Source: Vulcanimicrobiota bacterium
GTDB lineage: Bacteria > Vulcanimicrobiota > Xenobia > Xenobiales > JADMJV01
Direction of reading: 5' to 3'
Assembly (NCBI GenBank): GCA_050250895.1
Contig: JBFWNU010000002.1
Coordinates: 631,659-695,658 of the forward strand
Length of the DNA: 64,000 nt
Shown here: positions 1 to 64,000 of the stretch, one piece after another
Numbering within the stretch: the stretch's first letter is position 1
Layout: the number at the start of each line of letters is the position of its first letter
Translations under genes and position numbers: made by a program
The notes under the pieces: generated by a model
What the model saw: the letters and a program-made list of their open reading frames with translations, nothing else
Database searches by the model: none
Told to the model about the DNA's origin: nothing

Positions 1-1
1 C

Positions 2-187
2 CTTCACGGCGGCCAGATGGTGTTGGCCGAGCGAGCCGGCAAGCTCTATCCCGGGGCCTTCTTTTATCGGTGGAACGGCCTGCGTTTCGAGCGCGGACCG
101 ACCACTATGCTAGTCAGCCGCGGGGTCACCGATACCCTGCCGCTGCGCTATAATTGTCCCCGTGAGGTATTGCTGGTGAAGCTATGA
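2..187 (+). CDS. Metallophosphoesterase (YkuE/YaeI-like), 3' end, truncated by window edge
   Basis: Manual translation LHGGQMVL...MLVSRGVTDTLPLRYNCPREVLLVKL*. HGGQ, VSRG and PLRxNCPxE are typical C-terminal motifs. The stop overlaps the next ATG (ATGA). Confidence 0.75.
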   Translation, partial: LHGGQMVLAERAGKLYPGAFFYRWNGLRFERGPTTMLVSRGVTDTLPLRYNCPREVLLVKL

Positions 188-1065
188 GAAATGCCGTTAC
201 GATCGAGGCTCCCGGAGCCCTTCTGCAGGGCGACCTGTGGAGTCCCGAAAGCGTCCGCGGGGCGGTGGTCCTGGCCAACGCCATGGCCGTGCCGCGACGC
301 TTCTACGCTCGCTTTGCCGAGGCCTTGAGCCAACGGGGCCTGGCCGTGCTCACCTTTGATTATCGAGGAGTGGCCGGCTCGGCCCCGGCTGATCTGCGCG
401 GCTATCAAGCCAGCCTGCGGGATTGGGGCGAACTGGACCTGGAGGCGGCTCTGGCCTGCATGCGCGAGCGTTTTCCGGGTCTCGGCCTGGCGGTGGTGGG
501 CCATAGCGCCGGCGGGCAACTGGTGGGTATGACCCGGACTCGGCTAGCGGGAGTGCTGACGGTGGCTTCTCAGAGCGGTTATTGGAAGCTCTTTTCGGGG
601 CTCGAGCGCTACAAGCTCTATCTCCTCTGGCGCCTGGTCCTGCCGGCTCTGTGCCGAGTCTTCGGGTATATGCCGGCCCGTCGGCTCGGCCTGGGAGAAG
701 ACGTGCCCCGGGGGCCGGTCCTGCAGTGGGCCGGTTGGTGCCTGACCGCCGGCTACCTCTGGTCCGAGCCCGACCTGGCCGAGCGTTATCGGCGCTTTGA
801 CGCCCCTCTGCGCGCCTATTGGGTGAGCGATGATCACTGGGCCCCCCAGGCGGCCGTGAGGGCCCTGGTGGCCGGCTACGGTGGGGGAGAGTGTCTGGAA
901 ATGGTGCCCTCGCGGGCCGGTCGGACGAAGTTGGGTCATTTCGGCTTCTTTCGCCTCGAGCCGGACAATCTCGCCTGGCGAGACTGCTTCGAATGGCTCG
1001 AGGGTTTACCAGGTTTCGACGGCGGCGCTGGCCCCCAGGCGAAAGGCGGGGTGGACCTCGTCTGA
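184..1065 (+). CDS. Alpha/beta hydrolase
   Basis: FDYRG motif, GHSAGG nucleophile elbow, C-terminal GHFGFF. Confidence 0.9.
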   Translation: MRNAVTIEAPGALLQGDLWSPESVRGAVVLANAMAVPRRFYARFAEALSQRGLAVLTFDYRGVAGSAPADLRGYQASLRDWGELDLEAALACMRERFPGLGLAVVGHSAGGQLVGMTRTRLAGVLTVASQSGYWKLFSGLERYKLYLLWRLVLPALCRVFGYMPARRLGLGEDVPRGPVLQWAGWCLTAGYLWSEPDLAERYRRFDAPLRAYWVSDDHWAPQAAVRALVAGYGGGECLEMVPSRAGRTKLGHFGFFRLEPDNLAWRDCFEWLEGLPGFDGGAGPQAKGGVDLV

Positions 1066-2124
1066 CTCGAGCAGATCGGCCACCAGTTCGCCCAGCACCG
1101 GCCCGAACTTGAAGGCGTGGCCGCTGCCGCAACCGGCCAGCACGATGCGCTCCGAGCCGGGCAGCCGGTCGATGAGAAAGTCGCCGCTGGCCGAGTTGGT
1201 GTAAAGGCAGATGCGACCGCTGATGGGTGCCTCGGCCAGTCCTGGCAGGTTGGCCCGGGTGAAGGCCCGGCTCTCTTCGCGAAACTCGGGGTCCTCGACC
1301 CGCTCGATATCGGGGTCCACCGTCTCTGAACGCCGGTGGAGAGCCACTTTGACGATCCCGTCAGGATTGGTCGGAAAGCCGTACCAGCCGCTATTGACGA
1401 TGTCCCACACCCAGACGGGATAATCAAAGCTACCGGGATCGGCGGGCTGATAGTGCGTGATCCGCTGGCGGCTCACCCTGATCCCCGAGGCTAGATAGGG
1501 AAAGAGCTTGCCCAACCATGGTCCGGCCGCCACTACCACCTGGTCGAATTCGTGGATGGTAGTGTCGACCCGGATAGAGGCTCCACTCGAGCTCTCATAG
1601 ACATTTTCGACCTCGGCCTTTTCATGGATGGTTACCCCCTCGGCCGCAGCACAGCGACCCAACGCCTCCACGGCGTGGGAGGCCGCCAACCAGCCGCCCC
1701 GATGGTTATGCACGGCCGCAGCCATGCCGTTCCAGTTGAATTGAGGCCAACGGCGGGCGGCCTCGGTGGCCTCGAGCACCTGGCCGGCCAGTCCCATCTC
1801 GCTCAATTGGCGCTGGCTCTCGTGCTCGAACCCGCCCGGCTCGTAGGCAGGGGAAAGAAACAACACGCCGCAGCGGTGAAAGACCGAGCTGCCGGTGTTG
1901 GCTTCGACCTCTCCCCAACGGCTGAAGGCTCGCGCCACCAGCGGGGCATAGAGGTGGGTGGTCGCTCCATACTCGAGCCGGATGGCTTTGGAGATATCGG
2001 TGCCTGAGGCGTCAGGAGCGGGGATTCGCCGCCGCTCGAACAGCGTGACTTGATGTCCCCGACGAGCGAGTTCCCAGGCGGACGAAAGGCCAAAGACCCC
2101 ACCTCCGACGACGCCGATTCTCAT
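1006..2124 (-). CDS. FAD-dependent oxidoreductase (monomeric sarcosine oxidase/SolA-like)
   Basis: N-terminal GGGVFG dinucleotide-binding motif, AAGPW, CLYTN, GSGHAFKFGP. Confidence 0.9.
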   Translation of the reverse strand: MRIGVVGGGVFGLSSAWELARRGHQVTLFERRRIPAPDASGTDISKAIRLEYGATTHLYAPLVARAFSRWGEVEANTGSSVFHRCGVLFLSPAYEPGGFEHESQRQLSEMGLAGQVLEATEAARRWPQFNWNGMAAAVHNHRGGWLAASHAVEALGRCAAAEGVTIHEKAEVENVYESSSGASIRVDTTIHEFDQVVVAAGPWLGKLFPYLASGIRVSRQRITHYQPADPGSFDYPVWVWDIVNSGWYGFPTNPDGIVKVALHRRSETVDPDIERVEDPEFREESRAFTRANLPGLAEAPISGRICLYTNSASGDFLIDRLPGSERIVLAGCGSGHAFKFGPVLGELVADLLESDEVHPAFRLGASAAVETW

Positions 2125-3839
2125 CGCTCCACCCTCGAGGCAGCCACCAGACCCACCAGCGGCGCGCAGGTCAAGCCTGGGACCAGGGCTTCACCGGCAG
2201 GTTGGCCGGCCACCTGCATCAACAGGTCGAGACTACCGGCCGAGACGAGCCCACAGCAGACGGCCAGGACGACGTGGTAAATCAGGCGTCCCGCTACCGA
2301 ACCGGGGCCCAGGGCGGTCCAAGCACGGTTGACGGGCCGCCAGAACAAAAGCCACGGCAGGGCCGAGGCCAGGCCCACGAACCCCACCAGCAGCACCAGA
2401 ATGTAGCAGGTCTCGTCATCGAAGTGATCGATCACGTTGGCCAGGGTCGGCGTGCACGCAGCTGCCGCTGGCACCCAGAAGAGAAAGCCGGGCTTCCAGA
2501 AGCTGGCCGCTGCCTGTTCGACATAGCCAACCCAGCGAGAAGTCTGGGTGTTAGGCTGCACCCCCGTCCAGGTATCGGCCAGCTGTTTGAGCATTACCGT
2601 GCGCAGCCAGAGACCGGCGGCACAAGCGGTTACTACCAGCGAGGCCAGAGGCGCGTAGATCAGAAAGAAGTCTTCCCAACGACGGCCCCCGCCCCACCAC
2701 TGATAGGTGGTGATGGCCAGCCCACCCCAGAGGGTGGCGGCGGTGCCGAAGAAGGCAACCCACCCGGTGAGCAGGCGCAGGCCCGACCGCACCCGGTCGC
2801 TGGCCCTGGCCGACGCCCATAGCCCTAATTCGGCGCCCAACCGGGGAGCCAGCCCCAGGGCGGCCCAGGCCAGGGGAGTGTAGGCGTCAAAGTCGCTGGT
2901 GAGAAGCATCAGACCGGCCAGGCCGGCCGCCACCAGTCCGGGCACTTCAGCCAGCGCGACCCAACCGCGATAGAACTCGAGGTGGGTCATTCCCGTTCCC
3001 ACCAGCAGGTCGAGGCTGCGCTTTTCGCGTTCGCCGGCCAGGGCTGCCGAGGTTCGCAGCGAGCTGATGCAGACGAGGTAGACCGCAGCCAGAATGGCCG
3101 TTCCCGAGCCGGGCTGATAGCCGAGCAAAAGCACCGGAACGCAGTAGGGAAGGAAGTGGTAGGCGCGGGTTCGGCCCATTTCGCGACTGATTACCAGATT
3201 GTCGAAACGGCCGTCGAGCCAGGTCCCCCGCGCCCTTCGCTCGGGCTCGGTCTCGAGCACGCGCGCGGCGGCATAGCGCCAGTGTAAAAGCCCGGCCAGC
3301 ATCAGGAAGGTCATGGGTGGCAAGCCCAGGGGGCTCAGCCAGAAGCCCACCACCATCAGCCCCAGCCCGGGCAGGTAAGCGGCCGGGCGCCCAGCCCCGG
3401 CAAAGAAGAAGGCGGGTGCGGCCGCGGCGGCTGCGATAGCCGTGCACAACAGCACCATCAGCGCGGGCGAAAGAGCGGCCTGGCCGTGGCTCAGGGGCCA
3501 CAGCAGCAGCAGAACGGGCAGGGCCTTGGGTAGCGACCGTAGCGGCTTGAGGGCCACTTCGTCCACCAACTGCGAGGCCCGGATGCCGGTGGTCCACAGT
3601 TCTTCGAGACAGCCCCCCTGGCGCAGCGCGTGCAGGCGATCCAAGCCTTGCTTGACCAGCAACAGACTGACCACGGCCATCGATAGCAGGATGTAGCCGG
3701 TGATGAACTCGGGTCGATTCCAACGTTCGAATGCGATCTGGGCGAACACGGTGCCGGCCAGTTGGGCGGCGCCCACCGCCAGCCAGAAGGTCCACTCGGG
3801 GGGTTGGTTTTGACCATCGAGATGTTTGAGTATCTGCAT
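2121..3839 (-). CDS. Polytopic membrane protein, ABC-2 permease-like with internal duplication
   Basis: Many hydrophobic segments. Two related motifs, LRQGGCLEELWTTG and EREKRSLDLLVGTG. Confidence 0.65.
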   Translation of the reverse strand: MQILKHLDGQNQPPEWTFWLAVGAAQLAGTVFAQIAFERWNRPEFITGYILLSMAVVSLLLVKQGLDRLHALRQGGCLEELWTTGIRASQLVDEVALKPLRSLPKALPVLLLLWPLSHGQAALSPALMVLLCTAIAAAAAAPAFFFAGAGRPAAYLPGLGLMVVGFWLSPLGLPPMTFLMLAGLLHWRYAAARVLETEPERRARGTWLDGRFDNLVISREMGRTRAYHFLPYCVPVLLLGYQPGSGTAILAAVYLVCISSLRTSAALAGEREKRSLDLLVGTGMTHLEFYRGWVALAEVPGLVAAGLAGLMLLTSDFDAYTPLAWAALGLAPRLGAELGLWASARASDRVRSGLRLLTGWVAFFGTAATLWGGLAITTYQWWGGGRRWEDFFLIYAPLASLVVTACAAGLWLRTVMLKQLADTWTGVQPNTQTSRWVGYVEQAAASFWKPGFLFWVPAAAACTPTLANVIDHFDDETCYILVLLVGFVGLASALPWLLFWRPVNRAWTALGPGSVAGRLIYHVVLAVCCGLVSAGSLDLLMQVAGQPAGEALVPGLTCAPLVGLVAASRVER

Positions 3840-3925
3840 GTGTCCTGGGTCGCCTCTCGGTGGAACTTATTGCACCAAATGAATTGGGCACGCCGAGGCG
3901 TGCCCGCTACCGCTGGCCAAAACGC

Positions 3926-4357
3926 TTAGCGTTCGGTCAGACGGGTCAGTGCCGCGATGGTGCCACCGAACAAGGCGGCCGGGAAGGTTAGTCCCAGGCC
4001 CAGGGTGGCGTACCAAGCAGGGGCTCCCTGCAGGTCGCCAACCATCATGATCGAGGCCATTAGCGACAGGACGCCGACCGCGGCAGCATGGGTCGCTTCA
4101 CGGCCAGGGGCCATGCGAGCTGCCACAAAACCACCAATCGCGGTCAGGCCAAGTCCGATCACTAGAGAGATTGCATCGATCCAGATGGTGCCGTCCAGCC
4201 GCGAAGCAAGGTTCATGCTCGTGCTGCCCGGATCCAGTAGAACGATGACCAAAGCGGCGCTGAAAAGAAAGGTCGAGCCCAGGTCCGCCAGGAACCCGGT
4301 CAACACTGCCCTGAGATTCAGCATAGTCTCACTCTCCTCTGATAGCTCATTCGACAT
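3926..4357 (-). CDS. Small 4-TM membrane protein (start may be 4324)
   Basis: Hydrophobic ORF with GGFVAARMAP and PAWY motifs. Confidence 0.7.
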   Translation of the reverse strand: MSNELSEESETMLNLRAVLTGFLADLGSTFLFSAALVIVLLDPGSTSMNLASRLDGTIWIDAISLVIGLGLTAIGGFVAARMAPGREATHAAAVGVLSLMASIMMVGDLQGAPAWYATLGLGLTFPAALFGGTIAALTRLTER

Positions 4358-4390
4358 TCAACCGCCGAACCCCTCAGATGTCTCGCTATT

Positions 4391-5395
4391 TTAGTGAACC
4401 AGGGCCGCGGCAGTGGCTAGCGCCACCTCGCTCATCCGCCGATAGTTGAGGCTGGCCGGCAGATCGCTGGGTTTATGGTAGTGAGGATTGCGAAAGTCAG
4501 CCGTGTCGGTGACCATCAGGGCCGGCAGTCCAGCCTCCCAGAAGGCCAGGTGATCGCTGCGTCCGAAACTTCGCACCAATTGTTCGAATTCGGCCGACGG
4601 TCGTCGCATCACCTCGAGCGGATCCCGCATCATCAAGACCGCTTCGATGCCGCCCTGCCAGGCCAGGCCCTCGGCCAGGCGGCGGGTGGCCTCGAGCGCT
4701 CCCTGGCGATAGACCAGCAGGGTGAAGTCGCCGCGAAACTCGTTCTCTCGTAGCTTCTCGAACTGGCCCGGAAAGAGGGGGGCCAGCTGTTGAGGCGCTC
4801 TTTGCGAGCGGGGCTGGCAGTCGAGATAGCCGACACTCTCGAGCACGATGGCCACCTCGGGCGGGTGGTCCAGGTTTTGCACGAAGTGGCGGGCTCCCAA
4901 CAGATTCCATTCTTCCATGTCAAAACAGACCAGGCTGAGAGGGGCTTCTGGCTTGAGTGAAGCCACTTCTAGTATCACGGCCAGGGCCGAGGCGTTGTCG
5001 TCGGCTCCGGGCGAACCATGAAGAGAATCGTAGTGGGCCGCCAGGATTCGATTGGCGCCGCGCCCCGGACGCCGGGCAATCAGGTTGACTCCTTCCAGTC
5101 CCACCAGGTCTTTCCAGTCGGCCCCGGGGGGCAGGTTGGTGGCCAGGCGAGCCATCTCCTGAGTGACCTTGAAGGTTTGCCGCTGGACCTCCCAGCCGAA
5201 GACGGTCAGAATCTGCTCCAGAAAGCGCTGGACTTCGAACTGGGCGGCGCGACCCGTCATGCGGTTGCGCGGACGGGCCATCTGGTCGACCCAGGTCCGT
5301 AACCGCTCGGGCCGCGACGGATCGCGCCAGGCGGTCAGTTTGGCCTCGACCTCTGAAGACAGATTGCGCAGGCTTGGCTCGGCCAGTCCCTTCAT
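4391..5395 (-). CDS. M28 family zinc metallopeptidase
   Basis: AHYDS, GADDNASA, DMEE, SDH and YH motifs. Start placed at the ATG overlapping the upstream TGA. Confidence 0.9.
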   Translation of the reverse strand: MKGLAEPSLRNLSSEVEAKLTAWRDPSRPERLRTWVDQMARPRNRMTGRAAQFEVQRFLEQILTVFGWEVQRQTFKVTQEMARLATNLPPGADWKDLVGLEGVNLIARRPGRGANRILAAHYDSLHGSPGADDNASALAVILEVASLKPEAPLSLVCFDMEEWNLLGARHFVQNLDHPPEVAIVLESVGYLDCQPRSQRAPQQLAPLFPGQFEKLRENEFRGDFTLLVYRQGALEATRRLAEGLAWQGGIEAVLMMRDPLEVMRRPSAEFEQLVRSFGRSDHLAFWEAGLPALMVTDTADFRNPHYHKPSDLPASLNYRRMSEVALATAAALVH

Positions 5396-6318
5396 GTCAG
5401 GGGCACCTCCAAGACGCCGGCGACCCGCTGGGCCAACCGTTGTAGCGGCCGCTCGGGTAGGGGGAAGGGTCCGAACTGTAGCTGCCGGCCCTGGCCCACC
5501 AGGCAGACCCGACCTTTTTCGGTCTTCACAGCGGTAATCCCAGGCTGGCTTTCGCGCGACAGCAAACGGGGGCGGCGCAGGGCTCGCCAGTAGAGAACGC
5601 TTAAGACGACCAGACCCCAAATGGCGCCCCACTTTAGGGCCTGGAGCGGGGTCAATCCGTCGCTATCGCTGGTCAGCACCACAATCAAGAATAAGATGGC
5701 CGCGCTGGCCAGCAGTAGTTGATGGAGGAAAGCTCCGCGGGGCCGGAAGATCAGCCGCTCGCCCTGGTCTATGACGCCCACCTCGCCCCACTCCTCTCCC
5801 AACAGTCCCGTCTCTTGTCCGCTCAAGTTTTCGGCCTTTTTATACAAAGCGTAATAGTGGGCCTGGCGCCAGAAAAAGCCAAACGGCAGCGCGACGATGA
5901 AAGCCTCGATGATCCATAGCCTGAAAAGTTCTCGCCCCAGGGGCTGATCAAGACTCTTGACCAGGGCGCTCTGCGAAGGAGCTACTGGATTGTAATAGAC
6001 GAGATTGGCGCTCAGCAGTTCGGCCTTGAGGTGAGTCGCCTCGTCGAGGGTGAGGTTCAGGTCGGGGGTCTTCCCTCCCGGAAACAGGGCCGTGCTCTGC
6101 CGGTTGTCGCCTGGCGGATGAAAGCTGTAGTGCGGTTCCAGGCGATAGTGGGTTTCGTCCTCGGGCACGATCTCGATGGTCAGCTGATCAGGCTGCGCCG
6201 CCTCCCAATAGGTGGCTCGTTGGAGGTCGAGCAGATGACCGAAGCTGCCGAAGGCAGCCATGGCCACCGCGAAAAACAGGGCGACGGCGCCGAGACAGCC
6301 GGGATGCTTGGGTCGCAT
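5392..6318 (-). CDS. Hypothetical membrane protein
   Basis: N-terminal TM segment, soluble loop, further TM segments. RBS-like GGGG before the ATG. Confidence 0.65.
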   Translation of the reverse strand: MRPKHPGCLGAVALFFAVAMAAFGSFGHLLDLQRATYWEAAQPDQLTIEIVPEDETHYRLEPHYSFHPPGDNRQSTALFPGGKTPDLNLTLDEATHLKAELLSANLVYYNPVAPSQSALVKSLDQPLGRELFRLWIIEAFIVALPFGFFWRQAHYYALYKKAENLSGQETGLLGEEWGEVGVIDQGERLIFRPRGAFLHQLLLASAAILFLIVVLTSDSDGLTPLQALKWGAIWGLVVLSVLYWRALRRPRLLSRESQPGITAVKTEKGRVCLVGQGRQLQFGPFPLPERPLQRLAQRVAGVLEVPLT

Positions 6319-6349
6319 ACCCCCTACTTCACCGGCACCGCGCGCCTTC

Positions 6350-7321
6350 CTACAGGTCGACGATGCGCAAGCCGAAGCGCTCGTCTCCCTCTTTGCCCGG
6401 TGAGATGGTCAAATAGGCCAGCGATTTGCCGTCGGGCGAGAACGACGGGGCGTGCTCGATGGTGGCGGGAGTGGTGGTCAATCGCTTGACCCCGTGACCG
6501 TTCTTGTCCATGACGTAGAGGTCATAGTCGAGTCCGCCGTTTTCGTTGGCGATGAAGGCGATCTTTTGCCCGTCGGGACTCCACACGGCGTCCAGGGCCA
6601 GGCCCATCGGGTTGTAGAGCAGTTTTTCTTGCTTGGAGACCGGGTCGACCAGCCACAATTCATCCAGGGGCAGCTTCTTGTGGTGGCGTTCGTACAGCAC
6701 GGACCGACCATCGGGGGCGAACTCGGGGTGGCGATCCCAATACTGGCCGAACTGTCCTTCGGTCAACCAGTGGTCATTGTCGCCGCTGACATCGGTCAGA
6801 CGGATCTGCTGACCGTCTTCGGTGAGCGACTCATAGGCGAGTTGCTGGCTGTCGGGGCTCCAGCAGAAATGTTTTTGATAGGCGCCCTTCTTGGACACGG
6901 TGTGCTCGTTGAAGCCGTTCGCGTCCATAATAGCGACCCGGTCCTTGCGTAGATCGTGATATCCCTGAAAGGCGATCTTGCTGCCGTCGGGGCTAAACTG
7001 CGGCTTGCGGCCGTTATGGGTGAGGGCCACCGGGTCGCTGCCATCGGCGTCGCAGACGTAGACGCCCCAAGAAGGCAAGGGTTTGTCCTCGGGGGTGGTG
7101 TAGCAGCCATAGGCGATCTGGCTGCCGTCAGGGCTGAATTGGGGGGTGCCCACCCAGCGGTCGTCGGGTCCCAGGCGCGCCAGCAGTTCGTTGTCGCGGC
7201 TGACCACCACCGCGTCGCGACCGACTTCGGCGGTGATCTTCTGCCCGTCCGGGGACCATGAGGGACGGGCATCGGTGTTTTCGTAAGAGCTTGGCCGGAC
7301 CGGAGGGCTGGTGACTAGCAT
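6350..7321 (-). CDS. TolB-like beta-propeller (PD40 repeats)
   Basis: Repeated P-x-W/F-SPDG motifs. No Sec signal peptide visible. Confidence 0.9.
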   Translation of the reverse strand: MLVTSPPVRPSSYENTDARPSWSPDGQKITAEVGRDAVVVSRDNELLARLGPDDRWVGTPQFSPDGSQIAYGCYTTPEDKPLPSWGVYVCDADGSDPVALTHNGRKPQFSPDGSKIAFQGYHDLRKDRVAIMDANGFNEHTVSKKGAYQKHFCWSPDSQQLAYESLTEDGQQIRLTDVSGDNDHWLTEGQFGQYWDRHPEFAPDGRSVLYERHHKKLPLDELWLVDPVSKQEKLLYNPMGLALDAVWSPDGQKIAFIANENGGLDYDLYVMDKNGHGVKRLTTTPATIEHAPSFSPDGKSLAYLTISPGKEGDERFGLRIVDL

Positions 7322-7396
7322 GACGCTCTCCTGTCGGTGTATGTGACCCCTAATCTAACCTCACTCGAGGGCCTCGAAGGCAACCGGATGTTAACA

Positions 7397-8197
7397 TCAC
7401 GCGAAGTGGCGGCGGAGTTGATGGACCAGAGTCAAGGGATCGGGCGGCGCCTGACCTAGTCTGGCCACCCGCTCCTGGAAGGGGGGATGACTGGACAGGT
7501 CGAGGGGATTGTGACTCAGCGCCTTCGGCGAGACGTGACGATAGGCTTCTTCCAACAGAGCCAGGGCCTCGGTCCCCACCTCGGCGCCTAGCTCCAGGCG
7601 AGCGAGCATCTCGACGGCGCCAGCATCGGCTTCGTATTCCTCCTGGTGGCGCGTCGCCGCCAGGGCGGCGAACTCGAGCATCTGGCGCTCTTCGGGCGAG
7701 CGCGTGAAACCCACCTGCCGACGTACCTCTTCGAAACGCGCCTGACGAGTGGCGTAGTGGCGACGTTCGGTGTGAGTCAGCTCGTGAGCGGCAAAGAAAC
7801 AAAGGTGACGGTCCTCGACCAGCGTCGCCAACAGACCGCGGGTAAAGAAGACCGTTCCGTTAGGGCAGGCCGAGGCGAAGGCGAGCTCGGTGTCGAGCAG
7901 GGCGAACGCATAGTCCACGTCGTCTCGGGTCACCAGCGGGAGTAGCCGTTCGGCCAGGCGCTCGAGGCGGGCCTGGGCGGCCTCGTCCTCCCACTCGCCG
8001 TACTTTTCGGCCAGGTCTTGTTCGTGGCGCTCGCCGATTTCTTTTTCTTCGGGTGCGCTCAGGCCGGGGCTCTCGACTCCGCCTGCATAGGCTTCAGACT
8101 TCGCGGGCTTGGGAGCTTCCTGGGCTGGCGCTTGAGCGGACGCGGGGGCATTCGGCACGAACCAGTTGCCCTGGATGGAGCGGATTGGGTCGCACAT
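7397..8197 (-). CDS. M48 family metallopeptidase
   Basis: HELTH (HExxH), EYEAD, SHPP..ER. Start inferred at MCDPIRS. Confidence 0.85.
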   Translation of the reverse strand: MCDPIRSIQGNWFVPNAPASAQAPAQEAPKPAKSEAYAGGVESPGLSAPEEKEIGERHEQDLAEKYGEWEDEAAQARLERLAERLLPLVTRDDVDYAFALLDTELAFASACPNGTVFFTRGLLATLVEDRHLCFFAAHELTHTERRHYATRQARFEEVRRQVGFTRSPEERQMLEFAALAATRHQEEYEADAGAVEMLARLELGAEVGTEALALLEEAYRHVSPKALSHNPLDLSSHPPFQERVARLGQAPPDPLTLVHQLRRHFA

Positions 8198-8468
8198 TCT
8201 GATTAGTTCTCGTCGGATCGGCCGGGAGCCTCTCCAGCGGCAGAAGCCGGTGGGCCTTGTGGCAACGGGGAAAACAGGCTGAGGGTTTGCGTTTGCGGTC
8301 GAGCATGGCTCCATGCTAGCGCAGGTCTGTGGAACGGCTTTTGCCGAGATGTTCCCAGATCATTGCCCCTGGATGACCATTGTATGAACAGCGAACGGTC
8401 GCTTGTTCGCCAACGAACGATGACCCTGGTCATTTGCCTGCCCACCTCCGACAGGCTAGGCTCAGAGC

Positions 8469-9767
8469 ATGCGAAAACGAGTCTTGATCATGGGAGCGGC
8501 CGGCCGCGACTTCCACAACTTCAACATGGTGTATCGAGATCGGCCGGAATACGAGGTGGTGGCCTTCACGGCCACTCAGATTCCCGGCATCGAGGGGCGG
8601 CGCTACCCCCCTGGCCTGGCCGGTGACCTCTATCCCCAGGGCATTCCCATCGAGCCCGAATCAGAGTTAGCCAGGCTGGCCCAAACGGTCGATGAGGTGG
8701 TCTTCTCCTATTCGGACGTCAATTACCCGTATCTGATGGAACGAGCGTCCACCGCCCTGGCGGCGGGGGCCGATTTTCGGCTGTTGGGCATGGGTTCGAC
8801 CTGTCTCAAGAGCAAGTTACCGGTGGTGGCTGTCTGCGCGGTCCGGACCGGTGTCGGCAAGAGCCAGACCTCGCGCAAGTTGACGGCCCTGCTCAAAGCA
8901 GCTGGCAAGAAGGTGGCCGTGCTGCGCCATCCGATGCCGTATGGTAATCTCGAGGCCCAGGCGGTGCAGCGTTTTGCCACCCTGGCGGACCTCGATCGGC
9001 ATCGGTGCACCATCGAAGAGCGCGAGGAGTACGCGCCTCATCTCGAAGAGGGTCATCTGGTCTTTGCCGGGGTCGACTATGCTCAAATCCTCGAACAGGC
9101 TGAAGCCGAGGCCGAAGTGATCCTGTGGGACGGAGGCAACAACGACCTGCCCTTCCTGGTCCCCGACCTTCATCTCACCCTGGTCGACCCCCATCGACCA
9201 GGCCACGAGCTGAGCTATTATCCCGGCCAAGCTAACCTGCGGGCGGCCGACGTCGTGGTGATCAACAAGGTGGATTCGGCCGAGCCTGCGGCCCTGGCTC
9301 ATGTGCGGGCCAACCTGGCTCGGGTCAACCCCTCGGCGCGAGTGATCGAGGCCGCCTCGGTGATCGAGGTCGATGAGGCGGTGGCCGGCCGGCCCGTGGT
9401 GGTGATTGAGGACGGTCCCACCCTCACTCACGGTGAGATGGGCTACGGGGCGGGGCTGCTAGCCGCCCGCCGCCTGGGGTGCGAGGTGATCGACCCCCGT
9501 CCTCATGCCGTGGGCTCGCTTTTGGAAGTGTTCGCAAAGTGGAGCCATCTGGGCCCCGTGTTGCCGGCCATGGGTTATTCGCAGGAGCAATGCGAGGAAT
9601 TGCGCCAGACTATCGCCGCCACTCCGGCCGAGGCCATTCTGGTGGGCACTCCCATCGACCTGAGTCTGGTGATCGACCTCGACAAGCCGGCCTATCGGGT
9701 GCGTTACAACTTGCAAGAGCGAGTCGGCAGCTTACAAGCGGAATTGTCTCGCTTCGGCCTGCTCTAG
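8469..9767 (+). CDS. Cyclic 2,3-diphosphoglycerate synthase-like P-loop protein (predicted GTPase)
   Basis: GAAGRDFHNFN, RTGVGKS P-loop, RHPMPYG, WDGGNND, EDGPTLTHG. Confidence 0.85.
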   Translation: MRKRVLIMGAAGRDFHNFNMVYRDRPEYEVVAFTATQIPGIEGRRYPPGLAGDLYPQGIPIEPESELARLAQTVDEVVFSYSDVNYPYLMERASTALAAGADFRLLGMGSTCLKSKLPVVAVCAVRTGVGKSQTSRKLTALLKAAGKKVAVLRHPMPYGNLEAQAVQRFATLADLDRHRCTIEEREEYAPHLEEGHLVFAGVDYAQILEQAEAEAEVILWDGGNNDLPFLVPDLHLTLVDPHRPGHELSYYPGQANLRAADVVVINKVDSAEPAALAHVRANLARVNPSARVIEAASVIEVDEAVAGRPVVVIEDGPTLTHGEMGYGAGLLAARRLGCEVIDPRPHAVGSLLEVFAKWSHLGPVLPAMGYSQEQCEELRQTIAATPAEAILVGTPIDLSLVIDLDKPAYRVRYNLQERVGSLQAELSRFGLL

Positions 9768-9836
9768 CGCCCCTACGTTCGAGAGGATGTTCGACTGACC
9801 CGCGCCGAAATTGAATAAAGCTCAAGGGGGACGGCG

Positions 9837-11051
9837 ATGCAGTCGAATCGATCAAAGCAACCAGAGACCTGGATAGGCTCCCGGGTGAGCCTCAGGGCCG
9901 AACGCGTAGAGGCGGTGGTCTGGCTCGAAGCCGGGCAGGGGCTGGTGCGAACCATCGATCTGGTGCCGCCCGAGGCCGAGCTTACTTCTTTTTCGGCCAG
10001 CCTGCTGGCGGCCGCGGCGGCAAGCGAGCAGGCGCGTCCGGGCAAGCTGATGGTGGACCGGCCCGAGTTGTTCCAGGCGATCGAGAAGGTGGCCCAAGAG
10101 TTGGGCATCGAGGTCGAACTCGACGCCGGGGTGGGCCACACCGTGCGCGCGTTTCTCGGTCACAGCCAGCTCGACTATAGCTACCTGGGTCACGGTGATG
10201 TCTCGACCGAGCAGGTCGCCGAGTTCTTTCAGTGGGCGGCCGATTACTTCGAGCTAGAGCCGTGGGAGATGCTCGAGGGCGAAGACCAGATCGTGGTCGA
10301 GGGGCTGACCCAGGACCCACTGACCTGCACCTTTCTCTCTCATTTGCAGGTTCATCTCTCGCCCGATCAGGTCTTCTCGTTGCGAGCGGCTTGCCCCGAG
10401 GGAGCCCTCAAACTCGAACTCGCGCGCTATGGCTGGCCAATCCACGCGGCCGGGGCGCCGGTGCTGGTGCGAGAGGATCGGCCCGAACGGCCCAACCCGA
10501 CCGCCGCCGAACTCGAGTTGATGACCACTCTCCTGTCGGCCATGGTCGCCTTCTTGCTGGTCCGAGAAGACGAACTCGAACTGGTCAGCCCAGAGGGCCG
10601 GCAGGTGAGGGTTCGTTGGCACGAGACCAGCGAGTCGACCAACCAGCCCATGAGCGAAGCAGAACTCGACCGGCGCATTCAACACTTCTGGGATGCCGGC
10701 CAACCTCATCAGGCCATCGGCGTGGCCTCGCGAGCTTGCCGAGAAGAGCCGGTGCTCAGCAAGCTCGAACGTCTGGCCGAACTTTACTTTCGGCTGGGGT
10801 TATACGAGCAAGCCCACGAGCTGTGGAGCAACTTTCGCGACGACAGCTCGGCCGATTGGTTGGCTGTGGCCGCCCTGTGCGAGCATCGCCTCGGGCGTGA
10901 ACCGGCATTCTATCGGCGGCTGCATCGCGCGCAGGCCAAAAATCCCGGACTCGGGGGACGCCTGCTCGGCGGTCGCGACGGTTTTAGCCGCCGTTGGAGC
11001 GTGCACTGGCAGCGCTGTCCCGAGGCGCTAGCCCAGCTCGCCAACTCGTAA
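9837..11051 (+). CDS. Hypothetical protein with C-terminal TPR-like helices
   Basis: Long ORF with RBS (AAGGGGG) and helical-repeat C-terminus. Confidence 0.7.
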   Translation: MQSNRSKQPETWIGSRVSLRAERVEAVVWLEAGQGLVRTIDLVPPEAELTSFSASLLAAAAASEQARPGKLMVDRPELFQAIEKVAQELGIEVELDAGVGHTVRAFLGHSQLDYSYLGHGDVSTEQVAEFFQWAADYFELEPWEMLEGEDQIVVEGLTQDPLTCTFLSHLQVHLSPDQVFSLRAACPEGALKLELARYGWPIHAAGAPVLVREDRPERPNPTAAELELMTTLLSAMVAFLLVREDELELVSPEGRQVRVRWHETSESTNQPMSEAELDRRIQHFWDAGQPHQAIGVASRACREEPVLSKLERLAELYFRLGLYEQAHELWSNFRDDSSADWLAVAALCEHRLGREPAFYRRLHRAQAKNPGLGGRLLGGRDGFSRRWSVHWQRCPEALAQLANS

Positions 11052-11099
11052 CAACCTGGTTACAGTCGGCCAGCCCCGGTGCAGTAGAGTGGCCAGGCA

Positions 11100-12569
11100 A
11101 TGCAAAGTCTCACCATCAACCGTCCCCGGTTGGAGTATCCCCGTCCCGGCCAACCCCAGGCCCGCAACGGCCGTCCCGTGCTGTTGTTGCACGGCACTCT
11201 GGTGGGCGAAGAGGGTATCGAGGCCTACAAGGACTATGCCCTCGAACGTGGCTTTGCGGTCGACAACCACACCCATGAAGGCGTTCGGGACGGGCATCCC
11301 ATCGAAGAATCCGCCCAGCAAGTCTCGCGCGAGGTCAACTTCGCCAGACTCGAGATTGCTCGCCAGAACCTCGGCCAGTTGCTGGGCTGCGACCGCCAGG
11401 GTCTAAAAGACTTTTTTAAACTCAACCACAACCTCTATCAAAGCCACGACGACTCGGCCGAGGTGGTGCTCGACCTGCTCCCCACCGTGCTGCGCCGTTT
11501 CGAGATGCTGGTGAGCCAGCCTGAAGACAAGCTGGCCGATAGCTTCAGCGGCAAGCTCGAGCGCCTCGAGGGGGAACTTGCCCATCAGCTCGAGAGCTAT
11601 GGCGCCGGCGAACCCGAGCGTTGCGCCAGGATGGCCGCCGAGATTGTCGACAGCGTCGCGCCCAAGGCCGTGCTGGTGGGCCACTCGGCCGGGGGCTTCG
11701 TGGGTTATACCCTGGCCCTGAATCCAGAGACCAGACCCGACAACGATCCCTTTACCTATGACGGTGGGAACGGGGTGGGCGAAGTGGTAGTGCTATCGTC
11801 GCCCATCGGCAAGGGAATGTCGGTGCCGGCCCCGCCCGGGGTGGCCGAGATGCCGTTCTACCTGGTCGATAGCGCCGTCTTGCGACCGGTCGAAGAGTTG
11901 CCGGTCTCGCAGTTGATGCGTTTGAACCCGCTGGTCGACCTGGCCTATAGCGGCACCAAAGAGCTGGCTCGCCTCTCGTTCAATTTGGCCACTCTGGCTT
12001 CGGTAGGCCTGACCAGCCCACTCACCTATGCGGTGCGCCCCGGCTACGAGCAGGTGATGGCCAACTCTGACTTCTTCAAGAACTACGTCGAGGGTAAGCC
12101 CATCCCCGACGGGGTCACCGTGCTGGCCGTCACCAGCCCGCTCGATCGGATGAGTCTCGAAGCTCGCTCGCAGGTCGACCAGCGCCAGGCCAACGCCCAC
12201 AATCTGTCGGTCGACATGCAGCTCGATCCAGAGCAAATTCAGCGCGAGCGCCCCACCTGGACCCACGTCAAAATGACCGAGATGCCCGAGACTTTCCGGC
12301 AGCAATTTGCGGCCCGCCTGCTCGAGCAACCCGATGAGACGGCCAGGTTGCTCGATGCCAGCAATAATGACGGAGTACGCTACGATACTCTGGTGCTGCT
12401 CGAGCAGCAACTCGAGGGCATCTCTGACTGGGCTCGGCAGGAGCGCTTCGCGGGCCTCAAAGAGGCCCTGCAGAAGGTGGCCGACGAGCGTCTGCCCTTT
12501 GAGGACTCGCCGTCGTTTGTGGCCTATCGCGTGCTGCGCTCGAGTAATCCGTCGAAGTCTACGTCGTAA
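11100..12569 (+). CDS. Alpha/beta hydrolase (lipase-like) with large helical insertion
   Basis: PVLLLHG, VLVGHSAGG, SSP.G, D and H near the C-terminus. Confidence 0.75.
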   Translation: MQSLTINRPRLEYPRPGQPQARNGRPVLLLHGTLVGEEGIEAYKDYALERGFAVDNHTHEGVRDGHPIEESAQQVSREVNFARLEIARQNLGQLLGCDRQGLKDFFKLNHNLYQSHDDSAEVVLDLLPTVLRRFEMLVSQPEDKLADSFSGKLERLEGELAHQLESYGAGEPERCARMAAEIVDSVAPKAVLVGHSAGGFVGYTLALNPETRPDNDPFTYDGGNGVGEVVVLSSPIGKGMSVPAPPGVAEMPFYLVDSAVLRPVEELPVSQLMRLNPLVDLAYSGTKELARLSFNLATLASVGLTSPLTYAVRPGYEQVMANSDFFKNYVEGKPIPDGVTVLAVTSPLDRMSLEARSQVDQRQANAHNLSVDMQLDPEQIQRERPTWTHVKMTEMPETFRQQFAARLLEQPDETARLLDASNNDGVRYDTLVLLEQQLEGISDWARQERFAGLKEALQKVADERLPFEDSPSFVAYRVLRSSNPSKSTS

Positions 12570-13171
12570 AACAGGTGGTCACCGTGGCCCGAAAAGGCCA
12601 TGTGCACCCCATAGTCAAGCCGCCGCAAGATGCCCCGAACCCTGGCGATCGACTCCAGTTTGTGCTCGATCGACACAAAGGCGTTGCAGTCGCGCAGGTC
12701 GCCCAACACCCAATCCCCGGCGATCACCGCCCCTCGAAAAAAGACCAGGTGGTCGGTATAGGAGTGCTTAGGAGCATAGATAACGTGCAGCGGCTCACCC
12801 CCCAGGTGGCTCGACCAGAGCCCTTCGTCGAAAACCTCGTCGAGATAGTCCGGCGGACCGAACCAGCGCTGCATCGAGGGAGAGTGTGCGACCGAGCGGT
12901 GGGCTACGAAGGTGGCCCGAGGAAAGGCCCGACGAAAGTGCAGCAGGCTGGCGCAATGATCGTAGTGGGCGTGGGTGATCAGGGCGTACTTGACCTGCAG
13001 CTTCTGGCGCCGGGTGAAAGACTCTACCCGCACGTGTGGGGGCCGCTCTCGAGCCAGATAGGGAGGCATCTCGACCACCGCTGCCTGGCCGTTGGCGCTG
13101 AGCAGCCAGCAGCCGTTCTTGTAGGGACCATAGCGCTTGAGCAGTGTGATGCCCGGGGCTAAGTGTTTCAC
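12524..13171 (-). CDS. MBL-fold metallo-hydrolase
   Basis: THAHYDH, H, GD and GHG motifs. GTG start overlaps the upstream TGA. Confidence 0.85.
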   Translation of the reverse strand: MKHLAPGITLLKRYGPYKNGCWLLSANGQAAVVEMPPYLARERPPHVRVESFTRRQKLQVKYALITHAHYDHCASLLHFRRAFPRATFVAHRSVAHSPSMQRWFGPPDYLDEVFDEGLWSSHLGGEPLHVIYAPKHSYTDHLVFFRGAVIAGDWVLGDLRDCNAFVSIEHKLESIARVRGILRRLDYGVHMAFSGHGDHLFYDVDFDGLLERSTR

Positions 13172-13779
13172 CTGAGCTTGTAGTCGACCAACTCGGTCGT
13201 CGTCGCCATGGCTCCGGTGGTGGTGATCTTCACGGCTCCGATGTGGTTGACGTACCACTGGGTCATGTCGTACTCGTTGCCGCCTTGATTGGCGTGGGTC
13301 TCGACCACCATGGCATCGAACTCGCCGGCCGGCACTTTGACCTTCTCGGCGCGGGTAACCTTGCTCGACTCGATGATGTCATAGCCGCCGGCCTTGCCTT
13401 TGTATTCCCAGGTCTGACCCACTTTGAGCGGGTTCATCAGCTCTTTCTTGGGGCCGGCGTATTCCATGGTGTAATTGTTGGTGGCCATCACCGTCTTGTG
13501 GAGCAGCACCCAGCCGTTGCCTTTGGTGTAATCCATGTGGGTCACGTCGGGAGTCATGGCATCCACCTGCACGGCATAGGTGCCGTCCGCTTGCTTTTTC
13601 ACGTCGACGACCTTGCGGGTCATGTCCATCTCGGTGTTCATCGAGGTGGTGGTGTGGTATTGCCAGGTGGCGCCCATCGGCACCGGAAAGTAGTCGGGCG
13701 GGGGCGTCTTGGGCTGGGCCATCAGGGCGCCCGAGGCGACCCCGGCCAGCACGAAGACAGAAAGGATTCGCTTGTTCAT
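13168..13779 (-). CDS. Secreted beta-rich hypothetical protein
   Basis: Signal peptide MNKRILSVFVLAGVASGALMA, YFP...W.Y, VKVPAGEF, WY...GAVK. Confidence 0.8.
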   Translation of the reverse strand: MNKRILSVFVLAGVASGALMAQPKTPPPDYFPVPMGATWQYHTTTSMNTEMDMTRKVVDVKKQADGTYAVQVDAMTPDVTHMDYTKGNGWVLLHKTVMATNNYTMEYAGPKKELMNPLKVGQTWEYKGKAGGYDIIESSKVTRAEKVKVPAGEFDAMVVETHANQGGNEYDMTQWYVNHIGAVKITTTGAMATTTELVDYKLR

Positions 13780-13942
13780 GGGCCGCTCGTTCGCGGCTCT
13801 AGCAGGCTCTTCCTTGCAGCCTGATCCTGTTGGACCTCGATCTGCCGCGCCAAACGGTTTTGAAGGCTGGCCGAGATCTCTGTTTCGACATTGCCCGGCT
13901 GGCCAGCTAAGGCTCGGGAGGGGGAGCGTCGAAAGCTCGGGC

Positions 13943-14482
13943 GTGAGCAACTTTGTGCTGATGATCGAGGCCGAGCCGGCCAGGTTAGACTTTCTGGCGA
14001 TGCACCCCCAGCAAGTGGGCGCCTGGAGCAGGTTCGAGCCGGCTGGTCCCCTCGACCCGCTGCAGCTTCGCTATCAGGCCATAGCCGCCGCCTGCTGCTA
14101 CCCGCCCCGGGTGGCCCTTGGCCCGGCCACCCTCGTGACCACCGCCGCGCTGGCCAGCCGGCGTCTGGGCTGTCGAGCCGTGGCCTGGTGGCAGGCGCAT
14201 GACTTTAGCGGGGGCGCTCTGCTCGACTCGGGCAAGGTGCTGGTCAGTCATCACGATTGGCCCGTCCATCGCGACCTTTCTGGCCGGCTGGAAGAATGCT
14301 TTTCGGTGTCGGGTCCACCTCTGCCGGTGGGCAAGTTCTGCGGTGACTACAAAGCCCGCGAAGAAGGGCGGGCCACTTATAGCTATCGCCCGGGAGAAGC
14401 CGATAGCATCGAACTGAGCGCCAGCGATGACCCGATCGATTTCAAGCTGGAGTATTTCTTGGCGGCGGCAGCGCTCGGTTAA
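13943..14482 (+). CDS. Hypothetical protein
   Basis: ORF with a GTG start after GGGGAG. No recognisable motif. Confidence 0.5.
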   Translation: MSNFVLMIEAEPARLDFLAMHPQQVGAWSRFEPAGPLDPLQLRYQAIAAACCYPPRVALGPATLVTTAALASRRLGCRAVAWWQAHDFSGGALLDSGKVLVSHHDWPVHRDLSGRLEECFSVSGPPLPVGKFCGDYKAREEGRATYSYRPGEADSIELSASDDPIDFKLEYFLAAAALG

Positions 14483-14488
14483 CAAGAG

Positions 14489-14523
14489 GTCACACTTTGT
14501 TAACCCGGGTAACAAAAAGTCAA
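14489..14523. promoter_or_regulatory. Tandem GTnAC/GTTAA boxes with 10-bp period (putative regulator site)
   Basis: GTCAC-N5-GTTAA-N5-GTAAC-N5-GTCAA in an AT-rich intergenic region. Confidence 0.4.
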
Positions 14524-14567
14524 TTTCAAAAGACCCTCAGAACCGCTCGAATCTCCTATGATTGGGG

Positions 14568-14641
14568 CACAACAAAATAACCCAAGTCACCAGGTCCAAC
14601 CTCTCTCCGCGTGCTAACCTAAACCTGGTGGCTTTTTTTTT
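14568..14641 (+). ncRNA. Candidate small RNA with intrinsic terminator
   Basis: TATGAT at 14557-14562. 12-bp stem 14584-14595/14623-14634 with a 27-nt C/U-rich loop, then a T run. Lies between convergent genes. Confidence 0.45.
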
Positions 14642-16298
14642 ATCCCACCGGAGTGGTCTTGCGGGGGGATTGGGGCACGGCTCGCAGCCGTTCACCACTG
14701 GCGTAAAGCGGTCGATAGGCCTCGCTGACCTCGCCCATCTCGGCCTTGACTCGCAGGCGCCACTCTCGCGAGGGGCCATAGTCGGCGTCAAGCTCCAGGG
14801 CCCGGTCAAACCAGTGCAGCGCCTCTTCGAGTTCGCGCATGTAGTAATAGCAGAGTCCCACGTTGTGGACGGTCATCTTGTGATAGCCGAACATGTCCAG
14901 CGATACCCGGTAGAACTTGACCGCATCCAGATAGTGGTCGAGGCGATAGAAAATGCGCGCAATCTCGAAGGGCACGTCGATTTCGTCACCGATCGAGTAA
15001 AAGTTGTCCCACACCCGTAGCAGAGCGATGCGCACCTCACGCTGGACGTCGGGGTCGGCGTGTTCGACCCGTTCTAACAGCGCTTCGCTAAAGTCGTAGA
15101 GGGTCTGCGGATCCCAGCGGCTCAAGCGCAGCAGGTCGATGGCCAGGCGTAAAGAGGGCTCTTTGATCTCGCTTTGAAGGCACTCTTTGACACTGAAGAA
15201 GTCGATCGGCCCGAAGTCTTCGATCGCTTTCTCGAAGGCTAGCCCGCTCTCGGGAAAGTCTTCTAGCCCGGGCTCGAGCACGAAGGCCGAGGCTTCGAGC
15301 ACCGCGTCGCGCAGGGTCGAGTGCAGGGCCAGGCCCCCCAGTTTGTTCAGATAGACATCGAGGGCGTGGAAGTTCACCGTCATCGAGAAACCTCCGCCGT
15401 GCAGCACCGGATCGGGATCGTCGAGTCCGACCAGGTCGGCGATGCGGCTCCAGGCTTTGTCAGCTGTCAAGAACAACAAACGGCCGCCGGCCACCCGGCC
15501 CAGATTGGCCAGGCAGTTAAGGGGGCCCACCGGAAAACTAAAAGCGGTGTCGCCCAGCCTGTCTCGATACTCCTCGAGAATGGCGTTCCAGGTTTCGTCT
15601 TCATAGTAGTCGGGGTCGACCTCATGGTAGTCGTATTTGACCCTGATCTTCTTGAGCAGCTTGGGGTCGTCCATATCGATGTCGGCCGGCGCCACCAGTC
15701 GGGGAAGGCACTCCTTGAGTTCGCCGCTCTCGACTCGAAACGCATCCTGCGAGAGACTGTCGAGTAGATAGTTGGCCACGAAGATCATCGGGTTCTTCAA
15801 CTCGCCGGCGCGCAGGGTGGTGCCTGAGTACTGCAGTTCGAGCATCTCGTCTTGCTCGGCGTTAAAGCAGGCGAAGTCGAGCCGACCCGCCTCCAGATAC
15901 GTCTCGAAGCGCGGATGGGAGCGATAGAAGTCTAGATTGCGCTGGGAAAGGTCGGCCAGCACCAGGCAGATCTTGAGGTTGCGCAGCGGGTGGGCTTGAG
16001 CCAGCTCTGCGAGGGCCCGCAGCAACAGAAAGCCGTGGCGGCCCGAGCCCGAGCCGAGTTCCACCATGTACACCGGCGCCTCGAAGTCGAGCAGCTCGGC
16101 CTGGGCCAGATCGCGCAGATAACCGACGGCCACATCGGCCCAGGCGGCTGCCAGGCGAGGAGTGTTAGTGATATAAAAAGGAATCGAGCCGCTATTCCAG
16201 GCGGTCAATCCACTGCGGTCGTAGTAGTCGCGCAGGATCGACCAGAGCATCGATTCCGAGAGTCTCTTGCCCTCTTCGAGGATATTTTCTTCTGACAC
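14640..16298 (-). CDS. SAM-dependent methyltransferase (MidA/NDUFAF7-like) with C-terminal TPRs
   Basis: VELGSGSG motif I, ANYLLDSL, TPR-like C-terminus. Confidence 0.8.
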   Translation of the reverse strand: MSEENILEEGKRLSESMLWSILRDYYDRSGLTAWNSGSIPFYITNTPRLAAAWADVAVGYLRDLAQAELLDFEAPVYMVELGSGSGRHGFLLLRALAELAQAHPLRNLKICLVLADLSQRNLDFYRSHPRFETYLEAGRLDFACFNAEQDEMLELQYSGTTLRAGELKNPMIFVANYLLDSLSQDAFRVESGELKECLPRLVAPADIDMDDPKLLKKIRVKYDYHEVDPDYYEDETWNAILEEYRDRLGDTAFSFPVGPLNCLANLGRVAGGRLLFLTADKAWSRIADLVGLDDPDPVLHGGGFSMTVNFHALDVYLNKLGGLALHSTLRDAVLEASAFVLEPGLEDFPESGLAFEKAIEDFGPIDFFSVKECLQSEIKEPSLRLAIDLLRLSRWDPQTLYDFSEALLERVEHADPDVQREVRIALLRVWDNFYSIGDEIDVPFEIARIFYRLDHYLDAVKFYRVSLDMFGYHKMTVHNVGLCYYYMRELEEALHWFDRALELDADYGPSREWRLRVKAEMGEVSEAYRPLYASGERLRAVPQSPRKTTPVG

Positions 16299-16379
16299 GG
16301 CCCTGGGCTTTCCATACTCGTCGGGCGAAACCTGCGCAATTTCAGGGTTCTTTCAAACGCTTGAAATAATCTGAGCTTA

Positions 16380-17984
16380 ATGAGCCAGACTGCCCAAACG
16401 CTGTGCGCGCCGACCGGAGCCCCGGTCTATCTAGACGAGTTGCTGGCTCGTCTGGTGGCCCGCACCCAGGCCGGTGACTCGCTCGAGGCCCGCGAGGCCT
16501 TTCGCGACACGGTCGGCTTTCTGACCCGCTATTTCGGCACCGTGGCGGCGGCCGCTCGGGGCGGGCTCGATACGGCCGTGCTGCGCCAGTGGCTCTCGGG
16601 CAAGACCACCATCGATTTTCGCGACGAGATTCTGGCTGCGATCGATTCGCTGGCCGTGCCCGACCAACCAGTCTACGCGGGCCTGCGCCTGGTCTTTCTG
16701 CCCCAGGAGTGGGGCGAGACCTATGCCCACACTCAGTGGATGCGCGGCCGCTGGTTGTTGCCCTCCGACCCTGGCTGGATCGAGCCTGCGCTCGAAATGC
16801 TGGCCATCTGGCTCGAAGCCAGCCGGCCCTTTTTCGAACACTGCCAGCATCGCTACGAAACTCTGGGTAGCAAGGTCGAGCTGGCCACCGAGTACCAGGG
16901 AGAATGGGTTCGCACCGGCTTTCCCATGCGGGGACGCGACCTCATGCGGGCTCCCTGGCGCCTGGATGGAGCCGACGCCACCTATCGCCCGCGGCTGGTG
17001 GTGCCCATCGACACCAGTGGCCTGTCCGAGCTGGTCGCCGAGCTGGCCTCGCGCCAGGAACAGCCGGCCACACTGGCTCCCGAGGCCCAGCCGGAGCCGG
17101 CTGAGCTCACCTTTCAAGTCATCGACCCGCGCATCGCCACCAACAAGTTCGGCGCTCCCTGCTATCGGGGCACTCTCAAGATCGTAGAGACACTGGCCCG
17201 GGATGTCTCGGTTCGGCTGATCTCGGGCCATCTGGGCCTGCGCTTCGAGCGTAACAGTTTTCAGGGGCCGCTGGGCCTGATCAACTATAGCCTTGACCCG
17301 GGCTTTGACGAAGACGAACTCGAGCAGCTCGAACTGGTGGCCATGGTAGGCCAGCAGAGTTTTCGCCTGCCCATGGCTCGCCTGCTGCCGCCGACGCCCA
17401 TGTCCGAACTGAGCCCCTCGAAGGCCAGTCTGGCTGTGCTGGCCCCTGGTTTGCTGGCTCTCATGTATCTGCTGGTTTTGCATACGGTTACGGTTCTTCG
17501 AATCGAGCATCTGTTAGGGCCGGAAGTGCTAGCCCAAACGGGTCGTCTGACCACCGGAGCCGAACTCACCATGGTCGAACTCAAGGCTTTGCCGGCCGCC
17601 CAGGTCTGCACGTTCCTTTTCTTCCTGGCTGCGGTCATGGCGCCCTTATTGTCGACCAAGATCTTCGCCCGCGTTCCCGAGCGTCTGAGGTCCCGAGTCG
17701 GCATCCTCTATCCGGTGGCCATGTTGCTGCCCACCGCCGGCTTGCTGGCGATGCGTAGTCTGGGCTTGATGGTCACCGAGTTGACCACCCATCCCGAGTT
17801 TCACGGCCTGGATTTCGCCTGGCTGCTGCCCTGGTTCGCCAGCTTCAATCTGGTCGCCGGCGCCTATCTGTTCTGCTCGCAGGAGAAGCTGCTCGACCGC
17901 TGGCTCAGTCCCGAGGTGCGGGTCCTGGCCCCCCTCGGTCTGATGGGTCTATTCTTGCTCTGGATTGGAACTCTGGCCTTCTAG
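16380..17984 (+). CDS. Hypothetical protein with C-terminal membrane domain
   Basis: Long ORF with about 5 hydrophobic segments at the C-terminus. Confidence 0.7.
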   Translation: MSQTAQTLCAPTGAPVYLDELLARLVARTQAGDSLEAREAFRDTVGFLTRYFGTVAAAARGGLDTAVLRQWLSGKTTIDFRDEILAAIDSLAVPDQPVYAGLRLVFLPQEWGETYAHTQWMRGRWLLPSDPGWIEPALEMLAIWLEASRPFFEHCQHRYETLGSKVELATEYQGEWVRTGFPMRGRDLMRAPWRLDGADATYRPRLVVPIDTSGLSELVAELASRQEQPATLAPEAQPEPAELTFQVIDPRIATNKFGAPCYRGTLKIVETLARDVSVRLISGHLGLRFERNSFQGPLGLINYSLDPGFDEDELEQLELVAMVGQQSFRLPMARLLPPTPMSELSPSKASLAVLAPGLLALMYLLVLHTVTVLRIEHLLGPEVLAQTGRLTTGAELTMVELKALPAAQVCTFLFFLAAVMAPLLSTKIFARVPERLRSRVGILYPVAMLLPTAGLLAMRSLGLMVTELTTHPEFHGLDFAWLLPWFASFNLVAGAYLFCSQEKLLDRWLSPEVRVLAPLGLMGLFLLWIGTLAF

Positions 17985-17987
17985 ACA

Positions 17988-18950
17988 ATGCGAGAACTCT
18001 CGCTCGAGGACCTGAGCCGAGAGCATGCTCGGTTCGACCAGGCGGCTCTGGCTACTCCCGAAATCGATGCCTTCTGCTCATCGACGGCCTGGATCTTGCC
18101 CGCCGATCGGGCCTTCTCGCCCGGTCGCGATCCCTTTCTGTTCGAGACCGACGCCGGCTACATCGCCTTCATGCGCTCACGCGACCCGCGGGGTTGGGAT
18201 GTGCTCAACCCTTTGGAGTCATCCTGGCTGCTGGCCACGCCGCTGGTCGGCGGCGACCCTCAGGCCTTGTTCGCCCGCTTTGCGCGAATCGTGCCCCAGG
18301 CGGTGACCATGGTCTGTCTGTCGGGCGTGGCCCCCGACGGCATCCTGGCTAAAGCCCTGCAGGAGCAGAACCGCTTTTCGATCCACCCCGGCCCGCCCAC
18401 GGTTCGCCACCTTTTCTCGCTCGAAGACGGTCTGGAAGGCTTCTTGGCACGGCGCTCAGCCCAGTTTCGGTCGCGCTTGCGACGAGCCCGAAAACGGTTC
18501 GCGCGAGAAGGCTTCGATTGGGAATCGTTTGATCCGTCTCTGACCCCCGCCGCCCTCTACGAGCGCATCATCGCCATCGAACGCACCAGCTGGAAGGGTC
18601 TGCGCCGGGTGGGCATCGACAGCGGAGACATGAATCGCTTCTATCGCCTGATGGTTGCGCGACTCATGGCCGACAATCACTTGCGGCTGCTGTTTCTCAC
18701 TCGCGAGGGAGAGGATGTCGCTTATATTCTCGGCGGCGTGCTCGGCGCGACCTTTCGGGGGCTGCAGTTCAGCTTTCGCCATGACCTCGAGGACTACAGC
18801 CTGGGCAACGTCAGCCAGAGCCTGATGGTCGAGCAGCTGTGCCAGGAGGGCCTCCGCTATTATGACCTCGGCACCGATATCGCCTATAAGCGGCGCTGGG
18901 CCGACTATCAGCAGGTGACGCTGACCTATCTTCTGGTCACAAATCGTTAA
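17988..18950 (+). CDS. GNAT acetyltransferase (CelD/BcsL-like)
   Basis: RS..FR..LRRA..R, SWKG, YSLG, YDLG...YKRRW. Confidence 0.85.
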   Translation: MRELSLEDLSREHARFDQAALATPEIDAFCSSTAWILPADRAFSPGRDPFLFETDAGYIAFMRSRDPRGWDVLNPLESSWLLATPLVGGDPQALFARFARIVPQAVTMVCLSGVAPDGILAKALQEQNRFSIHPGPPTVRHLFSLEDGLEGFLARRSAQFRSRLRRARKRFAREGFDWESFDPSLTPAALYERIIAIERTSWKGLRRVGIDSGDMNRFYRLMVARLMADNHLRLLFLTREGEDVAYILGGVLGATFRGLQFSFRHDLEDYSLGNVSQSLMVEQLCQEGLRYYDLGTDIAYKRRWADYQQVTLTYLLVTNR

Positions 18951-19031
18951 AATCTTGTTTACGTAAGGTTAACAAAAATCGCCTAGATGGTCCGTTCCTG
19001 CGCGGGATACTCAACTTGGAGGAACTGTGCC

Positions 19032-19370
19032 GTGACCAATGCTCTCAATCGCCGCTCCAGTCCACGCCTCGACCGAGTGGTTCCCGTTCACTATCGCTCC
19101 AATACCAACTCTCTAGCCTACACCCGCAGCTTTGCCCTCGACCTTTCGGCCGATGGTGCCCGCATTGTCACCCACGAAGACGAAGACCCGGGCATCTGTT
19201 TCAAGATGACCCTCACCCTGGGAGACGGCCAGACCCTGACCGTCGAGGGAGAACGCGTCTGGGAACGTCCTATTGACAACGGCCGATGCAAACTCGTAGG
19301 CGTAGCCTTCCTCTCCACGGGCCTGGGTGGGCACACCGCTCTTTCCCGGTGGATTACGGCCAATTCTTAG
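19032..19370 (+). CDS. PilZ domain protein
   Basis: RRSSPR (RxxxR) and DLSADG (DxSxxG) c-di-GMP motifs. Confidence 0.85.
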   Translation: MTNALNRRSSPRLDRVVPVHYRSNTNSLAYTRSFALDLSADGARIVTHEDEDPGICFKMTLTLGDGQTLTVEGERVWERPIDNGRCKLVGVAFLSTGLGGHTALSRWITANS

Positions 19371-19411
19371 GGTTCGCAGGTTCTTGAGGCCCCGGTAAGG
19401 AACCGGGGCCT

Positions 19412-21037
19412 ATGTCTCAGAAACCGAACTACACAGACGTCGTTCATGACCTCGTTCGCCAGGCTGAGGAACCCCTCAAACTCGACGAGATGATCGCGGC
19501 TCTCGAAGCCGACAAAGACTTCGACTCCAAGAATCCGCGTTCGACCGTTCGTTCCATCGTTCGCACCAGCGGATTGATTCGGTCCGTAGGAGGCAGTCGC
19601 TTTGGCTGGTTGCCTCATCTGATTCGCGGGGCTCGACTTCGTCACGTGTTGTCCTTTCACGACTTCGAAGTGCGGGCCCTGACCTGGGACTATGACCTGC
19701 AGATGGCCCTGTGGCCGGCTATTCACGAGCCCGAGAAGCGCCGCGACGACGGCCCCATCAAACTCGCCCTCGAAAACGGACCCGAACTCGAGGTGCCCGC
19801 CGAAGAGGTCGATAAGAGCCTGCGCAGCCCGCTGGGACCAGAGTTCTGGGCCTGGCTCTCGGAAAACCGGGCCGAGCCCGGCGACCATCTCATCGTCACT
19901 GTCGAAGAGCCCGCCGAGAAGCTCTTTCGAGTGGCCCATCGGGCCCGGGCCAAGCGCAATCTCGACCTGATCCAAGAGCGCAACCGCGCTGCCAAGCGCG
20001 AAATCAACAAGTATCTGGGCACTCGTCGCGGCAAGACCGCCCCTCCCCTCGAGGTGGCCGGGGCCCTGCTGGCGCTGGGCTTTTACAACGATTCCACCCC
20101 TCCCTTCGGTCTGTCCAACCTGCTGCCCGAAAATTTGATGGAGGAGTACGGCCCGGCCGTACCCCTCGAAGGCGAAGACTACGAGACGCGCTCGAACGTC
20201 ATTCCCTTTCCCAACCGCGGCCGCCAACTCGATGACGAAGAGGACGAATCCGAGAACGGCCACGACCCCCATCCCTCGTTCGAGATCCACGTGCCCGCCC
20301 ACACCGGCCTCGAGTTACCCGACACCGAGAGCTACCAAAAGGCTCTCAACAGTCTGGCCGACTGCGAAGAGGTCTCTCCGGCCCTGGCCCTGCACACCCT
20401 CGAACTCTCGCGCGTGTGCTCGCCGGCCTACGCGCTACTCTCGCGCACGTCCGACTACGAGAACGAGTCGCTCGAACTGGCCGGCCAGGCCGTGGTGGCC
20501 GCCGAGCGCCGCCTGGCTCATACCATCATCGAGGCCGTCGTCTCGGGGGCCGAGATCAACATCGAAGAACCGATGGACCACTATCTCGAGGCCCGCAGCT
20601 TCCTAGCTCGAGCCCTGTGGATGGCCCAGGAAGACGACGCCGCCGTCGAACAGGCCGTGCACTGCTTCGAACTGGCCCCCGACGACCCCGGCATCCGCGA
20701 GGACCTGTTCGTCATGCTGCTCGACACCGACCGCGGCGAACTCGTGCTGGACCTGCTCGAACGTTTCCCCTCGCAGAGCGTGACCGAGAATCTCTACCAT
20801 CCGGCCCTGGTGAAACTGCTGGTCGACCCGGCCGACAAAGAGGCCGTTAAGTTCTTGCGCAAAGCCATCAAACACAACCCCTATCTGGCCAGCCTGCTGC
20901 TCGGCGAAGAGCCGAAGAAGGCCAAGAAATCGCAGGTCGACGAGGCGGAAGCCTACGAAGCCGCCTACGGCCACCTCTGGCGCCGCGAAGACGCCATTTT
21001 CGACACGCTGGAAGAGACGCTTTTGGCCCGCCGGTAA
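19412..21037 (+). CDS. Hypothetical protein, N-terminal winged-HTH-like region and C-terminal TPR-like region
   Basis: Long ORF with strong GC3 bias and helical repeats. Confidence 0.75.
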   Translation: MSQKPNYTDVVHDLVRQAEEPLKLDEMIAALEADKDFDSKNPRSTVRSIVRTSGLIRSVGGSRFGWLPHLIRGARLRHVLSFHDFEVRALTWDYDLQMALWPAIHEPEKRRDDGPIKLALENGPELEVPAEEVDKSLRSPLGPEFWAWLSENRAEPGDHLIVTVEEPAEKLFRVAHRARAKRNLDLIQERNRAAKREINKYLGTRRGKTAPPLEVAGALLALGFYNDSTPPFGLSNLLPENLMEEYGPAVPLEGEDYETRSNVIPFPNRGRQLDDEEDESENGHDPHPSFEIHVPAHTGLELPDTESYQKALNSLADCEEVSPALALHTLELSRVCSPAYALLSRTSDYENESLELAGQAVVAAERRLAHTIIEAVVSGAEINIEEPMDHYLEARSFLARALWMAQEDDAAVEQAVHCFELAPDDPGIREDLFVMLLDTDRGELVLDLLERFPSQSVTENLYHPALVKLLVDPADKEAVKFLRKAIKHNPYLASLLLGEEPKKAKKSQVDEAEAYEAAYGHLWRREDAIFDTLEETLLARR

Positions 21038-21339
21038 GCTCGCTTCGCTCACGGGGAGCGCACGCTTCGCTCACGGGGAGCGCTCGCTTCGCTCACGGGA
21101 GAAGGAGCTCTCGCTTCGCTTGAGGGAAAAGGAGCGGCCCTTCGGGCCGGGATAAGAAGCGTCGGTCGCTACCGCTCCCTCCGAGATATGTGTTTCTACG
21201 CTCTCCTTGTCGACGCGCAGCGTCGAGGTCTCCGCGCGAAGCGCTCGGCTCCTTTTCCCGCCGACGCAGTCGGCGCTCCCTGTCGACGCGCAGCGTCGAG
21301 AACTCCGCGAAGCGTCTCCCTGTCGGCCAACGGCCGACC
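21038..21339. repeat. Composite palindromic element, copy 1
   Basis: 22-bp GCTCGCTTCGCTCACGGGGAGC units, then a ~95-bp core, then one full and one partial 73-bp unit. Confidence 0.9.
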
Positions 21340-21723
21340 TCAACGAGACGCCGCTCCCTCATTTCGCAGGCGTCTTACCAGGCCATTGAGGAGCCTCCGA
21401 ACCTCGGCCATGCAACCCACTGTCGGGCCCAGTTCTCGGCGCTCGAGGTAGCCCAGGCGTATGGCCAGGTCGAGTAGAGTGTCGACCTCGGCCAAGCTCC
21501 CGAGTGCAATGTTCAAATGGAAGGCGAAGGCGCCTGAGGAGTTTCGAGCTTGGCCTTCAGCGATGTTGGCGGCTATGGACACACTGGCCCGCTGAATCTG
21601 AGAGGTGAGACCGAACATCTCGCTTCTGGGAAAGCGTTCGGACAAGCGGTAAATCAAAGGAGCTAGCTCCATGGCCCGTTGCCAGACCGCAAGTTTCTTA
21701 TAAGGTAAAGATTGCCTCCCCAC
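21340..21723 (-). CDS. Four helix bundle protein (23S rRNA IVP / TIGR02436-like)
   Basis: YKKLAVWQRAMEL...FPRSEMFGLTSQIQRASVSIAANIAEG...ALGSLAEVDT. Start inferred at a GTG. Confidence 0.92.
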   Translation of the reverse strand: MGRQSLPYKKLAVWQRAMELAPLIYRLSERFPRSEMFGLTSQIQRASVSIAANIAEGQARNSSGAFAFHLNIALGSLAEVDTLLDLAIRLGYLERRELGPTVGCMAEVRRLLNGLVRRLRNEGAASR

Positions 21724-21767
21724 TTCTTCGACACCCTGAGATCGCGTCCCGTCGAACGTCTGTCCAG

Positions 21768-22426
21768 GCGCTCGCTTCGCTCGCGGGAAAGGAGCGCTCG
21801 CTGCGCTCACGGGAAAAGGAGCTCTCGCTTCGCTTGAGGGAAAAGGAGCGGCCCTTTGGGCCGGGATAAGAAGCGTCGGTCGCTACCGCTCCCTCCGAGA
21901 TAGGTGTTTCTAGCGGCGTCAGCTGCTCTCCCTGTCGACGCGCAGCGTCGAGAACTCCGCGCGAAGCACTCGGCTCCTTTTCCCGCCGACGCAGTCGGCG
22001 CTCCCTGTCGACGCGCAGCGTCGAGGTCTCCGCGCGAAGCGCTCGGCTCCTTTTCCCGCCGACGCAGTCGGCGCTCCCTGTCGACGCGCAGCGTCGAGGT
22101 CTCCGCGCGAAGCGCTCGGCTCCTTTTCCCGCCGACGCAGTCGGCGCTCCCCGTCGACGCGCAGCGTCGAGGTCTCCGCGCGAAGCGCTCGGCTCCTTTT
22201 CCCGCCGACGCAGTCGGCGCTCCTCGCCGACGCGACAGCGTCGAGAACTCCGCGCGAAGCGCTCGGCTCCTTTTCCCGCCGACGCAGTCAGCGCTCCTCG
22301 CCGACGCGACAGCGTCGAGAACTCCGGGCGAAGCCCACGGCTCCTTTTCCCGCCGACGCAGTCGGCGCTCCCTGTCGATGCGGAGCGGCGAAATCTCAGC
22401 CGCAGGCTGCTCCCTGTCAGGCCGAC
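21768..22426. repeat. Composite palindromic element, copy 2
   Basis: Same core as copy 1, about six 73-74-bp units starting at 21933. Confidence 0.9.
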
Positions 22427-24835
22427 CTACCAGAGCTGCGCGCGCTGCTCTTCGGGAAGGGTCATCGGCTCGTTCGAGTCGACGCCGAAGGCAGCCGCGA
22501 AGGCCGGGGTGTTCTTCAGGGTCTGGTTGACGCGGAAGGGGGCGACCGGGTGGGGATCGGTCTGGACCTGCTGGCGCACGTATTCGGGACGAGCGTTGGT
22601 GGCCCAGATCTGGCCGAAGCCCTGGAAGAAGCGTTGCTCGGGGGTAAAGCCCTCGACTTTGGCGTCGAAGCTCGAGCCGGCCAGCGAGTTTTGCAGCGCC
22701 GTCAGGCTCAGATTTACGCCACCCAGGTCAGCCAGCGACTCGCCCAGCACCAGGTCGCCGTTGAGGTGCAGGCCGGGTTCGACCTCGTAGTTGTTGGCCT
22801 GGGTCTTGATCACACCGGCGCGCTCTTCGAACTTGGCCAGGTCTTCTTCGGTCCACCAGTTGCGCAGGTTGCCCTGGGCATCGAACTGGGCTCCGCTATC
22901 GTCGAAGCCGTGGGTGAATTCGTGGCCGATGACCACGCCGATGCCGCCGTAGTTGATGGGGTCGTCGGCGTTGGCGTCGAAGAAGGGCGGTTGCAGGATC
23001 GCGGCCGGGAAGACGATCTCGTTGGCCAGCGGGTTGTAGTAGGCGTTGACCATGGCCGGGCTCATGTGCCACTCGCTGCGGTCGACCGGCTTGCCGATCT
23101 TCTCGAGGTCTTCGTGGGCGCCGAAGGCACGGCTGCGGAGCACGTTGTTGGCATAGGCGCTACGGTCGACGGCCAGTCCGTCGTAGGTGGGCCACTCGTC
23201 AGGATAGCCGACTTTAACGGCCACCGTCGACAGCTTTTCGAGGGCCTGCTTCTTGGTCTCGTCGCTCATCCAGTCGAGCGAGCGAATGTGCTGGCCGATG
23301 GCCCCGCGAATGTTTTCGATCATCTCCTCGGCGCGGGCTTTGGCTTCGGGCGGGAAGGCGCGCTCGACGTAGGCTTTGCCCAGGGCCATGCCGAGGGTGC
23401 CGGCGGTGGCCTCCGAGATGCGCTTCCAGCGAGGCGGGCGCTGCTCGACGCCGCGCAGGGTCTTGCCGTAGAAGTCGAAGTCTTGCTCGTCGAACCGGGC
23501 CGGCAGGGCGCTGGCGGTCGAGTTGAGGACGTTCCACTGCAGGTAAGCTTTCCAGTCGTCGACGGGGGTGTCGACCAGGGCCGTGTCGAGAGCCTGGAAG
23601 AAGCGAGGTGTGCCCATGTTGAGGGTTTCGAGACTGTCTAGTCCGCGCGTTCCGAGATAGTTGTTCCAGTTGAAATTGGGGGTCAGCGCGTTGAGTTCGT
23701 CGCGGTTCATGATGTGATAGGTGGCGTCGGGATCGCGCATCTCGGCGCGGTCGAGCGACGCTTCGGCCAGGCGAGTCTCGATGGCCATCACCTTCTCGGC
23801 TTTGGTGGCGGCGGTTTGCTGGTCGTCACCCATCAGTTCGAACATCTTGCCGATGTGAGCCTGGTAGGCCTGGCGGATGCTGATCGACTTCTCGTCTTGC
23901 TTGGTGTAATAGGCTTTTCCGGGCAGGCCCAGCCCGCCCTGGTAAGCGGCGGCGATGGTCTGGGTGCTGTTCTTGTAGTCTTCGGTCGAGCCGAACTCGA
24001 AAAAGCCCGGCATGCCCTGGTTGTGGAAGTCGGCGATGGCGGTCTGCAGCGAGGCGGCGTCGGTGATCGAGGCGATGCGATCGAGCATCGGCTGGACCGG
24101 GGTCAAGCCGGCGGCCTCGATGGTGGCGGTGTCCATTCCGCTGTAGTAGAAGTCGCCCAGCTTCTGCTCGACCGAGCCCTGGGTGAAGTCGTCACGCGAG
24201 GCGTACTCTTCGAGGATCTCTTTTTGGATGGCCGTGCTGGCGTCGCGCAGTTCGTTGAAGCGGCCCCAGCGGGACTGGTCCGAAGGGATGGGATTGTTGG
24301 CCAACCAGCCTCCGTTGACGTGCTGATAGAAGTCGTCCTGGGCGCGGGTGTTGGTGTCACGATTGCCCAGGTCAAAGCCGGTGCCGGGCACCGACTGGGC
24401 GCCGGTCATGGCGATGTCGCGCAGGGTGGTCAGGTAGGCGGCGCCGGCGCCGCTACCGTGGGAAGAGCTGATATCGAGAATCTCCTGAGCTTTGGAAGCC
24501 GCCTGAGGATCAAACGTCTGGCCGGCCAGGGCCTGCAGATAGACCTTGCCGACGGTGGCGCGGCTGGCGGGAGTGTCCTTTTGTTCGACCGAGCGCACGC
24601 CCTGCTGGGCCAGCACGACCGCTAAGGGACCCTGCAGCCCGCTCGAGAGGGCGACTTTGACGGCGGTTTGCTGGGCGGTGTCGGCCAGCGAAGCGGCCGG
24701 GGTCGAAGGAGGGGCCTGACTCTTTGAGGCTTCGAAGCTGTCGGCCGCCGGGGCCGCTTCGGGCTGGGCTTGGGCGGCGGGTGCCGCGGCTGCTCGGGTA
24801 GTAGGGACGTAGGTGTTCAGGCCAATGATTTTCAC
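22427..24835 (-). CDS. M13 family metallopeptidase (PepO/neprilysin-like) with N-terminal extension
   Basis: DDFYQHVNGGW, VNAYY, GHEFTHGFDD, GESLAD. GTG start after GGAGG. Confidence 0.93.
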   Translation of the reverse strand: MKIIGLNTYVPTTRAAAAPAAQAQPEAAPAADSFEASKSQAPPSTPAASLADTAQQTAVKVALSSGLQGPLAVVLAQQGVRSVEQKDTPASRATVGKVYLQALAGQTFDPQAASKAQEILDISSSHGSGAGAAYLTTLRDIAMTGAQSVPGTGFDLGNRDTNTRAQDDFYQHVNGGWLANNPIPSDQSRWGRFNELRDASTAIQKEILEEYASRDDFTQGSVEQKLGDFYYSGMDTATIEAAGLTPVQPMLDRIASITDAASLQTAIADFHNQGMPGFFEFGSTEDYKNSTQTIAAAYQGGLGLPGKAYYTKQDEKSISIRQAYQAHIGKMFELMGDDQQTAATKAEKVMAIETRLAEASLDRAEMRDPDATYHIMNRDELNALTPNFNWNNYLGTRGLDSLETLNMGTPRFFQALDTALVDTPVDDWKAYLQWNVLNSTASALPARFDEQDFDFYGKTLRGVEQRPPRWKRISEATAGTLGMALGKAYVERAFPPEAKARAEEMIENIRGAIGQHIRSLDWMSDETKKQALEKLSTVAVKVGYPDEWPTYDGLAVDRSAYANNVLRSRAFGAHEDLEKIGKPVDRSEWHMSPAMVNAYYNPLANEIVFPAAILQPPFFDANADDPINYGGIGVVIGHEFTHGFDDSGAQFDAQGNLRNWWTEEDLAKFEERAGVIKTQANNYEVEPGLHLNGDLVLGESLADLGGVNLSLTALQNSLAGSSFDAKVEGFTPEQRFFQGFGQIWATNARPEYVRQQVQTDPHPVAPFRVNQTLKNTPAFAAAFGVDSNEPMTLPEEQRAQLW

Positions 24836-24922
24836 TGCTTCCTCCAGTAGACTTCTGTGGGCCCACCGTATGACGCTGGAGGATGCTTTTCGTTGCCTTC
24901 TTGTTACAACTATGTCAGGGTT

Positions 24923-25594
24923 GCTCGCTGCGCTCGCCGGGGAGCGCTCGCTTCGCTCACGGGGAGCGCTCGCTTCGCTCACGGGGAGCGCTCGCTTCGC
25001 TCACGGGAGAAGGAGCTCTCGCTTCGCTCGAGGGAAAGGAGCGGCACTTCGGGCCGGGATAAGAAGCGTCGGTCGCTACCGCTCCCTCCGAGATATGTGT
25101 TTCTAGCGGCGTCAGCCGCTCTCCCTGTCGACGCGCAGCGTCGCGAACTCCGCGCGAAGCGCCCGGCTCCTTCTCCCGCCGACGCAGTCGGCGCTCCCTG
25201 TCGACGCGAAAGCGTCGAGGTCTCTGCGAAGCGGCTCCTTTTCCCGCCGACGCAGTCGGCGCTCCCTGTCGACGCGAAAGCGTCGAGGTCTCTGCGAAGC
25301 GGCTCCTTTTCCCGCCGACGCAGTCGGCGCTCCCTGTCGACGCGCAGCGTCGAGAACTCCGCGCGAAGCGCCCGGCTCCTTTTCCCGCCGACGCAGTCGG
25401 CGCTCCCTGTCGACGCGCAGCGTCGAGAACTCCGCGCGAAGCGCCCGGCTCCTTCTCCCGCCGACGCAGTCGGCGCTCCCTGTCGACGCGCAGCGTCGAG
25501 AACTCCGCGCGAAGCGCCCGGCTCCTTCTCCCGCCGACGCAGTCGGCGCTCCCTGTCGACGCGACAGCGTCGAGAGCTCCGCGACGCGGCTCCC
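24923..25594. repeat. Composite palindromic element, copy 3
   Basis: Four 22-bp-type units, then the core, then units at 25126, 25199, 25267, 25335, 25408, 25481 and 25554 (73 or 68 bp; last one partial). Confidence 0.9.
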
Positions 25595-25705
25595 CTAGAG
25601 AAGCCAGTAGTCGAATTGAGAGAAGATAAAGTCGATCCCGGCCAGGCTGGCCAGGGCCACCACGCAAAAACAGATATGAAGGTCGAGGAAACGTTTCTGT
25701 AGCAT
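25595..25705 (-). CDS. Putative 36-aa hydrophobic small protein
   Basis: Manual translation MLQKRFLDLHICFCVVALASLAGIDFIFSQFDYWLL*. The stop abuts element copy 3. Confidence 0.4.
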   Translation of the reverse strand: MLQKRFLDLHICFCVVALASLAGIDFIFSQFDYWLL

Positions 25706-25788
25706 CTTGAATTTCGTTCAACTAGAACATTTGTTCTCCTCCCGGGCCGGGTGAAGGGGACTGAAACGCCCGTCCGGAATGGTGGGGG

Positions 25789-26037
25789 ATGAGCCGCCGA
25801 ACCTTCTACGGAAAAGTCCGAAGCATCCAAACTTATCGTCAAGACGAAGCCGTCTTGCGCCGGGTCTTCGTCAGTACCGGGCATCCCCGGGCCACTGCCG
25901 ACGCTACCCTCGAGATTCTCGAGCCCGACGGACTCGGGTCCGAGTTTCTGGCGGAACTCAAGCGCGCCCAGAATCACGGCTTTTCGGTTTCGGTGACCCT
26001 CGAAGGGTCGCAGATCGTAGACCTGCATGTCGACTGA
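25789..26037 (+). CDS. Small hypothetical protein
   Basis: 82-aa ORF after GGTGGGGG, overlapping the start of the next gene. Confidence 0.6.
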   Translation: MSRRTFYGKVRSIQTYRQDEAVLRRVFVSTGHPRATADATLEILEPDGLGSEFLAELKRAQNHGFSVSVTLEGSQIVDLHVD

Positions 26038-28201
26038 ATCGACGATCGCGTTCAAGGCGACGACCCTCGAGCGGGGTGGCGTGCTCGTCGAGTGGGGCGA
26101 GTTTCGGGCCCAGATCGGCGCCTATCCCGAGACCATCAAAGACACGATCGTCTCGAGCGAGGGCGTTCCCCAGATTTTCATCCTGCCCGAGCGACTGTTC
26201 GATATCCAGCAGGGTGTGACCATGGCCGAATTGGAGTTTCCGGTCTACTTCAACTTCTACGTCAAGCAACGAACGACTCGATTCGTTTGCCGGCAAGAGC
26301 AGCTCGGACCGATACTTCAGGTGCTCAAAGAATCGGTTTTCGGCCCCGCCGAACTAGACTATGCCCACGAGTATCATCGTGGCCGTGACTCGTTTGGCTT
26401 TCCCGACCTGGCCGACGAGATGAGCTATTTCAAGGAGGGTCCCGACGGCCGCAAGCTGCAACTCAACGACATGGTCACTCCGCGCGCCTTCGACCGCGAC
26501 GGGGTGGCCGAGATCGACGGAGTTGTCATCGAGGCGCTACCGCGCGACCACTATCGTTTCCGTCGGGGTAGCGAGCAACACGAGGTAGCCTTTTCACCTC
26601 TTCCCTTCGAATCGCTCAGTCTCGAAGGTCAGCGCTACACACCGCCAGTTTTTGGAGTCACCGTCATTGGCAGCGGGCACGGTTTCGACGCCAAGAGTTC
26701 GACTTCGGGTTTTCTCATCTGGCTCAACGGGCGCGGGGTTCTGGTCGACCCGCCGGTGCACTCCACCGACTGGCTGCGCCGCAGCGGAATCGACACCCGA
26801 CTGGTCGAGGATATCATCCTGACCCATTGTCACGCCGATCATGATTCAGGCACTCTGCAAAAGGTGCTCCAGGAGGGTCGGGTGGTGTTGCACACCACCC
26901 CCACCGTGCTCGAGAGTTTCATGCGAAAATACGGTGGCGTCACCGGCCTCACCTCAACGCAGTTTCGCAGTCTTTTCGATTTTCAGACCGTGACGGTGGG
27001 CGAGCCGATGCATATCGCCGGGGGGCGCTTCTGTTTCAAGTATACCTTCCACCCCATTCCCACCCTGGGGTTTGATCTCGAGTTCGGTGGCAAACGGTTC
27101 GCCTATTCCTGCGATACGCTCTATGAACCGACCATGCTCGGGCAGTTGGCCGACAGCGGCCGGCTCTCGCAGGATCGAGTCAAAGACCTGCTCGATTTCC
27201 CCTTTGATGCCGACCTGGTCTTTCATGAGGCCGGCGTCCCACCAATTCACACGCCCACCAGTGTGCTGGCCGAGCTGCCTGAGGAGAAGCGTCGCAATCT
27301 CTATTTGACGCACGTCTCGGACTCGGCCGTGCCCAGCACCTTGCGGCTTGCTCCCACCGGGGTCGAGAACACCCTGACGATCAAACTCGACGAGTTGCCC
27401 GACGTGACCCAGGCCCAGAAGATGCTCGAGGTGCTGGCCCACATCGAGATCTTTCAGGAGTTTCGTATCCGTAAGGCCCTCGAGTTTCTCTCGATTGCCG
27501 ACTACATGAATGTCGAGCCGGGCACCGTATTGATTCGCACCGGCGAGCCCGGCGACAAGTTCTTCGTGATCATTTCGGGCGATGCCCAGGTGATTAAGGA
27601 TGGCGAGGTGATCAAGGTGGCCAGCCGCTTCGACTATTTTGGCGAGATGGCTCTGGTCTTGAGCCAGCCGCGCTATGCCGATGTGGTGGCGCTGACCGCC
27701 ATGGAAGTGTTGGCCATCGGCCGTCGCGAGTTCTTGAACTTCATCGAGGGCACCGGGTTGCACGAGGTCCTGGAACGGGTCTCGGCCAACAAGATGCAGG
27801 GCTCCTGGCCCGTGCTGGGCGAGAACCGACTGCTCGGACCGCTCACCACCTATCAGAAGACCCAGTTGCTGGCCTTTATGGAGCTGACCCGCTTTGAGGC
27901 GGGCGAGGTGCTCTTTTCGGTCGGGCAAGCGGTGGACCGGTGTTTTCTCATCGACGAAGGCAAGGTCCGCCTGACCCACCCCGACGGAGACTCGGTCAGC
28001 CTGGGGCGAGGCGCCTTTCTCGCGGGATTGACCGACCGGAAAGAAGAGTCGATCTATCGAGTCAACGCCGGGGCCGTCGAGCCGACCATGGCCTACGTCA
28101 TGCCGGCAGGTCAGGTGCGGGCGTTCTTCGGAGCCAATCCTGGGACCTACGTGCGTCTATTGGCGGGACTTCATCACAACAAGTTCTGTTACTTGCCGTA
28201 G
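26027..28201 (+). CDS. MBL-fold cyclic-nucleotide phosphodiesterase-like protein with two cNMP-binding domains
   Basis: GSGHGFD, THCHADHDSG, H.IPT, FHEAG. CNB domain with FGEMAL...PRYADV, plus a second degenerate CNB. Confidence 0.88.
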   Translation: MSTESTIAFKATTLERGGVLVEWGEFRAQIGAYPETIKDTIVSSEGVPQIFILPERLFDIQQGVTMAELEFPVYFNFYVKQRTTRFVCRQEQLGPILQVLKESVFGPAELDYAHEYHRGRDSFGFPDLADEMSYFKEGPDGRKLQLNDMVTPRAFDRDGVAEIDGVVIEALPRDHYRFRRGSEQHEVAFSPLPFESLSLEGQRYTPPVFGVTVIGSGHGFDAKSSTSGFLIWLNGRGVLVDPPVHSTDWLRRSGIDTRLVEDIILTHCHADHDSGTLQKVLQEGRVVLHTTPTVLESFMRKYGGVTGLTSTQFRSLFDFQTVTVGEPMHIAGGRFCFKYTFHPIPTLGFDLEFGGKRFAYSCDTLYEPTMLGQLADSGRLSQDRVKDLLDFPFDADLVFHEAGVPPIHTPTSVLAELPEEKRRNLYLTHVSDSAVPSTLRLAPTGVENTLTIKLDELPDVTQAQKMLEVLAHIEIFQEFRIRKALEFLSIADYMNVEPGTVLIRTGEPGDKFFVIISGDAQVIKDGEVIKVASRFDYFGEMALVLSQPRYADVVALTAMEVLAIGRREFLNFIEGTGLHEVLERVSANKMQGSWPVLGENRLLGPLTTYQKTQLLAFMELTRFEAGEVLFSVGQAVDRCFLIDEGKVRLTHPDGDSVSLGRGAFLAGLTDRKEESIYRVNAGAVEPTMAYVMPAGQVRAFFGANPGTYVRLLAGLHHNKFCYLP

Positions 28202-28205
28202 GCCC

Positions 28206-28958
28206 TTAGTCGCTGGAAGGGCCGTTGAACCCGGCGATGGCACCCATGCTGAAGTGGTCGCGGCTATTTCTGAGGGTGAAGTTGATGGCGTCCTGGGGGC
28301 TGCCACTGGTGTCCATCCTCACATAGTCCCGACCGATGGCCGTCATATGATCGTTGAACATTTTCTCGACCGCCTGGCTGCCGTGCTCAGCGGCAAGCCC
28401 GGCCAGGCCGTCCTTGCCCTGGACCAGGTCTTTGGTTTCGGGTGTGAAGCCGGCCGCGGGCATTCCGTACTGCCCCTCGCCGGGCATCACCGACTGGCTG
28501 AGACGGTTGAACAGCTCGCCTCGGCGCAGGTCCTCGGGAGTCTTCAGCTCGGAGCCGGCCTGAATTCTGTCGATGCTGGGAAGGTTGTTGCTTTCTTTGA
28601 AAGCTTGATTGGCCTGTTGCACCTGGGTCTGGCTCGGGTTGGCAAAACCTGCCGCCTCCAGCGCCCTTTCGGATTCACGGGTCAGGTTGCTACCGGCCTC
28701 GACCTTCTTTGTGGGCTTGACCCCACCGTCAGGGAGCGGCTCGGTTTTGCCGAGGCCGCGGGTTGTTCCACCCCACGATTTGAGTCCCTGAGCCACGGTG
28801 CTGCCTGCTTTGCTAGGTGACTCCGGGCGTTTGGGCGCAGCGGCGGGTCCGGCCGGCCGGGCTGGGGTGCTGCGAGCTGCGGCCGGGGCCGCTTTCTTGG
28901 CCGGCGCGGCTTTGCGGGCCGGCGCCGGGGGTTTTGCTGTCGTACTTCTTACTGCCAT
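28206..28958 (-). CDS. Hypothetical protein with Ala/Pro/Lys-rich N-terminus and LysM-like domain
   Basis: KKVEAGSNLT...NNLPSIDRIQAGSELKTP resembles LysM. GGAG RBS. Confidence 0.65.
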   Translation of the reverse strand: MAVRSTTAKPPAPARKAAPAKKAAPAAARSTPARPAGPAAAPKRPESPSKAGSTVAQGLKSWGGTTRGLGKTEPLPDGGVKPTKKVEAGSNLTRESERALEAAGFANPSQTQVQQANQAFKESNNLPSIDRIQAGSELKTPEDLRRGELFNRLSQSVMPGEGQYGMPAAGFTPETKDLVQGKDGLAGLAAEHGSQAVEKMFNDHMTAIGRDYVRMDTSGSPQDAINFTLRNSRDHFSMGAIAGFNGPSSD

Positions 28959-29033
28959 CTCTCCACACTACCTCCTCGCATGACAATAGGTTGCCGAGTT
29001 GGTACAGGACCTTGGAAAATTGTTGGAAAAGTG

Positions 29034-29624
29034 TTACAGGGTTGTAAAGGAGTTGTTTCTAGACATCGGCGTCCGGGCTCGAAAGGCCTTGACCTTGGCT
29101 AGTAGACGTTGCATGGTAGGCTCGCTGGCGAGCTGGGTGGCCTCTTCCAGGGAAAACCAGCCGAGGTCTTTGGACTCTTCGGTCTTCACCAGCTCGACCC
29201 GTGGGCTGGTGAAGAGGTAGCGCAGGTCGTAATGCCAGTGAAAGGGTACATCCGGCCGGGCCGGCACGGGTAGCACATCGACGTCGAACGGGACCGGTTC
29301 GAGCAGTTCGAGACAGGTGAGCCCGGCCTCTTCGGCCGCCTCGCGGCGGGCCACCTCGAGGGGGTCGGGATGACCGTCGCAGTGACCCCCCAGCTGGATC
29401 CACATGGCGAGCTTGGCGTGATGGGTAAGGGCGAGGTAGGAAAGGGTGGGATCGAGTACGACAGCGGAAGCCGTCAGGTGTCCCGGGGGGTGGCGGTGGA
29501 AGCATTCGGGAGTGGCTTCTACGAACTCCAGTATCTGGTGGAGGCGCTGGCTGTCGTCATACTGGTAGCCCGGACGGGTGGGTCGGTAGCGGGCCAGTTG
29601 CTCTAGCAGAAGGCGGCGATGCAA
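29034..29624 (-). CDS. Nudix hydrolase
   Basis: GHLTASA, GGHCDG...ARREAAEEAG Nudix box, HYDLRY. Confidence 0.9.
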   Translation of the reverse strand: MHRRLLLEQLARYRPTRPGYQYDDSQRLHQILEFVEATPECFHRHPPGHLTASAVVLDPTLSYLALTHHAKLAMWIQLGGHCDGHPDPLEVARREAAEEAGLTCLELLEPVPFDVDVLPVPARPDVPFHWHYDLRYLFTSPRVELVKTEESKDLGWFSLEEATQLASEPTMQRLLAKVKAFRARTPMSRNNSFTTL

Positions 29625-29627
29625 AAG

Positions 29628-30197
29628 CTAGCCCACCTCCTCCATCTCCCAGGAGAGGATTCGGATCATCCGTTGGAGGGTCCGCTCGAGACAACCTTGC
29701 CGGTTGGGTATGACATAGTCATAAAAGGGTGTGAACTCGAGGGCCTGGCGTGCGTTTTCAACCCTTTCGGCGATCTGGGCATGGCTGTGCGCCCCCCGGG
29801 CTTTGAGGCGCGACTCGAGTTCGTCGGGAGGCGTGATCAGGAAGAAGGCCACACTGGCTGGCCAACATTTGCGAGCCATGCCCACCGTACCCAGATCGAT
29901 CATGGCCAGGGCGTGTTGGCCGTCGTGGACCCTTGCGTCGACAGGCTGGCGCGGTAGGGCGTAACTCATGCCGAATTCGAACTTGCGATAGGCCGCGAAT
30001 TCGCCCCGGGCTAATCGGGCCTCGAAGTCGTGGGCGTCGATGAATTGATAGTCGCTGCCCGATTCGCCGTCGCGCCGAGACCGGGTGGTAACCCGCTGGC
30101 AGAAGCCCAGTCGCTCTCCGAAGTGCTCTAGAAGAGCTTGTGTGATGGTTGTTTTACCCGCCCCCGAAGGACCGTCGAGAAGAAAGATGCCGGCCAT
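29628..30197 (-). CDS. Guanylate kinase-like protein
   Basis: GPSGAGKTT, TTR..R.GE..DY.F, L..RL..RG, YDYVI.N. Confidence 0.85.
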   Translation of the reverse strand: MAGIFLLDGPSGAGKTTITQALLEHFGERLGFCQRVTTRSRRDGESGSDYQFIDAHDFEARLARGEFAAYRKFEFGMSYALPRQPVDARVHDGQHALAMIDLGTVGMARKCWPASVAFFLITPPDELESRLKARGAHSHAQIAERVENARQALEFTPFYDYVIPNRQGCLERTLQRMIRILSWEMEEVG

Positions 30198-30244
30198 CCC
30201 CGTTGCTTCGCAGGACCGGCGCGAAATCCCGCCAAGGCGCGCTT

Positions 30245-30799
30245 ATGGATCGCTTACTGGAGCACACCCGGCGCGAGGCCCGCTATCTGGGCGAAGGCAT
30301 CGTCCTGGTGGATAGTTTTCTCAATCATCAGGTCGAGCCCGAGTTGATGAGCCTGATGGGACGGCTGCTGGCCCTCGGCTTCGAAGGGGTCGACCGCGTG
30401 CTGACGGCCGAGACCAGCGGCCTGCTGCCTGCCTTTGCGGCCGCTCAGGCGCTGGGGGTACCCATGGTGTTCGCCCGCAAGCGCCGGCTCAAGAACCTGA
30501 CCGACGAGGTGCTGGGAGTCGACGTTCTCAGTCGCACCGCGGGAGAGACCTTTCGACTTTCGGTGTCCCGTCGTTATCTGCCTGAGGGCGAGCGGGTGTT
30601 GGTGGTGGATGACTTCCTGGCCCGGGGCAACACCCTGGTGGGCCTGCTCGAACTGTGCCACCAGGCCCGGGTCGAGGTGGCCGGCCTGGCGGTGGTGTTC
30701 GAGAAGCCCTTCGAAGGCGGCCGCGAGAAGCTGGGAGGTGTCGAGGTGCGCTCGCTGATCACGATCGAGCTCGACGGCGACGAGGTCGTGTTTCGGTAG
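30245..30799 (+). CDS. xpt: Xanthine phosphoribosyltransferase-like protein
   Basis: VDSFLNHQVEP, TAETSG, FARK, VVDDFLARG PRPP motif, EK.FEGGR. Confidence 0.85.
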   Translation: MDRLLEHTRREARYLGEGIVLVDSFLNHQVEPELMSLMGRLLALGFEGVDRVLTAETSGLLPAFAAAQALGVPMVFARKRRLKNLTDEVLGVDVLSRTAGETFRLSVSRRYLPEGERVLVVDDFLARGNTLVGLLELCHQARVEVAGLAVVFEKPFEGGREKLGGVEVRSLITIELDGDEVVFR

Positions 30800-30851
30800 G
30801 AACCCACCTGGAATGCCTCGTATTAGTGGCAAACTCTTCAAGGGGGGTTTC

Positions 30852-31454
30852 GTGACCACAACCCAACGACTGGCAGACTTCGTTCGCCCTACCGTTTTCG
30901 GCAGGTTTCGCATGGTGAGCTATAACCATGGCGGAAATTTCGCCTTCGCGGCCATTCAGGGCGAACTACCGGTGGATCATCTGCCGGTGCGGGTCCAGTC
31001 GGCCTGTCTGTTTGGCGAGTCGTTGGGGGTCAATTCGTGTGATTGCGCTGCCCAACTTCACGAGGCGATGCGTCTGGCTGCCCAGGCCCCCCATTTTCTG
31101 GTCATTCATCTACCCGGCCATGAGGGACGGGGATTGGGCATGTTCCAGAAGATCAAGGCGGTCGAGGAAGAGGCCGTGGCCGGCGTGGACATGATCGAGG
31201 CGTTTCATCGCCTGGGCCTGCCTCTGGATTTGCGCGACTACAAAGTGGCTGCCGACATCATCCGCGATCTCAACGGCGAGCGACCCATTCGGCTGTACAC
31301 CAACAATCCCAAGAAGGTTCACGGCCTCGAAGAGCACGGGTTGACCATTAGCGAGCGGGTGCCGCTGCTGGTCGAGCCGCCCAACGACGAGTGCCGGCGC
31401 TATCTCAACAGCAAGCGTGAAGGAATGGGGCACCTGCTTCCCCAGCTTGGCTGA
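30852..31454 (+). CDS. GTP cyclohydrolase II family protein (divergent RibA); start may be 30813
   Basis: RVQSAC...SCDC zinc cysteines, EGRG, DLRDY, TNNPKK, YL..K..MGHLL. Confidence 0.88.
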   Translation: MTTTQRLADFVRPTVFGRFRMVSYNHGGNFAFAAIQGELPVDHLPVRVQSACLFGESLGVNSCDCAAQLHEAMRLAAQAPHFLVIHLPGHEGRGLGMFQKIKAVEEEAVAGVDMIEAFHRLGLPLDLRDYKVAADIIRDLNGERPIRLYTNNPKKVHGLEEHGLTISERVPLLVEPPNDECRRYLNSKREGMGHLLPQLG

Positions 31455-31459
31455 AGGCC

Positions 31460-34400
31460 TTGCCAGGCCCTGAAACCAGTCAGCTACGCACCATCCTGAC
31501 TGCCGACCTGGCCGGCTTCTCGAGCCGCCTTTCCACCGACGAAGCCGCTATCATCCGCTTGCTGGTCGACTCTTATTATCGGCTGGCGGAACGGGCTGTC
31601 GACTCCAACGGCGGAGAGCTCTTTCGTAAGGAGGGCGACGCTGTCTGGTGCAGTTTCTCCAGTGCCCGGGGGGCGGTGCAGGCGGCCATCGAGCTGCAAA
31701 TGGGTGCGCTGACCCACAATCGCGGCCGCGGAGCCGACAATCCCATGCACCTGAGGGTAGGCGTTCATCTGGGCGAGGTGGTGGTCACACCGGACGGCGA
31801 GATTCTGGGTCACACGCTTTCAGTGGCCAAACGACTCGAGACGGCTTGCGAGGTCGACGCCGTCCATCTTTCCGAGTCGGTGTACGCGCAGCTGGCGGGT
31901 TTGGACCTGGCTTTCGACTTCGAAGATCAGGGCGTGATCGACCTCAAGGGTGTGGGTCCTATCCGTACTTTTCTGGGTCGACCCAAGCACCGAACGACAG
32001 CCCCAGAGCCTGGCGGACACCTGGTGCTGGCCGCTCTGCTCGACACCCTCGAGCCCACCCGTCGCACCGAGTGGGAACGGGCCATGCTGGCCCTGGCCAC
32101 CCGTCTGGCGGGGTGGTGGAAAGTGGCTGAGAACGAGGTCGGCTTTCTGGTTCTGCCGGCGTCAGCCTGGCTCGAGCTGGCCGCCTATCTTGAGTGGGCT
32201 CCGCGCTGTGGTCTGGCTCTGGGGCCGGCGATGGTGCTCGAGCAAGAACTCTACGGCGCCGCGGTCGAGGAGGCTTTGAGCGCCCTCGAGTCGGGCTTTC
32301 AACCCGATTTGGTCGTGATGTCAGGTGAGGCCGCCGAGTTGGCCTGGCCGCCCTCCGGCCATTTTCGTCGCACCAGCTGCATCAGCGCTTTTGACGGTCA
32401 GAGCTTGCTCGACCTGGCTCAGGGAGGACCGCCGCTGGCCGCCGAAGCGAGCCGGTTGACCGCCGAACTCGAGTTGGAGCTGCCCAGCAGAACCCTTTTC
32501 CTGGGGGGATTTGAACCGCCCCGCTCGGGCCAGGTCGAGGGTTTGCGCCAAGCCCTGGCAGCCTCGCCGCTACAGCCCCGAGAGCTGGTCGGTCATCCTG
32601 GCTGGGGCCCTTCGGTGACGGCGGTGACCAGCCCGGAAGAACTCAAAACCTGGTTGGTGGGACGCCATCGCGCCGATCATCTGGCCGTGCTCTCGGAGGC
32701 TCTGGCCAACCAGACCCTGTCGCTGGTCTGCGCTGCCCTGGCCGGTGGAGAAGGGCCGGCTCTGGCCGAAGCCCTCGACCAGTGGAGCGGCCTCGCGCTT
32801 GAGGGAAGCCTGCCGGCTCGACTGGAAGAAGCCGAAGATGAACTCGGTCGCCAGGCCCTCGAAGTGGGTCTGCGCGATTGGCTAACGCAGTTACCGCCGG
32901 GGCGGTTGGAAGGATTGGTAGGCCGGGTGCCCCGGGAACGGGTGATCTGCCTGTTTCCCGACCCCCGCCTGGGCGAGTGCGAGTGGACTCTCACCGAGTC
33001 GGATTGGGACGAGCGCGGGGCCGAGCTCATCCGCCTCAACCGCGAACAGCAGCAGCGCCTGGCGGCGCAGCCGCTCTTGCTGGTCGCCTCGGCGGGCTTT
33101 GAAGAGCCGCTGCGGGTGTTCTATCGGCAGTTGCGCCTGCGCTGTCCGGCGACTCCCCAGCAGCTGACCGTGCTGGCCCTGGAAGAGGTCAGTCCGGGCC
33201 TGGCCAACTGGTGGGAGCGGCGCCAGGTGAAGGTTCTGGTCGAGGATTTCGCCGAGCTCGAGCGTCGCTTGCTCGAGGCCGCGCCTCGGCCATCGGGCGA
33301 GATTCCTCGCCGGCGGGCCCGCTCTCCCGAGCGACCTTACAAGTTTCTAGACTATTTCGATCCTGAAGACCGCAGCATCTTCTTCGGGCGCGAGAGTGAA
33401 ACCGAGCAACTCTATTCGCTCTTGTTGACGCGGCCGGTCTGCCTGCTGCACGGTCGCTCGGGCGTGGGCAAGACTTCGCTCCTGCAGGCCGGCGTGCTGG
33501 CGCGCCTGCCGCGCCCTCAGAACCTGGTGCTGGTGGTTCGCTGTCTCACCGAACCGGTGAGACTCATCCTGTCTGAACTCGAGCCGCTGGTGGGAGCCCG
33601 GACCAGCCTGCTCGAGGCCTTCGAGGCCGCGGTGGAGGTCATCTCTGGGCAACTGGTGATCGTGTTGGACCAGTTCGAAGAGTTCTTTGTTCGGCTCGAC
33701 CGCCAGTCCCGCACGCCGTTCTTCGAACAGATGGCCAGCCTGGTCACGCGGATGCCCGGCCGGTGCCATCTGGTGTTCTCGATGCGCGAGGACTTCCTGG
33801 CCGAGATGGCCGACTTCGAGCCCTATTTTCCGACCATCCTGGATCACCGTTTCCGGTTGCGTTCACTGGGTGAAGAACAGGCTCGTCGGGCCATTATCGG
33901 CCCGGCCGAACTGTTTGGACTCGAGGTCGAGCCCGCCCTGGTCGAGCGGTTGCTGAGCGAGCTCTTTCGTCAGGGGGTCGAGCCACCCGAGCTGCAGATC
34001 GTGCTCGACCGTCTCTATGAAACCCGCCAGGGGAGTCGCCTGGATCTCGAGGCCTACGACCGTCTGGGTGGAGTGCGTAGCATTCTCGTCGATTATCTCC
34101 ACACCACTCTCAGCAATCTGGCCGCCGAGGGTGTCGAGCTACCTTTCGTGCGCAGATTGCTCGAGCAGATGGTCACCGAGCGCGGCACCAAGGCGGTGAT
34201 GCGCATCGAGGAGCTGGTCGAGCGTTTGGGGCAACCCCTCGAGCTGGTCCAGCAGACGCTGCTCTCGTTGGTGGCCAGTCGCCTGGTGCGGGCCCTGGCC
34301 GACGACCAGGGCGGTCAATACGAATTGGCTCACGAGTACATCATCGCGGAAGTGATCGGTTGGGCCTCACAAGAAGAGCTGGCAGTTCGGCACGCTCGCC

Positions 34401-35470
34401 AGGTCTTGCGAGCCGAACTCGAGAGCTGGCAGACCATGGGCAGCTTGCTCAGTGCCGAACGTCTCAATCTGATCGCGCGTGAGCGGTCGCGTCTGGACTT
34501 TTCGCCTGAGGAGCGGGACCTGGTGGTGCGCGCGGCGGCGATCCACGGCTTCGAGTTGGGCCAATGGACCGATCAGCGGGACCGCGAGGTGCTGGCCAGC
34601 CTGCTGACCGAGGGCCACCCCTCCGGTCCGGTGGCGCGGGCCCTCGTGGCTCGTCTTTATGAACTCGATCCGGGCGATCGCCTGAGCCAGGTGATCGCCC
34701 TGGCTTGCCGCCGGTTCGGCAACCCGAATTTGATGGACCAGCTCGACCCCGGTAGAAGTCCGGCCCTTCATCAGACTCTTCAGGCGGCAACTAGAGAGAG
34801 GTTCTTTGGTCCCGAGAAAATGGTGAGGGTGGCCGCGGGCGATTTCTTGATGGGCAGTACGTCGGCGAACAAAGAGGCGCGCAAGCAGGCTTTGCGGCCC
34901 GACCAGCGGCCGGCCATCGAGAGTGAATCCGAGCTAGCCCCCGTCTGGTTGGCCGAGTTCCACCTCGACCGTCACCCGGTCACCAACGCCGAATTCGCCG
35001 AGTTTCGCGCCGAGCATGCCCATCGATTTCGCCCCGAACACGCGGACCACCCGGCGGTGTTCGTCAGCTGGTTTGACGCTGTGGCTTATGCCGAATGGCT
35101 GGGCAAGCGCCTGCCCAGCGAAGCCGAGTGGGAAAAGGCCGCGCGAGGTGATGACGGACGGTTGTTTCCGTGGGGCGACCGGTTCGAGGCCCACCGGGTC
35201 AACTCGGCCGAGGGCGGGCGCCAGGCTACCAGCGCGGTGGGAAGCTTTCCTAACGGGGCCAGTCCCTTTGGCTGCCAGGATATGGTCGGGAATGTTTGGG
35301 AGTGGACGGCCAGTGCCTGGAAGGAAGGCGCTCCGTTCAAGACCCAGAAGGGCGGCAGCACGGTCTGCTATCAAGCCCAGCTGCACTGCTCGACCCGCCT
35401 CGAGAGCTTTCCCGACTTCATCCAACAGTGGGTGGGATTTCGCACAGCCTGGGATGGAGGAGCGCCTTGA
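31460..35470 (+). CDS. Class III nucleotide cyclase + cyclase-like + SIR2-like + nSTAND1 NTPase + FGE-sulfatase protein (paralogue A)
   Basis: TADLAGFS, EGDAV, LRVGVHLGEV. PYKFL..F...D..IFFGRE, GRSGVGKTS, VLDQFEE, REDFL, YELAHE. LPSEAEWEKAARG, DMVGNVWEW. Confidence 0.9.
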   Translation: MPGPETSQLRTILTADLAGFSSRLSTDEAAIIRLLVDSYYRLAERAVDSNGGELFRKEGDAVWCSFSSARGAVQAAIELQMGALTHNRGRGADNPMHLRVGVHLGEVVVTPDGEILGHTLSVAKRLETACEVDAVHLSESVYAQLAGLDLAFDFEDQGVIDLKGVGPIRTFLGRPKHRTTAPEPGGHLVLAALLDTLEPTRRTEWERAMLALATRLAGWWKVAENEVGFLVLPASAWLELAAYLEWAPRCGLALGPAMVLEQELYGAAVEEALSALESGFQPDLVVMSGEAAELAWPPSGHFRRTSCISAFDGQSLLDLAQGGPPLAAEASRLTAELELELPSRTLFLGGFEPPRSGQVEGLRQALAASPLQPRELVGHPGWGPSVTAVTSPEELKTWLVGRHRADHLAVLSEALANQTLSLVCAALAGGEGPALAEALDQWSGLALEGSLPARLEEAEDELGRQALEVGLRDWLTQLPPGRLEGLVGRVPRERVICLFPDPRLGECEWTLTESDWDERGAELIRLNREQQQRLAAQPLLLVASAGFEEPLRVFYRQLRLRCPATPQQLTVLALEEVSPGLANWWERRQVKVLVEDFAELERRLLEAAPRPSGEIPRRRARSPERPYKFLDYFDPEDRSIFFGRESETEQLYSLLLTRPVCLLHGRSGVGKTSLLQAGVLARLPRPQNLVLVVRCLTEPVRLILSELEPLVGARTSLLEAFEAAVEVISGQLVIVLDQFEEFFVRLDRQSRTPFFEQMASLVTRMPGRCHLVFSMREDFLAEMADFEPYFPTILDHRFRLRSLGEEQARRAIIGPAELFGLEVEPALVERLLSELFRQGVEPPELQIVLDRLYETRQGSRLDLEAYDRLGGVRSILVDYLHTTLSNLAAEGVELPFVRRLLEQMVTERGTKAVMRIEELVERLGQPLELVQQTLLSLVASRLVRALADDQGGQYELAHEYIIAEVIGWASQEELAVRHARQVLRAELESWQTMGSLLSAERLNLIARERSRLDFSPEERDLVVRAAAIHGFELGQWTDQRDREVLASLLTEGHPSGPVARALVARLYELDPGDRLSQVIALACRRFGNPNLMDQLDPGRSPALHQTLQAATRERFFGPEKMVRVAAGDFLMGSTSANKEARKQALRPDQRPAIESESELAPVWLAEFHLDRHPVTNAEFAEFRAEHAHRFRPEHADHPAVFVSWFDAVAYAEWLGKRLPSEAEWEKAARGDDGRLFPWGDRFEAHRVNSAEGGRQATSAVGSFPNGASPFGCQDMVGNVWEWTASAWKEGAPFKTQKGGSTVCYQAQLHCSTRLESFPDFIQQWVGFRTAWDGGAP

Positions 35471-38400
35471 CCGAACTTCGTCTGGTATTGGTCGGTCGGG
35501 CCGGGCCGAGCCTGGCGGCGCTGGCTGTGGATAGTCTGGGTCGGGCGATGGCCACGATCTTGGCCGAGCAACCCCATCAGTTCGACGGCGACGGGCGTTT
35601 GCGAGCCACCTTTTCGAGTCTGGCCCCCGCTCTGCGCGATGTGGCTCGCTTGCTCGAAGAGATGAGCCTGCTGGAAGCCGCCTTCGACACTAGCTTCGAT
35701 TACGCCATGGCCCTGCATCTGGGGGATGTCAGCCAGGATGATCCTTTGACCGGACCGGCCGTCGACTTTGCCGTGCAGCTGCTGGATGGGACTCGGCCCG
35801 GCCACGTGCGCCTGGCCCCCTCGGTCCTCACCCAGGTTGCCTCACGACCCACCGCCTTGACCATCGAAGACGGTCAGGCCCGGCTGGATCGCGAGCGCCG
35901 CCAACAGTTGGTCGCGGGCGGTCAGGCTCGCCACGCTCCTCGCTTTGTGTTGGGCTGGACCGGCAACCAGCTAGAGCCGGATCGGCAGCTGTTCGAGTGG
36001 ACCCGAGCCCAGGGCGGCGAGGTGTTGCATTGGGGTGAGGAGGCCCGTCTGGCTATCGTGCCGCCTCGGGCCCAGGTGGCCGAGATCTTGCCTCGGCTCA
36101 AGGGACTGCGAGCCGCACTAGGGGTCGGAGAATTGGTGCCCCAACCCTCAGGGGAGGTGAGCGGGTTAGTGGTGGAGCAAGTGCTGGAGAGCCTGTTCGA
36201 GTCAGGCTTCGAGCCTGATCTGGTGCTCCTGACCGAGGCTGCCGCCCGCGCCCTGGGGGAGCTCAGTCTCGAGCCCTTCGGCCCCTCCGGCGGCCGGCTG
36301 GCGGTTCCCCTCTATCGATACTGCCCCTCGCCCGGGTCTTTACGGGCCAGCCATCGACCCCGGCGCGTCTCCTTGCCCGGACCGATCGATGTGGTGGTGG
36401 GGGTCGAGCCGGCCGAGCCTGGTCCCTTCGAACAACGCCTCTGCCGCTTCGAGCCGGCCTTCGCCCACCATCGACTGGTGCGGTCGAGCAACTGTCCAGA
36501 CCAGGCCGAGCTGGGCGTGGCCCTGGCTGCGGTCGCCTCTATGCGCGGGCTGAGCCTGCCCCCTCGATTGATCGAACCGGGCGAGCTGGACCAGCTCGAA
36601 GAGCTGCTAACCGGTCTGTCGGGTGATGGACCCGAAGCCCGCCTGCGAGGGCGCTTGACGGTGGTCGTGGCCGGCCCGTTGGGGGGGGAGAATCCTTTCG
36701 GCGACGGTGAGTGGGCACTGGCCGCCCAGAGCCTGGAAGAGGACGGGGGTCGGGACGCACTCCTGGCAGCTTATCGGAACTGGTGCCGAGAGCTTTCTCG
36801 ACCCGAATGGGTCCCCTGGCTCGAGGGGGCCGAGCTGGTGATCAGTCTCTTTCCCGACCCGCGTCTTGACGAACTCGAAGGTCCTCGGGTAATCCAACTG
36901 GCCGACGACCCTCTGTTGTTGACCGACAGCGACGCCGACCAGTGGCTGGCCGCCTTACCACAGCGGCTGGCTGGGGTGGCCGATGAGCTGGTGGGCCAAC
37001 CGTGTCTGCTGTTGGGACAGAGCCACAGCTTGTCGGGGCTCAAAGCGTTCTTTCGCCAGTTTCGCCTGCTGTATGGCGAGATCGAGTGCTTGGCCACCCT
37101 GCCGCCCGGCGAGGCTCGCTGGTGGCAACGTCGAGGGGTGGAGGTGGTGGGGGAGTCGCCTGCCGAGCTGGTAGCCCGCTTGGGGCCGCTCTCCGAGCCG
37201 GCGCTGGCCGGGCCGTCGGGCCGCCTGCTGGCTACTCCCGACCGGCCGTATAAGTTCCTCAGTTATTTCGAGGCCCAGGATCGAGCCATCTTTTTTGGCC
37301 GTGAAGCCGAGGTGGTCGAGCTCTCGCGCCGCGTTTTGCGCGAGCCCCTGCTGGTCATCTTTGGCCGCTCGGGCGTGGGTAAGACTTCGCTCTTGCGGGC
37401 TGGTGTACTGGTCGAATTGGGTCCGCCCCGCGACCTGAATCTCTATCTGCGCCCTTTGCGCGACCCTCTAGCTACTTTGTTGGCTCAGCTGGGAGCTCCC
37501 GAGCAGAGTCTGGTCCAGGCCATGGCCACGGCCACGGCCCGCTTATCGGGTCATCTGACTGTGGTTTTCGACCAGTTCGAAGAGTTCTTCGTGCACTGCC
37601 CGCCCGAGGTCCGCACCCGCTTCATCGCAGAGGTGGCCGGCTTCGTGGCCACGCCGCCCCCGCGGGCTCATCTGGTCTTCTCGATGCGAGAAGACTTTCT
37701 GGCCGAGATGTCCGAGTTCGAGGAGCATCTTCCCAGCGTGCTCGACAATCGATTCCGGGTGCGCGCTCTGGAGCGAGAACAGGCCCGCCAGGCGATCGTG
37801 GGGCCGGCCAGGCTGTTCGGTCTTGAATGGCAGCCAGAGCTGGTCGAGCTTTTGCTCGACAAGATCGACGATGACGGGGTCGATCCTCCCGAACTGCAGA
37901 TTGTCTGTGACCGTCTCTTCGAGGCCCGTCAGGGCAATCGGATCGACCTGGCCCTCTACGAGCAGATGGGGGGGATTCGGGCCGTGCTGGTGGGTTATCT
38001 CGAGACCACCCTGACTACCCTCGGTAGCGACATTCAATCGGCCCGTCGTCTGCTCAAAGCCATGGTGACCGCCCGCGGGACGAAAGCGGTGCTCGGCCTC
38101 TCCGAGCTCGCCCAGCGACTGGGCCAGCCCCCGGACCAGCTGGCCCAACTGCTCGAGGGTCTGGTCCAGGCTCGCCTGGTGCGGGCGCTATCGGACCAGG
38201 GTCAGGCGAGTTTCGAGCTGGCCCACGAGTACATCATCGAAGAGGTGGTCGGCTGGACCTCGGCCAACGAACTGGCCTTGCTACACGCCCGCCAGGTGCT
38301 CGACTCCGAACTGCTGGCGTGGCAACGCGACCGCAGCCTGCTGCCCTTGGACCGGTTGGCGGTCATCAAGCCTCACCTCCAGCTGCTCGAACCCGGTCCT

Positions 38401-39393
38401 CAGGCTCAAGCGATGCTGGTGAGGGCCGCCGCCCTCCACCAGCAGGATTTGACCGACTGGATCCTCGAGCCGGTAGCGGCCGTCCCCGCTCTGCTCGAGC
38501 TGCTGACAGAAGAGACAACGGCTCAACCGGTTGGCCGGAGCCTGCTGGTGGGCCTGTATGGACTGCAACTGTCCGACAGCCAGGCGGAAGCGATGCTGGC
38601 TGGCGCGCTACGCTTTGGCACTCCCGACTTTCTCCGAGGTTTGGACCGGTCCGGCCGACCGGGCCTCTACGAGCAGTTGTCGTTGAAGGTGCTCGAGCGT
38701 TACTATGGACCCGCCCGCATGGTCCGGGTGCCGGCCGGCCCCGCCTGGCTCGGTTCGTCTCGAGAGAACAAAGCCGAACGCAAGTCTCGCCTGCGGCCCG
38801 ACCTGCACGAGCGCATCGATACCGAGGCCGACTACGGCCAGGTCGACCTGCCCGAATTCTGGATCGATCGCTATCCGGTGACGCACCTCGAATACACCGA
38901 GTTCGAGCCTGGTCATACCCATTATTACGCTCCCCACGAGGCCCGCCACCCCGTGGTCTTCGTCAGCTATCATCAAGCCCAGAACTACGTCGCCTGGTTG
39001 GGCAAGAGCCTGCCCACCGAACAGCAGTGGGAGAAAGCTGCCCGTGGCAGCGACGGTCGTCTCTATCCGTGGGGCAACCAGTTCGAGTCGAGCCGGCTCA
39101 ACTCGGCCGAGTCCGAGCGCCGTCACACCACCCCGGTCGACGCCCATCCCACCGGAGCCAGCCCGTATGGCTGTCTGGACATGTCGGGCAACATCTGGGA
39201 ATGGACCTGCACCCCCTGGGCAAGCTCGGGTCCGTTTATGGCCAAGAAAGGTGGATGCGCCATCAACTTCGAGCCCCACATGCAGTCCTCGGCACGCTTT
39301 GAAGACCTGCCGGACATCATCCTTAAATTCGTGGGCTTTCGCGCCATCGTGCTCGACAACCCCTGGACTCGCGGCGAGGTGGACTGGTTTTGA
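35467..39393 (+). CDS. Degenerate cyclase x2 + SIR2-like + nSTAND1 NTPase + FGE-sulfatase protein (paralogue B)
   Basis: TTG start overlapping the TGA of paralogue A, after GGAGG. Same STAND and FGE motifs (GRSGVGKTS, FDQFEE, LPTEQQWEKAARG, DMSGNIWEW). Confidence 0.88.
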   Translation: MTELRLVLVGRAGPSLAALAVDSLGRAMATILAEQPHQFDGDGRLRATFSSLAPALRDVARLLEEMSLLEAAFDTSFDYAMALHLGDVSQDDPLTGPAVDFAVQLLDGTRPGHVRLAPSVLTQVASRPTALTIEDGQARLDRERRQQLVAGGQARHAPRFVLGWTGNQLEPDRQLFEWTRAQGGEVLHWGEEARLAIVPPRAQVAEILPRLKGLRAALGVGELVPQPSGEVSGLVVEQVLESLFESGFEPDLVLLTEAAARALGELSLEPFGPSGGRLAVPLYRYCPSPGSLRASHRPRRVSLPGPIDVVVGVEPAEPGPFEQRLCRFEPAFAHHRLVRSSNCPDQAELGVALAAVASMRGLSLPPRLIEPGELDQLEELLTGLSGDGPEARLRGRLTVVVAGPLGGENPFGDGEWALAAQSLEEDGGRDALLAAYRNWCRELSRPEWVPWLEGAELVISLFPDPRLDELEGPRVIQLADDPLLLTDSDADQWLAALPQRLAGVADELVGQPCLLLGQSHSLSGLKAFFRQFRLLYGEIECLATLPPGEARWWQRRGVEVVGESPAELVARLGPLSEPALAGPSGRLLATPDRPYKFLSYFEAQDRAIFFGREAEVVELSRRVLREPLLVIFGRSGVGKTSLLRAGVLVELGPPRDLNLYLRPLRDPLATLLAQLGAPEQSLVQAMATATARLSGHLTVVFDQFEEFFVHCPPEVRTRFIAEVAGFVATPPPRAHLVFSMREDFLAEMSEFEEHLPSVLDNRFRVRALEREQARQAIVGPARLFGLEWQPELVELLLDKIDDDGVDPPELQIVCDRLFEARQGNRIDLALYEQMGGIRAVLVGYLETTLTTLGSDIQSARRLLKAMVTARGTKAVLGLSELAQRLGQPPDQLAQLLEGLVQARLVRALSDQGQASFELAHEYIIEEVVGWTSANELALLHARQVLDSELLAWQRDRSLLPLDRLAVIKPHLQLLEPGPQAQAMLVRAAALHQQDLTDWILEPVAAVPALLELLTEETTAQPVGRSLLVGLYGLQLSDSQAEAMLAGALRFGTPDFLRGLDRSGRPGLYEQLSLKVLERYYGPARMVRVPAGPAWLGSSRENKAERKSRLRPDLHERIDTEADYGQVDLPEFWIDRYPVTHLEYTEFEPGHTHYYAPHEARHPVVFVSYHQAQNYVAWLGKSLPTEQQWEKAARGSDGRLYPWGNQFESSRLNSAESERRHTTPVDAHPTGASPYGCLDMSGNIWEWTCTPWASSGPFMAKKGGCAINFEPHMQSSARFEDLPDIILKFVGFRAIVLDNPWTRGEVDWF

Positions 39394-39887
39394 ACATCTG
39401 CCTGCTCTCGGACACCCACAGCTATCTCGACCCGGCCGTGCTTCATTGGGCCAACAAGTGCGACGAGATCTGGCATGCCGGCGACATCGGCAGCCTTGAA
39501 CTAGCTCACCGCCTGGCCGAGGTCAAGCCTCTGCGGGCGGTCTATGGCAACATCGACGACCGCGAGATACGCCTGGAATACCCCGAAGACCAGCTCTTCG
39601 AGTGCGAGGGCGCCAGCGTCTTCATGACTCACATCGGAGGTTACCCCGGCCGCTACGCCAAAGGCATCCGCGCCCGCGTGGCCCAGTTGCGACCTTCGCT
39701 TTTCATTTGCGGCCATTCCCACATCTTGCGCATCCAAAAAGACGAGAAGTTGGGGGTCTTTCACCTCAACCCCGGAGCCTGTGGACGGGTCGGCTTTCAC
39801 CAGGTGCGCACCCTCATGATCCTCACCCTCGAAGAGCGGACTCTCACCGATCTCAAAGTGGTGGAACTAGGACCGCGAACCGGCTGA
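39390..39887 (+). CDS. Metallophosphoesterase (YfcE/MJ0936-like)
   Basis: SDTH, HAGD, GNID, GHSH, NPG. Confidence 0.92.
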   Translation: MNICLLSDTHSYLDPAVLHWANKCDEIWHAGDIGSLELAHRLAEVKPLRAVYGNIDDREIRLEYPEDQLFECEGASVFMTHIGGYPGRYAKGIRARVAQLRPSLFICGHSHILRIQKDEKLGVFHLNPGACGRVGFHQVRTLMILTLEERTLTDLKVVELGPRTG

Positions 39888-41257
39888 TGCATCCTCTCGA
39901 ACCCGACCTCGACCAGAGCCTGGCTCTGGGCCGACAGGTCCTCGACCGGGTCGTCTCGCAGCTGGCGCAACTGTCGTCGGCGGCCAGCCATGGTCGCGAG
40001 GGGGCCAATCAGCTGGCCCTCTCGTTCGTCCAACCTCAACCGCCAGAACACGGTCGCCCGCTGGCGGACATCCTCGACCAACTCGAACGGGGTCTCGACC
40101 AAACCATCAATACGGCCGGCCCAGGCTATCTGGCCTATATCCCCGGCGGCGGTCTCTACGCCTCGGCCCTGGCCGCCCTCTGGTCGGCGGCCACCAATCG
40201 CTACGTGGGCCTGTGGGAACCCGCTCCCCCCCTGGTCCAGCTCGAGCAGAACGTCATTAGCTGGCTCTGCGATCTGGTCGGCTTTGGCCCTGACGCTGGC
40301 GGCGTTCTTACCAGCGGCGGCTCGCTAGCCAACCTGATCGCTACCGTCGCAGCCCGCGACCACCACCAACCCGAAGACTTCCTCGACGGCACCGTCTACG
40401 TGAGCAATCAAGCCCATCTTTCGGTGGCCAAGGCCGCTCGCGTGGCCGGCTTCCGCCGGGCTAACGTGCGCCTGGTTCCCACCTGCGACCAACGCCTCGA
40501 CCCCGTCGCTCTCGAGCAGATGCTGACCGAAGATCGAGCCGCCGGCCTGCGCCCTTGCCTGTTAGTGGGCAATGCCGGCACCACCAACACCGGCGCCGTC
40601 GACCCCCTTGAACAGCTCGCTCTGATAGCCGAGCGTCACCAACTCTGGTTTCATGTGGATGCCGCCTACGGAGGCTTCTTCCTGCTCACCGAGCGCGGCC
40701 GCCAGGCGCTGGCCGGCATCGAACGGGCCGATTCGGTCACCCTCGACCCCCACAAGGGCCTCTTTCTGCCTTACGGCACCGGAGCGGTGGTGGTGCGCCA
40801 GCGCGAGCACTTGCGAGCCAGCTTCTTTGCCCAGGCCGAATACCTCCAGGACCTCGACACCAGCCAGATCAACTTCTCGGACCTTTCTCCCGAGCAGAGC
40901 CGTGGTTTCCGCGGCCTGCAGGTCTGGCTGCCGCTCCAGTTGCACGGGCTGGGGGCCTTTCGCGACTGCCTGCAAGAGAAGCTCGACCTGGCCGACTGGG
41001 CCTATGCCCGCCTGGCCGCGGCCGGTTTCGACATGCTGGCCCCCCCGCTACTCTCGCTGGTGGCTTTTCGCCACCCCGAGGGCGATCAGGCCGGACGCCG
41101 CCTGCTCGAAGCCGTGCTGGCCCGCAAAGAGGTCTTTCTGTCGAGCACCCTCGTCGACGGTCGCTACACCCTGCGCATCTGCGTGCTCTGCTTTCGCACC
41201 CACCGCCCCCACGTCAAGGCGGCCGTGGAAGCCCTCATCGAACTGGCCAGGACCTGA
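39887..41257 (+). CDS. PLP-dependent group II amino-acid decarboxylase
   Basis: TSGGSLAN, AGTTNTGAVD, HVDAAYGG, DPHK. ATG overlaps the upstream TGA. Confidence 0.92.
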   Translation: MHPLEPDLDQSLALGRQVLDRVVSQLAQLSSAASHGREGANQLALSFVQPQPPEHGRPLADILDQLERGLDQTINTAGPGYLAYIPGGGLYASALAALWSAATNRYVGLWEPAPPLVQLEQNVISWLCDLVGFGPDAGGVLTSGGSLANLIATVAARDHHQPEDFLDGTVYVSNQAHLSVAKAARVAGFRRANVRLVPTCDQRLDPVALEQMLTEDRAAGLRPCLLVGNAGTTNTGAVDPLEQLALIAERHQLWFHVDAAYGGFFLLTERGRQALAGIERADSVTLDPHKGLFLPYGTGAVVVRQREHLRASFFAQAEYLQDLDTSQINFSDLSPEQSRGFRGLQVWLPLQLHGLGAFRDCLQEKLDLADWAYARLAAAGFDMLAPPLLSLVAFRHPEGDQAGRRLLEAVLARKEVFLSSTLVDGRYTLRICVLCFRTHRPHVKAAVEALIELART

Positions 41258-41281
41258 CCGTCCCTTTCCGAAAAGGGTCGT

Positions 41282-41791
41282 ATGTCCAGGCTCTTGTCAC
41301 TGATTCTGTGCTGTCTTCTCTTCGGCTGCGCCAAGCCCGAGCCTCCCAAACAGCTGCCCGACCATTTCGAGGGCAGCCTGGGAGACGCTTACGACGCAAC
41401 CTTTCTGACCATCGACCTCCAGCAAGAGGCTGGGCAACTCAAAGGCCATTACGACATCAGCCGGCCGGGCAAGCCGGTCGAAGGCGACTTTACCGGCACC
41501 ACTGCGGGCAATGAGGTCAAGCTGACCCTGCTGGTGCCCGAGACTTCGCAGAAGCGGCTCGGCTGGTCCGACAAGCTCGAGCTGACCCTCAACCTGGGCG
41601 AAGCCACGCAAGTCGAGATCGCCCGCCAGTATGAAGCCATCGGCGAGAAGGTTCCTCCCGAGATCCGGGCCCTGGGCTCGATCCCCCAACTGGGCGGCTG
41701 GGCTCTCTTTAGCGAGAACGGCCAGGCCAAGAAGAAGCTGGTGGTGCTCTACAATCTCGACTTCATGAAGCTGCACCAGTCCCGACGCTAG
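41282..41791 (+). CDS. Putative lipoprotein (paralogue 1)
   Basis: Lipobox LLFGC. Clear similarity to the next gene. Confidence 0.8.
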   Translation: MSRLLSLILCCLLFGCAKPEPPKQLPDHFEGSLGDAYDATFLTIDLQQEAGQLKGHYDISRPGKPVEGDFTGTTAGNEVKLTLLVPETSQKRLGWSDKLELTLNLGEATQVEIARQYEAIGEKVPPEIRALGSIPQLGGWALFSENGQAKKKLVVLYNLDFMKLHQSRR

Positions 41792-41838
41792 GCAACCTCG
41801 ATGCAGGCCCTCTGATGAGGCCTATCGAACCCCATTTC

Positions 41839-42348
41839 ATGGTCAAACATGTCGTATTGTGTTGTCTCGTTCTCACGCTGGCGCTGGGCTGCTCCAAGAC
41901 CCCCGAGCCGCCCAAGCAGATTCCCAGCACCTTCTATGGCACCTTTGGGGATGTCAATGACGACATCTCGTTGACTCTGAAGGTCGAGCAAGACGCTGGC
42001 AATCTCAAAGGGACCTATCGCATCGATCGGCCCGGCAAGAAGTTCGACGGCGAGTTCACGGGCACCACCGCCGGCAGCGACGTGCACATCAGCCTGGCCA
42101 TTCCCGAAGACATCCAGAAGCGGCTTGCTTGGACCCCGACCATCGAACTCGAACTCAATCTGGGCGAGATTGGCGTGGCCGAACTCAGCCAGAAGTTCAC
42201 CGCCGCCGGCCAGACCATGCCCAAGAAGCTGCGCGACCGCGGTTCGGTCCCCCAACTCGGTGGCTGGGCCAACTATCAAGAGAATGGCCAGGACAAGAAG
42301 AAGCTGATCGTGCTCTACAACCTGGTCGCCGACGAACCCAAAAGCTAG
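41839..42348 (+). CDS. Putative lipoprotein (paralogue 2)
   Basis: Lipobox LALGC. Shares LKG.Y.I.RPGK, FTGTTAG, PQLGGWA and KKKL.VLYNL with paralogue 1. Confidence 0.8.
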   Translation: MVKHVVLCCLVLTLALGCSKTPEPPKQIPSTFYGTFGDVNDDISLTLKVEQDAGNLKGTYRIDRPGKKFDGEFTGTTAGSDVHISLAIPEDIQKRLAWTPTIELELNLGEIGVAELSQKFTAAGQTMPKKLRDRGSVPQLGGWANYQENGQDKKKLIVLYNLVADEPKS

Positions 42349-43523
42349 CCCGGCACGGTCGAGAACTCTTGTTGCAGCTTGGCCCGGTACTGTTCGACCA
42401 ACTGGTCGATCCGGCCCGCGTCGGGTGACCTCAAAACGAACCCCGCGTGGTAGGCTCGCGGCATTTTCCACACCACTTCGGGCGCGTCAAAGGCCGACAG
42501 ATCCGGATGCTCGTCCTTGGCCAGGCAGACGAGCAGGGCCGAGTGCTCGTGCCTGGGCGCGGGCACCGAGTAGGGCTGCTTGTTCAGACAGGCCAACTCG
42601 AGGCGCACCCACTCGCGCCAAAGGTTCACGCCACTACACGCCTCGACATGCATGTCCACATTGGCCCCGCCCACCCGGGCGGCCATCTCGAGAAAATACA
42701 GCTTGCCGTCGCCACTGCGGATGAACTCGGTGTGGGTGACTCCGCGCACTAAGCGCATGGCCTTGACCAGGCGCCGGTTGAGTTCATACATCTCCTGGGC
42801 CAGCGGGTCGTCATCGCTCAAGCTGCGAGTCGAGAACACGCCGCCCTCGTTCCACACATTGAACGGCGCCACTCCGTAGCGGCTGGCCCGGTGGAACAGC
42901 ACTTCGTGGTCATAGACCACCGAGTCGACGTGAAAGACGTCGCCGGGCAAATAGCGCTCGAGCAGATAGTGGGATTGCTGGTCGCCGAGTTGGCCGGCAT
43001 AGTGCCACAGCTCTTCGGCGTGATGCAGTTTCTTGATACCCACCGAGCCCGCCTCGGACCTGGGCTTGAGCACCCATGGAGCCGGCACGCTCTGCAGATA
43101 CTCGCGCACCTCGTCGTAGTTGAGCAGGTGGACGAATTCGGGCACCGGCAGCCCTTCGTCTCTCGCCTGGACCCGCATGGCCAGCTTGTCTCTGAAATAC
43201 CGGGCCGTGGTATCGCCCATTCCCGGCACCCGCAGATGCTCGCGCAAGCGGGCCGCGATTTCCACGTCGAAATCGTCCATCCCCACAATGCGGTCGATCT
43301 TGTGCTCCCTGGCCAGATGGCTCACGGCGTGAATGATGTCGGGATAGACGCCGAGCTTGGGCATGAAGAACCGTTCGCTAATTGCCTCGGTGGGCCAGGC
43401 TTCATTGCGCGTCTTCTCGGCGCACAGCAGCAACACCTGACAGCCCTGGCGGTGGCACTCTTCGAGAAACGCCACCCCCTTGAACTGGCTGGCCAGGCAG
43501 AGAAAAGTAACCGTTCTATCCAC
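42345..43523 (-). CDS. ATP-grasp domain protein
   Basis: FRDKLAMR, VLKPRSEAG..G, LLERY..G, H.EFI, FLE.AAR.GG. Confidence 0.88.
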   Translation of the reverse strand: MDRTVTFLCLASQFKGVAFLEECHRQGCQVLLLCAEKTRNEAWPTEAISERFFMPKLGVYPDIIHAVSHLAREHKIDRIVGMDDFDVEIAARLREHLRVPGMGDTTARYFRDKLAMRVQARDEGLPVPEFVHLLNYDEVREYLQSVPAPWVLKPRSEAGSVGIKKLHHAEELWHYAGQLGDQQSHYLLERYLPGDVFHVDSVVYDHEVLFHRASRYGVAPFNVWNEGGVFSTRSLSDDDPLAQEMYELNRRLVKAMRLVRGVTHTEFIRSGDGKLYFLEMAARVGGANVDMHVEACSGVNLWREWVRLELACLNKQPYSVPAPRHEHSALLVCLAKDEHPDLSAFDAPEVVWKMPRAYHAGFVLRSPDAGRIDQLVEQYRAKLQQEFSTVPG

Positions 43524-43571
43524 AGTCGACGTCCTTAGTCCCACAGATGCCAGCCGACTTCCACCCCGGCC

Positions 43572-44552
43572 CTACTTCTCCTCGGCCGGCCTGGGCAGAC
43601 GGTCGAGTTCGCAGAGCAACTCGTGAGCTTGCTGAATCGCCTCGGGCAGGCCTGTGGCCACGACCGCCTGTTCGTCGGTCGCGAAGGTTACATCGGGCAG
43701 CAGGGTTCTCAGCACTGCGGCTGCTTCGGTCGGCTCGAGGTTGCGGACCCGAAGGTTGACGGTGACCACGTTCGGCGGAGGGCTGGGTGCGCGGTCCAGC
43801 CCCGGGATGGATCGCTTGATAGCGAGGATATCCTCGCGGCCACCTTCGACATAGAAGCCATTCATGGTCGGGTGGGCAGTGAATTGGACGTTGGGATACT
43901 GAGGGAAGAGATATTCCATGACCCTCGCGGCCGGGACTCGCTCTAGTAGAATTTCTTGCCGGATGCTGTCGGGCGGCGGTTCCCCGCCTGGTTCGCGGTC
44001 GATCAGGCAAGCGGGCGGGACCTCGGCGAGCTTCTCTAGGCTGGCCACCACCACGGAGTGCTCGAGCATCTTGTAGCCAAACTCGCCGGGCAGACCGGCC
44101 AAAACCCGGTCGAGGGCTTCGGGTAACGGCACGTCCTTGAGTTCGACCGTGACCTGCCCGTCAACGGATGGGCCCACGAAGATGTTGCGTCCCATCGCTC
44201 TGCTCAGCGTCTTGAGGACCTGGACCACGTCTTCGTCGTGCACGCTCAAGCTGACGGTTGGCACCCGGCACTGACCGGGCGGCCCGACCACCAGATAGCC
44301 GTGGTCCGTGGCCGAGGCATAGCCGAGGGGCTCGAGCACCTGATCGAGGATCTCGCTCGGAGTGCCATAGTAGGTGCCGGTGACCGTGCCCTTCACCTCG
44401 GGGCACACGTAGACCCTGGTCTGGAGGCGCTCACCGACCAGCTCGATCACCTCGCTCAGGTGCTGGTCCTGGAACTCCATCGACTGGCGCCCGCTGGCCA
44501 TAGCGATCACGGCCACCAGGCAGACCAGCAAGACCAACTCGAACAGTCGCAT
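43572..44552 (-). CDS. Secretin N-terminal-domain (N0/STN and N1-like) protein lacking the secretin barrel
   Basis: Signal peptide, two N0-like repeats, and NolW-like segments (N...V.G..E.I..I...I..LD). Confidence 0.7.
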   Translation of the reverse strand: MRLFELVLLVCLVAVIAMASGRQSMEFQDQHLSEVIELVGERLQTRVYVCPEVKGTVTGTYYGTPSEILDQVLEPLGYASATDHGYLVVGPPGQCRVPTVSLSVHDEDVVQVLKTLSRAMGRNIFVGPSVDGQVTVELKDVPLPEALDRVLAGLPGEFGYKMLEHSVVVASLEKLAEVPPACLIDREPGGEPPPDSIRQEILLERVPAARVMEYLFPQYPNVQFTAHPTMNGFYVEGGREDILAIKRSIPGLDRAPSPPPNVVTVNLRVRNLEPTEAAAVLRTLLPDVTFATDEQAVVATGLPEAIQQAHELLCELDRLPRPAEEK

Positions 44553-44570
44553 CGTGACAGATTCCCTGGC

Positions 44571-45394
44571 TCAAAGGAGCTTGCCTTTCAGAAGCTCGAT
44601 AAAGCTCTGGCTGAGCACGTCTTCGGCTTTGAATCGCGAGGTCGGCAGGCCGAGCGACCGGGTCTTAATCTTATCCCGGCTTGCATCGTGTTCTTCTCCG
44701 TCGACTTCGACCACCATCCATCGGATGCTCGGGCCCGTCTTCATCCCCACCAGGAAGTCGACCACGAAGGTGGTCGAAGCCGACCTCATCGCCACATCCG
44801 CGAAAAACAGGCAAGAGATTCCGCCGAGCTCGATTCCTACCGCCGGAACTTTGAAGGCTCCCACCACCTCGCGATTGAGCGGGTCCACTACCGGCCAGGT
44901 GAGAAAGCCGCAGCCTTGGGGCGAAAGCTGCTGGGGGATGCCCCCGTGGGCGAACAGGTGCAGCACCACCGCCGCCTCGCGCGACGACCGGACCGGCACC
45001 GTCGCTTCGGCAGCGCGGGCCAGTTCAGCGTATGGTTGCGCTGCGATCTTTTGGTCGAGCCAGGTGGCGAGCTGTGGGTGGTCTCGCCGCAGGGTGAAGA
45101 AGCGCTCGGCCGGCTCTCGCTCGAGTTCGTGGACGTAGGCCCGTCGCCCGCGGAACACACGGCCATAGTCGACCGGGCTAGCCGGCGTCTGCCAGTCAGT
45201 GCCGTTGGTCAGCTTCAGGAACGTGAGTCCCAACGCATCGGCGACCCTCTTTAGCTCGGCTTTCGAGAGTTGACGGTGGCCTTGCTCGCAGAACGATATC
45301 TTGCGGTTGCAGACCCGGCACTCTTTCCCAGCTTCACCTGAGAAAGGCCCGTCTTGTTGCGGAAGCGCTTGATCCGGTGGCCGATTCTTTCCAT
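44571..45394 (-). CDS. XRE-family HTH fused to DUF559/Vsr-like PD-(D/E)XK nuclease; needs a -1 frameshift at 45323-45329 (or is a pseudogene/sequence error)
   Basis: Frame A MERIGHRIKRFRNKTGLSQVKLGK joins frame B ECRVCNRKISFCEQGHRQLSKAELKRVADALG to give a complete XRE HTH. C-terminus VVDFLV...VVEVDGEEH...D.....LG..T.RF...DV. Confidence 0.72.
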
Positions 45395-45597
45395 GCCCGC
45401 ATTGTCGCAGAGTCGTTCGGGCCGCTTTGTTGCCGGTCGGTAAGCAAAGTTTTGCCGCCGAATTGCCGTTGTATGAACACCGAACCTTGCCGAATGGCGA
45501 GTGAGACCCGTGCTCTCCAGGGTTTGGTCGGGGTCGGAGCCGGCGAGCGAAAGTTCGCTGTCGAGCGCTCGTTCGGTGGTGTTCGGCTAGCTGGGCC

Positions 45598-47233
45598 CTC
45601 ACACCGCGATTCGGCGTAACCCCGGCGGTCTCAGCCGAGCCCGGCGGTCCAGCCCGCCCGGCTCGGCCGAGCGCCCGGCGGCCCACCTTCACCCCGCGAT
45701 TCTCGGGGTGAACCCCCGAAAACGACCTTCACCCCGCGATTTGTCGGGGTGAACCCCGCCGCAAGCCCGCCGGGTGCCCCAGGCCCGGCGGCCTCAGCCG
45801 GGCCCGGCGGTCCAGCCCGCCCGGCTCAACCCCGGCGCGATCAGCCGAGCGCCTGGCGGCCCACCTTCACACCGCGATTCTCGGGGTGAACCCCCGAAAT
45901 CGGCCTTCACCCCGCGATTTCTCGGGGTGAACCCCCGAAAACGACCTTCACCCCGCGATTCTCGGGGTGAACCCCGCCGCAAGGCCGCCGGGCGCCCCAG
46001 GCCCGGCGAAGCCCCGGCGGTCTCAGCCGAGCCCGGCGGTCCAGCCCGCCCTCGGCGCGATCAGCCGAGCGCCCAGCGGCCCACCTTCACCCCGCGATTC
46101 TCGGGGTGAACCCCCGAAATCGGCCTTCACCCCGCGATTTCTCGGGGCGAACCCCGCCGCAAGGCCGCCGGGCGCCCCAGGCCCGGCGAAGCCCCGGCGG
46201 TCTCAGCCGAGCCCAGCGGTCCAGCCCGCCCGGCTCAACCCCGGCGCGATCAGCCGAGCGCCCGGCGGCCCACCTTCACACCGCGATTCTCGGGGTGAAC
46301 CCCCGAAATCGGCCTTCACCCCGCGATTTCTCGGGGTGAACCCCCGAAAACGACCTTCACCCCGCGATTCTCGGGGTGAACCCCGCCGCAAGCCCGCCGG
46401 GCGCCCCAGGCCCGGCGAAGCCCCGGCGGCCTTAGCCGAGCCCAGCGGTCCAGCCCGCCCTCGGCGCGATCAGCCGAGCGCCCAGCGGCCCACCTTCACA
46501 CCGCGATTCTCGGGGTGAACCCCCGAAAACGACCTTCACCCCGCGATTTGTCGGGGTGAACCCCGCCGCAAGCCCGCCGGGTGCCCCAGGCCCGGCGGCC
46601 TCAGCCGAGCCCGGCGGTCCAGCCCGCCCGGCTCAACCCCGGCGCGATCAGCCGAGCGCCTGTCGGCCCACCTTCACACCGCGATTCTCGGGGTGAACCC
46701 CCGAAATCGGCCTTCACCCCGCGATTTCTCGGGGTGAACCCCCGAAAACGACCTTCACCCCGCGATTCTCGGGGTGAACCCCGCCGCAAGCCCGCCGGGC
46801 GCCCCAGGCCCGGCGAAGCCCCGGCGGCCTTAGCCGAGCCCAGCGGTCCAGCCCGCCCTCGGCGCGATCAGCCGAGCGCCCGGCGGCCCACCTTCACCCC
46901 GCGATTCTCGGGGTGAACCCCGCCGCAAGCCCGCCGGGCGCCCCAGGCCCGGCGAAGCCCCGGCGGTCTCAGCCGAGCCCAGCGGTCCAGCCCAGCTCAA
47001 GCCCGGCACGGCGGGCATTCTCGCGGTGAACCCCCCAGGCTGACCCGCCGAGGCCAAACCAGGCCAAACCAGGCCAGACCCGGCGAACCCCGGCAAGGCC
47101 GCCAGGCGCCCCAGGCCCGGCGAAGCCTCGGCGGTCTTAGCCGAGCCCGGCCGACCAGCCCAATTCCGGCTCAAGCCCGGCATTCTCGCGGTGAACCCCC
47201 AGGCCCAACCCGCCCGCCACGCCCGGCCGAGAC
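45598..47233. repeat. Hierarchical palindromic repeat array (REP/BIME-like)
   Basis: 16 copies of CCTTCACCCCGCGATT(T)CTCGGGGTGAACCCC in clusters of 2,3,2,3,2,3,1, separated by a repeated GC-rich ~100-120-bp block. Confidence 0.92.
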
Positions 47234-48139
47234 CTACCGAGCGTTACCTCCGCGCAGCGCGCGGAAGTAGTGGATGGTGGAGAGCTGCTTGAGGCACCAG
47301 GCCTGGTGAGAGGTCAGAGGCTCTTCGCTCAGCGGCTGGCCCGAGTCGAGGCCGAGCTGGTGGCGAAGGTAGCGTTCGAGGACACCTCCGAAGGCCGTCA
47401 GGCGGGCCCAGGCCAGGCGCGGCGGGTGGGTGCCCGTGGAGAAGCGGGTGCGTTGGCGGGGGTGTTTGCCGATGTAGATGAGGGCGCTGCGGGCTTTCGC
47501 TTCGGCCTGGGCCAGGGCGCCGGGGACATCGCAGGCCCGCGGGGGGCGTTTGACGTGATAACCGATGGCTTTATAGTTGTTGCGCGCTTTGAGGCCGAGG
47601 GCCATCAGGCGCAGGCCGATCTCCTGGTCCTCCCAGCCGTACTCGGTGAAGTCCTCGTCGAACAGGCCGGCTTCGAGCAGGTGATGTCGCTTGACCGAGA
47701 CGTTGCTGGTCCAGAAGAAAGAAGTCGAGATGTCGGCCATGGTGAACTTGGGCTGGGGGGGACGGACCGGCTCGGTGACGTGGTTGACCCAGCCGTTGAC
47801 GACGCATTTGTCGCATTCGTCATGGCTTTTGAGGTGCTCCTCGATAAGGTGGGGGTCGGCCAGCACGTCGTCGTCGATGTAGAGCATGACCCGGCCGGAA
47901 GAGTTCTTGATGCCGGTGTTGCGAGCGGTGGCCAGGCCCGAGTGGGGCTGGCGAACGTAGACCAGGGAGTAGGGGAGGTCGAGGCCTTCGGCCATTTCGC
48001 CGGTGCCGTCGGTCGAGCCGTCGTCGACCAGAACGACCTCGTAGCGGTCGGGCGAGACGGTCTGGTCGCACAGCGAGAGTAAGACTTTCTCGAGCACTCC
48101 TTTGCGGTTGCGGCTGCACAGGCCAACGGTGAGATCCAT
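47234..48139 (-). CDS. Glycosyltransferase family 2
   Basis: VDDGSTDGT, ARNTG, IDDD, FDEDF.EYGWED. Confidence 0.92.
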   Translation of the reverse strand: MDLTVGLCSRNRKGVLEKVLLSLCDQTVSPDRYEVVLVDDGSTDGTGEMAEGLDLPYSLVYVRQPHSGLATARNTGIKNSSGRVMLYIDDDVLADPHLIEEHLKSHDECDKCVVNGWVNHVTEPVRPPQPKFTMADISTSFFWTSNVSVKRHHLLEAGLFDEDFTEYGWEDQEIGLRLMALGLKARNNYKAIGYHVKRPPRACDVPGALAQAEAKARSALIYIGKHPRQRTRFSTGTHPPRLAWARLTAFGGVLERYLRHQLGLDSGQPLSEEPLTSHQAWCLKQLSTIHYFRALRGGNAR

Positions 48140-48140
48140 G

Positions 48141-49016
48141 CTAATCCTTTCTCAGTTCGCGACGCCCGGCGCTGAGGTATTCGCGCTCGGCCAGAAGATT
48201 GCGGGCCCAGTTGGCCGCAGCCGGGCTGGGGGCCTGCTCGAGCCAGCGGCGATAGAGTCCGCGCAGGGGAGCGGCGGTAAAGAGTTCGTTGCGCAGGAAG
48301 TTGAGGGGGTGCAGCCCGCTGCGAAGCTTCATGGCCAAGGTGGGATAGCGGCGATACAGTTGGGCCGCGGAGCGCCCGTCGCGGGCGGCGAGGGTCAGGG
48401 TCTCTTCAGGGGTGAGGGGTGGCTTGAGGTGAAAGACGTAGCCCCGGTGGGTGAAGCGGCGTTTGACTCCGATGCGCTTGAGACGCACGCCCAGTTCGGC
48501 GTCCTCCCAGCGGTCGAATTTCTCGTCGAAGAGGCCGGCTTCGAGCAATAGCTCGGTGCGGAGCGAGGCATTGCTCGTGCACAGATAGTTCATGGAAAAG
48601 TGCTTCCAGAGATTGTCGGGCTCGGGGGGCAGGGGCAGGCTGGGGATGTTGATCACCGGGCCGCGCACCAGCAGGCGCATCTCGCCCTGGTGGCACTGGT
48701 GGTGATCGTAGAGCAAGTGGGGGGCCGGAAAGACATCGTCGTCGATGAACAGGCAGAAGCCTCCGGTGGCCTCGCGGATGCCGTGGTTACGGGCCGCGCC
48801 GGCTCCGGCATTGGACTGCTGGAGGAGGCGCAGGTGGTAGTCGACCTCGAGTTCGGCGGCTGCCTGGAAGCTGCCATCGGTCGAGCCGTCGTCGACCACG
48901 ATCACTTCGAACTGATCGCGGGCGTACTCCAGAGTCTCGAGGTAGCGCAACACCTCGAGCAGTGACTCGCCCCGGTTGAAGGTGGGGATGATGAGAGAGA
49001 ATTCCCGCTCGAACAC
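48141..49016 (-). CDS. Glycosyltransferase family 2
   Basis: IIPTFNR, VDDGSTDGS, ARNHG, IDDD, WED.ELG.R. Confidence 0.92.
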   Translation of the reverse strand: MFEREFSLIIPTFNRGESLLEVLRYLETLEYARDQFEVIVVDDGSTDGSFQAAAELEVDYHLRLLQQSNAGAGAARNHGIREATGGFCLFIDDDVFPAPHLLYDHHQCHQGEMRLLVRGPVINIPSLPLPPEPDNLWKHFSMNYLCTSNASLRTELLLEAGLFDEKFDRWEDAELGVRLKRIGVKRRFTHRGYVFHLKPPLTPEETLTLAARDGRSAAQLYRRYPTLAMKLRSGLHPLNFLRNELFTAAPLRGLYRRWLEQAPSPAAANWARNLLAEREYLSAGRRELRKD

Positions 49017-49092
49017 TTCGCTTGCGTTCCGGCCTCGGGCCCGAAATCCTGTCTGCTAGAGGCCTCCAGAGCACGGCGCAGAATATCCGCAG

Positions 49093-49560
49093 ATGAGAAA
49101 GCTGCTGCTTTTGACCCTCATTAGCTTCCTGTGCGGGTGCGGCGGGGGCGGTGGCTCGACCACCAGCGCCGAGAACAAGGAAGCCGAGTCGATGGCTGTG
49201 GCCGAGAAGTTCGGCAAAGCGTTGGCCAGCCAGGACCTCACCGGAGCCTACTCCATGACCTCGAGCTTCTATCAGAAGAAGGTGAGCCGCGAGGCGTTCG
49301 AGTCCGAGTTCGCCACCGCCACCAACGAGTACGGAAAGCCCACCGTGGTGACCGACACGGACATCGGCATATTGCCAATGACCGTCGAAGAGGCGGCCAG
49401 CGACTTTGACCTGGTCACCGAAGCTCCGATGGAGAGTTGGCACGGCTGGGCCTTCGCTACCTTGAGTAGCGAAAAGGGCGGCATGGATGTGCGCATGCTG
49501 GTCATCAAAGAAGGGGCAGACCTCAAGATCGACCATTTGGAGTATGCCTATCCCGACTAG
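49093..49560 (+). CDS. Putative lipoprotein
   Basis: Lipobox FLCGC followed by a Gly linker. Confidence 0.8.
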   Translation: MRKLLLLTLISFLCGCGGGGGSTTSAENKEAESMAVAEKFGKALASQDLTGAYSMTSSFYQKKVSREAFESEFATATNEYGKPTVVTDTDIGILPMTVEEAASDFDLVTEAPMESWHGWAFATLSSEKGGMDVRMLVIKEGADLKIDHLEYAYPD

Positions 49561-50458
49561 GCTGGCGGCCCGGCGAGAGCATCTGCACGGCACGTTTCAC
49601 CGCGACAACGCGGCGGTGCTGACCGTCGACCCGGGGGCGGTGGTCGACTTCGAGACCCTCGAGGTGGGCTGGCGTACCGAGCGCGTTTTGCCCGACCGCG
49701 AGTTGGCCCGAATCGTCTCGCGCGGCCAACTTGACGATGGGCCGGCCTTGACCGGTCCGGTGGCGGTGCGGGGGGCTCGACCCGGGCAAACCCTCGAGAT
49801 TCGCATGCTCGAGTTGGTGACCGAGGATTGGGGCTGGACTTCGGCCCATTTGGCTCAAGGCAGCGCCGGTTTGTTCTGGAGCATCGCCCACGGCCGGGCC
49901 ACCAATCAGTTTGGTCACCAGATCGAGGTGGCTCCCTTCCTGGGCACGGTGGGCATCGCCAGTCGGGATCGGGAGCGGCGCCCGGGCTGGTGGCCCCACC
50001 CGCGCACCGGAGGTAACCTGGACTGCAACCTGCTCACCGTTGGCAGCCGCCTGTTCTTGCCGATCGAGGTCGAAGGGGCTCTATTGTCGGTAGGGGACGG
50101 CCACGCTGCCCAGGGAGATGGAGAGGTTTCGGGCACGGCTATCGAATGTCCCATGCGCTCGGCTCGCTTGCAACTGGTGTTGCACGACCAGTCCATCGGC
50201 CGGCCGCGGGCTCTGGCCAGCGGTGCCTGGGTGACCTTTGGTCTAGCCGAGAGTCTGGATGAGGCGGCCAACATGGCGGTGGAGGAGATGATGGCCCTGA
50301 TGGAGGAGAAGATGGCCCTGGATCGTCCCCGCGCCATGGCTTTGGCCAGTTCTTTTGTCGACCTGCGGGTGACCCAGATGGTCAATCCCCTCAAAGGAAT
50401 CCATGCAATTCTGAAAACCAGTCTCATCAACGAAGGAGCCGTCCCGGTGGATGGCTAA
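49544..50458 (+). CDS. Acetamidase/formamidase family protein
   Basis: LTGPVAV.GA.PG, GGNLD, GDGHAAQGDGEVSGTAIE. Confidence 0.92.
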   Translation: MPIPTRLAARREHLHGTFHRDNAAVLTVDPGAVVDFETLEVGWRTERVLPDRELARIVSRGQLDDGPALTGPVAVRGARPGQTLEIRMLELVTEDWGWTSAHLAQGSAGLFWSIAHGRATNQFGHQIEVAPFLGTVGIASRDRERRPGWWPHPRTGGNLDCNLLTVGSRLFLPIEVEGALLSVGDGHAAQGDGEVSGTAIECPMRSARLQLVLHDQSIGRPRALASGAWVTFGLAESLDEAANMAVEEMMALMEEKMALDRPRAMALASSFVDLRVTQMVNPLKGIHAILKTSLINEGAVPVDG

Positions 50459-50482
50459 CAATTTCTTCGGGAGGTAATTGTC

Positions 50483-51250
50483 TTGGAAGAGAACGAACAC
50501 GATCTGCAAAACGAGAAGGCCAGCTTTCACCCTGCGCTCAACCCGAATATGGCCCAACCTCGGCCGGCCGACGAGCGGGCCGCCAAAGCTAACGCCGAAT
50601 TGCACGCTATGGGGGCGAGCAATCGAAAGGCCAACCAGACCCGAAACATTATCGGCTTGGTGTGCATCGTGTTGGCCCTCGGCGCCTTCAGCATGGTGGG
50701 ACGGTGCTCGCAGGGCGCGGTTTTGACCTCGCACTATGGCGACGCCCAGACGATGTACATCCAGCGGGTGAAGGGCCTCGGGTCGTATAAGAGCACTCAC
50801 CATTTCGACGGCGTGGTCAAAGAGATGGATCGCCTTTCCAGTCTAGCTCCCAAGTGGCCCGAGCCTCCCATGTATAACGCCAGCGTCAAACTGGTATCGT
50901 TCCAACAAGAGATGGCCCAGAAACGCGGCGCCAACTCCGAGTTGCTCGAAGAAGCCGCTGCTTATCTCGACGAATGCGATAAACGAGACCGAAAGTTTCC
51001 GCCGACCGCCTACTTTCGTGGAATGATCGCTTACATGCAGGGCGACGATAAGGGCGCCGAGACCTATCTCGACGAGTGTGCCGCCAAAGCCCGCGATTAT
51101 TATTCTGATAAGGCCTGGGCCGACGAGTGGATAGCCCAGTGCGAGGGCGCTCGCAAGGACATTCGCAAGGGCGAGAAGATGAAAACCAAGATCCGCTGCC
51201 TACCCACCCTGAAGATGTTGCCCAAGTGGCAGATCATCAACGGGGCCTAA
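50483..51250 (+). CDS. Single-TM protein with TPR-like domain
   Basis: GGGAGG RBS before TTG, one TM segment, AYFRGMIAY TPR-like helix. Confidence 0.7.
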   Translation: MEENEHDLQNEKASFHPALNPNMAQPRPADERAAKANAELHAMGASNRKANQTRNIIGLVCIVLALGAFSMVGRCSQGAVLTSHYGDAQTMYIQRVKGLGSYKSTHHFDGVVKEMDRLSSLAPKWPEPPMYNASVKLVSFQQEMAQKRGANSELLEEAAAYLDECDKRDRKFPPTAYFRGMIAYMQGDDKGAETYLDECAAKARDYYSDKAWADEWIAQCEGARKDIRKGEKMKTKIRCLPTLKMLPKWQIINGA

Positions 51251-51899
51251 AGTCGCGCATTTGGACCGTCACGGGGCCACGGGTGGCCAAAGCGGCTCGA
51301 TAGTCCCGAGGGACATCGAGTTCGTAAAGGTTCCAGCCCGGGCAGTTATGGAAGGCCGGCGTCTGGCGGTCGAGGTTGACCGAAAAAGCATCCAGGGGAT
51401 GGGACAACCCATCCCCTAATGCTTTGATATAGGCCTCTTTGCGGGTCCAGATGGTGAAAAACTCCTGGCTTTGCTCGGCGGGGGAAAGGGTCTCGAAAAG
51501 AGCCACCTCGTCGGCCGCGAAGAAGCGCCGGGCCAGACTGAGATACTCTACCGGACGCTCGGTGTATTCGACGTCGACCCCGAGCTGGGTCGTTCCCACC
51601 GCCATCAGCGCAAGCTGGTGGGCGTGGCTGAGGTTGAACTCCAGCCCACTCCCCACCAGTTGGGGCTTGCCGTATTCGGCCCGGCTCAGCTGCCACTGGC
51701 CAGCCCCCAGATAAAGATCCAGGATCGACTGCTGGGCAAAGTGAGACAAGATCAGCTGGTGTCGATCTTTGTCGAATAAAAAGCGGTCGGCCCGGGCCCG
51801 ATCTTCGGGGGTCAGGGCCGCGTAGCGGTGTTCGAGATCGTGGTCGGGCCGTAGCCAGATGCGCCAAACCTCGACGGTGCCGGGTTCGAGCCGAGTCAG
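51237..51899 (-). CDS. 4'-phosphopantetheinyl transferase (Sfp-type), probable CTG start
   Basis: YGKP, FNLSH, LGVDVE, WTRKEAYIKA.G.G. The open frame extends 5' of the tracked TTG with VEVWRI...LTPEDRARADRF. Confidence 0.85.
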   Translation of the reverse strand: MTRLEPGTVEVWRIWLRPDHDLEHRYAALTPEDRARADRFLFDKDRHQLILSHFAQQSILDLYLGAGQWQLSRAEYGKPQLVGSGLEFNLSHAHQLALMAVGTTQLGVDVEYTERPVEYLSLARRFFAADEVALFETLSPAEQSQEFFTIWTRKEAYIKALGDGLSHPLDAFSVNLDRQTPAFHNCPGWNLYELDVPRDYRAALATRGPVTVQMRDFRPR

Positions 51900-52861
51900 T
51901 GGTCTACCAGCGGCACGCTCAGGATGACCCGGTCGTAGATGCCGCCGAAGCGTTCGGCCACCAGGCCCGGCAACTTGTCGGGGGTTCCCCGCACGGCGAA
52001 GCGGGCTAGCAGGTCATCGTCGACTAAACTGGCCATCGTCTTCCACTCGCCCTGGCGCGAGAGTTTGTGGAGTTCTTCGGCCAGCTCATCCTGGCCGATG
52101 GCCTCGAGCACGCCCCGATACGCCGGAGTCGAGCCATAGAACGAGAGCTGCCGACGCACCAGCTGGTCGAGCATAGCCTGCTGCTGCTCGTCACCCGTGA
52201 TGGCGAAGAGGCTGCCCAGCACGGTGAAGTCGTCTCGCGGGCGGTCGGCCTTCTTGAGTCCGGCTTTGACCGCCGGCATGGTGACGTTCTTGAGGTATTC
52301 TGCGTTGGTGAACGGATGGAGGACCACGAAGTTGGCCAGCTCGGCCGCCAGCGCCGTCATCTTTTCACCCACGGCCGCCAACCCGATGGGAATGTCCGGG
52401 TGCTCGATAGGACCGGGATTGAAGAACGGGGTGAGCAGGGTGTGGCGATAATAATCGCCTTCGAAATTGAGCTTGTTGCCCGTCTGAAAGGCTTCCCAGA
52501 TGGCGCGCAGGGCCAGGATCATCTCACGCATCTGGGCCACGGGCTTGTCCCACGGCATCGAAAACCGCTTCACGATGTGAGCGCGCACCTGGCTGCCCAG
52601 GCCCAGCCAGAAGCGGCCCTGCGAAAACTCGGCCAGATCCCAGGCGGTCTGGGCCAGGGTGAAGGGGCTGCGGGCCAGGGCGATGGCCACGGCCGTGCCC
52701 AGCGTCAACTTGGGACTGGCCTCGGCTGCGCGTAAGAGGTGGAAAAAGGGGTTATGGCTGGTTTCGGTGACCCAAAGACCTGAAAAGCGCAACTGCTCGG
52801 CTTTGCGAGCGGCTGTATCTACACCCTGGAGGTTACCGCTATAGACGACATCGAGTTTCAC
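51896..52861 (-). CDS. LLM-class (probably F420-dependent) oxidoreductase, TIGR03617-like
   Basis: ETSHNPF, GTAVAIALARSP, AWDL...S.GRF.LGLGSQV..H...RFS, FYGSTPAY. Confidence 0.88.
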   Translation of the reverse strand: MKLDVVYSGNLQGVDTAARKAEQLRFSGLWVTETSHNPFFHLLRAAEASPKLTLGTAVAIALARSPFTLAQTAWDLAEFSQGRFWLGLGSQVRAHIVKRFSMPWDKPVAQMREMILALRAIWEAFQTGNKLNFEGDYYRHTLLTPFFNPGPIEHPDIPIGLAAVGEKMTALAAELANFVVLHPFTNAEYLKNVTMPAVKAGLKKADRPRDDFTVLGSLFAITGDEQQQAMLDQLVRRQLSFYGSTPAYRGVLEAIGQDELAEELHKLSRQGEWKTMASLVDDDLLARFAVRGTPDKLPGLVAERFGGIYDRVILSVPLVDH

Positions 52862-52887
52862 TCGATGACTGTTCCCGGATAGGGCTG

Positions 52888-53544
52888 TCAGTCCTCCCGG
52901 TAGTGGACGACCACCGGAGCCGTGTAGCTGCCCACCGAGTGTCCCGAGACCTCGGGTCGAAATTCGTGGTCGTAGCCGTCATGAACCTGGCGGCAGCGGT
53001 AATGCCCGTCCCAGTCGCGATCGCAGCGGGTGGTGTAGCGGCTGTCTACCTCGTGGTAGTAGCCAGCCAACTCTCTTTCAAGAACGGGCTTTTCTTGCCA
53101 TTCCAGCCGAACCCGATCCCCCATGGCATGGTTGGCTCCCAGGCCACCCCCCAACGCCCCGCCAGCGGCCGCACCCAGGCTCGCCCCGAGGCCGAGAGGC
53201 GAGTTGGTCACAGCGGCCGCGATGGTGCCCACCAGGGCCCCTCCGGCCACGCCAATCAGGCCCCAGCGGACTCCCGCCCAGAGGGCGCTGTCAGGGCTGG
53301 CCACGATGCGCTCGGTAACCGTCTCCATCGCCACCTTCCCGTCGCTGCCATAGACCGGCAGGTCGCGCCAGACCTCGCGGCCACGGCCTTCGCAGGCCCC
53401 CTGGTCGCAAGACGTAAAGTAGCGGTCGCGATGGGACGAGTAGGAGTGGTAATCGTAAGGAATGTTGCCCAGCTTGGTGCGCCGGGTGACGGGGCGGTCA
53501 TAGGTGACCTCGACATCGATTTTCTGGCGTCCGGCGATTCTCAT
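52888..53544 (-). CDS. Hypothetical glycine-zipper-like membrane protein (paralogue 2)
   Basis: Gly/Ala-rich hydrophobic hairpin. Similar to the adjacent gene. Confidence 0.75.
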   Translation of the reverse strand: MRIAGRQKIDVEVTYDRPVTRRTKLGNIPYDYHSYSSHRDRYFTSCDQGACEGRGREVWRDLPVYGSDGKVAMETVTERIVASPDSALWAGVRWGLIGVAGGALVGTIAAAVTNSPLGLGASLGAAAGGALGGGLGANHAMGDRVRLEWQEKPVLERELAGYYHEVDSRYTTRCDRDWDGHYRCRQVHDGYDHEFRPEVSGHSVGSYTAPVVVHYRED

Positions 53545-54164
53545 TTCGGTGTCTCTCCCTCACGATAGTGGACCACCCGCGGGGTCCGATAGGCAGCCAC
53601 AGCTTCGCGCTCGAGGCGCGGCGTGAACGTGTGGTAGTAGCCGTCGCGGCCGTCGAGGCGACCCGAGCGAACGGACTCCTCATAACCGATCATGCCTCGA
53701 TGGATGGCCGATTGGTCGTCCCACACCAGGGCTACCCGGTCTTGCGAAGCGCGATGGGCCCCAAATCCTCCCAGGGCGAGGCCCGAGACCAGACCCATGG
53801 CCACAGCTCCCAGGCCGGGCTGGCCGTAGAGCGATCCGATCAGAGCACCCGCGATGGCTCCACCAACGGCGCCGCCGGCACCCCAGCCCAGAAAGGCGAA
53901 GGTCGGGTCGGCAGGACGGGCTTCGATGTGGCGGGTGACGGTGCGCATCACGGGCTGGCCCTGCCCGTCGACCAGCAACTGGTCGCGCCACACCTCCCGA
54001 GGCAGGTTTTGGCAGGCCCCGTTCTGGCAGGGCACGTACGGTGAGTCGGCATTGGGGTTCTGGTCGAAGTAGTCCCGCGGCATCGTGCCCAGCAGTTCGC
54101 GTCCGGTGACCGGAAGCTGATAGGTGACGTCGCGGGAGATCGGCTCTCGACTGGTGATTTTCAT
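53541..54164 (-). CDS. Hypothetical glycine-zipper-like membrane protein (paralogue 1)
   Basis: Shares VTY..PVT....LG..P.DY, C..GAC, REVWRD, DRV.L.W and P.VVHYRE with paralogue 2. Confidence 0.75.
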   Translation of the reverse strand: MKITSREPISRDVTYQLPVTGRELLGTMPRDYFDQNPNADSPYVPCQNGACQNLPREVWRDQLLVDGQGQPVMRTVTRHIEARPADPTFAFLGWGAGGAVGGAIAGALIGSLYGQPGLGAVAMGLVSGLALGGFGAHRASQDRVALVWDDQSAIHRGMIGYEESVRSGRLDGRDGYYHTFTPRLEREAVAAYRTPRVVHYREGETPK

Positions 54165-54277
54165 AGCGTACTCCCCAATTCGAGGGCAGCCTACCAGAGG
54201 CAGGCTACGGGCCTATGAACAGGTTGTTGCCGTTTGCCGGAAGGTGTCCAAGGCTTTGAAGCAGTAAGTGCCTCTGC

Positions 54278-54919
54278 ATGCGCGCTTTGTTGCTCACCCT
54301 TCTGTTGGCCCTTCCGGCCCTGGCCCAGGAGGGGCATCATCATCACCACGATTTTCGCGAGGTGGAAAAGTGGGTGCGGATTTTCGAGCAGTCGGGTCGC
54401 AACGATTGGCAGAAACCAGCCGAGGTGGTGGCCTTTCTCGCACTCCAACCCGGACAAACCGTGGCCGACATCGGCGCCGGCTCCGGCTATTTTACTCGCC
54501 ATTTCGCTCGCGCGGTCGGGCCGCAGGGGAAGGCCCTGGCGGTCGAACTCGAGCAGGCCTTTTTTGGCCCCATTCGTGAGTTGGCCAAAGCCGACGGGCT
54601 CGACAACGTCGAGCCACACCTGGCCAGTCCCGATGATCCCAATCTCGAGCCGGAATCGGTCGACCTGATCTTTCTCTGTGACACCGCTCACCATATCGAC
54701 CATCGCATCGAATACTACCGTAGTCTCAAGAAGGCGCTTAAACCGGGTGGCCGGGTCGTGATCGTCGACTTTTTCAAGAATCGCTCTCTGCCCGTCGGCC
54801 CGAGCCCCGAGATGCGCTTGTCCTGGAGCCAGACCTGCTATGAGCTCGGCCAGGCAGGTTTTTCGACCACCGTCAACAGCTCGCTGTTGCCTTATCAATA
54901 TATCGTGGTGGCCCGGTGA
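54278..54919 (+). CDS. Class I SAM-dependent methyltransferase with signal peptide
   Basis: VADIGAGSGYFT, LKPGG. Signal peptide followed by HHHHH. Confidence 0.9.
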   Translation: MRALLLTLLLALPALAQEGHHHHHDFREVEKWVRIFEQSGRNDWQKPAEVVAFLALQPGQTVADIGAGSGYFTRHFARAVGPQGKALAVELEQAFFGPIRELAKADGLDNVEPHLASPDDPNLEPESVDLIFLCDTAHHIDHRIEYYRSLKKALKPGGRVVIVDFFKNRSLPVGPSPEMRLSWSQTCYELGQAGFSTTVNSSLLPYQYIVVAR

Positions 54920-55662
54920 AGAGCTATTCTTACGCGGTCCTGGCCTGTTCGCTGGTGGCCCTGGCCTTGAGCGCGGTGCTGGTCCTGCAGTATCGCGAAC
55001 GCCAGCTTTTTCTCGACCAGATCGTTTCGGCGCGCAGCGAGCTCAAGCAAGAGCGCGAGCGGCGTGAAAAGCTCGAGCAAGAGCACCAGCGCCTGCAGCG
55101 TAAAGTCAACGACCTCGACCAGGAGTTGGCGACTCGGGAGACCGACGCCCGCGAAACCAGCCAGGAGGTGCGCCAGGCTCGGGCTCTGGCGGGTCTCGAA
55201 GACCTGGTGGGACCGGGGGTCGTGATTACACTCGAGGATAGCCCCCGCAAACCGCGCCCAGACGAGGATTATTATCCCTTTATCGTCCACGACGTGGACC
55301 TGCAGGCGCTGGTTACCGAGTTGTCGGCGGCCGGCGCCGAGGCGATTTCGATTAACGGCGAGCGGATCGTGGCCCGCTCGCCTATCCGTTGCGTCGGCCC
55401 CACCATCCTGGTCAACGAGACCCGGGTGGGAACGCCCTACGTGGTAAAGGCCATTGGAGGCAGCCAGGACCTGGAAGGCGGCCTGCGCATGCCGGCCGGC
55501 TTTCTCGACAGCATGGAGCCGCTCATGCGCCGGGGCGGCACCGTCGAGATTCTACCCGATCCGGCGGTGGAAGTTGCGGCCTATCGCGGAGCGCTGAAGT
55601 TTCGCAAAGCGGTGCCGAAGTTCACTATCGAGAAAAAGGCCGAGGCGGCTCGACAGCCTTAG
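54916..55662 (+). CDS. DUF881 family protein
   Basis: TM plus coiled coil, AGL..L.GPGVVITLED, VHD.DL, AGAEAISING.R, PY.VKAIG. Confidence 0.88.
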   Translation: MKSYSYAVLACSLVALALSAVLVLQYRERQLFLDQIVSARSELKQERERREKLEQEHQRLQRKVNDLDQELATRETDARETSQEVRQARALAGLEDLVGPGVVITLEDSPRKPRPDEDYYPFIVHDVDLQALVTELSAAGAEAISINGERIVARSPIRCVGPTILVNETRVGTPYVVKAIGGSQDLEGGLRMPAGFLDSMEPLMRRGGTVEILPDPAVEVAAYRGALKFRKAVPKFTIEKKAEAARQP

Positions 55663-56219
55663 GATTTGCGCGCCAGCAGCCGGGCGGCCAGTATGCCGCC
55701 GAGCAGGCCGAATAGATGGCCTTCCCAGGAGATGCCGTGCTGCCCGGGTAGGATACCAAACAGGCACGAACCGAAGAAATAGCCGACCCCCAGCGAGAGC
55801 AGCACGGTGGTGAACTTGCGCTCGTAGTAGCCGAGAGCCATCAGGTAGCCGAGGTAGCCAAAGACGACCCCGCTGGCCCCGATGTGAACGCCCGAGTGGC
55901 CGAACATCCAGGTGCCCAGACCGCCCAGCAGCCAGGCGATGGCGGTGACGCCGGCAAAGTCTTTACCACCACGCGCCAAGATCAACCAACCGAGGATCAA
56001 CAGCGGCACGCTGTTGGCCAACAGATGGGCAAAGTTGCCGTGCAGCAGCGGAGCCCAGAGAATGCCGTCTAATCCGTCCAGCGAGCGAGGCACGATACCG
56101 TGGCGGTCTAGATTGCCGCGTAGCACGACCTCGTCGACGATCTCGAGCGACCAGAGAGAAACAAGAAAGCCCCCCATGACGGCGAGCTGCAGTTTCAGTG
56201 TTTGGCTAAGATTCTTCAC
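55659..56219 (-). CDS. Rhomboid family intramembrane serine protease
   Basis: H...HL..N, GASG, H..G...G. Confidence 0.92.
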   Translation of the reverse strand: MKNLSQTLKLQLAVMGGFLVSLWSLEIVDEVVLRGNLDRHGIVPRSLDGLDGILWAPLLHGNFAHLLANSVPLLILGWLILARGGKDFAGVTAIAWLLGGLGTWMFGHSGVHIGASGVVFGYLGYLMALGYYERKFTTVLLSLGVGYFFGSCLFGILPGQHGISWEGHLFGLLGGILAARLLARKS

Positions 56220-56453
56220 TCGCGTATTCTACCATAGGCAAACCCGACGGTCTAGTAGTTGCCTGACGATGCAGGCAGGAGCCGCCGATAGCCGGCCACG
56301 AGTTCGCGCTGATGACCCGCCTCGTGGCCTCCACTGGCAGCCTATCCCAAGGCAGCGCCCGGTTAGGTGAGAGTTCTCACGGTGGGTTTAACGGCAGCTT
56401 AACGCAAAGGGTCGACAATGTTCAGGTAACCTAACACAGGAGCTTATTCCATA

Positions 56454-56909
56454 ATGATTCAAGATAGAGTCCCTCAATGGGCCAAACCCACCCTCGAAAC
56501 CTACCTCAAGACCAAGCAATTTCCCGGTCAAGAGGCCAGTCCGCTCGAGCCCAAAGACGCGGTCGAGATGGGCACCCAGATTAGTCTGACCATGATTGGC
56601 GTCATGTCTGCTGACAACGGCCAGCAAGACACCAACCCCAAAAAAGGGGTGATCGATTCCCACGACAATTTCTTCGGCGCCACCCACGCCGAATTCGAAG
56701 CCAAGAGTCAGACCGAGGTCGAGGGCTTTGCCACCCTGGCCGGCGGCGACGTCTGCATCTTCGCCCGCACCGGCGTCGAGTCGACCGACGTGATTCTGCT
56801 GGCCAAAGAGGGTTCGGCCGAACAGGGCGCCATTCATATCGACAATCAGAACCCCAACGGCAGCTTCATGACCTTCGAGCGCGAGCAGGTCAACGGCTTC
56901 CTTGGCTAA
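56454..56909 (+). CDS. Hypothetical protein
   Basis: AGGAG RBS and downstream terminator. Confidence 0.7.
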   Translation: MIQDRVPQWAKPTLETYLKTKQFPGQEASPLEPKDAVEMGTQISLTMIGVMSADNGQQDTNPKKGVIDSHDNFFGATHAEFEAKSQTEVEGFATLAGGDVCIFARTGVESTDVILLAKEGSAEQGAIHIDNQNPNGSFMTFEREQVNGFLG

Positions 56910-56924
56910 CTCCCAGCTTTGACG

Positions 56925-56953
56925 AGGCCCGGTCGACCAGACCGGGCCTTTTT
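56925..56953 (+). terminator. Intrinsic terminator
   Basis: AGGCCCGGTC-gacca-GACCGGGCCT followed by a T run, between convergent genes. Confidence 0.8.
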
Positions 56954-57935
56954 AGATCTCGTTGCCTGACGGATGTCCGGCGGCCATTGCCGTCAGATTG
57001 GCCAGGGTGGTGGCCGCGATGTTACCGAGGGCTTCCTGGGTGAAAAAGGCCTGGTGGCCCGTGACCACCACATTGGGAAAGGTCAGGAGCCTGGCGAAGA
57101 CATCATCCTGAATCACCTGGCTCGAGAAGTCCTCGAAGAAGAGTTCGTTCTCTTCTTCATAGACATCGATCCCCAGGCCACCCAGATGACCGGACTTGAG
57201 GTGATCAATGACCGCCACCGTGTCGACCAGGGCGCCGCGGCTGGTATTGATGAGCAGGGCCCCAGCCCGCATACGTGACAGAGCCTCAGCGTTGATCAGG
57301 TGGTGGGTCTCGGGAGTCAGCGGGCAATGCAGACTCACGATCTTGGCCCGCTCGAGCAGTTCGGGCAAAGGCACGTAGCGGGCCGGTAATTCGGCCACCG
57401 GATAGGGGTCATGGGCCAGCACCTTGCAACCGAAGCCGTTGAAGATCGAAACCATCACCTGGCCGATCTTGCCGGTGCCGACCACCCCGACGGTGCGGTC
57501 CTTGAGGTCGAAGCCCAGCAAGCCGTCGAGGCTGAAGTTCATCTCGCGAACCCGGTTGTAGGCCCGGTGCAGTTTGCGGTTCAGGGTCAGAATCAGGGCC
57601 ATGGCGTGTTCGGCCACGGCGTGGGGCGAGTAGGCAGGCACCCGGGCGGCCACCATGCCCAGGCGACGGGCTGCGTCTAGGTCGAGGTTGTTGAAGCCGG
57701 CGCACCGCATGGCGATCTTCTTGACCCCGAGGGCCGCCAGCTTTTCTAGCACGACCGAGTCCAGTTCATCGTTGACAAAACAGCACACCGCCTGGTGGCC
57801 TGCCGCCAGGCTGACGGTGCGCAGATTCAGGCGCGATTCGAAGAAGCTCAGCCGATGGCCATGCTCGCCGTTGGCCTCGGACATGAACTGCTGATCGTAG
57901 GGTTTGCTGCTAAAGACAGCGACGTCGATGCTCAC
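56952..57935 (-). CDS. ldhA: D-lactate / 2-hydroxyacid dehydrogenase
   Basis: FVND, RCAGFNN, RVPAYSP.AVAEH, GTGKIG, NTSRG, DVYEEE, TGHQAFFT. Confidence 0.9.
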   Translation of the reverse strand: MSIDVAVFSSKPYDQQFMSEANGEHGHRLSFFESRLNLRTVSLAAGHQAVCCFVNDELDSVVLEKLAALGVKKIAMRCAGFNNLDLDAARRLGMVAARVPAYSPHAVAEHAMALILTLNRKLHRAYNRVREMNFSLDGLLGFDLKDRTVGVVGTGKIGQVMVSIFNGFGCKVLAHDPYPVAELPARYVPLPELLERAKIVSLHCPLTPETHHLINAEALSRMRAGALLINTSRGALVDTVAVIDHLKSGHLGGLGIDVYEEENELFFEDFSSQVIQDDVFARLLTFPNVVVTGHQAFFTQEALGNIAATTLANLTAMAAGHPSGNEI

Positions 57936-59494
57936 CGATAAGTCTGGAACTTACCGGCCTGAAAATCCTCCCAGTACTTGTCGACTTTCTCTCGCAACAC
58001 CGGCAGCATGAGGGCCGCGCCGATGATGTTGGGAAAGGCGCAGCTGAGGATCATCAGGTCAGAGAAGTCGAGCACCGCCCCCAGGTGCACGGCCGCTCCC
58101 AGGACCACCGCGCACAGAAAGAGACCCTGGAAGATTCGGACGGTGGTGGACCCGAAGAGAAACTCCCAACCTTTCTCGCCGTAGTAATACCACGAGATCA
58201 TGGTCGAGTAGGAGAAGAGAAAGACGACCAGGGTCAGCACGTGGCCGAAGAAGGGAATCTTGGCGGCGAAGGCCTCGGAGGTCAGGGCCGCTCCCTTTTC
58301 GTTGTCGGCCTTCTCTTGCTCGGCTGCCTGCAGCGCCAGCTGGTTGGACTCGCTGGGGTCGGCCTGATAGGCCTGCTGGGCCGCTACCACGTTTCGTTGG
58401 GCGGTTCGATAGCGCTGCAGCATGCTGTTGTCGTCCATGGTGATCAAGAGCACGAGGGCCGTCATCGAGCAAACCATGATGGTATCGATGAAGGGGCCGA
58501 TCATGGCCACGATCCCTTCACGAATCGGTTCGTCGGTCTTGGCCGCCGAGTGGGCGATGGCGGCCGAGCCCACTCCCGCCTCATTGCTGAAAGCGGCCCG
58601 GCGGATACCGATGACCAACACACCCAGGACTCCGCCATGCAGCGACGTGAAGATCTGGTCGGGGTTGAAAGCCTCGTAGATGATGCTGGCGATGATGCCG
58701 GGTAGCAGAGTGATGTGGCTGCAGATGATAAAGAGCGAGGCGGTGATGTAGATGACCACCATCACCGGGACGACCTTCGAAGTGGCCGCGCCGATGCGCT
58801 CGATGCCCCCCATGATGACCAGACCCACCAGAATGGCCAGAAAGACACCGTATTGGAGGGCGTAGTCGGCCATGGCCGGATAGGTCGTGGCGATTAGTTC
58901 GAAAGACTGGTTGGCCTGGAACATATTGCCGCCCCCCAGCGAGCCCCCGATAATGAAGATGGCATACACCACCGCCAGCACCTGGCCCAAACCCGCCATA
59001 CCACGTTCGGCCAACCCGATCTTGAGGTAATACATCGGTCCGCCGCTCACCGAGCCGTCCTGGTTCTTCTGACGGTATAGCATGGCCAGACAAGCCGAAG
59101 TGAACTTGGCCGTCATGCCGAAGGTCGCAATCAGGATCATCCAGAACAGCGCGCCCGGACCTCCCTGGGCGATGGCCACGGCCACGCCGGCGATGTTGCC
59201 CAGCCCGATGGTGGCCGAGAGAGCCGAGGTCAGCGCTTGGAAATGGCTGATTTGTCCTTCGTCTTCGGGATTGTCATACAGACCACGAATGACGTCGATC
59301 GAGTGCTTGAATCCCCGAATGTTGATGAACCTGAAGTAGAGGGTGAATCCGATCGCCCCCAGCATGAGGGTGAGCACGATCAGCGGGAAAGGTCCGATCG
59401 GCAAGAACAGGACTTTGGCCATCAGATTCACGATGGGTTCGAAGATGGCGTTGAGTTGCTCCGTAATAGCGGCGGAGTTGGCCAAATAAAGCAT
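57932..59494 (-). CDS. Alanine/glycine:cation symporter (AgcS family)
   Basis: FQAL..ALSATIG.GNIAGVA, GGPMYY, FSNEAG.GS, PFIDT. Start placed after GAAGGAG. Confidence 0.92.
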   Translation of the reverse strand: MLYLANSAAITEQLNAIFEPIVNLMAKVLFLPIGPFPLIVLTLMLGAIGFTLYFRFINIRGFKHSIDVIRGLYDNPEDEGQISHFQALTSALSATIGLGNIAGVAVAIAQGGPGALFWMILIATFGMTAKFTSACLAMLYRQKNQDGSVSGGPMYYLKIGLAERGMAGLGQVLAVVYAIFIIGGSLGGGNMFQANQSFELIATTYPAMADYALQYGVFLAILVGLVIMGGIERIGAATSKVVPVMVVIYITASLFIICSHITLLPGIIASIIYEAFNPDQIFTSLHGGVLGVLVIGIRRAAFSNEAGVGSAAIAHSAAKTDEPIREGIVAMIGPFIDTIMVCSMTALVLLITMDDNSMLQRYRTAQRNVVAAQQAYQADPSESNQLALQAAEQEKADNEKGAALTSEAFAAKIPFFGHVLTLVVFLFSYSTMISWYYYGEKGWEFLFGSTTVRIFQGLFLCAVVLGAAVHLGAVLDFSDLMILSCAFPNIIGAALMLPVLREKVDKYWEDFQAGKFQTYR

Positions 59495-59593
59495 AAAGAG
59501 GCTGGCTCTCCTTCGGGGATCTGCCACCCTTCGCAGGTTGTCCGCCAAATCCTGGTCCAGGAGCCCGGCGATACCACCTAGAACCCCGCTCTT

Positions 59594-61120
59594 ATGGATC
59601 CCCAAACCGTAAAGTTGGCCGTGCTGGGTGTCTACATGGCCATCCTGATGGTCATTGGGGCGGTGGCTTCGCGCCGCATGAAAGACCTGGGTGATTATTT
59701 CGCCGGCGGCAAGAAGCTGGGTTTCTGGGCGGCCGCCTTCTCGTCGCGGGCCACCGGCGAGTCGTCCTGGCTGCTGCTCGGCTTGACGGGGATGGGCGCT
59801 GTGGTCGGCGTCAAGGCCTTCTGGGTGGTCCTGGGCGAGACCCTTGGCGTGGCGGTCGCCTGGTTGCTGATGGCCGGCCGCTTCAAACGATTGACCGACC
59901 TTTATGAGTCGGTGACCGTGCCCGACTATCTCGAATCGCGTTTCCGCGACACCAGCCACCGCCTGCGCCAGGTGGCGGCCGGTACGCTGGTCATCTTCGT
60001 GACGATTTATGTCAGTGCCCAGATCGACGCCACCGGCCAGGCTTTCAACGAGTTTCTGGGCTGGAACTACTTCGTGGGGGCGCTGGTGGGCTTCGGGGTG
60101 GTGATGGTCTATATCACCAGCGGGGGCTTTCTGGCTGTGGTCTGGAGCGATGTCTTCCAGGGCAGCTTGATGTTCCTGGGTCTGGTCGTGCTGCCCATCG
60201 TGGGCCTGGCCAGGATTGGCGGTTGGTCGGCCATGACGGCTGTTCTGGCCGCTCAGGATCCCAGCTTGCTGCATCCCATGGGTCAGGCCGGCTACAGTCT
60301 GGCGGCCGTGCCCGAACTGTTGGCCTTTGCCTTGATCGGGTTAGGCTTTCTCGGCTCGCCCCAGATCTTCGTGCGCTATCTGGCCCTCGACTCGCTCAAA
60401 GAGATCAAGCCGGGAGCGACGGTGGCCATCGTCTGGACGCTGCTGGCCGATGGTGGCGCGGTCCTTACCGGCATGGTCGGCCGGGCCCTCTATTGCCAGG
60501 GAGATCCCGAGGCTTTCTTTGGGACCGGAGCCAAGGGCGTGCTTCCGTATATGGTGGACCATCTTTTTCCCGTAGTGATTGTGGGCGTCTATGTGGCCGT
60601 CGTCTTGTCGGCCATCATGTCGACCATCGACTCGTTGTTGGTGGTGGCCGGCAGTGCCGCCGTGCGGGACTATTACCAGAAGGTGTTGCGGCCCGAGATG
60701 AAAGATGACGAACTGGTGGCCACCAGTCGCAACCTGACCGTGGCTCTGGCCGTGGTGGCCTTGATCCTGGCTGTGTCGGTGGCGATGGCCGTACCCGAGC
60801 GCACCATTTTCTGGTTCGTCATCTTCGGCTGGTCGGGCATCTCGGCGACCTTCTGCCCGGTGATGATCCTGTCGCTTTTCTGGCCTGGCATGACCGCTCG
60901 CGGGGCCATTGCGGGAATGATTACCGGCTTTCTTTGCGTTCCGATCTTCAAGTTCGTGGCTCCCAAATTGGCCATCGTCGGACCCTTTTTCGGCCAGTTG
61001 TCAGAGCTGCCGCCCGCCTTCTTTTTTGCAGGCTTGGCGGTGGTGCTGGTCAGCCTCGCCGATCATGAAGGACAGGCAAAAGTATCCGATATTGCCTCGG
61101 AACTATCCGGCGGGCGGTAG
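59594..61120 (+). CDS. putP: Sodium/proline symporter (SSS family)
   Basis: DYFAGG..LG, S.WLLLGL.G, GGF.AVVWSD..QG, G.PQI..RY, AIMST.DS.L. Confidence 0.85.
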   Translation: MDPQTVKLAVLGVYMAILMVIGAVASRRMKDLGDYFAGGKKLGFWAAAFSSRATGESSWLLLGLTGMGAVVGVKAFWVVLGETLGVAVAWLLMAGRFKRLTDLYESVTVPDYLESRFRDTSHRLRQVAAGTLVIFVTIYVSAQIDATGQAFNEFLGWNYFVGALVGFGVVMVYITSGGFLAVVWSDVFQGSLMFLGLVVLPIVGLARIGGWSAMTAVLAAQDPSLLHPMGQAGYSLAAVPELLAFALIGLGFLGSPQIFVRYLALDSLKEIKPGATVAIVWTLLADGGAVLTGMVGRALYCQGDPEAFFGTGAKGVLPYMVDHLFPVVIVGVYVAVVLSAIMSTIDSLLVVAGSAAVRDYYQKVLRPEMKDDELVATSRNLTVALAVVALILAVSVAMAVPERTIFWFVIFGWSGISATFCPVMILSLFWPGMTARGAIAGMITGFLCVPIFKFVAPKLAIVGPFFGQLSELPPAFFFAGLAVVLVSLADHEGQAKVSDIASELSGGR

Positions 61121-61141
61121 GTCTTGGCCGACCCGTCGCGA

Positions 61142-61225
61142 ATGTCTAGGGTTATGGGGTTTCTAGTAATGGTTGTGGTCGGCGTCGTAGTGACTTTCTC
61201 TCTCTTCGTCAACGCTAACCGCTAA
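61142..61225 (+). CDS. Putative 27-aa single-TM peptide
   Basis: MSRVMGFLVMVVVGVVVTFSLFVNANR*. Confidence 0.3.
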   Translation: MSRVMGFLVMVVVGVVVTFSLFVNANR

Positions 61226-61252
61226 GAAGCGCCTTGGGACATTGGGGGGTTC

Positions 61253-62395
61253 CTAGGGTGTACAACCGGTGACGAGTTCTAAGACCCGATTGCGGGCTGG
61301 CTCATCCACATCCGGATAGAGCGGCAGCCGCACCAGTCGGTCGACGACCGATTCGGTGATCGGGCAATCCCCCGCTTGATAGCCCCAGGTTCGCCCCATA
61401 TCCGACAGATGCAACGGCCGATAATGACTGGCCAGACCCACTTTCTGCTGGCGCGACGCTTCGAGCAACCGCCCGGCCGCGTCTGCCGTCGGCATCAAGA
61501 TGTAGAAGAGATGGTAGGCAGCCGGGTCGTGGGCTGGCAGAGGTGGCAGCGTGACCTGATTCTGGCCAGCCCAACCCGCAAGCTCGCGTCGATAGGCGTG
61601 CCACAGCTCGCCGCGGCGCTGTTGGATGGTCTGTCGAGCCTCGAGCTGAGAGTAGAGCAAGGCGCACAACAGATCGGAAATGACATAGCTCGAGCCGATG
61701 TCGCGCCAGGTGTATTTGTCCACCTCACCGCGCAGGAAGAGGCTGCGGTCGGTTCCTTTTTCGCGAATGATCTCGGCCCGCTCCACCAGGGCGGGGTCGT
61801 TGATCTGAAGCGCCCCACCCTCGCCACAGCTGAAGTTCTTGGTGGCGTGGAAGCTGAAGGTAGCCAGACGCCCGAACGAGCCGAGCGTCTTACCCCTGTA
61901 GTCGGTGAACATGGCGTGAGCCGCGTCTTCGACGATGGTGGCCCCGTAACGCTCGGCCTGCTCGACCAGTTCGTCCATGGCGCAGGGAGCGCCGCCGTAG
62001 TGAACCGGAAGCACGGCCCGGGTGCGGTCGGTGTAGGCCGCCGCTACCAGGGCCGGGTCGAGATTGAGGTCCTCTTCGCGGATATCGACGAAAACCGGCT
62101 TGGCACCGCGCAGCACGAAGGCGTTGATGGTCGACACGAAGGTGAACGAGGGCACGATGACCTCGTCGCCCGGCACGATGTCGAGCAGCATGGCCGCCAG
62201 CTCCAGAGCGTGGGTGCACGAGGTGGTCATCAAGACCCGCTCGGCTCCCAACTCTTTCTCCAGCAGCGCTTCGACCTTCTTGGTGAAGGGGCCGTTGCCC
62301 GACAGGTGACTGTCGGCCAGGGCCTCTTGAACCCGCTCCACCTCGGTAGAACTGTGGTAGGGGACGTGGAACGGCAGACTGCGGACGGTGTTCAT
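61253..62395 (-). CDS. wecE: dTDP-4-amino-4,6-dideoxygalactose transaminase (DegT family)
   Basis: SGNGPFT, TTSCTHALE, PSFTFVST, SFHATKN..CGEGG, EKGTDRS.F.RG.VDKYTW. Confidence 0.9.
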   Translation of the reverse strand: MNTVRSLPFHVPYHSSTEVERVQEALADSHLSGNGPFTKKVEALLEKELGAERVLMTTSCTHALELAAMLLDIVPGDEVIVPSFTFVSTINAFVLRGAKPVFVDIREEDLNLDPALVAAAYTDRTRAVLPVHYGGAPCAMDELVEQAERYGATIVEDAAHAMFTDYRGKTLGSFGRLATFSFHATKNFSCGEGGALQINDPALVERAEIIREKGTDRSLFLRGEVDKYTWRDIGSSYVISDLLCALLYSQLEARQTIQQRRGELWHAYRRELAGWAGQNQVTLPPLPAHDPAAYHLFYILMPTADAAGRLLEASRQQKVGLASHYRPLHLSDMGRTWGYQAGDCPITESVVDRLVRLPLYPDVDEPARNRVLELVTGCTP

Positions 62396-62405
62396 CACCT
62401 GGTGT

Positions 62406-63770
<1,365 letters not shown>

Positions 63771-63773
63771 CTA

Positions 63774-64000
63774 CTATTTGCAGCTATTCAACGCCTGGTC
63801 GAGGTCCGCTTTGATGTCGTCGATGTGCTCGATGCCGATGCACAAGCGAATCATGTCGGGGGTGACTTTGGCTAACTTGAGCTCTTCGTCGTTGAGTTGG
63901 CGATGGGTGGTCGAGGCCGGGTGGGCGGCCAGCGACTTGGCATCTCCGATGTTGACCAACCGTTTGAACAGCTTGAGGGCGTCATAAAACTTGCGGCCGG
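63774..64000 (-). CDS. metY: O-acetylhomoserine sulfhydrylase/cysteine synthase family, 3' end (truncated)
   Basis: [21 protein letters not shown]...[19 protein letters not shown]. Confidence 0.85.

Follow-up and report, generated by a model that had tools for sequence, protein, structure and literature searches.

A possible cyclic-nucleotide module with tandem cyclase-STAND receptors in uncultured Eremiobacterota

The stretch of DNA analysed here, 64,000 nucleotides long and referred to as the window, carries a locus that we tentatively read, from its sequence, as a cyclic-nucleotide module. It would consist of tandem receptors with the domain order cyclase-linker-nSTAND1-FGE (FGE-sulfatase, or FGS) and a phosphodiesterase with cNMP-binding (CNB) and MBL domains, to which a guanylate-kinase-like (gmk-like) enzyme is added in the family f1. 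We favour this reading while placing it somewhat short of an even chance. The purine genes next to it appear, for the most part, to be local additions. In the following, G000 is the genome bearing the window and G001 a genus-mate; C6 and C12 are contigs, and f1, f2 and f19 are families.

Organization and distribution of the locus

The seven genes named in a preliminary description of this DNA were recovered from the ORF list and Pfam searches with their coordinates and domains, except for the cyclase domain of protein B (Table 1). ORF coordinates also agree with the co-directional packing by short gaps and 4-nt overlaps described there: xpt and GCHII are 13 bp apart, GCHII and A 5 bp, and B overlaps the YfcE gene at 39390-39393. 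The overlap between A and B, TTGA at 35467-35470, was read from the sequence, as was the 47-bp gap common to both divergent arms, in which no sigma-70-like site was found. In agreement with the statement that no other riboflavin genes are nearby, none was found among the 22 window ORFs scanned (16380-45692).

Table 1. Features of the locus, in window coordinates.
Feature	Position	Strand	Matches and remarks
~18.4-kb segment	21038-39396		Also holds repeat arrays, a 23S_rRNA_IVP-like gene, an M13 peptidase and a 358-aa ORF
CNB-MBL protein, 724 aa	26027-28201	(+)	Pfam cNMP_binding 102 bits in two stretches; Lactamase_B 28.5 bits
250-aa protein, Ala/Pro/Lys-rich N-terminus	28206-28958	(-)	Without family match
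Nudix hydrolase	29034-29624	(-)	Pfam NUDIX 45 bits
Guanylate-kinase-like (gmk-like)	29628-30197	(-)	Pfam Guanylate_kin 74 bits
Divergent intergenic region, 47 bp	30198-30244		Separates the gmk-like/Nudix arm from the xpt-GCHII-A-B arm
xpt-like	30245-30799	(+)	Pfam Pribosyltran 54 bits
GTP-cyclohydrolase-II-like (GCHII-like)	30813-31454	(+)	Pfam GTP_cyclohydro2 132 bits
STAND A, 1336 aa	31460-35470	(+)	Pfam Guanylate_cyc 46, nSTAND1 200, FGE-sulfatase 159 bits
STAND B, 1308 aa from TTG at 35467	35467-39393	(+)	Pfam nSTAND1 208, FGE-sulfatase 130 bits
YfcE-family phosphoesterase	39390-39887	(+)	Pfam Metallophos_2 114 bits; TIGR00040 75 bits

Eight related loci were used for comparison, seven from f1 and one (G069) from f19, all within the phylum Eremiobacterota/Vulcanimicrobiota. 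Presence of the STAND pair is patchy: 6 of 41 close relatives carry it and, across the phylum, 8 of 401 genomes (E<=1e-30). Its family is rare as well, with 12 members in 1.84 billion representatives (E<=1e-30). The block is intact while its downstream flank differs in all four genus-g2 genomes. Since all loci belong to one phylum, and seven of the eight to one family, the conservation may be due to descent.

Comparison by blastn aligned window positions 17806-21037 with 10375-13636 of G001:C146, and 39397-39877 with 13777-14257. In G001 the ortholog of window 19412-21037 is followed directly by the YfcE gene, leaving no counterpart of the ~18.4-kb segment at this site. Neither an integrase nor a tRNA was found at this segment. 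The 250-aa protein encoded within it gave no Pfam, NCBIfam or PADLOC match and was not found in five related loci; its gene was seen only in the G000 version of the locus, and its membership in the system is uncertain.

The tandem STAND proteins

STAND A is composed of a class III cyclase (residues 11-171), a linker (176-625) whose end is SIR2_2-like in relatives, an nSTAND1 module (626-994), a helical region (995-1118) and the FGE/FGS domain (1119-1330), with GRSGVGKT as Walker A and LVIVLDQFEE as Walker B. Its cyclase has the complete catalytic set, i.e. the metal-binding D16 and D60 and the transition-state R125; these three residues, R56 and K124 do not vary among the nine family heads. 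Ser replaces the canonical Asn in the cyclases of this family, which we count against the main reading. The base-contact positions of A are basic/acidic (R56 and E114), like the K/D pair that we take to mark adenylate cyclases, and not the E/C pair that we take to mark guanylate cyclases; as far as this motif goes, the guanine-type substrate assumed in the preliminary description is not borne out.

STAND B is a paralog of A (39% identity over 1279 aligned columns) with the same layout and a degenerate cyclase, in which D16, R56, K124 and R125 (A numbering) are lost. Pfam gave no cyclase match in B at E<=0.01, nor at E<=5, but hhalign shows that its N-terminus remains homologous to the cyclase of this family (probability 90%, E 1.7e-6). 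Of the two cyclase-STAND-FGE sensors originally proposed, A is thus complete, while B stands for its nSTAND1 and FGE domains and retains only a remnant of the cyclase.

Walker A and the hhhhDQFEE motif are kept in all 12 pair proteins examined, and each of the seven pairs with both heads readable contains one defective cyclase. This is the fully degenerate cyclase of gene 2 in the window and in G069; in G002, G006, G008, G012 and G009 the cyclase of gene 1 has lost both Asp and kept R56 and K124-R125. Mammalian C1/C2 and soluble guanylate cyclase are heterodimeric class III cyclases, and mycobacterial regulators fuse a cyclase to a STAND ATPase, as is the case here. The latter five pairs resemble the C1/C2 split, with the Asp pair in one partner and the substrate and transition-state residues only in the other. 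They differ from it in that the halves sit on separate STAND proteins of 1000-1500 aa, and the second cyclase of the window and G069 has lost both residue sets. One crippled cyclase per pair suggests that the pair is probably a hetero-oligomer of a catalytic and a regulatory or sensing partner. As B of the window lacks every catalytic residue, no complete site could form in a cyclase dimer of A with B, and dimers of A with itself would be needed, which we count against the main reading.

Proteins with an effector, nSTAND1 and FGS, often in multiple copies, are predicted counter-invader systems (PMC8195603; PMC10907252). A and B belong to this kind, as the preliminary description held, sharing with the systems of Kaur, Iyer, Burroughs and Aravind (2021, eLife, PMC8195603) the nSTAND1 module, the C-terminal FGE-sulfatase and the N-terminal enzymatic effector, and a conflict role is inferred for the pair. 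Effectors described for these systems include TIR, DRHyd, calcineurin, caspase, trypsin, kinase and FHA, whereas a class III cyclase is found here, although cyclase-nSTAND1-FGS proteins may be listed in the supplements of the two papers. Further differences are a conserved rather than variable FGS, the constant CNB-MBL partner and, in one family, the gmk-like kinase. Side-by-side paralogous copies are also seen in the STAND-CLec pairs targeted by diversity-generating DGR elements (Dore et al. 2024, PMC10907252), but the genome has no reverse transcriptase, nor was a template repeat found, indicating that there is no DGR here.

The same chemistry could serve ordinary signal transduction, with the FGE domain sensing a constant environmental or endogenous ligand as a node of a large cNMP network, comparable to the mycobacterial cyclase-STAND regulators, and no conflict involved, an alternative to which we assign a substantial minority of our confidence. 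FGE is the best conserved domain (49% between A and B, 76-88% among orthologs), which together with the missing DGR favours this alternative and, being unlike an arms-race sensor, counts against the main reading. G000 has 30 cyclase domains along with 26 CNB matches, which points to a general cNMP network. Likewise counted against the main reading, the CNB-MBL family is present in all 15 f1 and all five f2 genomes, pair or no pair, with 2-4 copies per genome. The defence-tool check suggested beforehand, performed with PADLOC, gave no call beyond a negligible PycC match (E 8e-4, 16.5 bits), no integrase or tRNA marks the ~18.4-kb segment, and a built-in phosphodiesterase with a recycling kinase would be more in keeping with a reversible signal than with a suicide switch. 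Routine signalling is, however, harder to reconcile with the patchy presence among close relatives, with the clean lack of the segment at the homologous site of G001 and the varying flanks around an intact block, with an nSTAND1-FGS architecture and tandem duplication that match predicted conflict systems, and with A and B being the only strong nSTAND1 proteins of G000.

The CNB-MBL protein and the purine genes

The gene of the 724-aa CNB-MBL protein (26027-28201) lies outside the interval 29034-39887 treated in the preliminary description. The protein consists of an N-terminal domain without match (~1-200), an MBL hydrolase domain with an invariant HCHADH motif (~210-445) and two CNB domains (~465-590 and ~600-715), for which the nearest PDB entries by sequence are PKG/PKA. 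The best PDB matches of the MBL domain are Apyc1 7u2s (4.9e-6), 7t28 (6.5e-6), 1zkp and 6kns; Pfam Anti-Pycsar_Apyc1 scored 19-21 bits, under its cut-off of 50, which we count against the main reading. Activity has been assayed for Apyc1-type cNMP phosphodiesterases (PMC9117128), and the protein is predicted to be a cNMP-regulated, Apyc1/YhfI-like cyclic-nucleotide phosphodiesterase. Apyc1 is a phage counter-defence enzyme, whereas the one found here is host-encoded and a conserved member of the locus. In domain layout only, MBL followed by two cNMP-binding domains, it can be likened to Dictyostelium GbpA and GbpB, class IIb cNMP-activated phosphodiesterases as described in PMC11988041, from which it differs in being bacterial and in its extra conserved N-terminal domain of ~200 aa.

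This gene adjoins the pair in all seven loci with enough flank and is its most constant partner. It is divergent from the pair in f1, with the gmk-like gene between, and co-directional in G069, where it overlaps the first STAND gene. In a tree of 42 family members the pair-adjacent copies fall in at least two separately supported places. Alternatively, the protein might be no signal terminator but a cNMP-activated killing effector, a nuclease or other hydrolase, following the Pycsar/Pucsar scheme in which a cyclase is combined with a CNB-fused effector. It is the sole CNB protein of the conserved block, its MBL domain also gave weak RNase Z and PhnP matches, and a role as death effectors in defence modules has been reported for MBL-fold hydrolases (PMC12642450). 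We nevertheless consider this improbable, as the best sequence matches are Apyc1/YhfI-type cNMP phosphodiesterases, the domain order is that of the phosphodiesterases GbpA/GbpB, and several copies per genome, also in pair-less genomes, would be unexpected for a toxin.

The gmk-like protein scored 109.8 bits with TIGR03263 (cut-off 160.45), and the canonical gmk is a separate gene on C12 (228 bits). P-loop, TTRxxR, Y50, D101 and the lid Arg are kept; the guanine-binding Glu of canonical gmk (LEW) is replaced by Ala, Leu or Val in all 11 gmk-like rows. The gene adjoins the pair in seven of the eight other loci, all in f1, in line with the earlier proposal of an extra, syntenic copy. Among the 41 genomes searched, those with pair-type gmk-like genes all bear the pair, and in the tree the pair-adjacent copies are set apart from the non-adjacent clade (99/99 support). 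The protein is a candidate NMP kinase with an altered base pocket and a partner of the pair in f1.

The xpt-like, GCHII-like and Nudix genes each occur in none of the eight related loci. The xpt-like protein, slightly under the cut-offs of NF006671 (168.6 vs 177) and TIGR01744 (XPRT; 160.6 vs 164.45), is the sole XPRT-like protein of G000 and has a 65% identical ortholog in unrelated context in G001; rather than an extra, linked gene, as first supposed, it is probably a housekeeping salvage gene co-transcribed here. The GCHII-like protein (TIGR00505 132.7 bits vs 205.85), aligned to 2bz0 and 4i14, has an intact Zn site and Val at the position of E. coli Tyr105. No close ortholog was found in 40 relatives, where the best matches (42-46%) are at the level of canonical ribBA, a separate gene on C6 (246 bits) in G000. 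A second Nudix copy (47% identical) is located at G000:C3:648898, and relatives have one copy each (37-48%). The ribA-like and Nudix genes are thus extra copies, as anticipated, but their synteny with the pair did not hold in the other loci. The YfcE phosphoesterase, previously counted as part of the system, merely flanks it as a single-copy gene; 13 of the 15 f1 genomes have it, and in pair-bearing relatives it is located elsewhere. The xpt-like, GCHII-like, Nudix and 250-aa genes are additions to the divergent transcription unit in G000, outside the conserved system.

In the original model, the products of the xpt, GCHII, gmk, Nudix and phosphoesterase genes would provide, alter and remove a nucleotide derived from guanine or xanthine, which the pair senses or cyclises. 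This model fits the tight packing around the shared 47-bp region, the divergent extra copies (GCHII-like, gmk-like, Nudix) and the altered GCHII-like and gmk-like residues, but appears very improbable given three genes missing from the eight related loci, a GCHII-like protein without close ortholog in 40 relatives, a sole XPRT-like gene, a housekeeping phosphoesterase and a cyclase pocket not of the E/C guanylate type.

Proposed mechanism and role

In the cyclic-nucleotide module that we favour, binding of a ligand to the FGE domain, which has the C-type-lectin fold, would trigger NTP-dependent oligomerization of the STAND modules. Within the oligomers the class III cyclase domains at the N-termini would dimerize, active sites existing only at the dimer interface, and a burst of 3',5'-cNMP, probably a purine cNMP, would follow. 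The same cNMP may then switch on the phosphodiesterase via its two CNB domains, similar to GbpA/GbpB, so that this enzyme would read or terminate the pulse, and the product, 5'-NMP, would be re-phosphorylated by the gmk-like kinase.

Coupling of a class III-type cyclase to a next-door cNMP-binding protein is shared with Pycsar and Pucsar (10.64898/2026.08.12.744502; PMC9117128). The Pucsar preprint names NACHT and AP-ATPase fusions, whereas the cyclase is carried here on nSTAND1 and FGS, and the CNB partner has an MBL phosphodiesterase-like domain, not TIR or TM. In the same preprint, an uncharacterised 'immune clade 1' of cNMP cyclases fused to STAND NTPases is predicted to be immune. We count against the main reading that no obvious toxic effector is encoded in the conserved block. 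The module is rare and confined to a lineage of uncultured Eremiobacterota, in which we lean slightly towards a role in sensing non-self or invaders over routine environmental signalling.

Conserved core and local additions of the locus

The preliminary description had read seven genes at 29034-39887 as one guanine/xanthine-nucleotide system made up of purine enzymes, a phosphoesterase and a tandem pair of cyclase-STAND-FGE proteins, A and B. All seven were recovered in place from the ORF list and Pfam searches, together with the 47-bp divergent gap and, at the A/B junction, a 4-nt overlap of the TTG start of B with the stop of A. The neighbours scanned included no riboflavin gene. The analysis confirms the observation and supports part of the interpretation. 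The gene set was incomplete, as it left out the most constant neighbour, a 724-aa protein with an MBL domain and two cNMP-binding domains (CNB-MBL).

Features of the locus and its immediate neighbours
Feature	Coordinates	Strand	Evidence
23S_rRNA_IVP-like protein, 156 aa	21340-21810	-	four-helix protein, 116 bits; weak bAvd-like match, 23 bits
M13 peptidase	22427-24982
CNB-MBL	26027-28201	+	MBL domain then two cNMP-binding domains; cNMP_binding in 2 stretches, 102 bits (Pfam)
Nudix	29034-29624	-	Pfam
Guanylate-kinase-like (gmk-like)	29628-30197	-	TIGR03263, 109.8 bits vs cut-off 160.45
Phosphoribosyltransferase, xpt-like	30245-30799	+	TIGR01744, 160.6 vs 164.45; NF006671, 168.6 vs 177; just below both cut-offs
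GTP-cyclohydrolase-II-like (GCHII-like)	30813-31454	+	TIGR00505, 132.7 bits vs cut-off 205.85
STAND A	31460-35470	+	Guanylate_cyc 46 bits, nSTAND1 (PF20703) 200 bits, FGE-sulfatase (PF03781) 159 bits (Pfam)
STAND B	35467 (TTG start)-39393	+	nSTAND1 (PF20703) 208 bits, FGE-sulfatase (PF03781) 130 bits (Pfam)
YfcE-type phosphoesterase	39390-39887	+	ORF list, Pfam
PLP-dependent decarboxylase	39899-41257	+	Pyridoxal_deC, 195 bits; follows YfcE

Eight other cyclase-STAND loci were compared: five in genomes of the family to which the host genome G000 belongs (G002, G006, G008, G012 and G009; family f1), two on metagenome contigs (L038 and L039) and one in G069, which belongs to a different family within the phylum. 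When 185,579 species genomes were scanned for one peptide pattern, the matches were again these five f1 genomes, all of them Vulcanimicrobiota or bacterium MAGs. The search that found G069 covered 401 genomes and gave matches at E<=1e-30 in eight, a count that includes G000 and a 1.5-kb fragment; residues 1-625 of A retrieved 12 proteins at E<=1e-30 from 1.84 billion cluster representatives. The cyclase-STAND family is rare. Within one genus (g2), the four-gene block was intact and followed by a different downstream neighbour in all four genomes. What is conserved across the loci is the cyclase-STAND-FGS pair with the predicted CNB-MBL phosphodiesterase, to which a gmk-like kinase is added in one family.

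The purine genes had been expected to be syntenic with the pair and to have canonical copies elsewhere. Synteny held for the gmk-like gene, which is divergently adjacent to the pair in seven of the eight other loci and absent from G069, but not for the xpt-like, GCHII-like and Nudix genes, which, like a 250-aa gene and YfcE, occurred in none of the eight. On L038 and L039, whose flanks are short, there is no room for xpt and GCHII because the gmk-like gene lies 65 and ~230 bp from the cyclase start. Paralogs were counted in G000 (9.5 Mb, 99.6% complete), where canonical copies exist for ribBA (contig C6, 246 bits) and gmk (C12, 228 bits) but not for xpt, the window's gene being the sole XPRT-like one; its ortholog in the genus-mate G001 is 65% identical and lies in an unrelated context. 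The Nudix gene is a second copy, the one common to relatives being located at C3:648898, and no close ortholog of the GCHII-like gene was found in 40 relatives. Only the G000 version of the locus carries the added xpt, GCHII and Nudix genes. Their tight packing places them in the same transcription unit, which does not in itself show a shared function; scans for promoters and terminators did no better than shuffled sequences (3 vs 1.3±1.1 and 12 vs 12.1±3.3, respectively). YfcE, claimed as a system member, is a neighbour instead, since it is single-copy in 13 of 15 f1 genomes and located elsewhere in pair-bearing relatives.

At the corresponding site, G001 has the orthologs of window 16380-21037 in collinear order and then, ~140 bp further on, that of YfcE (77%). 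The segment 21038-39396 has no counterpart there, a difference that may reflect insertion in G000 or loss in G001. It also contains repeat arrays, the 23S_rRNA_IVP-like gene and the M13 peptidase gene; neither a tRNA nor an integrase was found in it. Two near-identical sets of tandem arrays (21041-21136 and 21928-22391; 24923-25043 and 25121-25583), each with 22-nt units followed by ~6.3 to 6.5 copies of a 73-nt unit, flank the peptidase gene. The first begins exactly where the G001 similarity ends (21037), and the 23S_rRNA_IVP-like gene lies within this repeat-rich left end. The G001 contig has no similarity beyond YfcE, giving a second synteny break to the right of the locus. Further downstream, at 45600-47200, dense interleaved direct repeats (families of 43-300 nt) occupy G+C-rich DNA (71% GC in 46-48 kb) and include a recurring hairpin-like unit, whose 10 copies are spaced 81, 139 and 178-189 nt apart.

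Paired cyclase-STAND proteins

A and B are 39% identical across 1279 columns. The Walker motifs are intact in both (GRSGVGKT and hhhhDQFEE) and were kept in 12 of 12 pair proteins examined. The proposed cyclase-STAND-FGE architecture holds in full for A; in B, it holds for nSTAND1 and FGE but the cyclase is degenerate. The A cyclase keeps both metal-binding Asp (D16, D60) and the transition-state Arg (R125), which are invariant in nine of nine family heads. The N-terminus of B is a homolog of the cyclase (hhalign probability 90%) that has lost D16 and R125, and this head is dead though still recognisable. Adenylate cyclases carry Lys and Asp as their base-specificity pair and guanylate cyclases E/C. 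The corresponding positions, which we assume from mammalian adenylate cyclase numbering, are R56/E114 in A and Arg56 with Glu/Asp114 across the family, matching neither canonical pair. At what we take, by the same numbering, to be the transition-state Asn site, where most cyclases have Asn, A has Ser121, and Ser is the residue of the whole family. Judged from these residues, the basic/acidic pocket of the A-type cyclases is unlike that of guanylate cyclases.

One defective cyclase per pair was seen in all seven pairs with both heads readable. In the five f1 genomes, gene 1 lacks both Asp but retains Arg56 and Lys-Arg124-125, and gene 2 has the complete set; these five pairs follow the same logic as mammalian C1/C2, a heterodimer with a single active site. 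The window and G069 differ: their gene 2 cyclase has lost all catalytic residues, which would leave catalysis to A-A contacts alone and make B a regulatory or second-sensor partner.

The linker between head and nSTAND1 had no Pfam match in A or B, and residues 176-625 of A gave no usable match in the ESM Atlas. In four of seven distant homologues scanned, SIR2_2 matched at 31-42 bits directly before nSTAND1. The family alignment of the linker contains FPDxRL and LTExDLD motifs, which we compared with SIR2 motifs as we presume them to be; the catalytic His could not be placed, and we do not claim a SIR2-type NADase activity.

A further cyclase of the A sub-family (profile E 3.8e-53, 41-42% identical) is encoded at G000:C6:209486-210019(-), in a ~580-605-aa ORF devoid of a STAND module. 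Separately, a small FGE-sulfatase-family gene (230-290-aa frames) has exactly one in-frame TGA in the 13 listed matches, which come from 13 genomes of two families (e.g. G006:C117:37566-38072, G004:C40:43997-44512, G008:C67, G012:C112, G010:C27, G002:C13, G016:C115, G020:C4 and G022:C66). The recurrent TGA could be a selenocysteine codon rather than a sign of breakage.

The CNB-MBL neighbour and the added enzymes

A pair-adjacent CNB-MBL protein of 720-765 aa was present in all seven loci with enough flank. In the f1 loci the divergent gmk-like gene stands between it and the pair; in G069 it is co-directional with the pair and overlaps the first STAND gene. The metal ligands H267-C-H269-A-D271-H272 (HCHADH), H342, D363 and H408 were invariant in 16 of 16 sequences. 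Searches of the MBL domain against the PDB always placed Apyc1 (7u2s, 7t28, 7u2r) and YhfI-like structures at the top with weak scores (E 5e-6 to 8e-3), and matches to Pfam Anti-Pycsar_Apyc1 (19-21 bits) lay below the cut-off of 50. The cNMP phosphodiesterase activity of Apyc1 and YhfI was assayed (PMC9117128). The layout of MBL and two C-terminal cNMP-binding domains is that of Dictyostelium GbpA/GbpB, described in PMC11988041 as activated by the cNMP that they degrade, and one NCBI record within the CNB-MBL family carries the GbpA/GbpB name.

Members of this family occur in 2-4 copies per genome and in all 20 relatives from f1 and a second family (f2), whether the pair is present or not; G000 has three other copies, none near cyclases. 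This counts against a special link with the pair. By our own arithmetic (4 copies, 9.5 Mb), the chance of finding a copy within 5 kb of the pair is ~0.4%. The pair-adjacent copies occupy two or more separately supported positions in a tree of 42 family members. The G069 locus has additional cNMP-related genes around the pair, oriented divergently from the module (L090, G069:C48, 15089-18572): one encodes a calcineurin-like phosphoesterase of 409 aa, the other a 727-aa protein that has two cNMP-binding domains.

The gmk-like proteins retain the P-loop, the phosphate-binding TTRxxR, a Tyr and the lid Arg. In all 11 gmk-like rows of the alignment, the Glu of the canonical LEW, which we take from yeast Guk1 to be the guanine-reading residue, is replaced by Ala, Leu or Val; because of this replacement, the substrate may be other than GMP. 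Among the 41 genomes searched, pair-type copies were found only in pair-bearing ones. A gmk-like protein from a close MAG (P0278) is 89% identical to that of the window. Non-pair copies form their own clade (99/99 support), have unrelated neighbours (PilZ, LspA, a methyltransferase) and include the second copy of G000. This copy (G000:C3:383493-384041; L040 9473-11293, -) is 52% identical and forms the C-terminal third of a 606-aa frame, the first ~415 residues of which have no Pfam match; it adjoins genes for an MTS methyltransferase and a pseudouridine synthase. In pair-less genomes, a paralog (L041, G013:C159, 4940-6292) lies immediately behind a PilZ-domain gene and ahead of that for signal peptidase II. 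PilZ domains are a c-di-GMP receptor family.

The GCHII-like protein keeps the three Zn-binding Cys and the Arg of ERDF, and has Val at the position of E. coli Tyr105. Spoonamore and Bandarian are said to have dealt, in 2008, with the functional meaning of this GCH II residue (E. coli numbering).

Conflict or signalling

We lean slightly towards a role of the module in conflict with invaders. Proteins of the effector-nSTAND1-FGS kind, with variable N-terminal effectors and often several copies, are predicted to be counter-invader systems in PMC8195603; this function is itself a prediction there and in PMC10907252. A and B share the intact nSTAND1, the C-terminal FGS and an N-terminal effector, degenerate in B, with that family (Kaur 2021). 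Tandem STAND-CLec targets are common in one clade of diversity-generating DGR elements (PMC10907252), a 2026 preprint (10.64898/2026.08.12.744502) points to STAND-fused cNMP cyclases as a likely, uncharacterised immune clade, and the distribution of the module is patchy.

Ordinary signalling is slightly less favoured. It would agree with the FGE domain being the best conserved part of the pair proteins. DGRs diversifying the FGS are frequent, though not obligatory, in the Kaur 2021 family, whereas the window's module has none: RVT_1 is absent from the 99.6%-complete genome, and no VR/TR-type or template-like repeat was found. In Pycsar/Pucsar, the adjacent effector is a CNB-fused TIR or TM protein, whereas here the CNB protein next to the pair has an MBL domain, and the conserved block contains no evident TIR, TM or other toxic effector. 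The window's PADLOC match to PycC is negligible (E 8.4e-4, 16.5 bits, no stretch passing), and the defence-system search of the locus, by which a conflict role was to be checked, returned nothing beyond marginal matches. Genome-wide, there are 30 cyclase domains and 26 CNB matches.

We consider quite improbable a joint reading as a self-contained immune or alarm circuit with its own Apyc1-like governor and local unusual-nucleotide enzymes feeding the cyclase. A host-encoded, Apyc1-like, cNMP-activated phosphodiesterase would here be the obligatory partner of the STAND-gated cyclase pair and would set both the threshold of a cNMP alarm and its duration. The added enzymes of G000 (gmk-like without the guanine-binding Glu, GCHII-like with Val for Tyr105, the extra Nudix and xpt) would make or recycle an unusual purine nucleotide as substrate for the R56/E114 pocket.

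We found no published description of this module, although supplements of relevant papers may list the architecture. The cyclase-STAND-FGS pair with CNB-MBL is a variant that we did not find described, within the predicted effector-nSTAND1-FGS kind. For STAND proteins that carry FGE/C-type-lectin sensors, no ligand is known (PMC10907252). Most of the eye-catching purine genes of the window are local additions, which narrows the set worth cloning to three or four genes. The module raises the ideas that a host-encoded relative of a phage anti-Pycsar enzyme can govern a cNMP signal from within, and that catalytically asymmetric cyclase halves on two separate STAND proteins can tie signalling to hetero-oligomerisation. 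As a test case the module is compact, and its predicted output, synthesis of a cNMP, can be measured.
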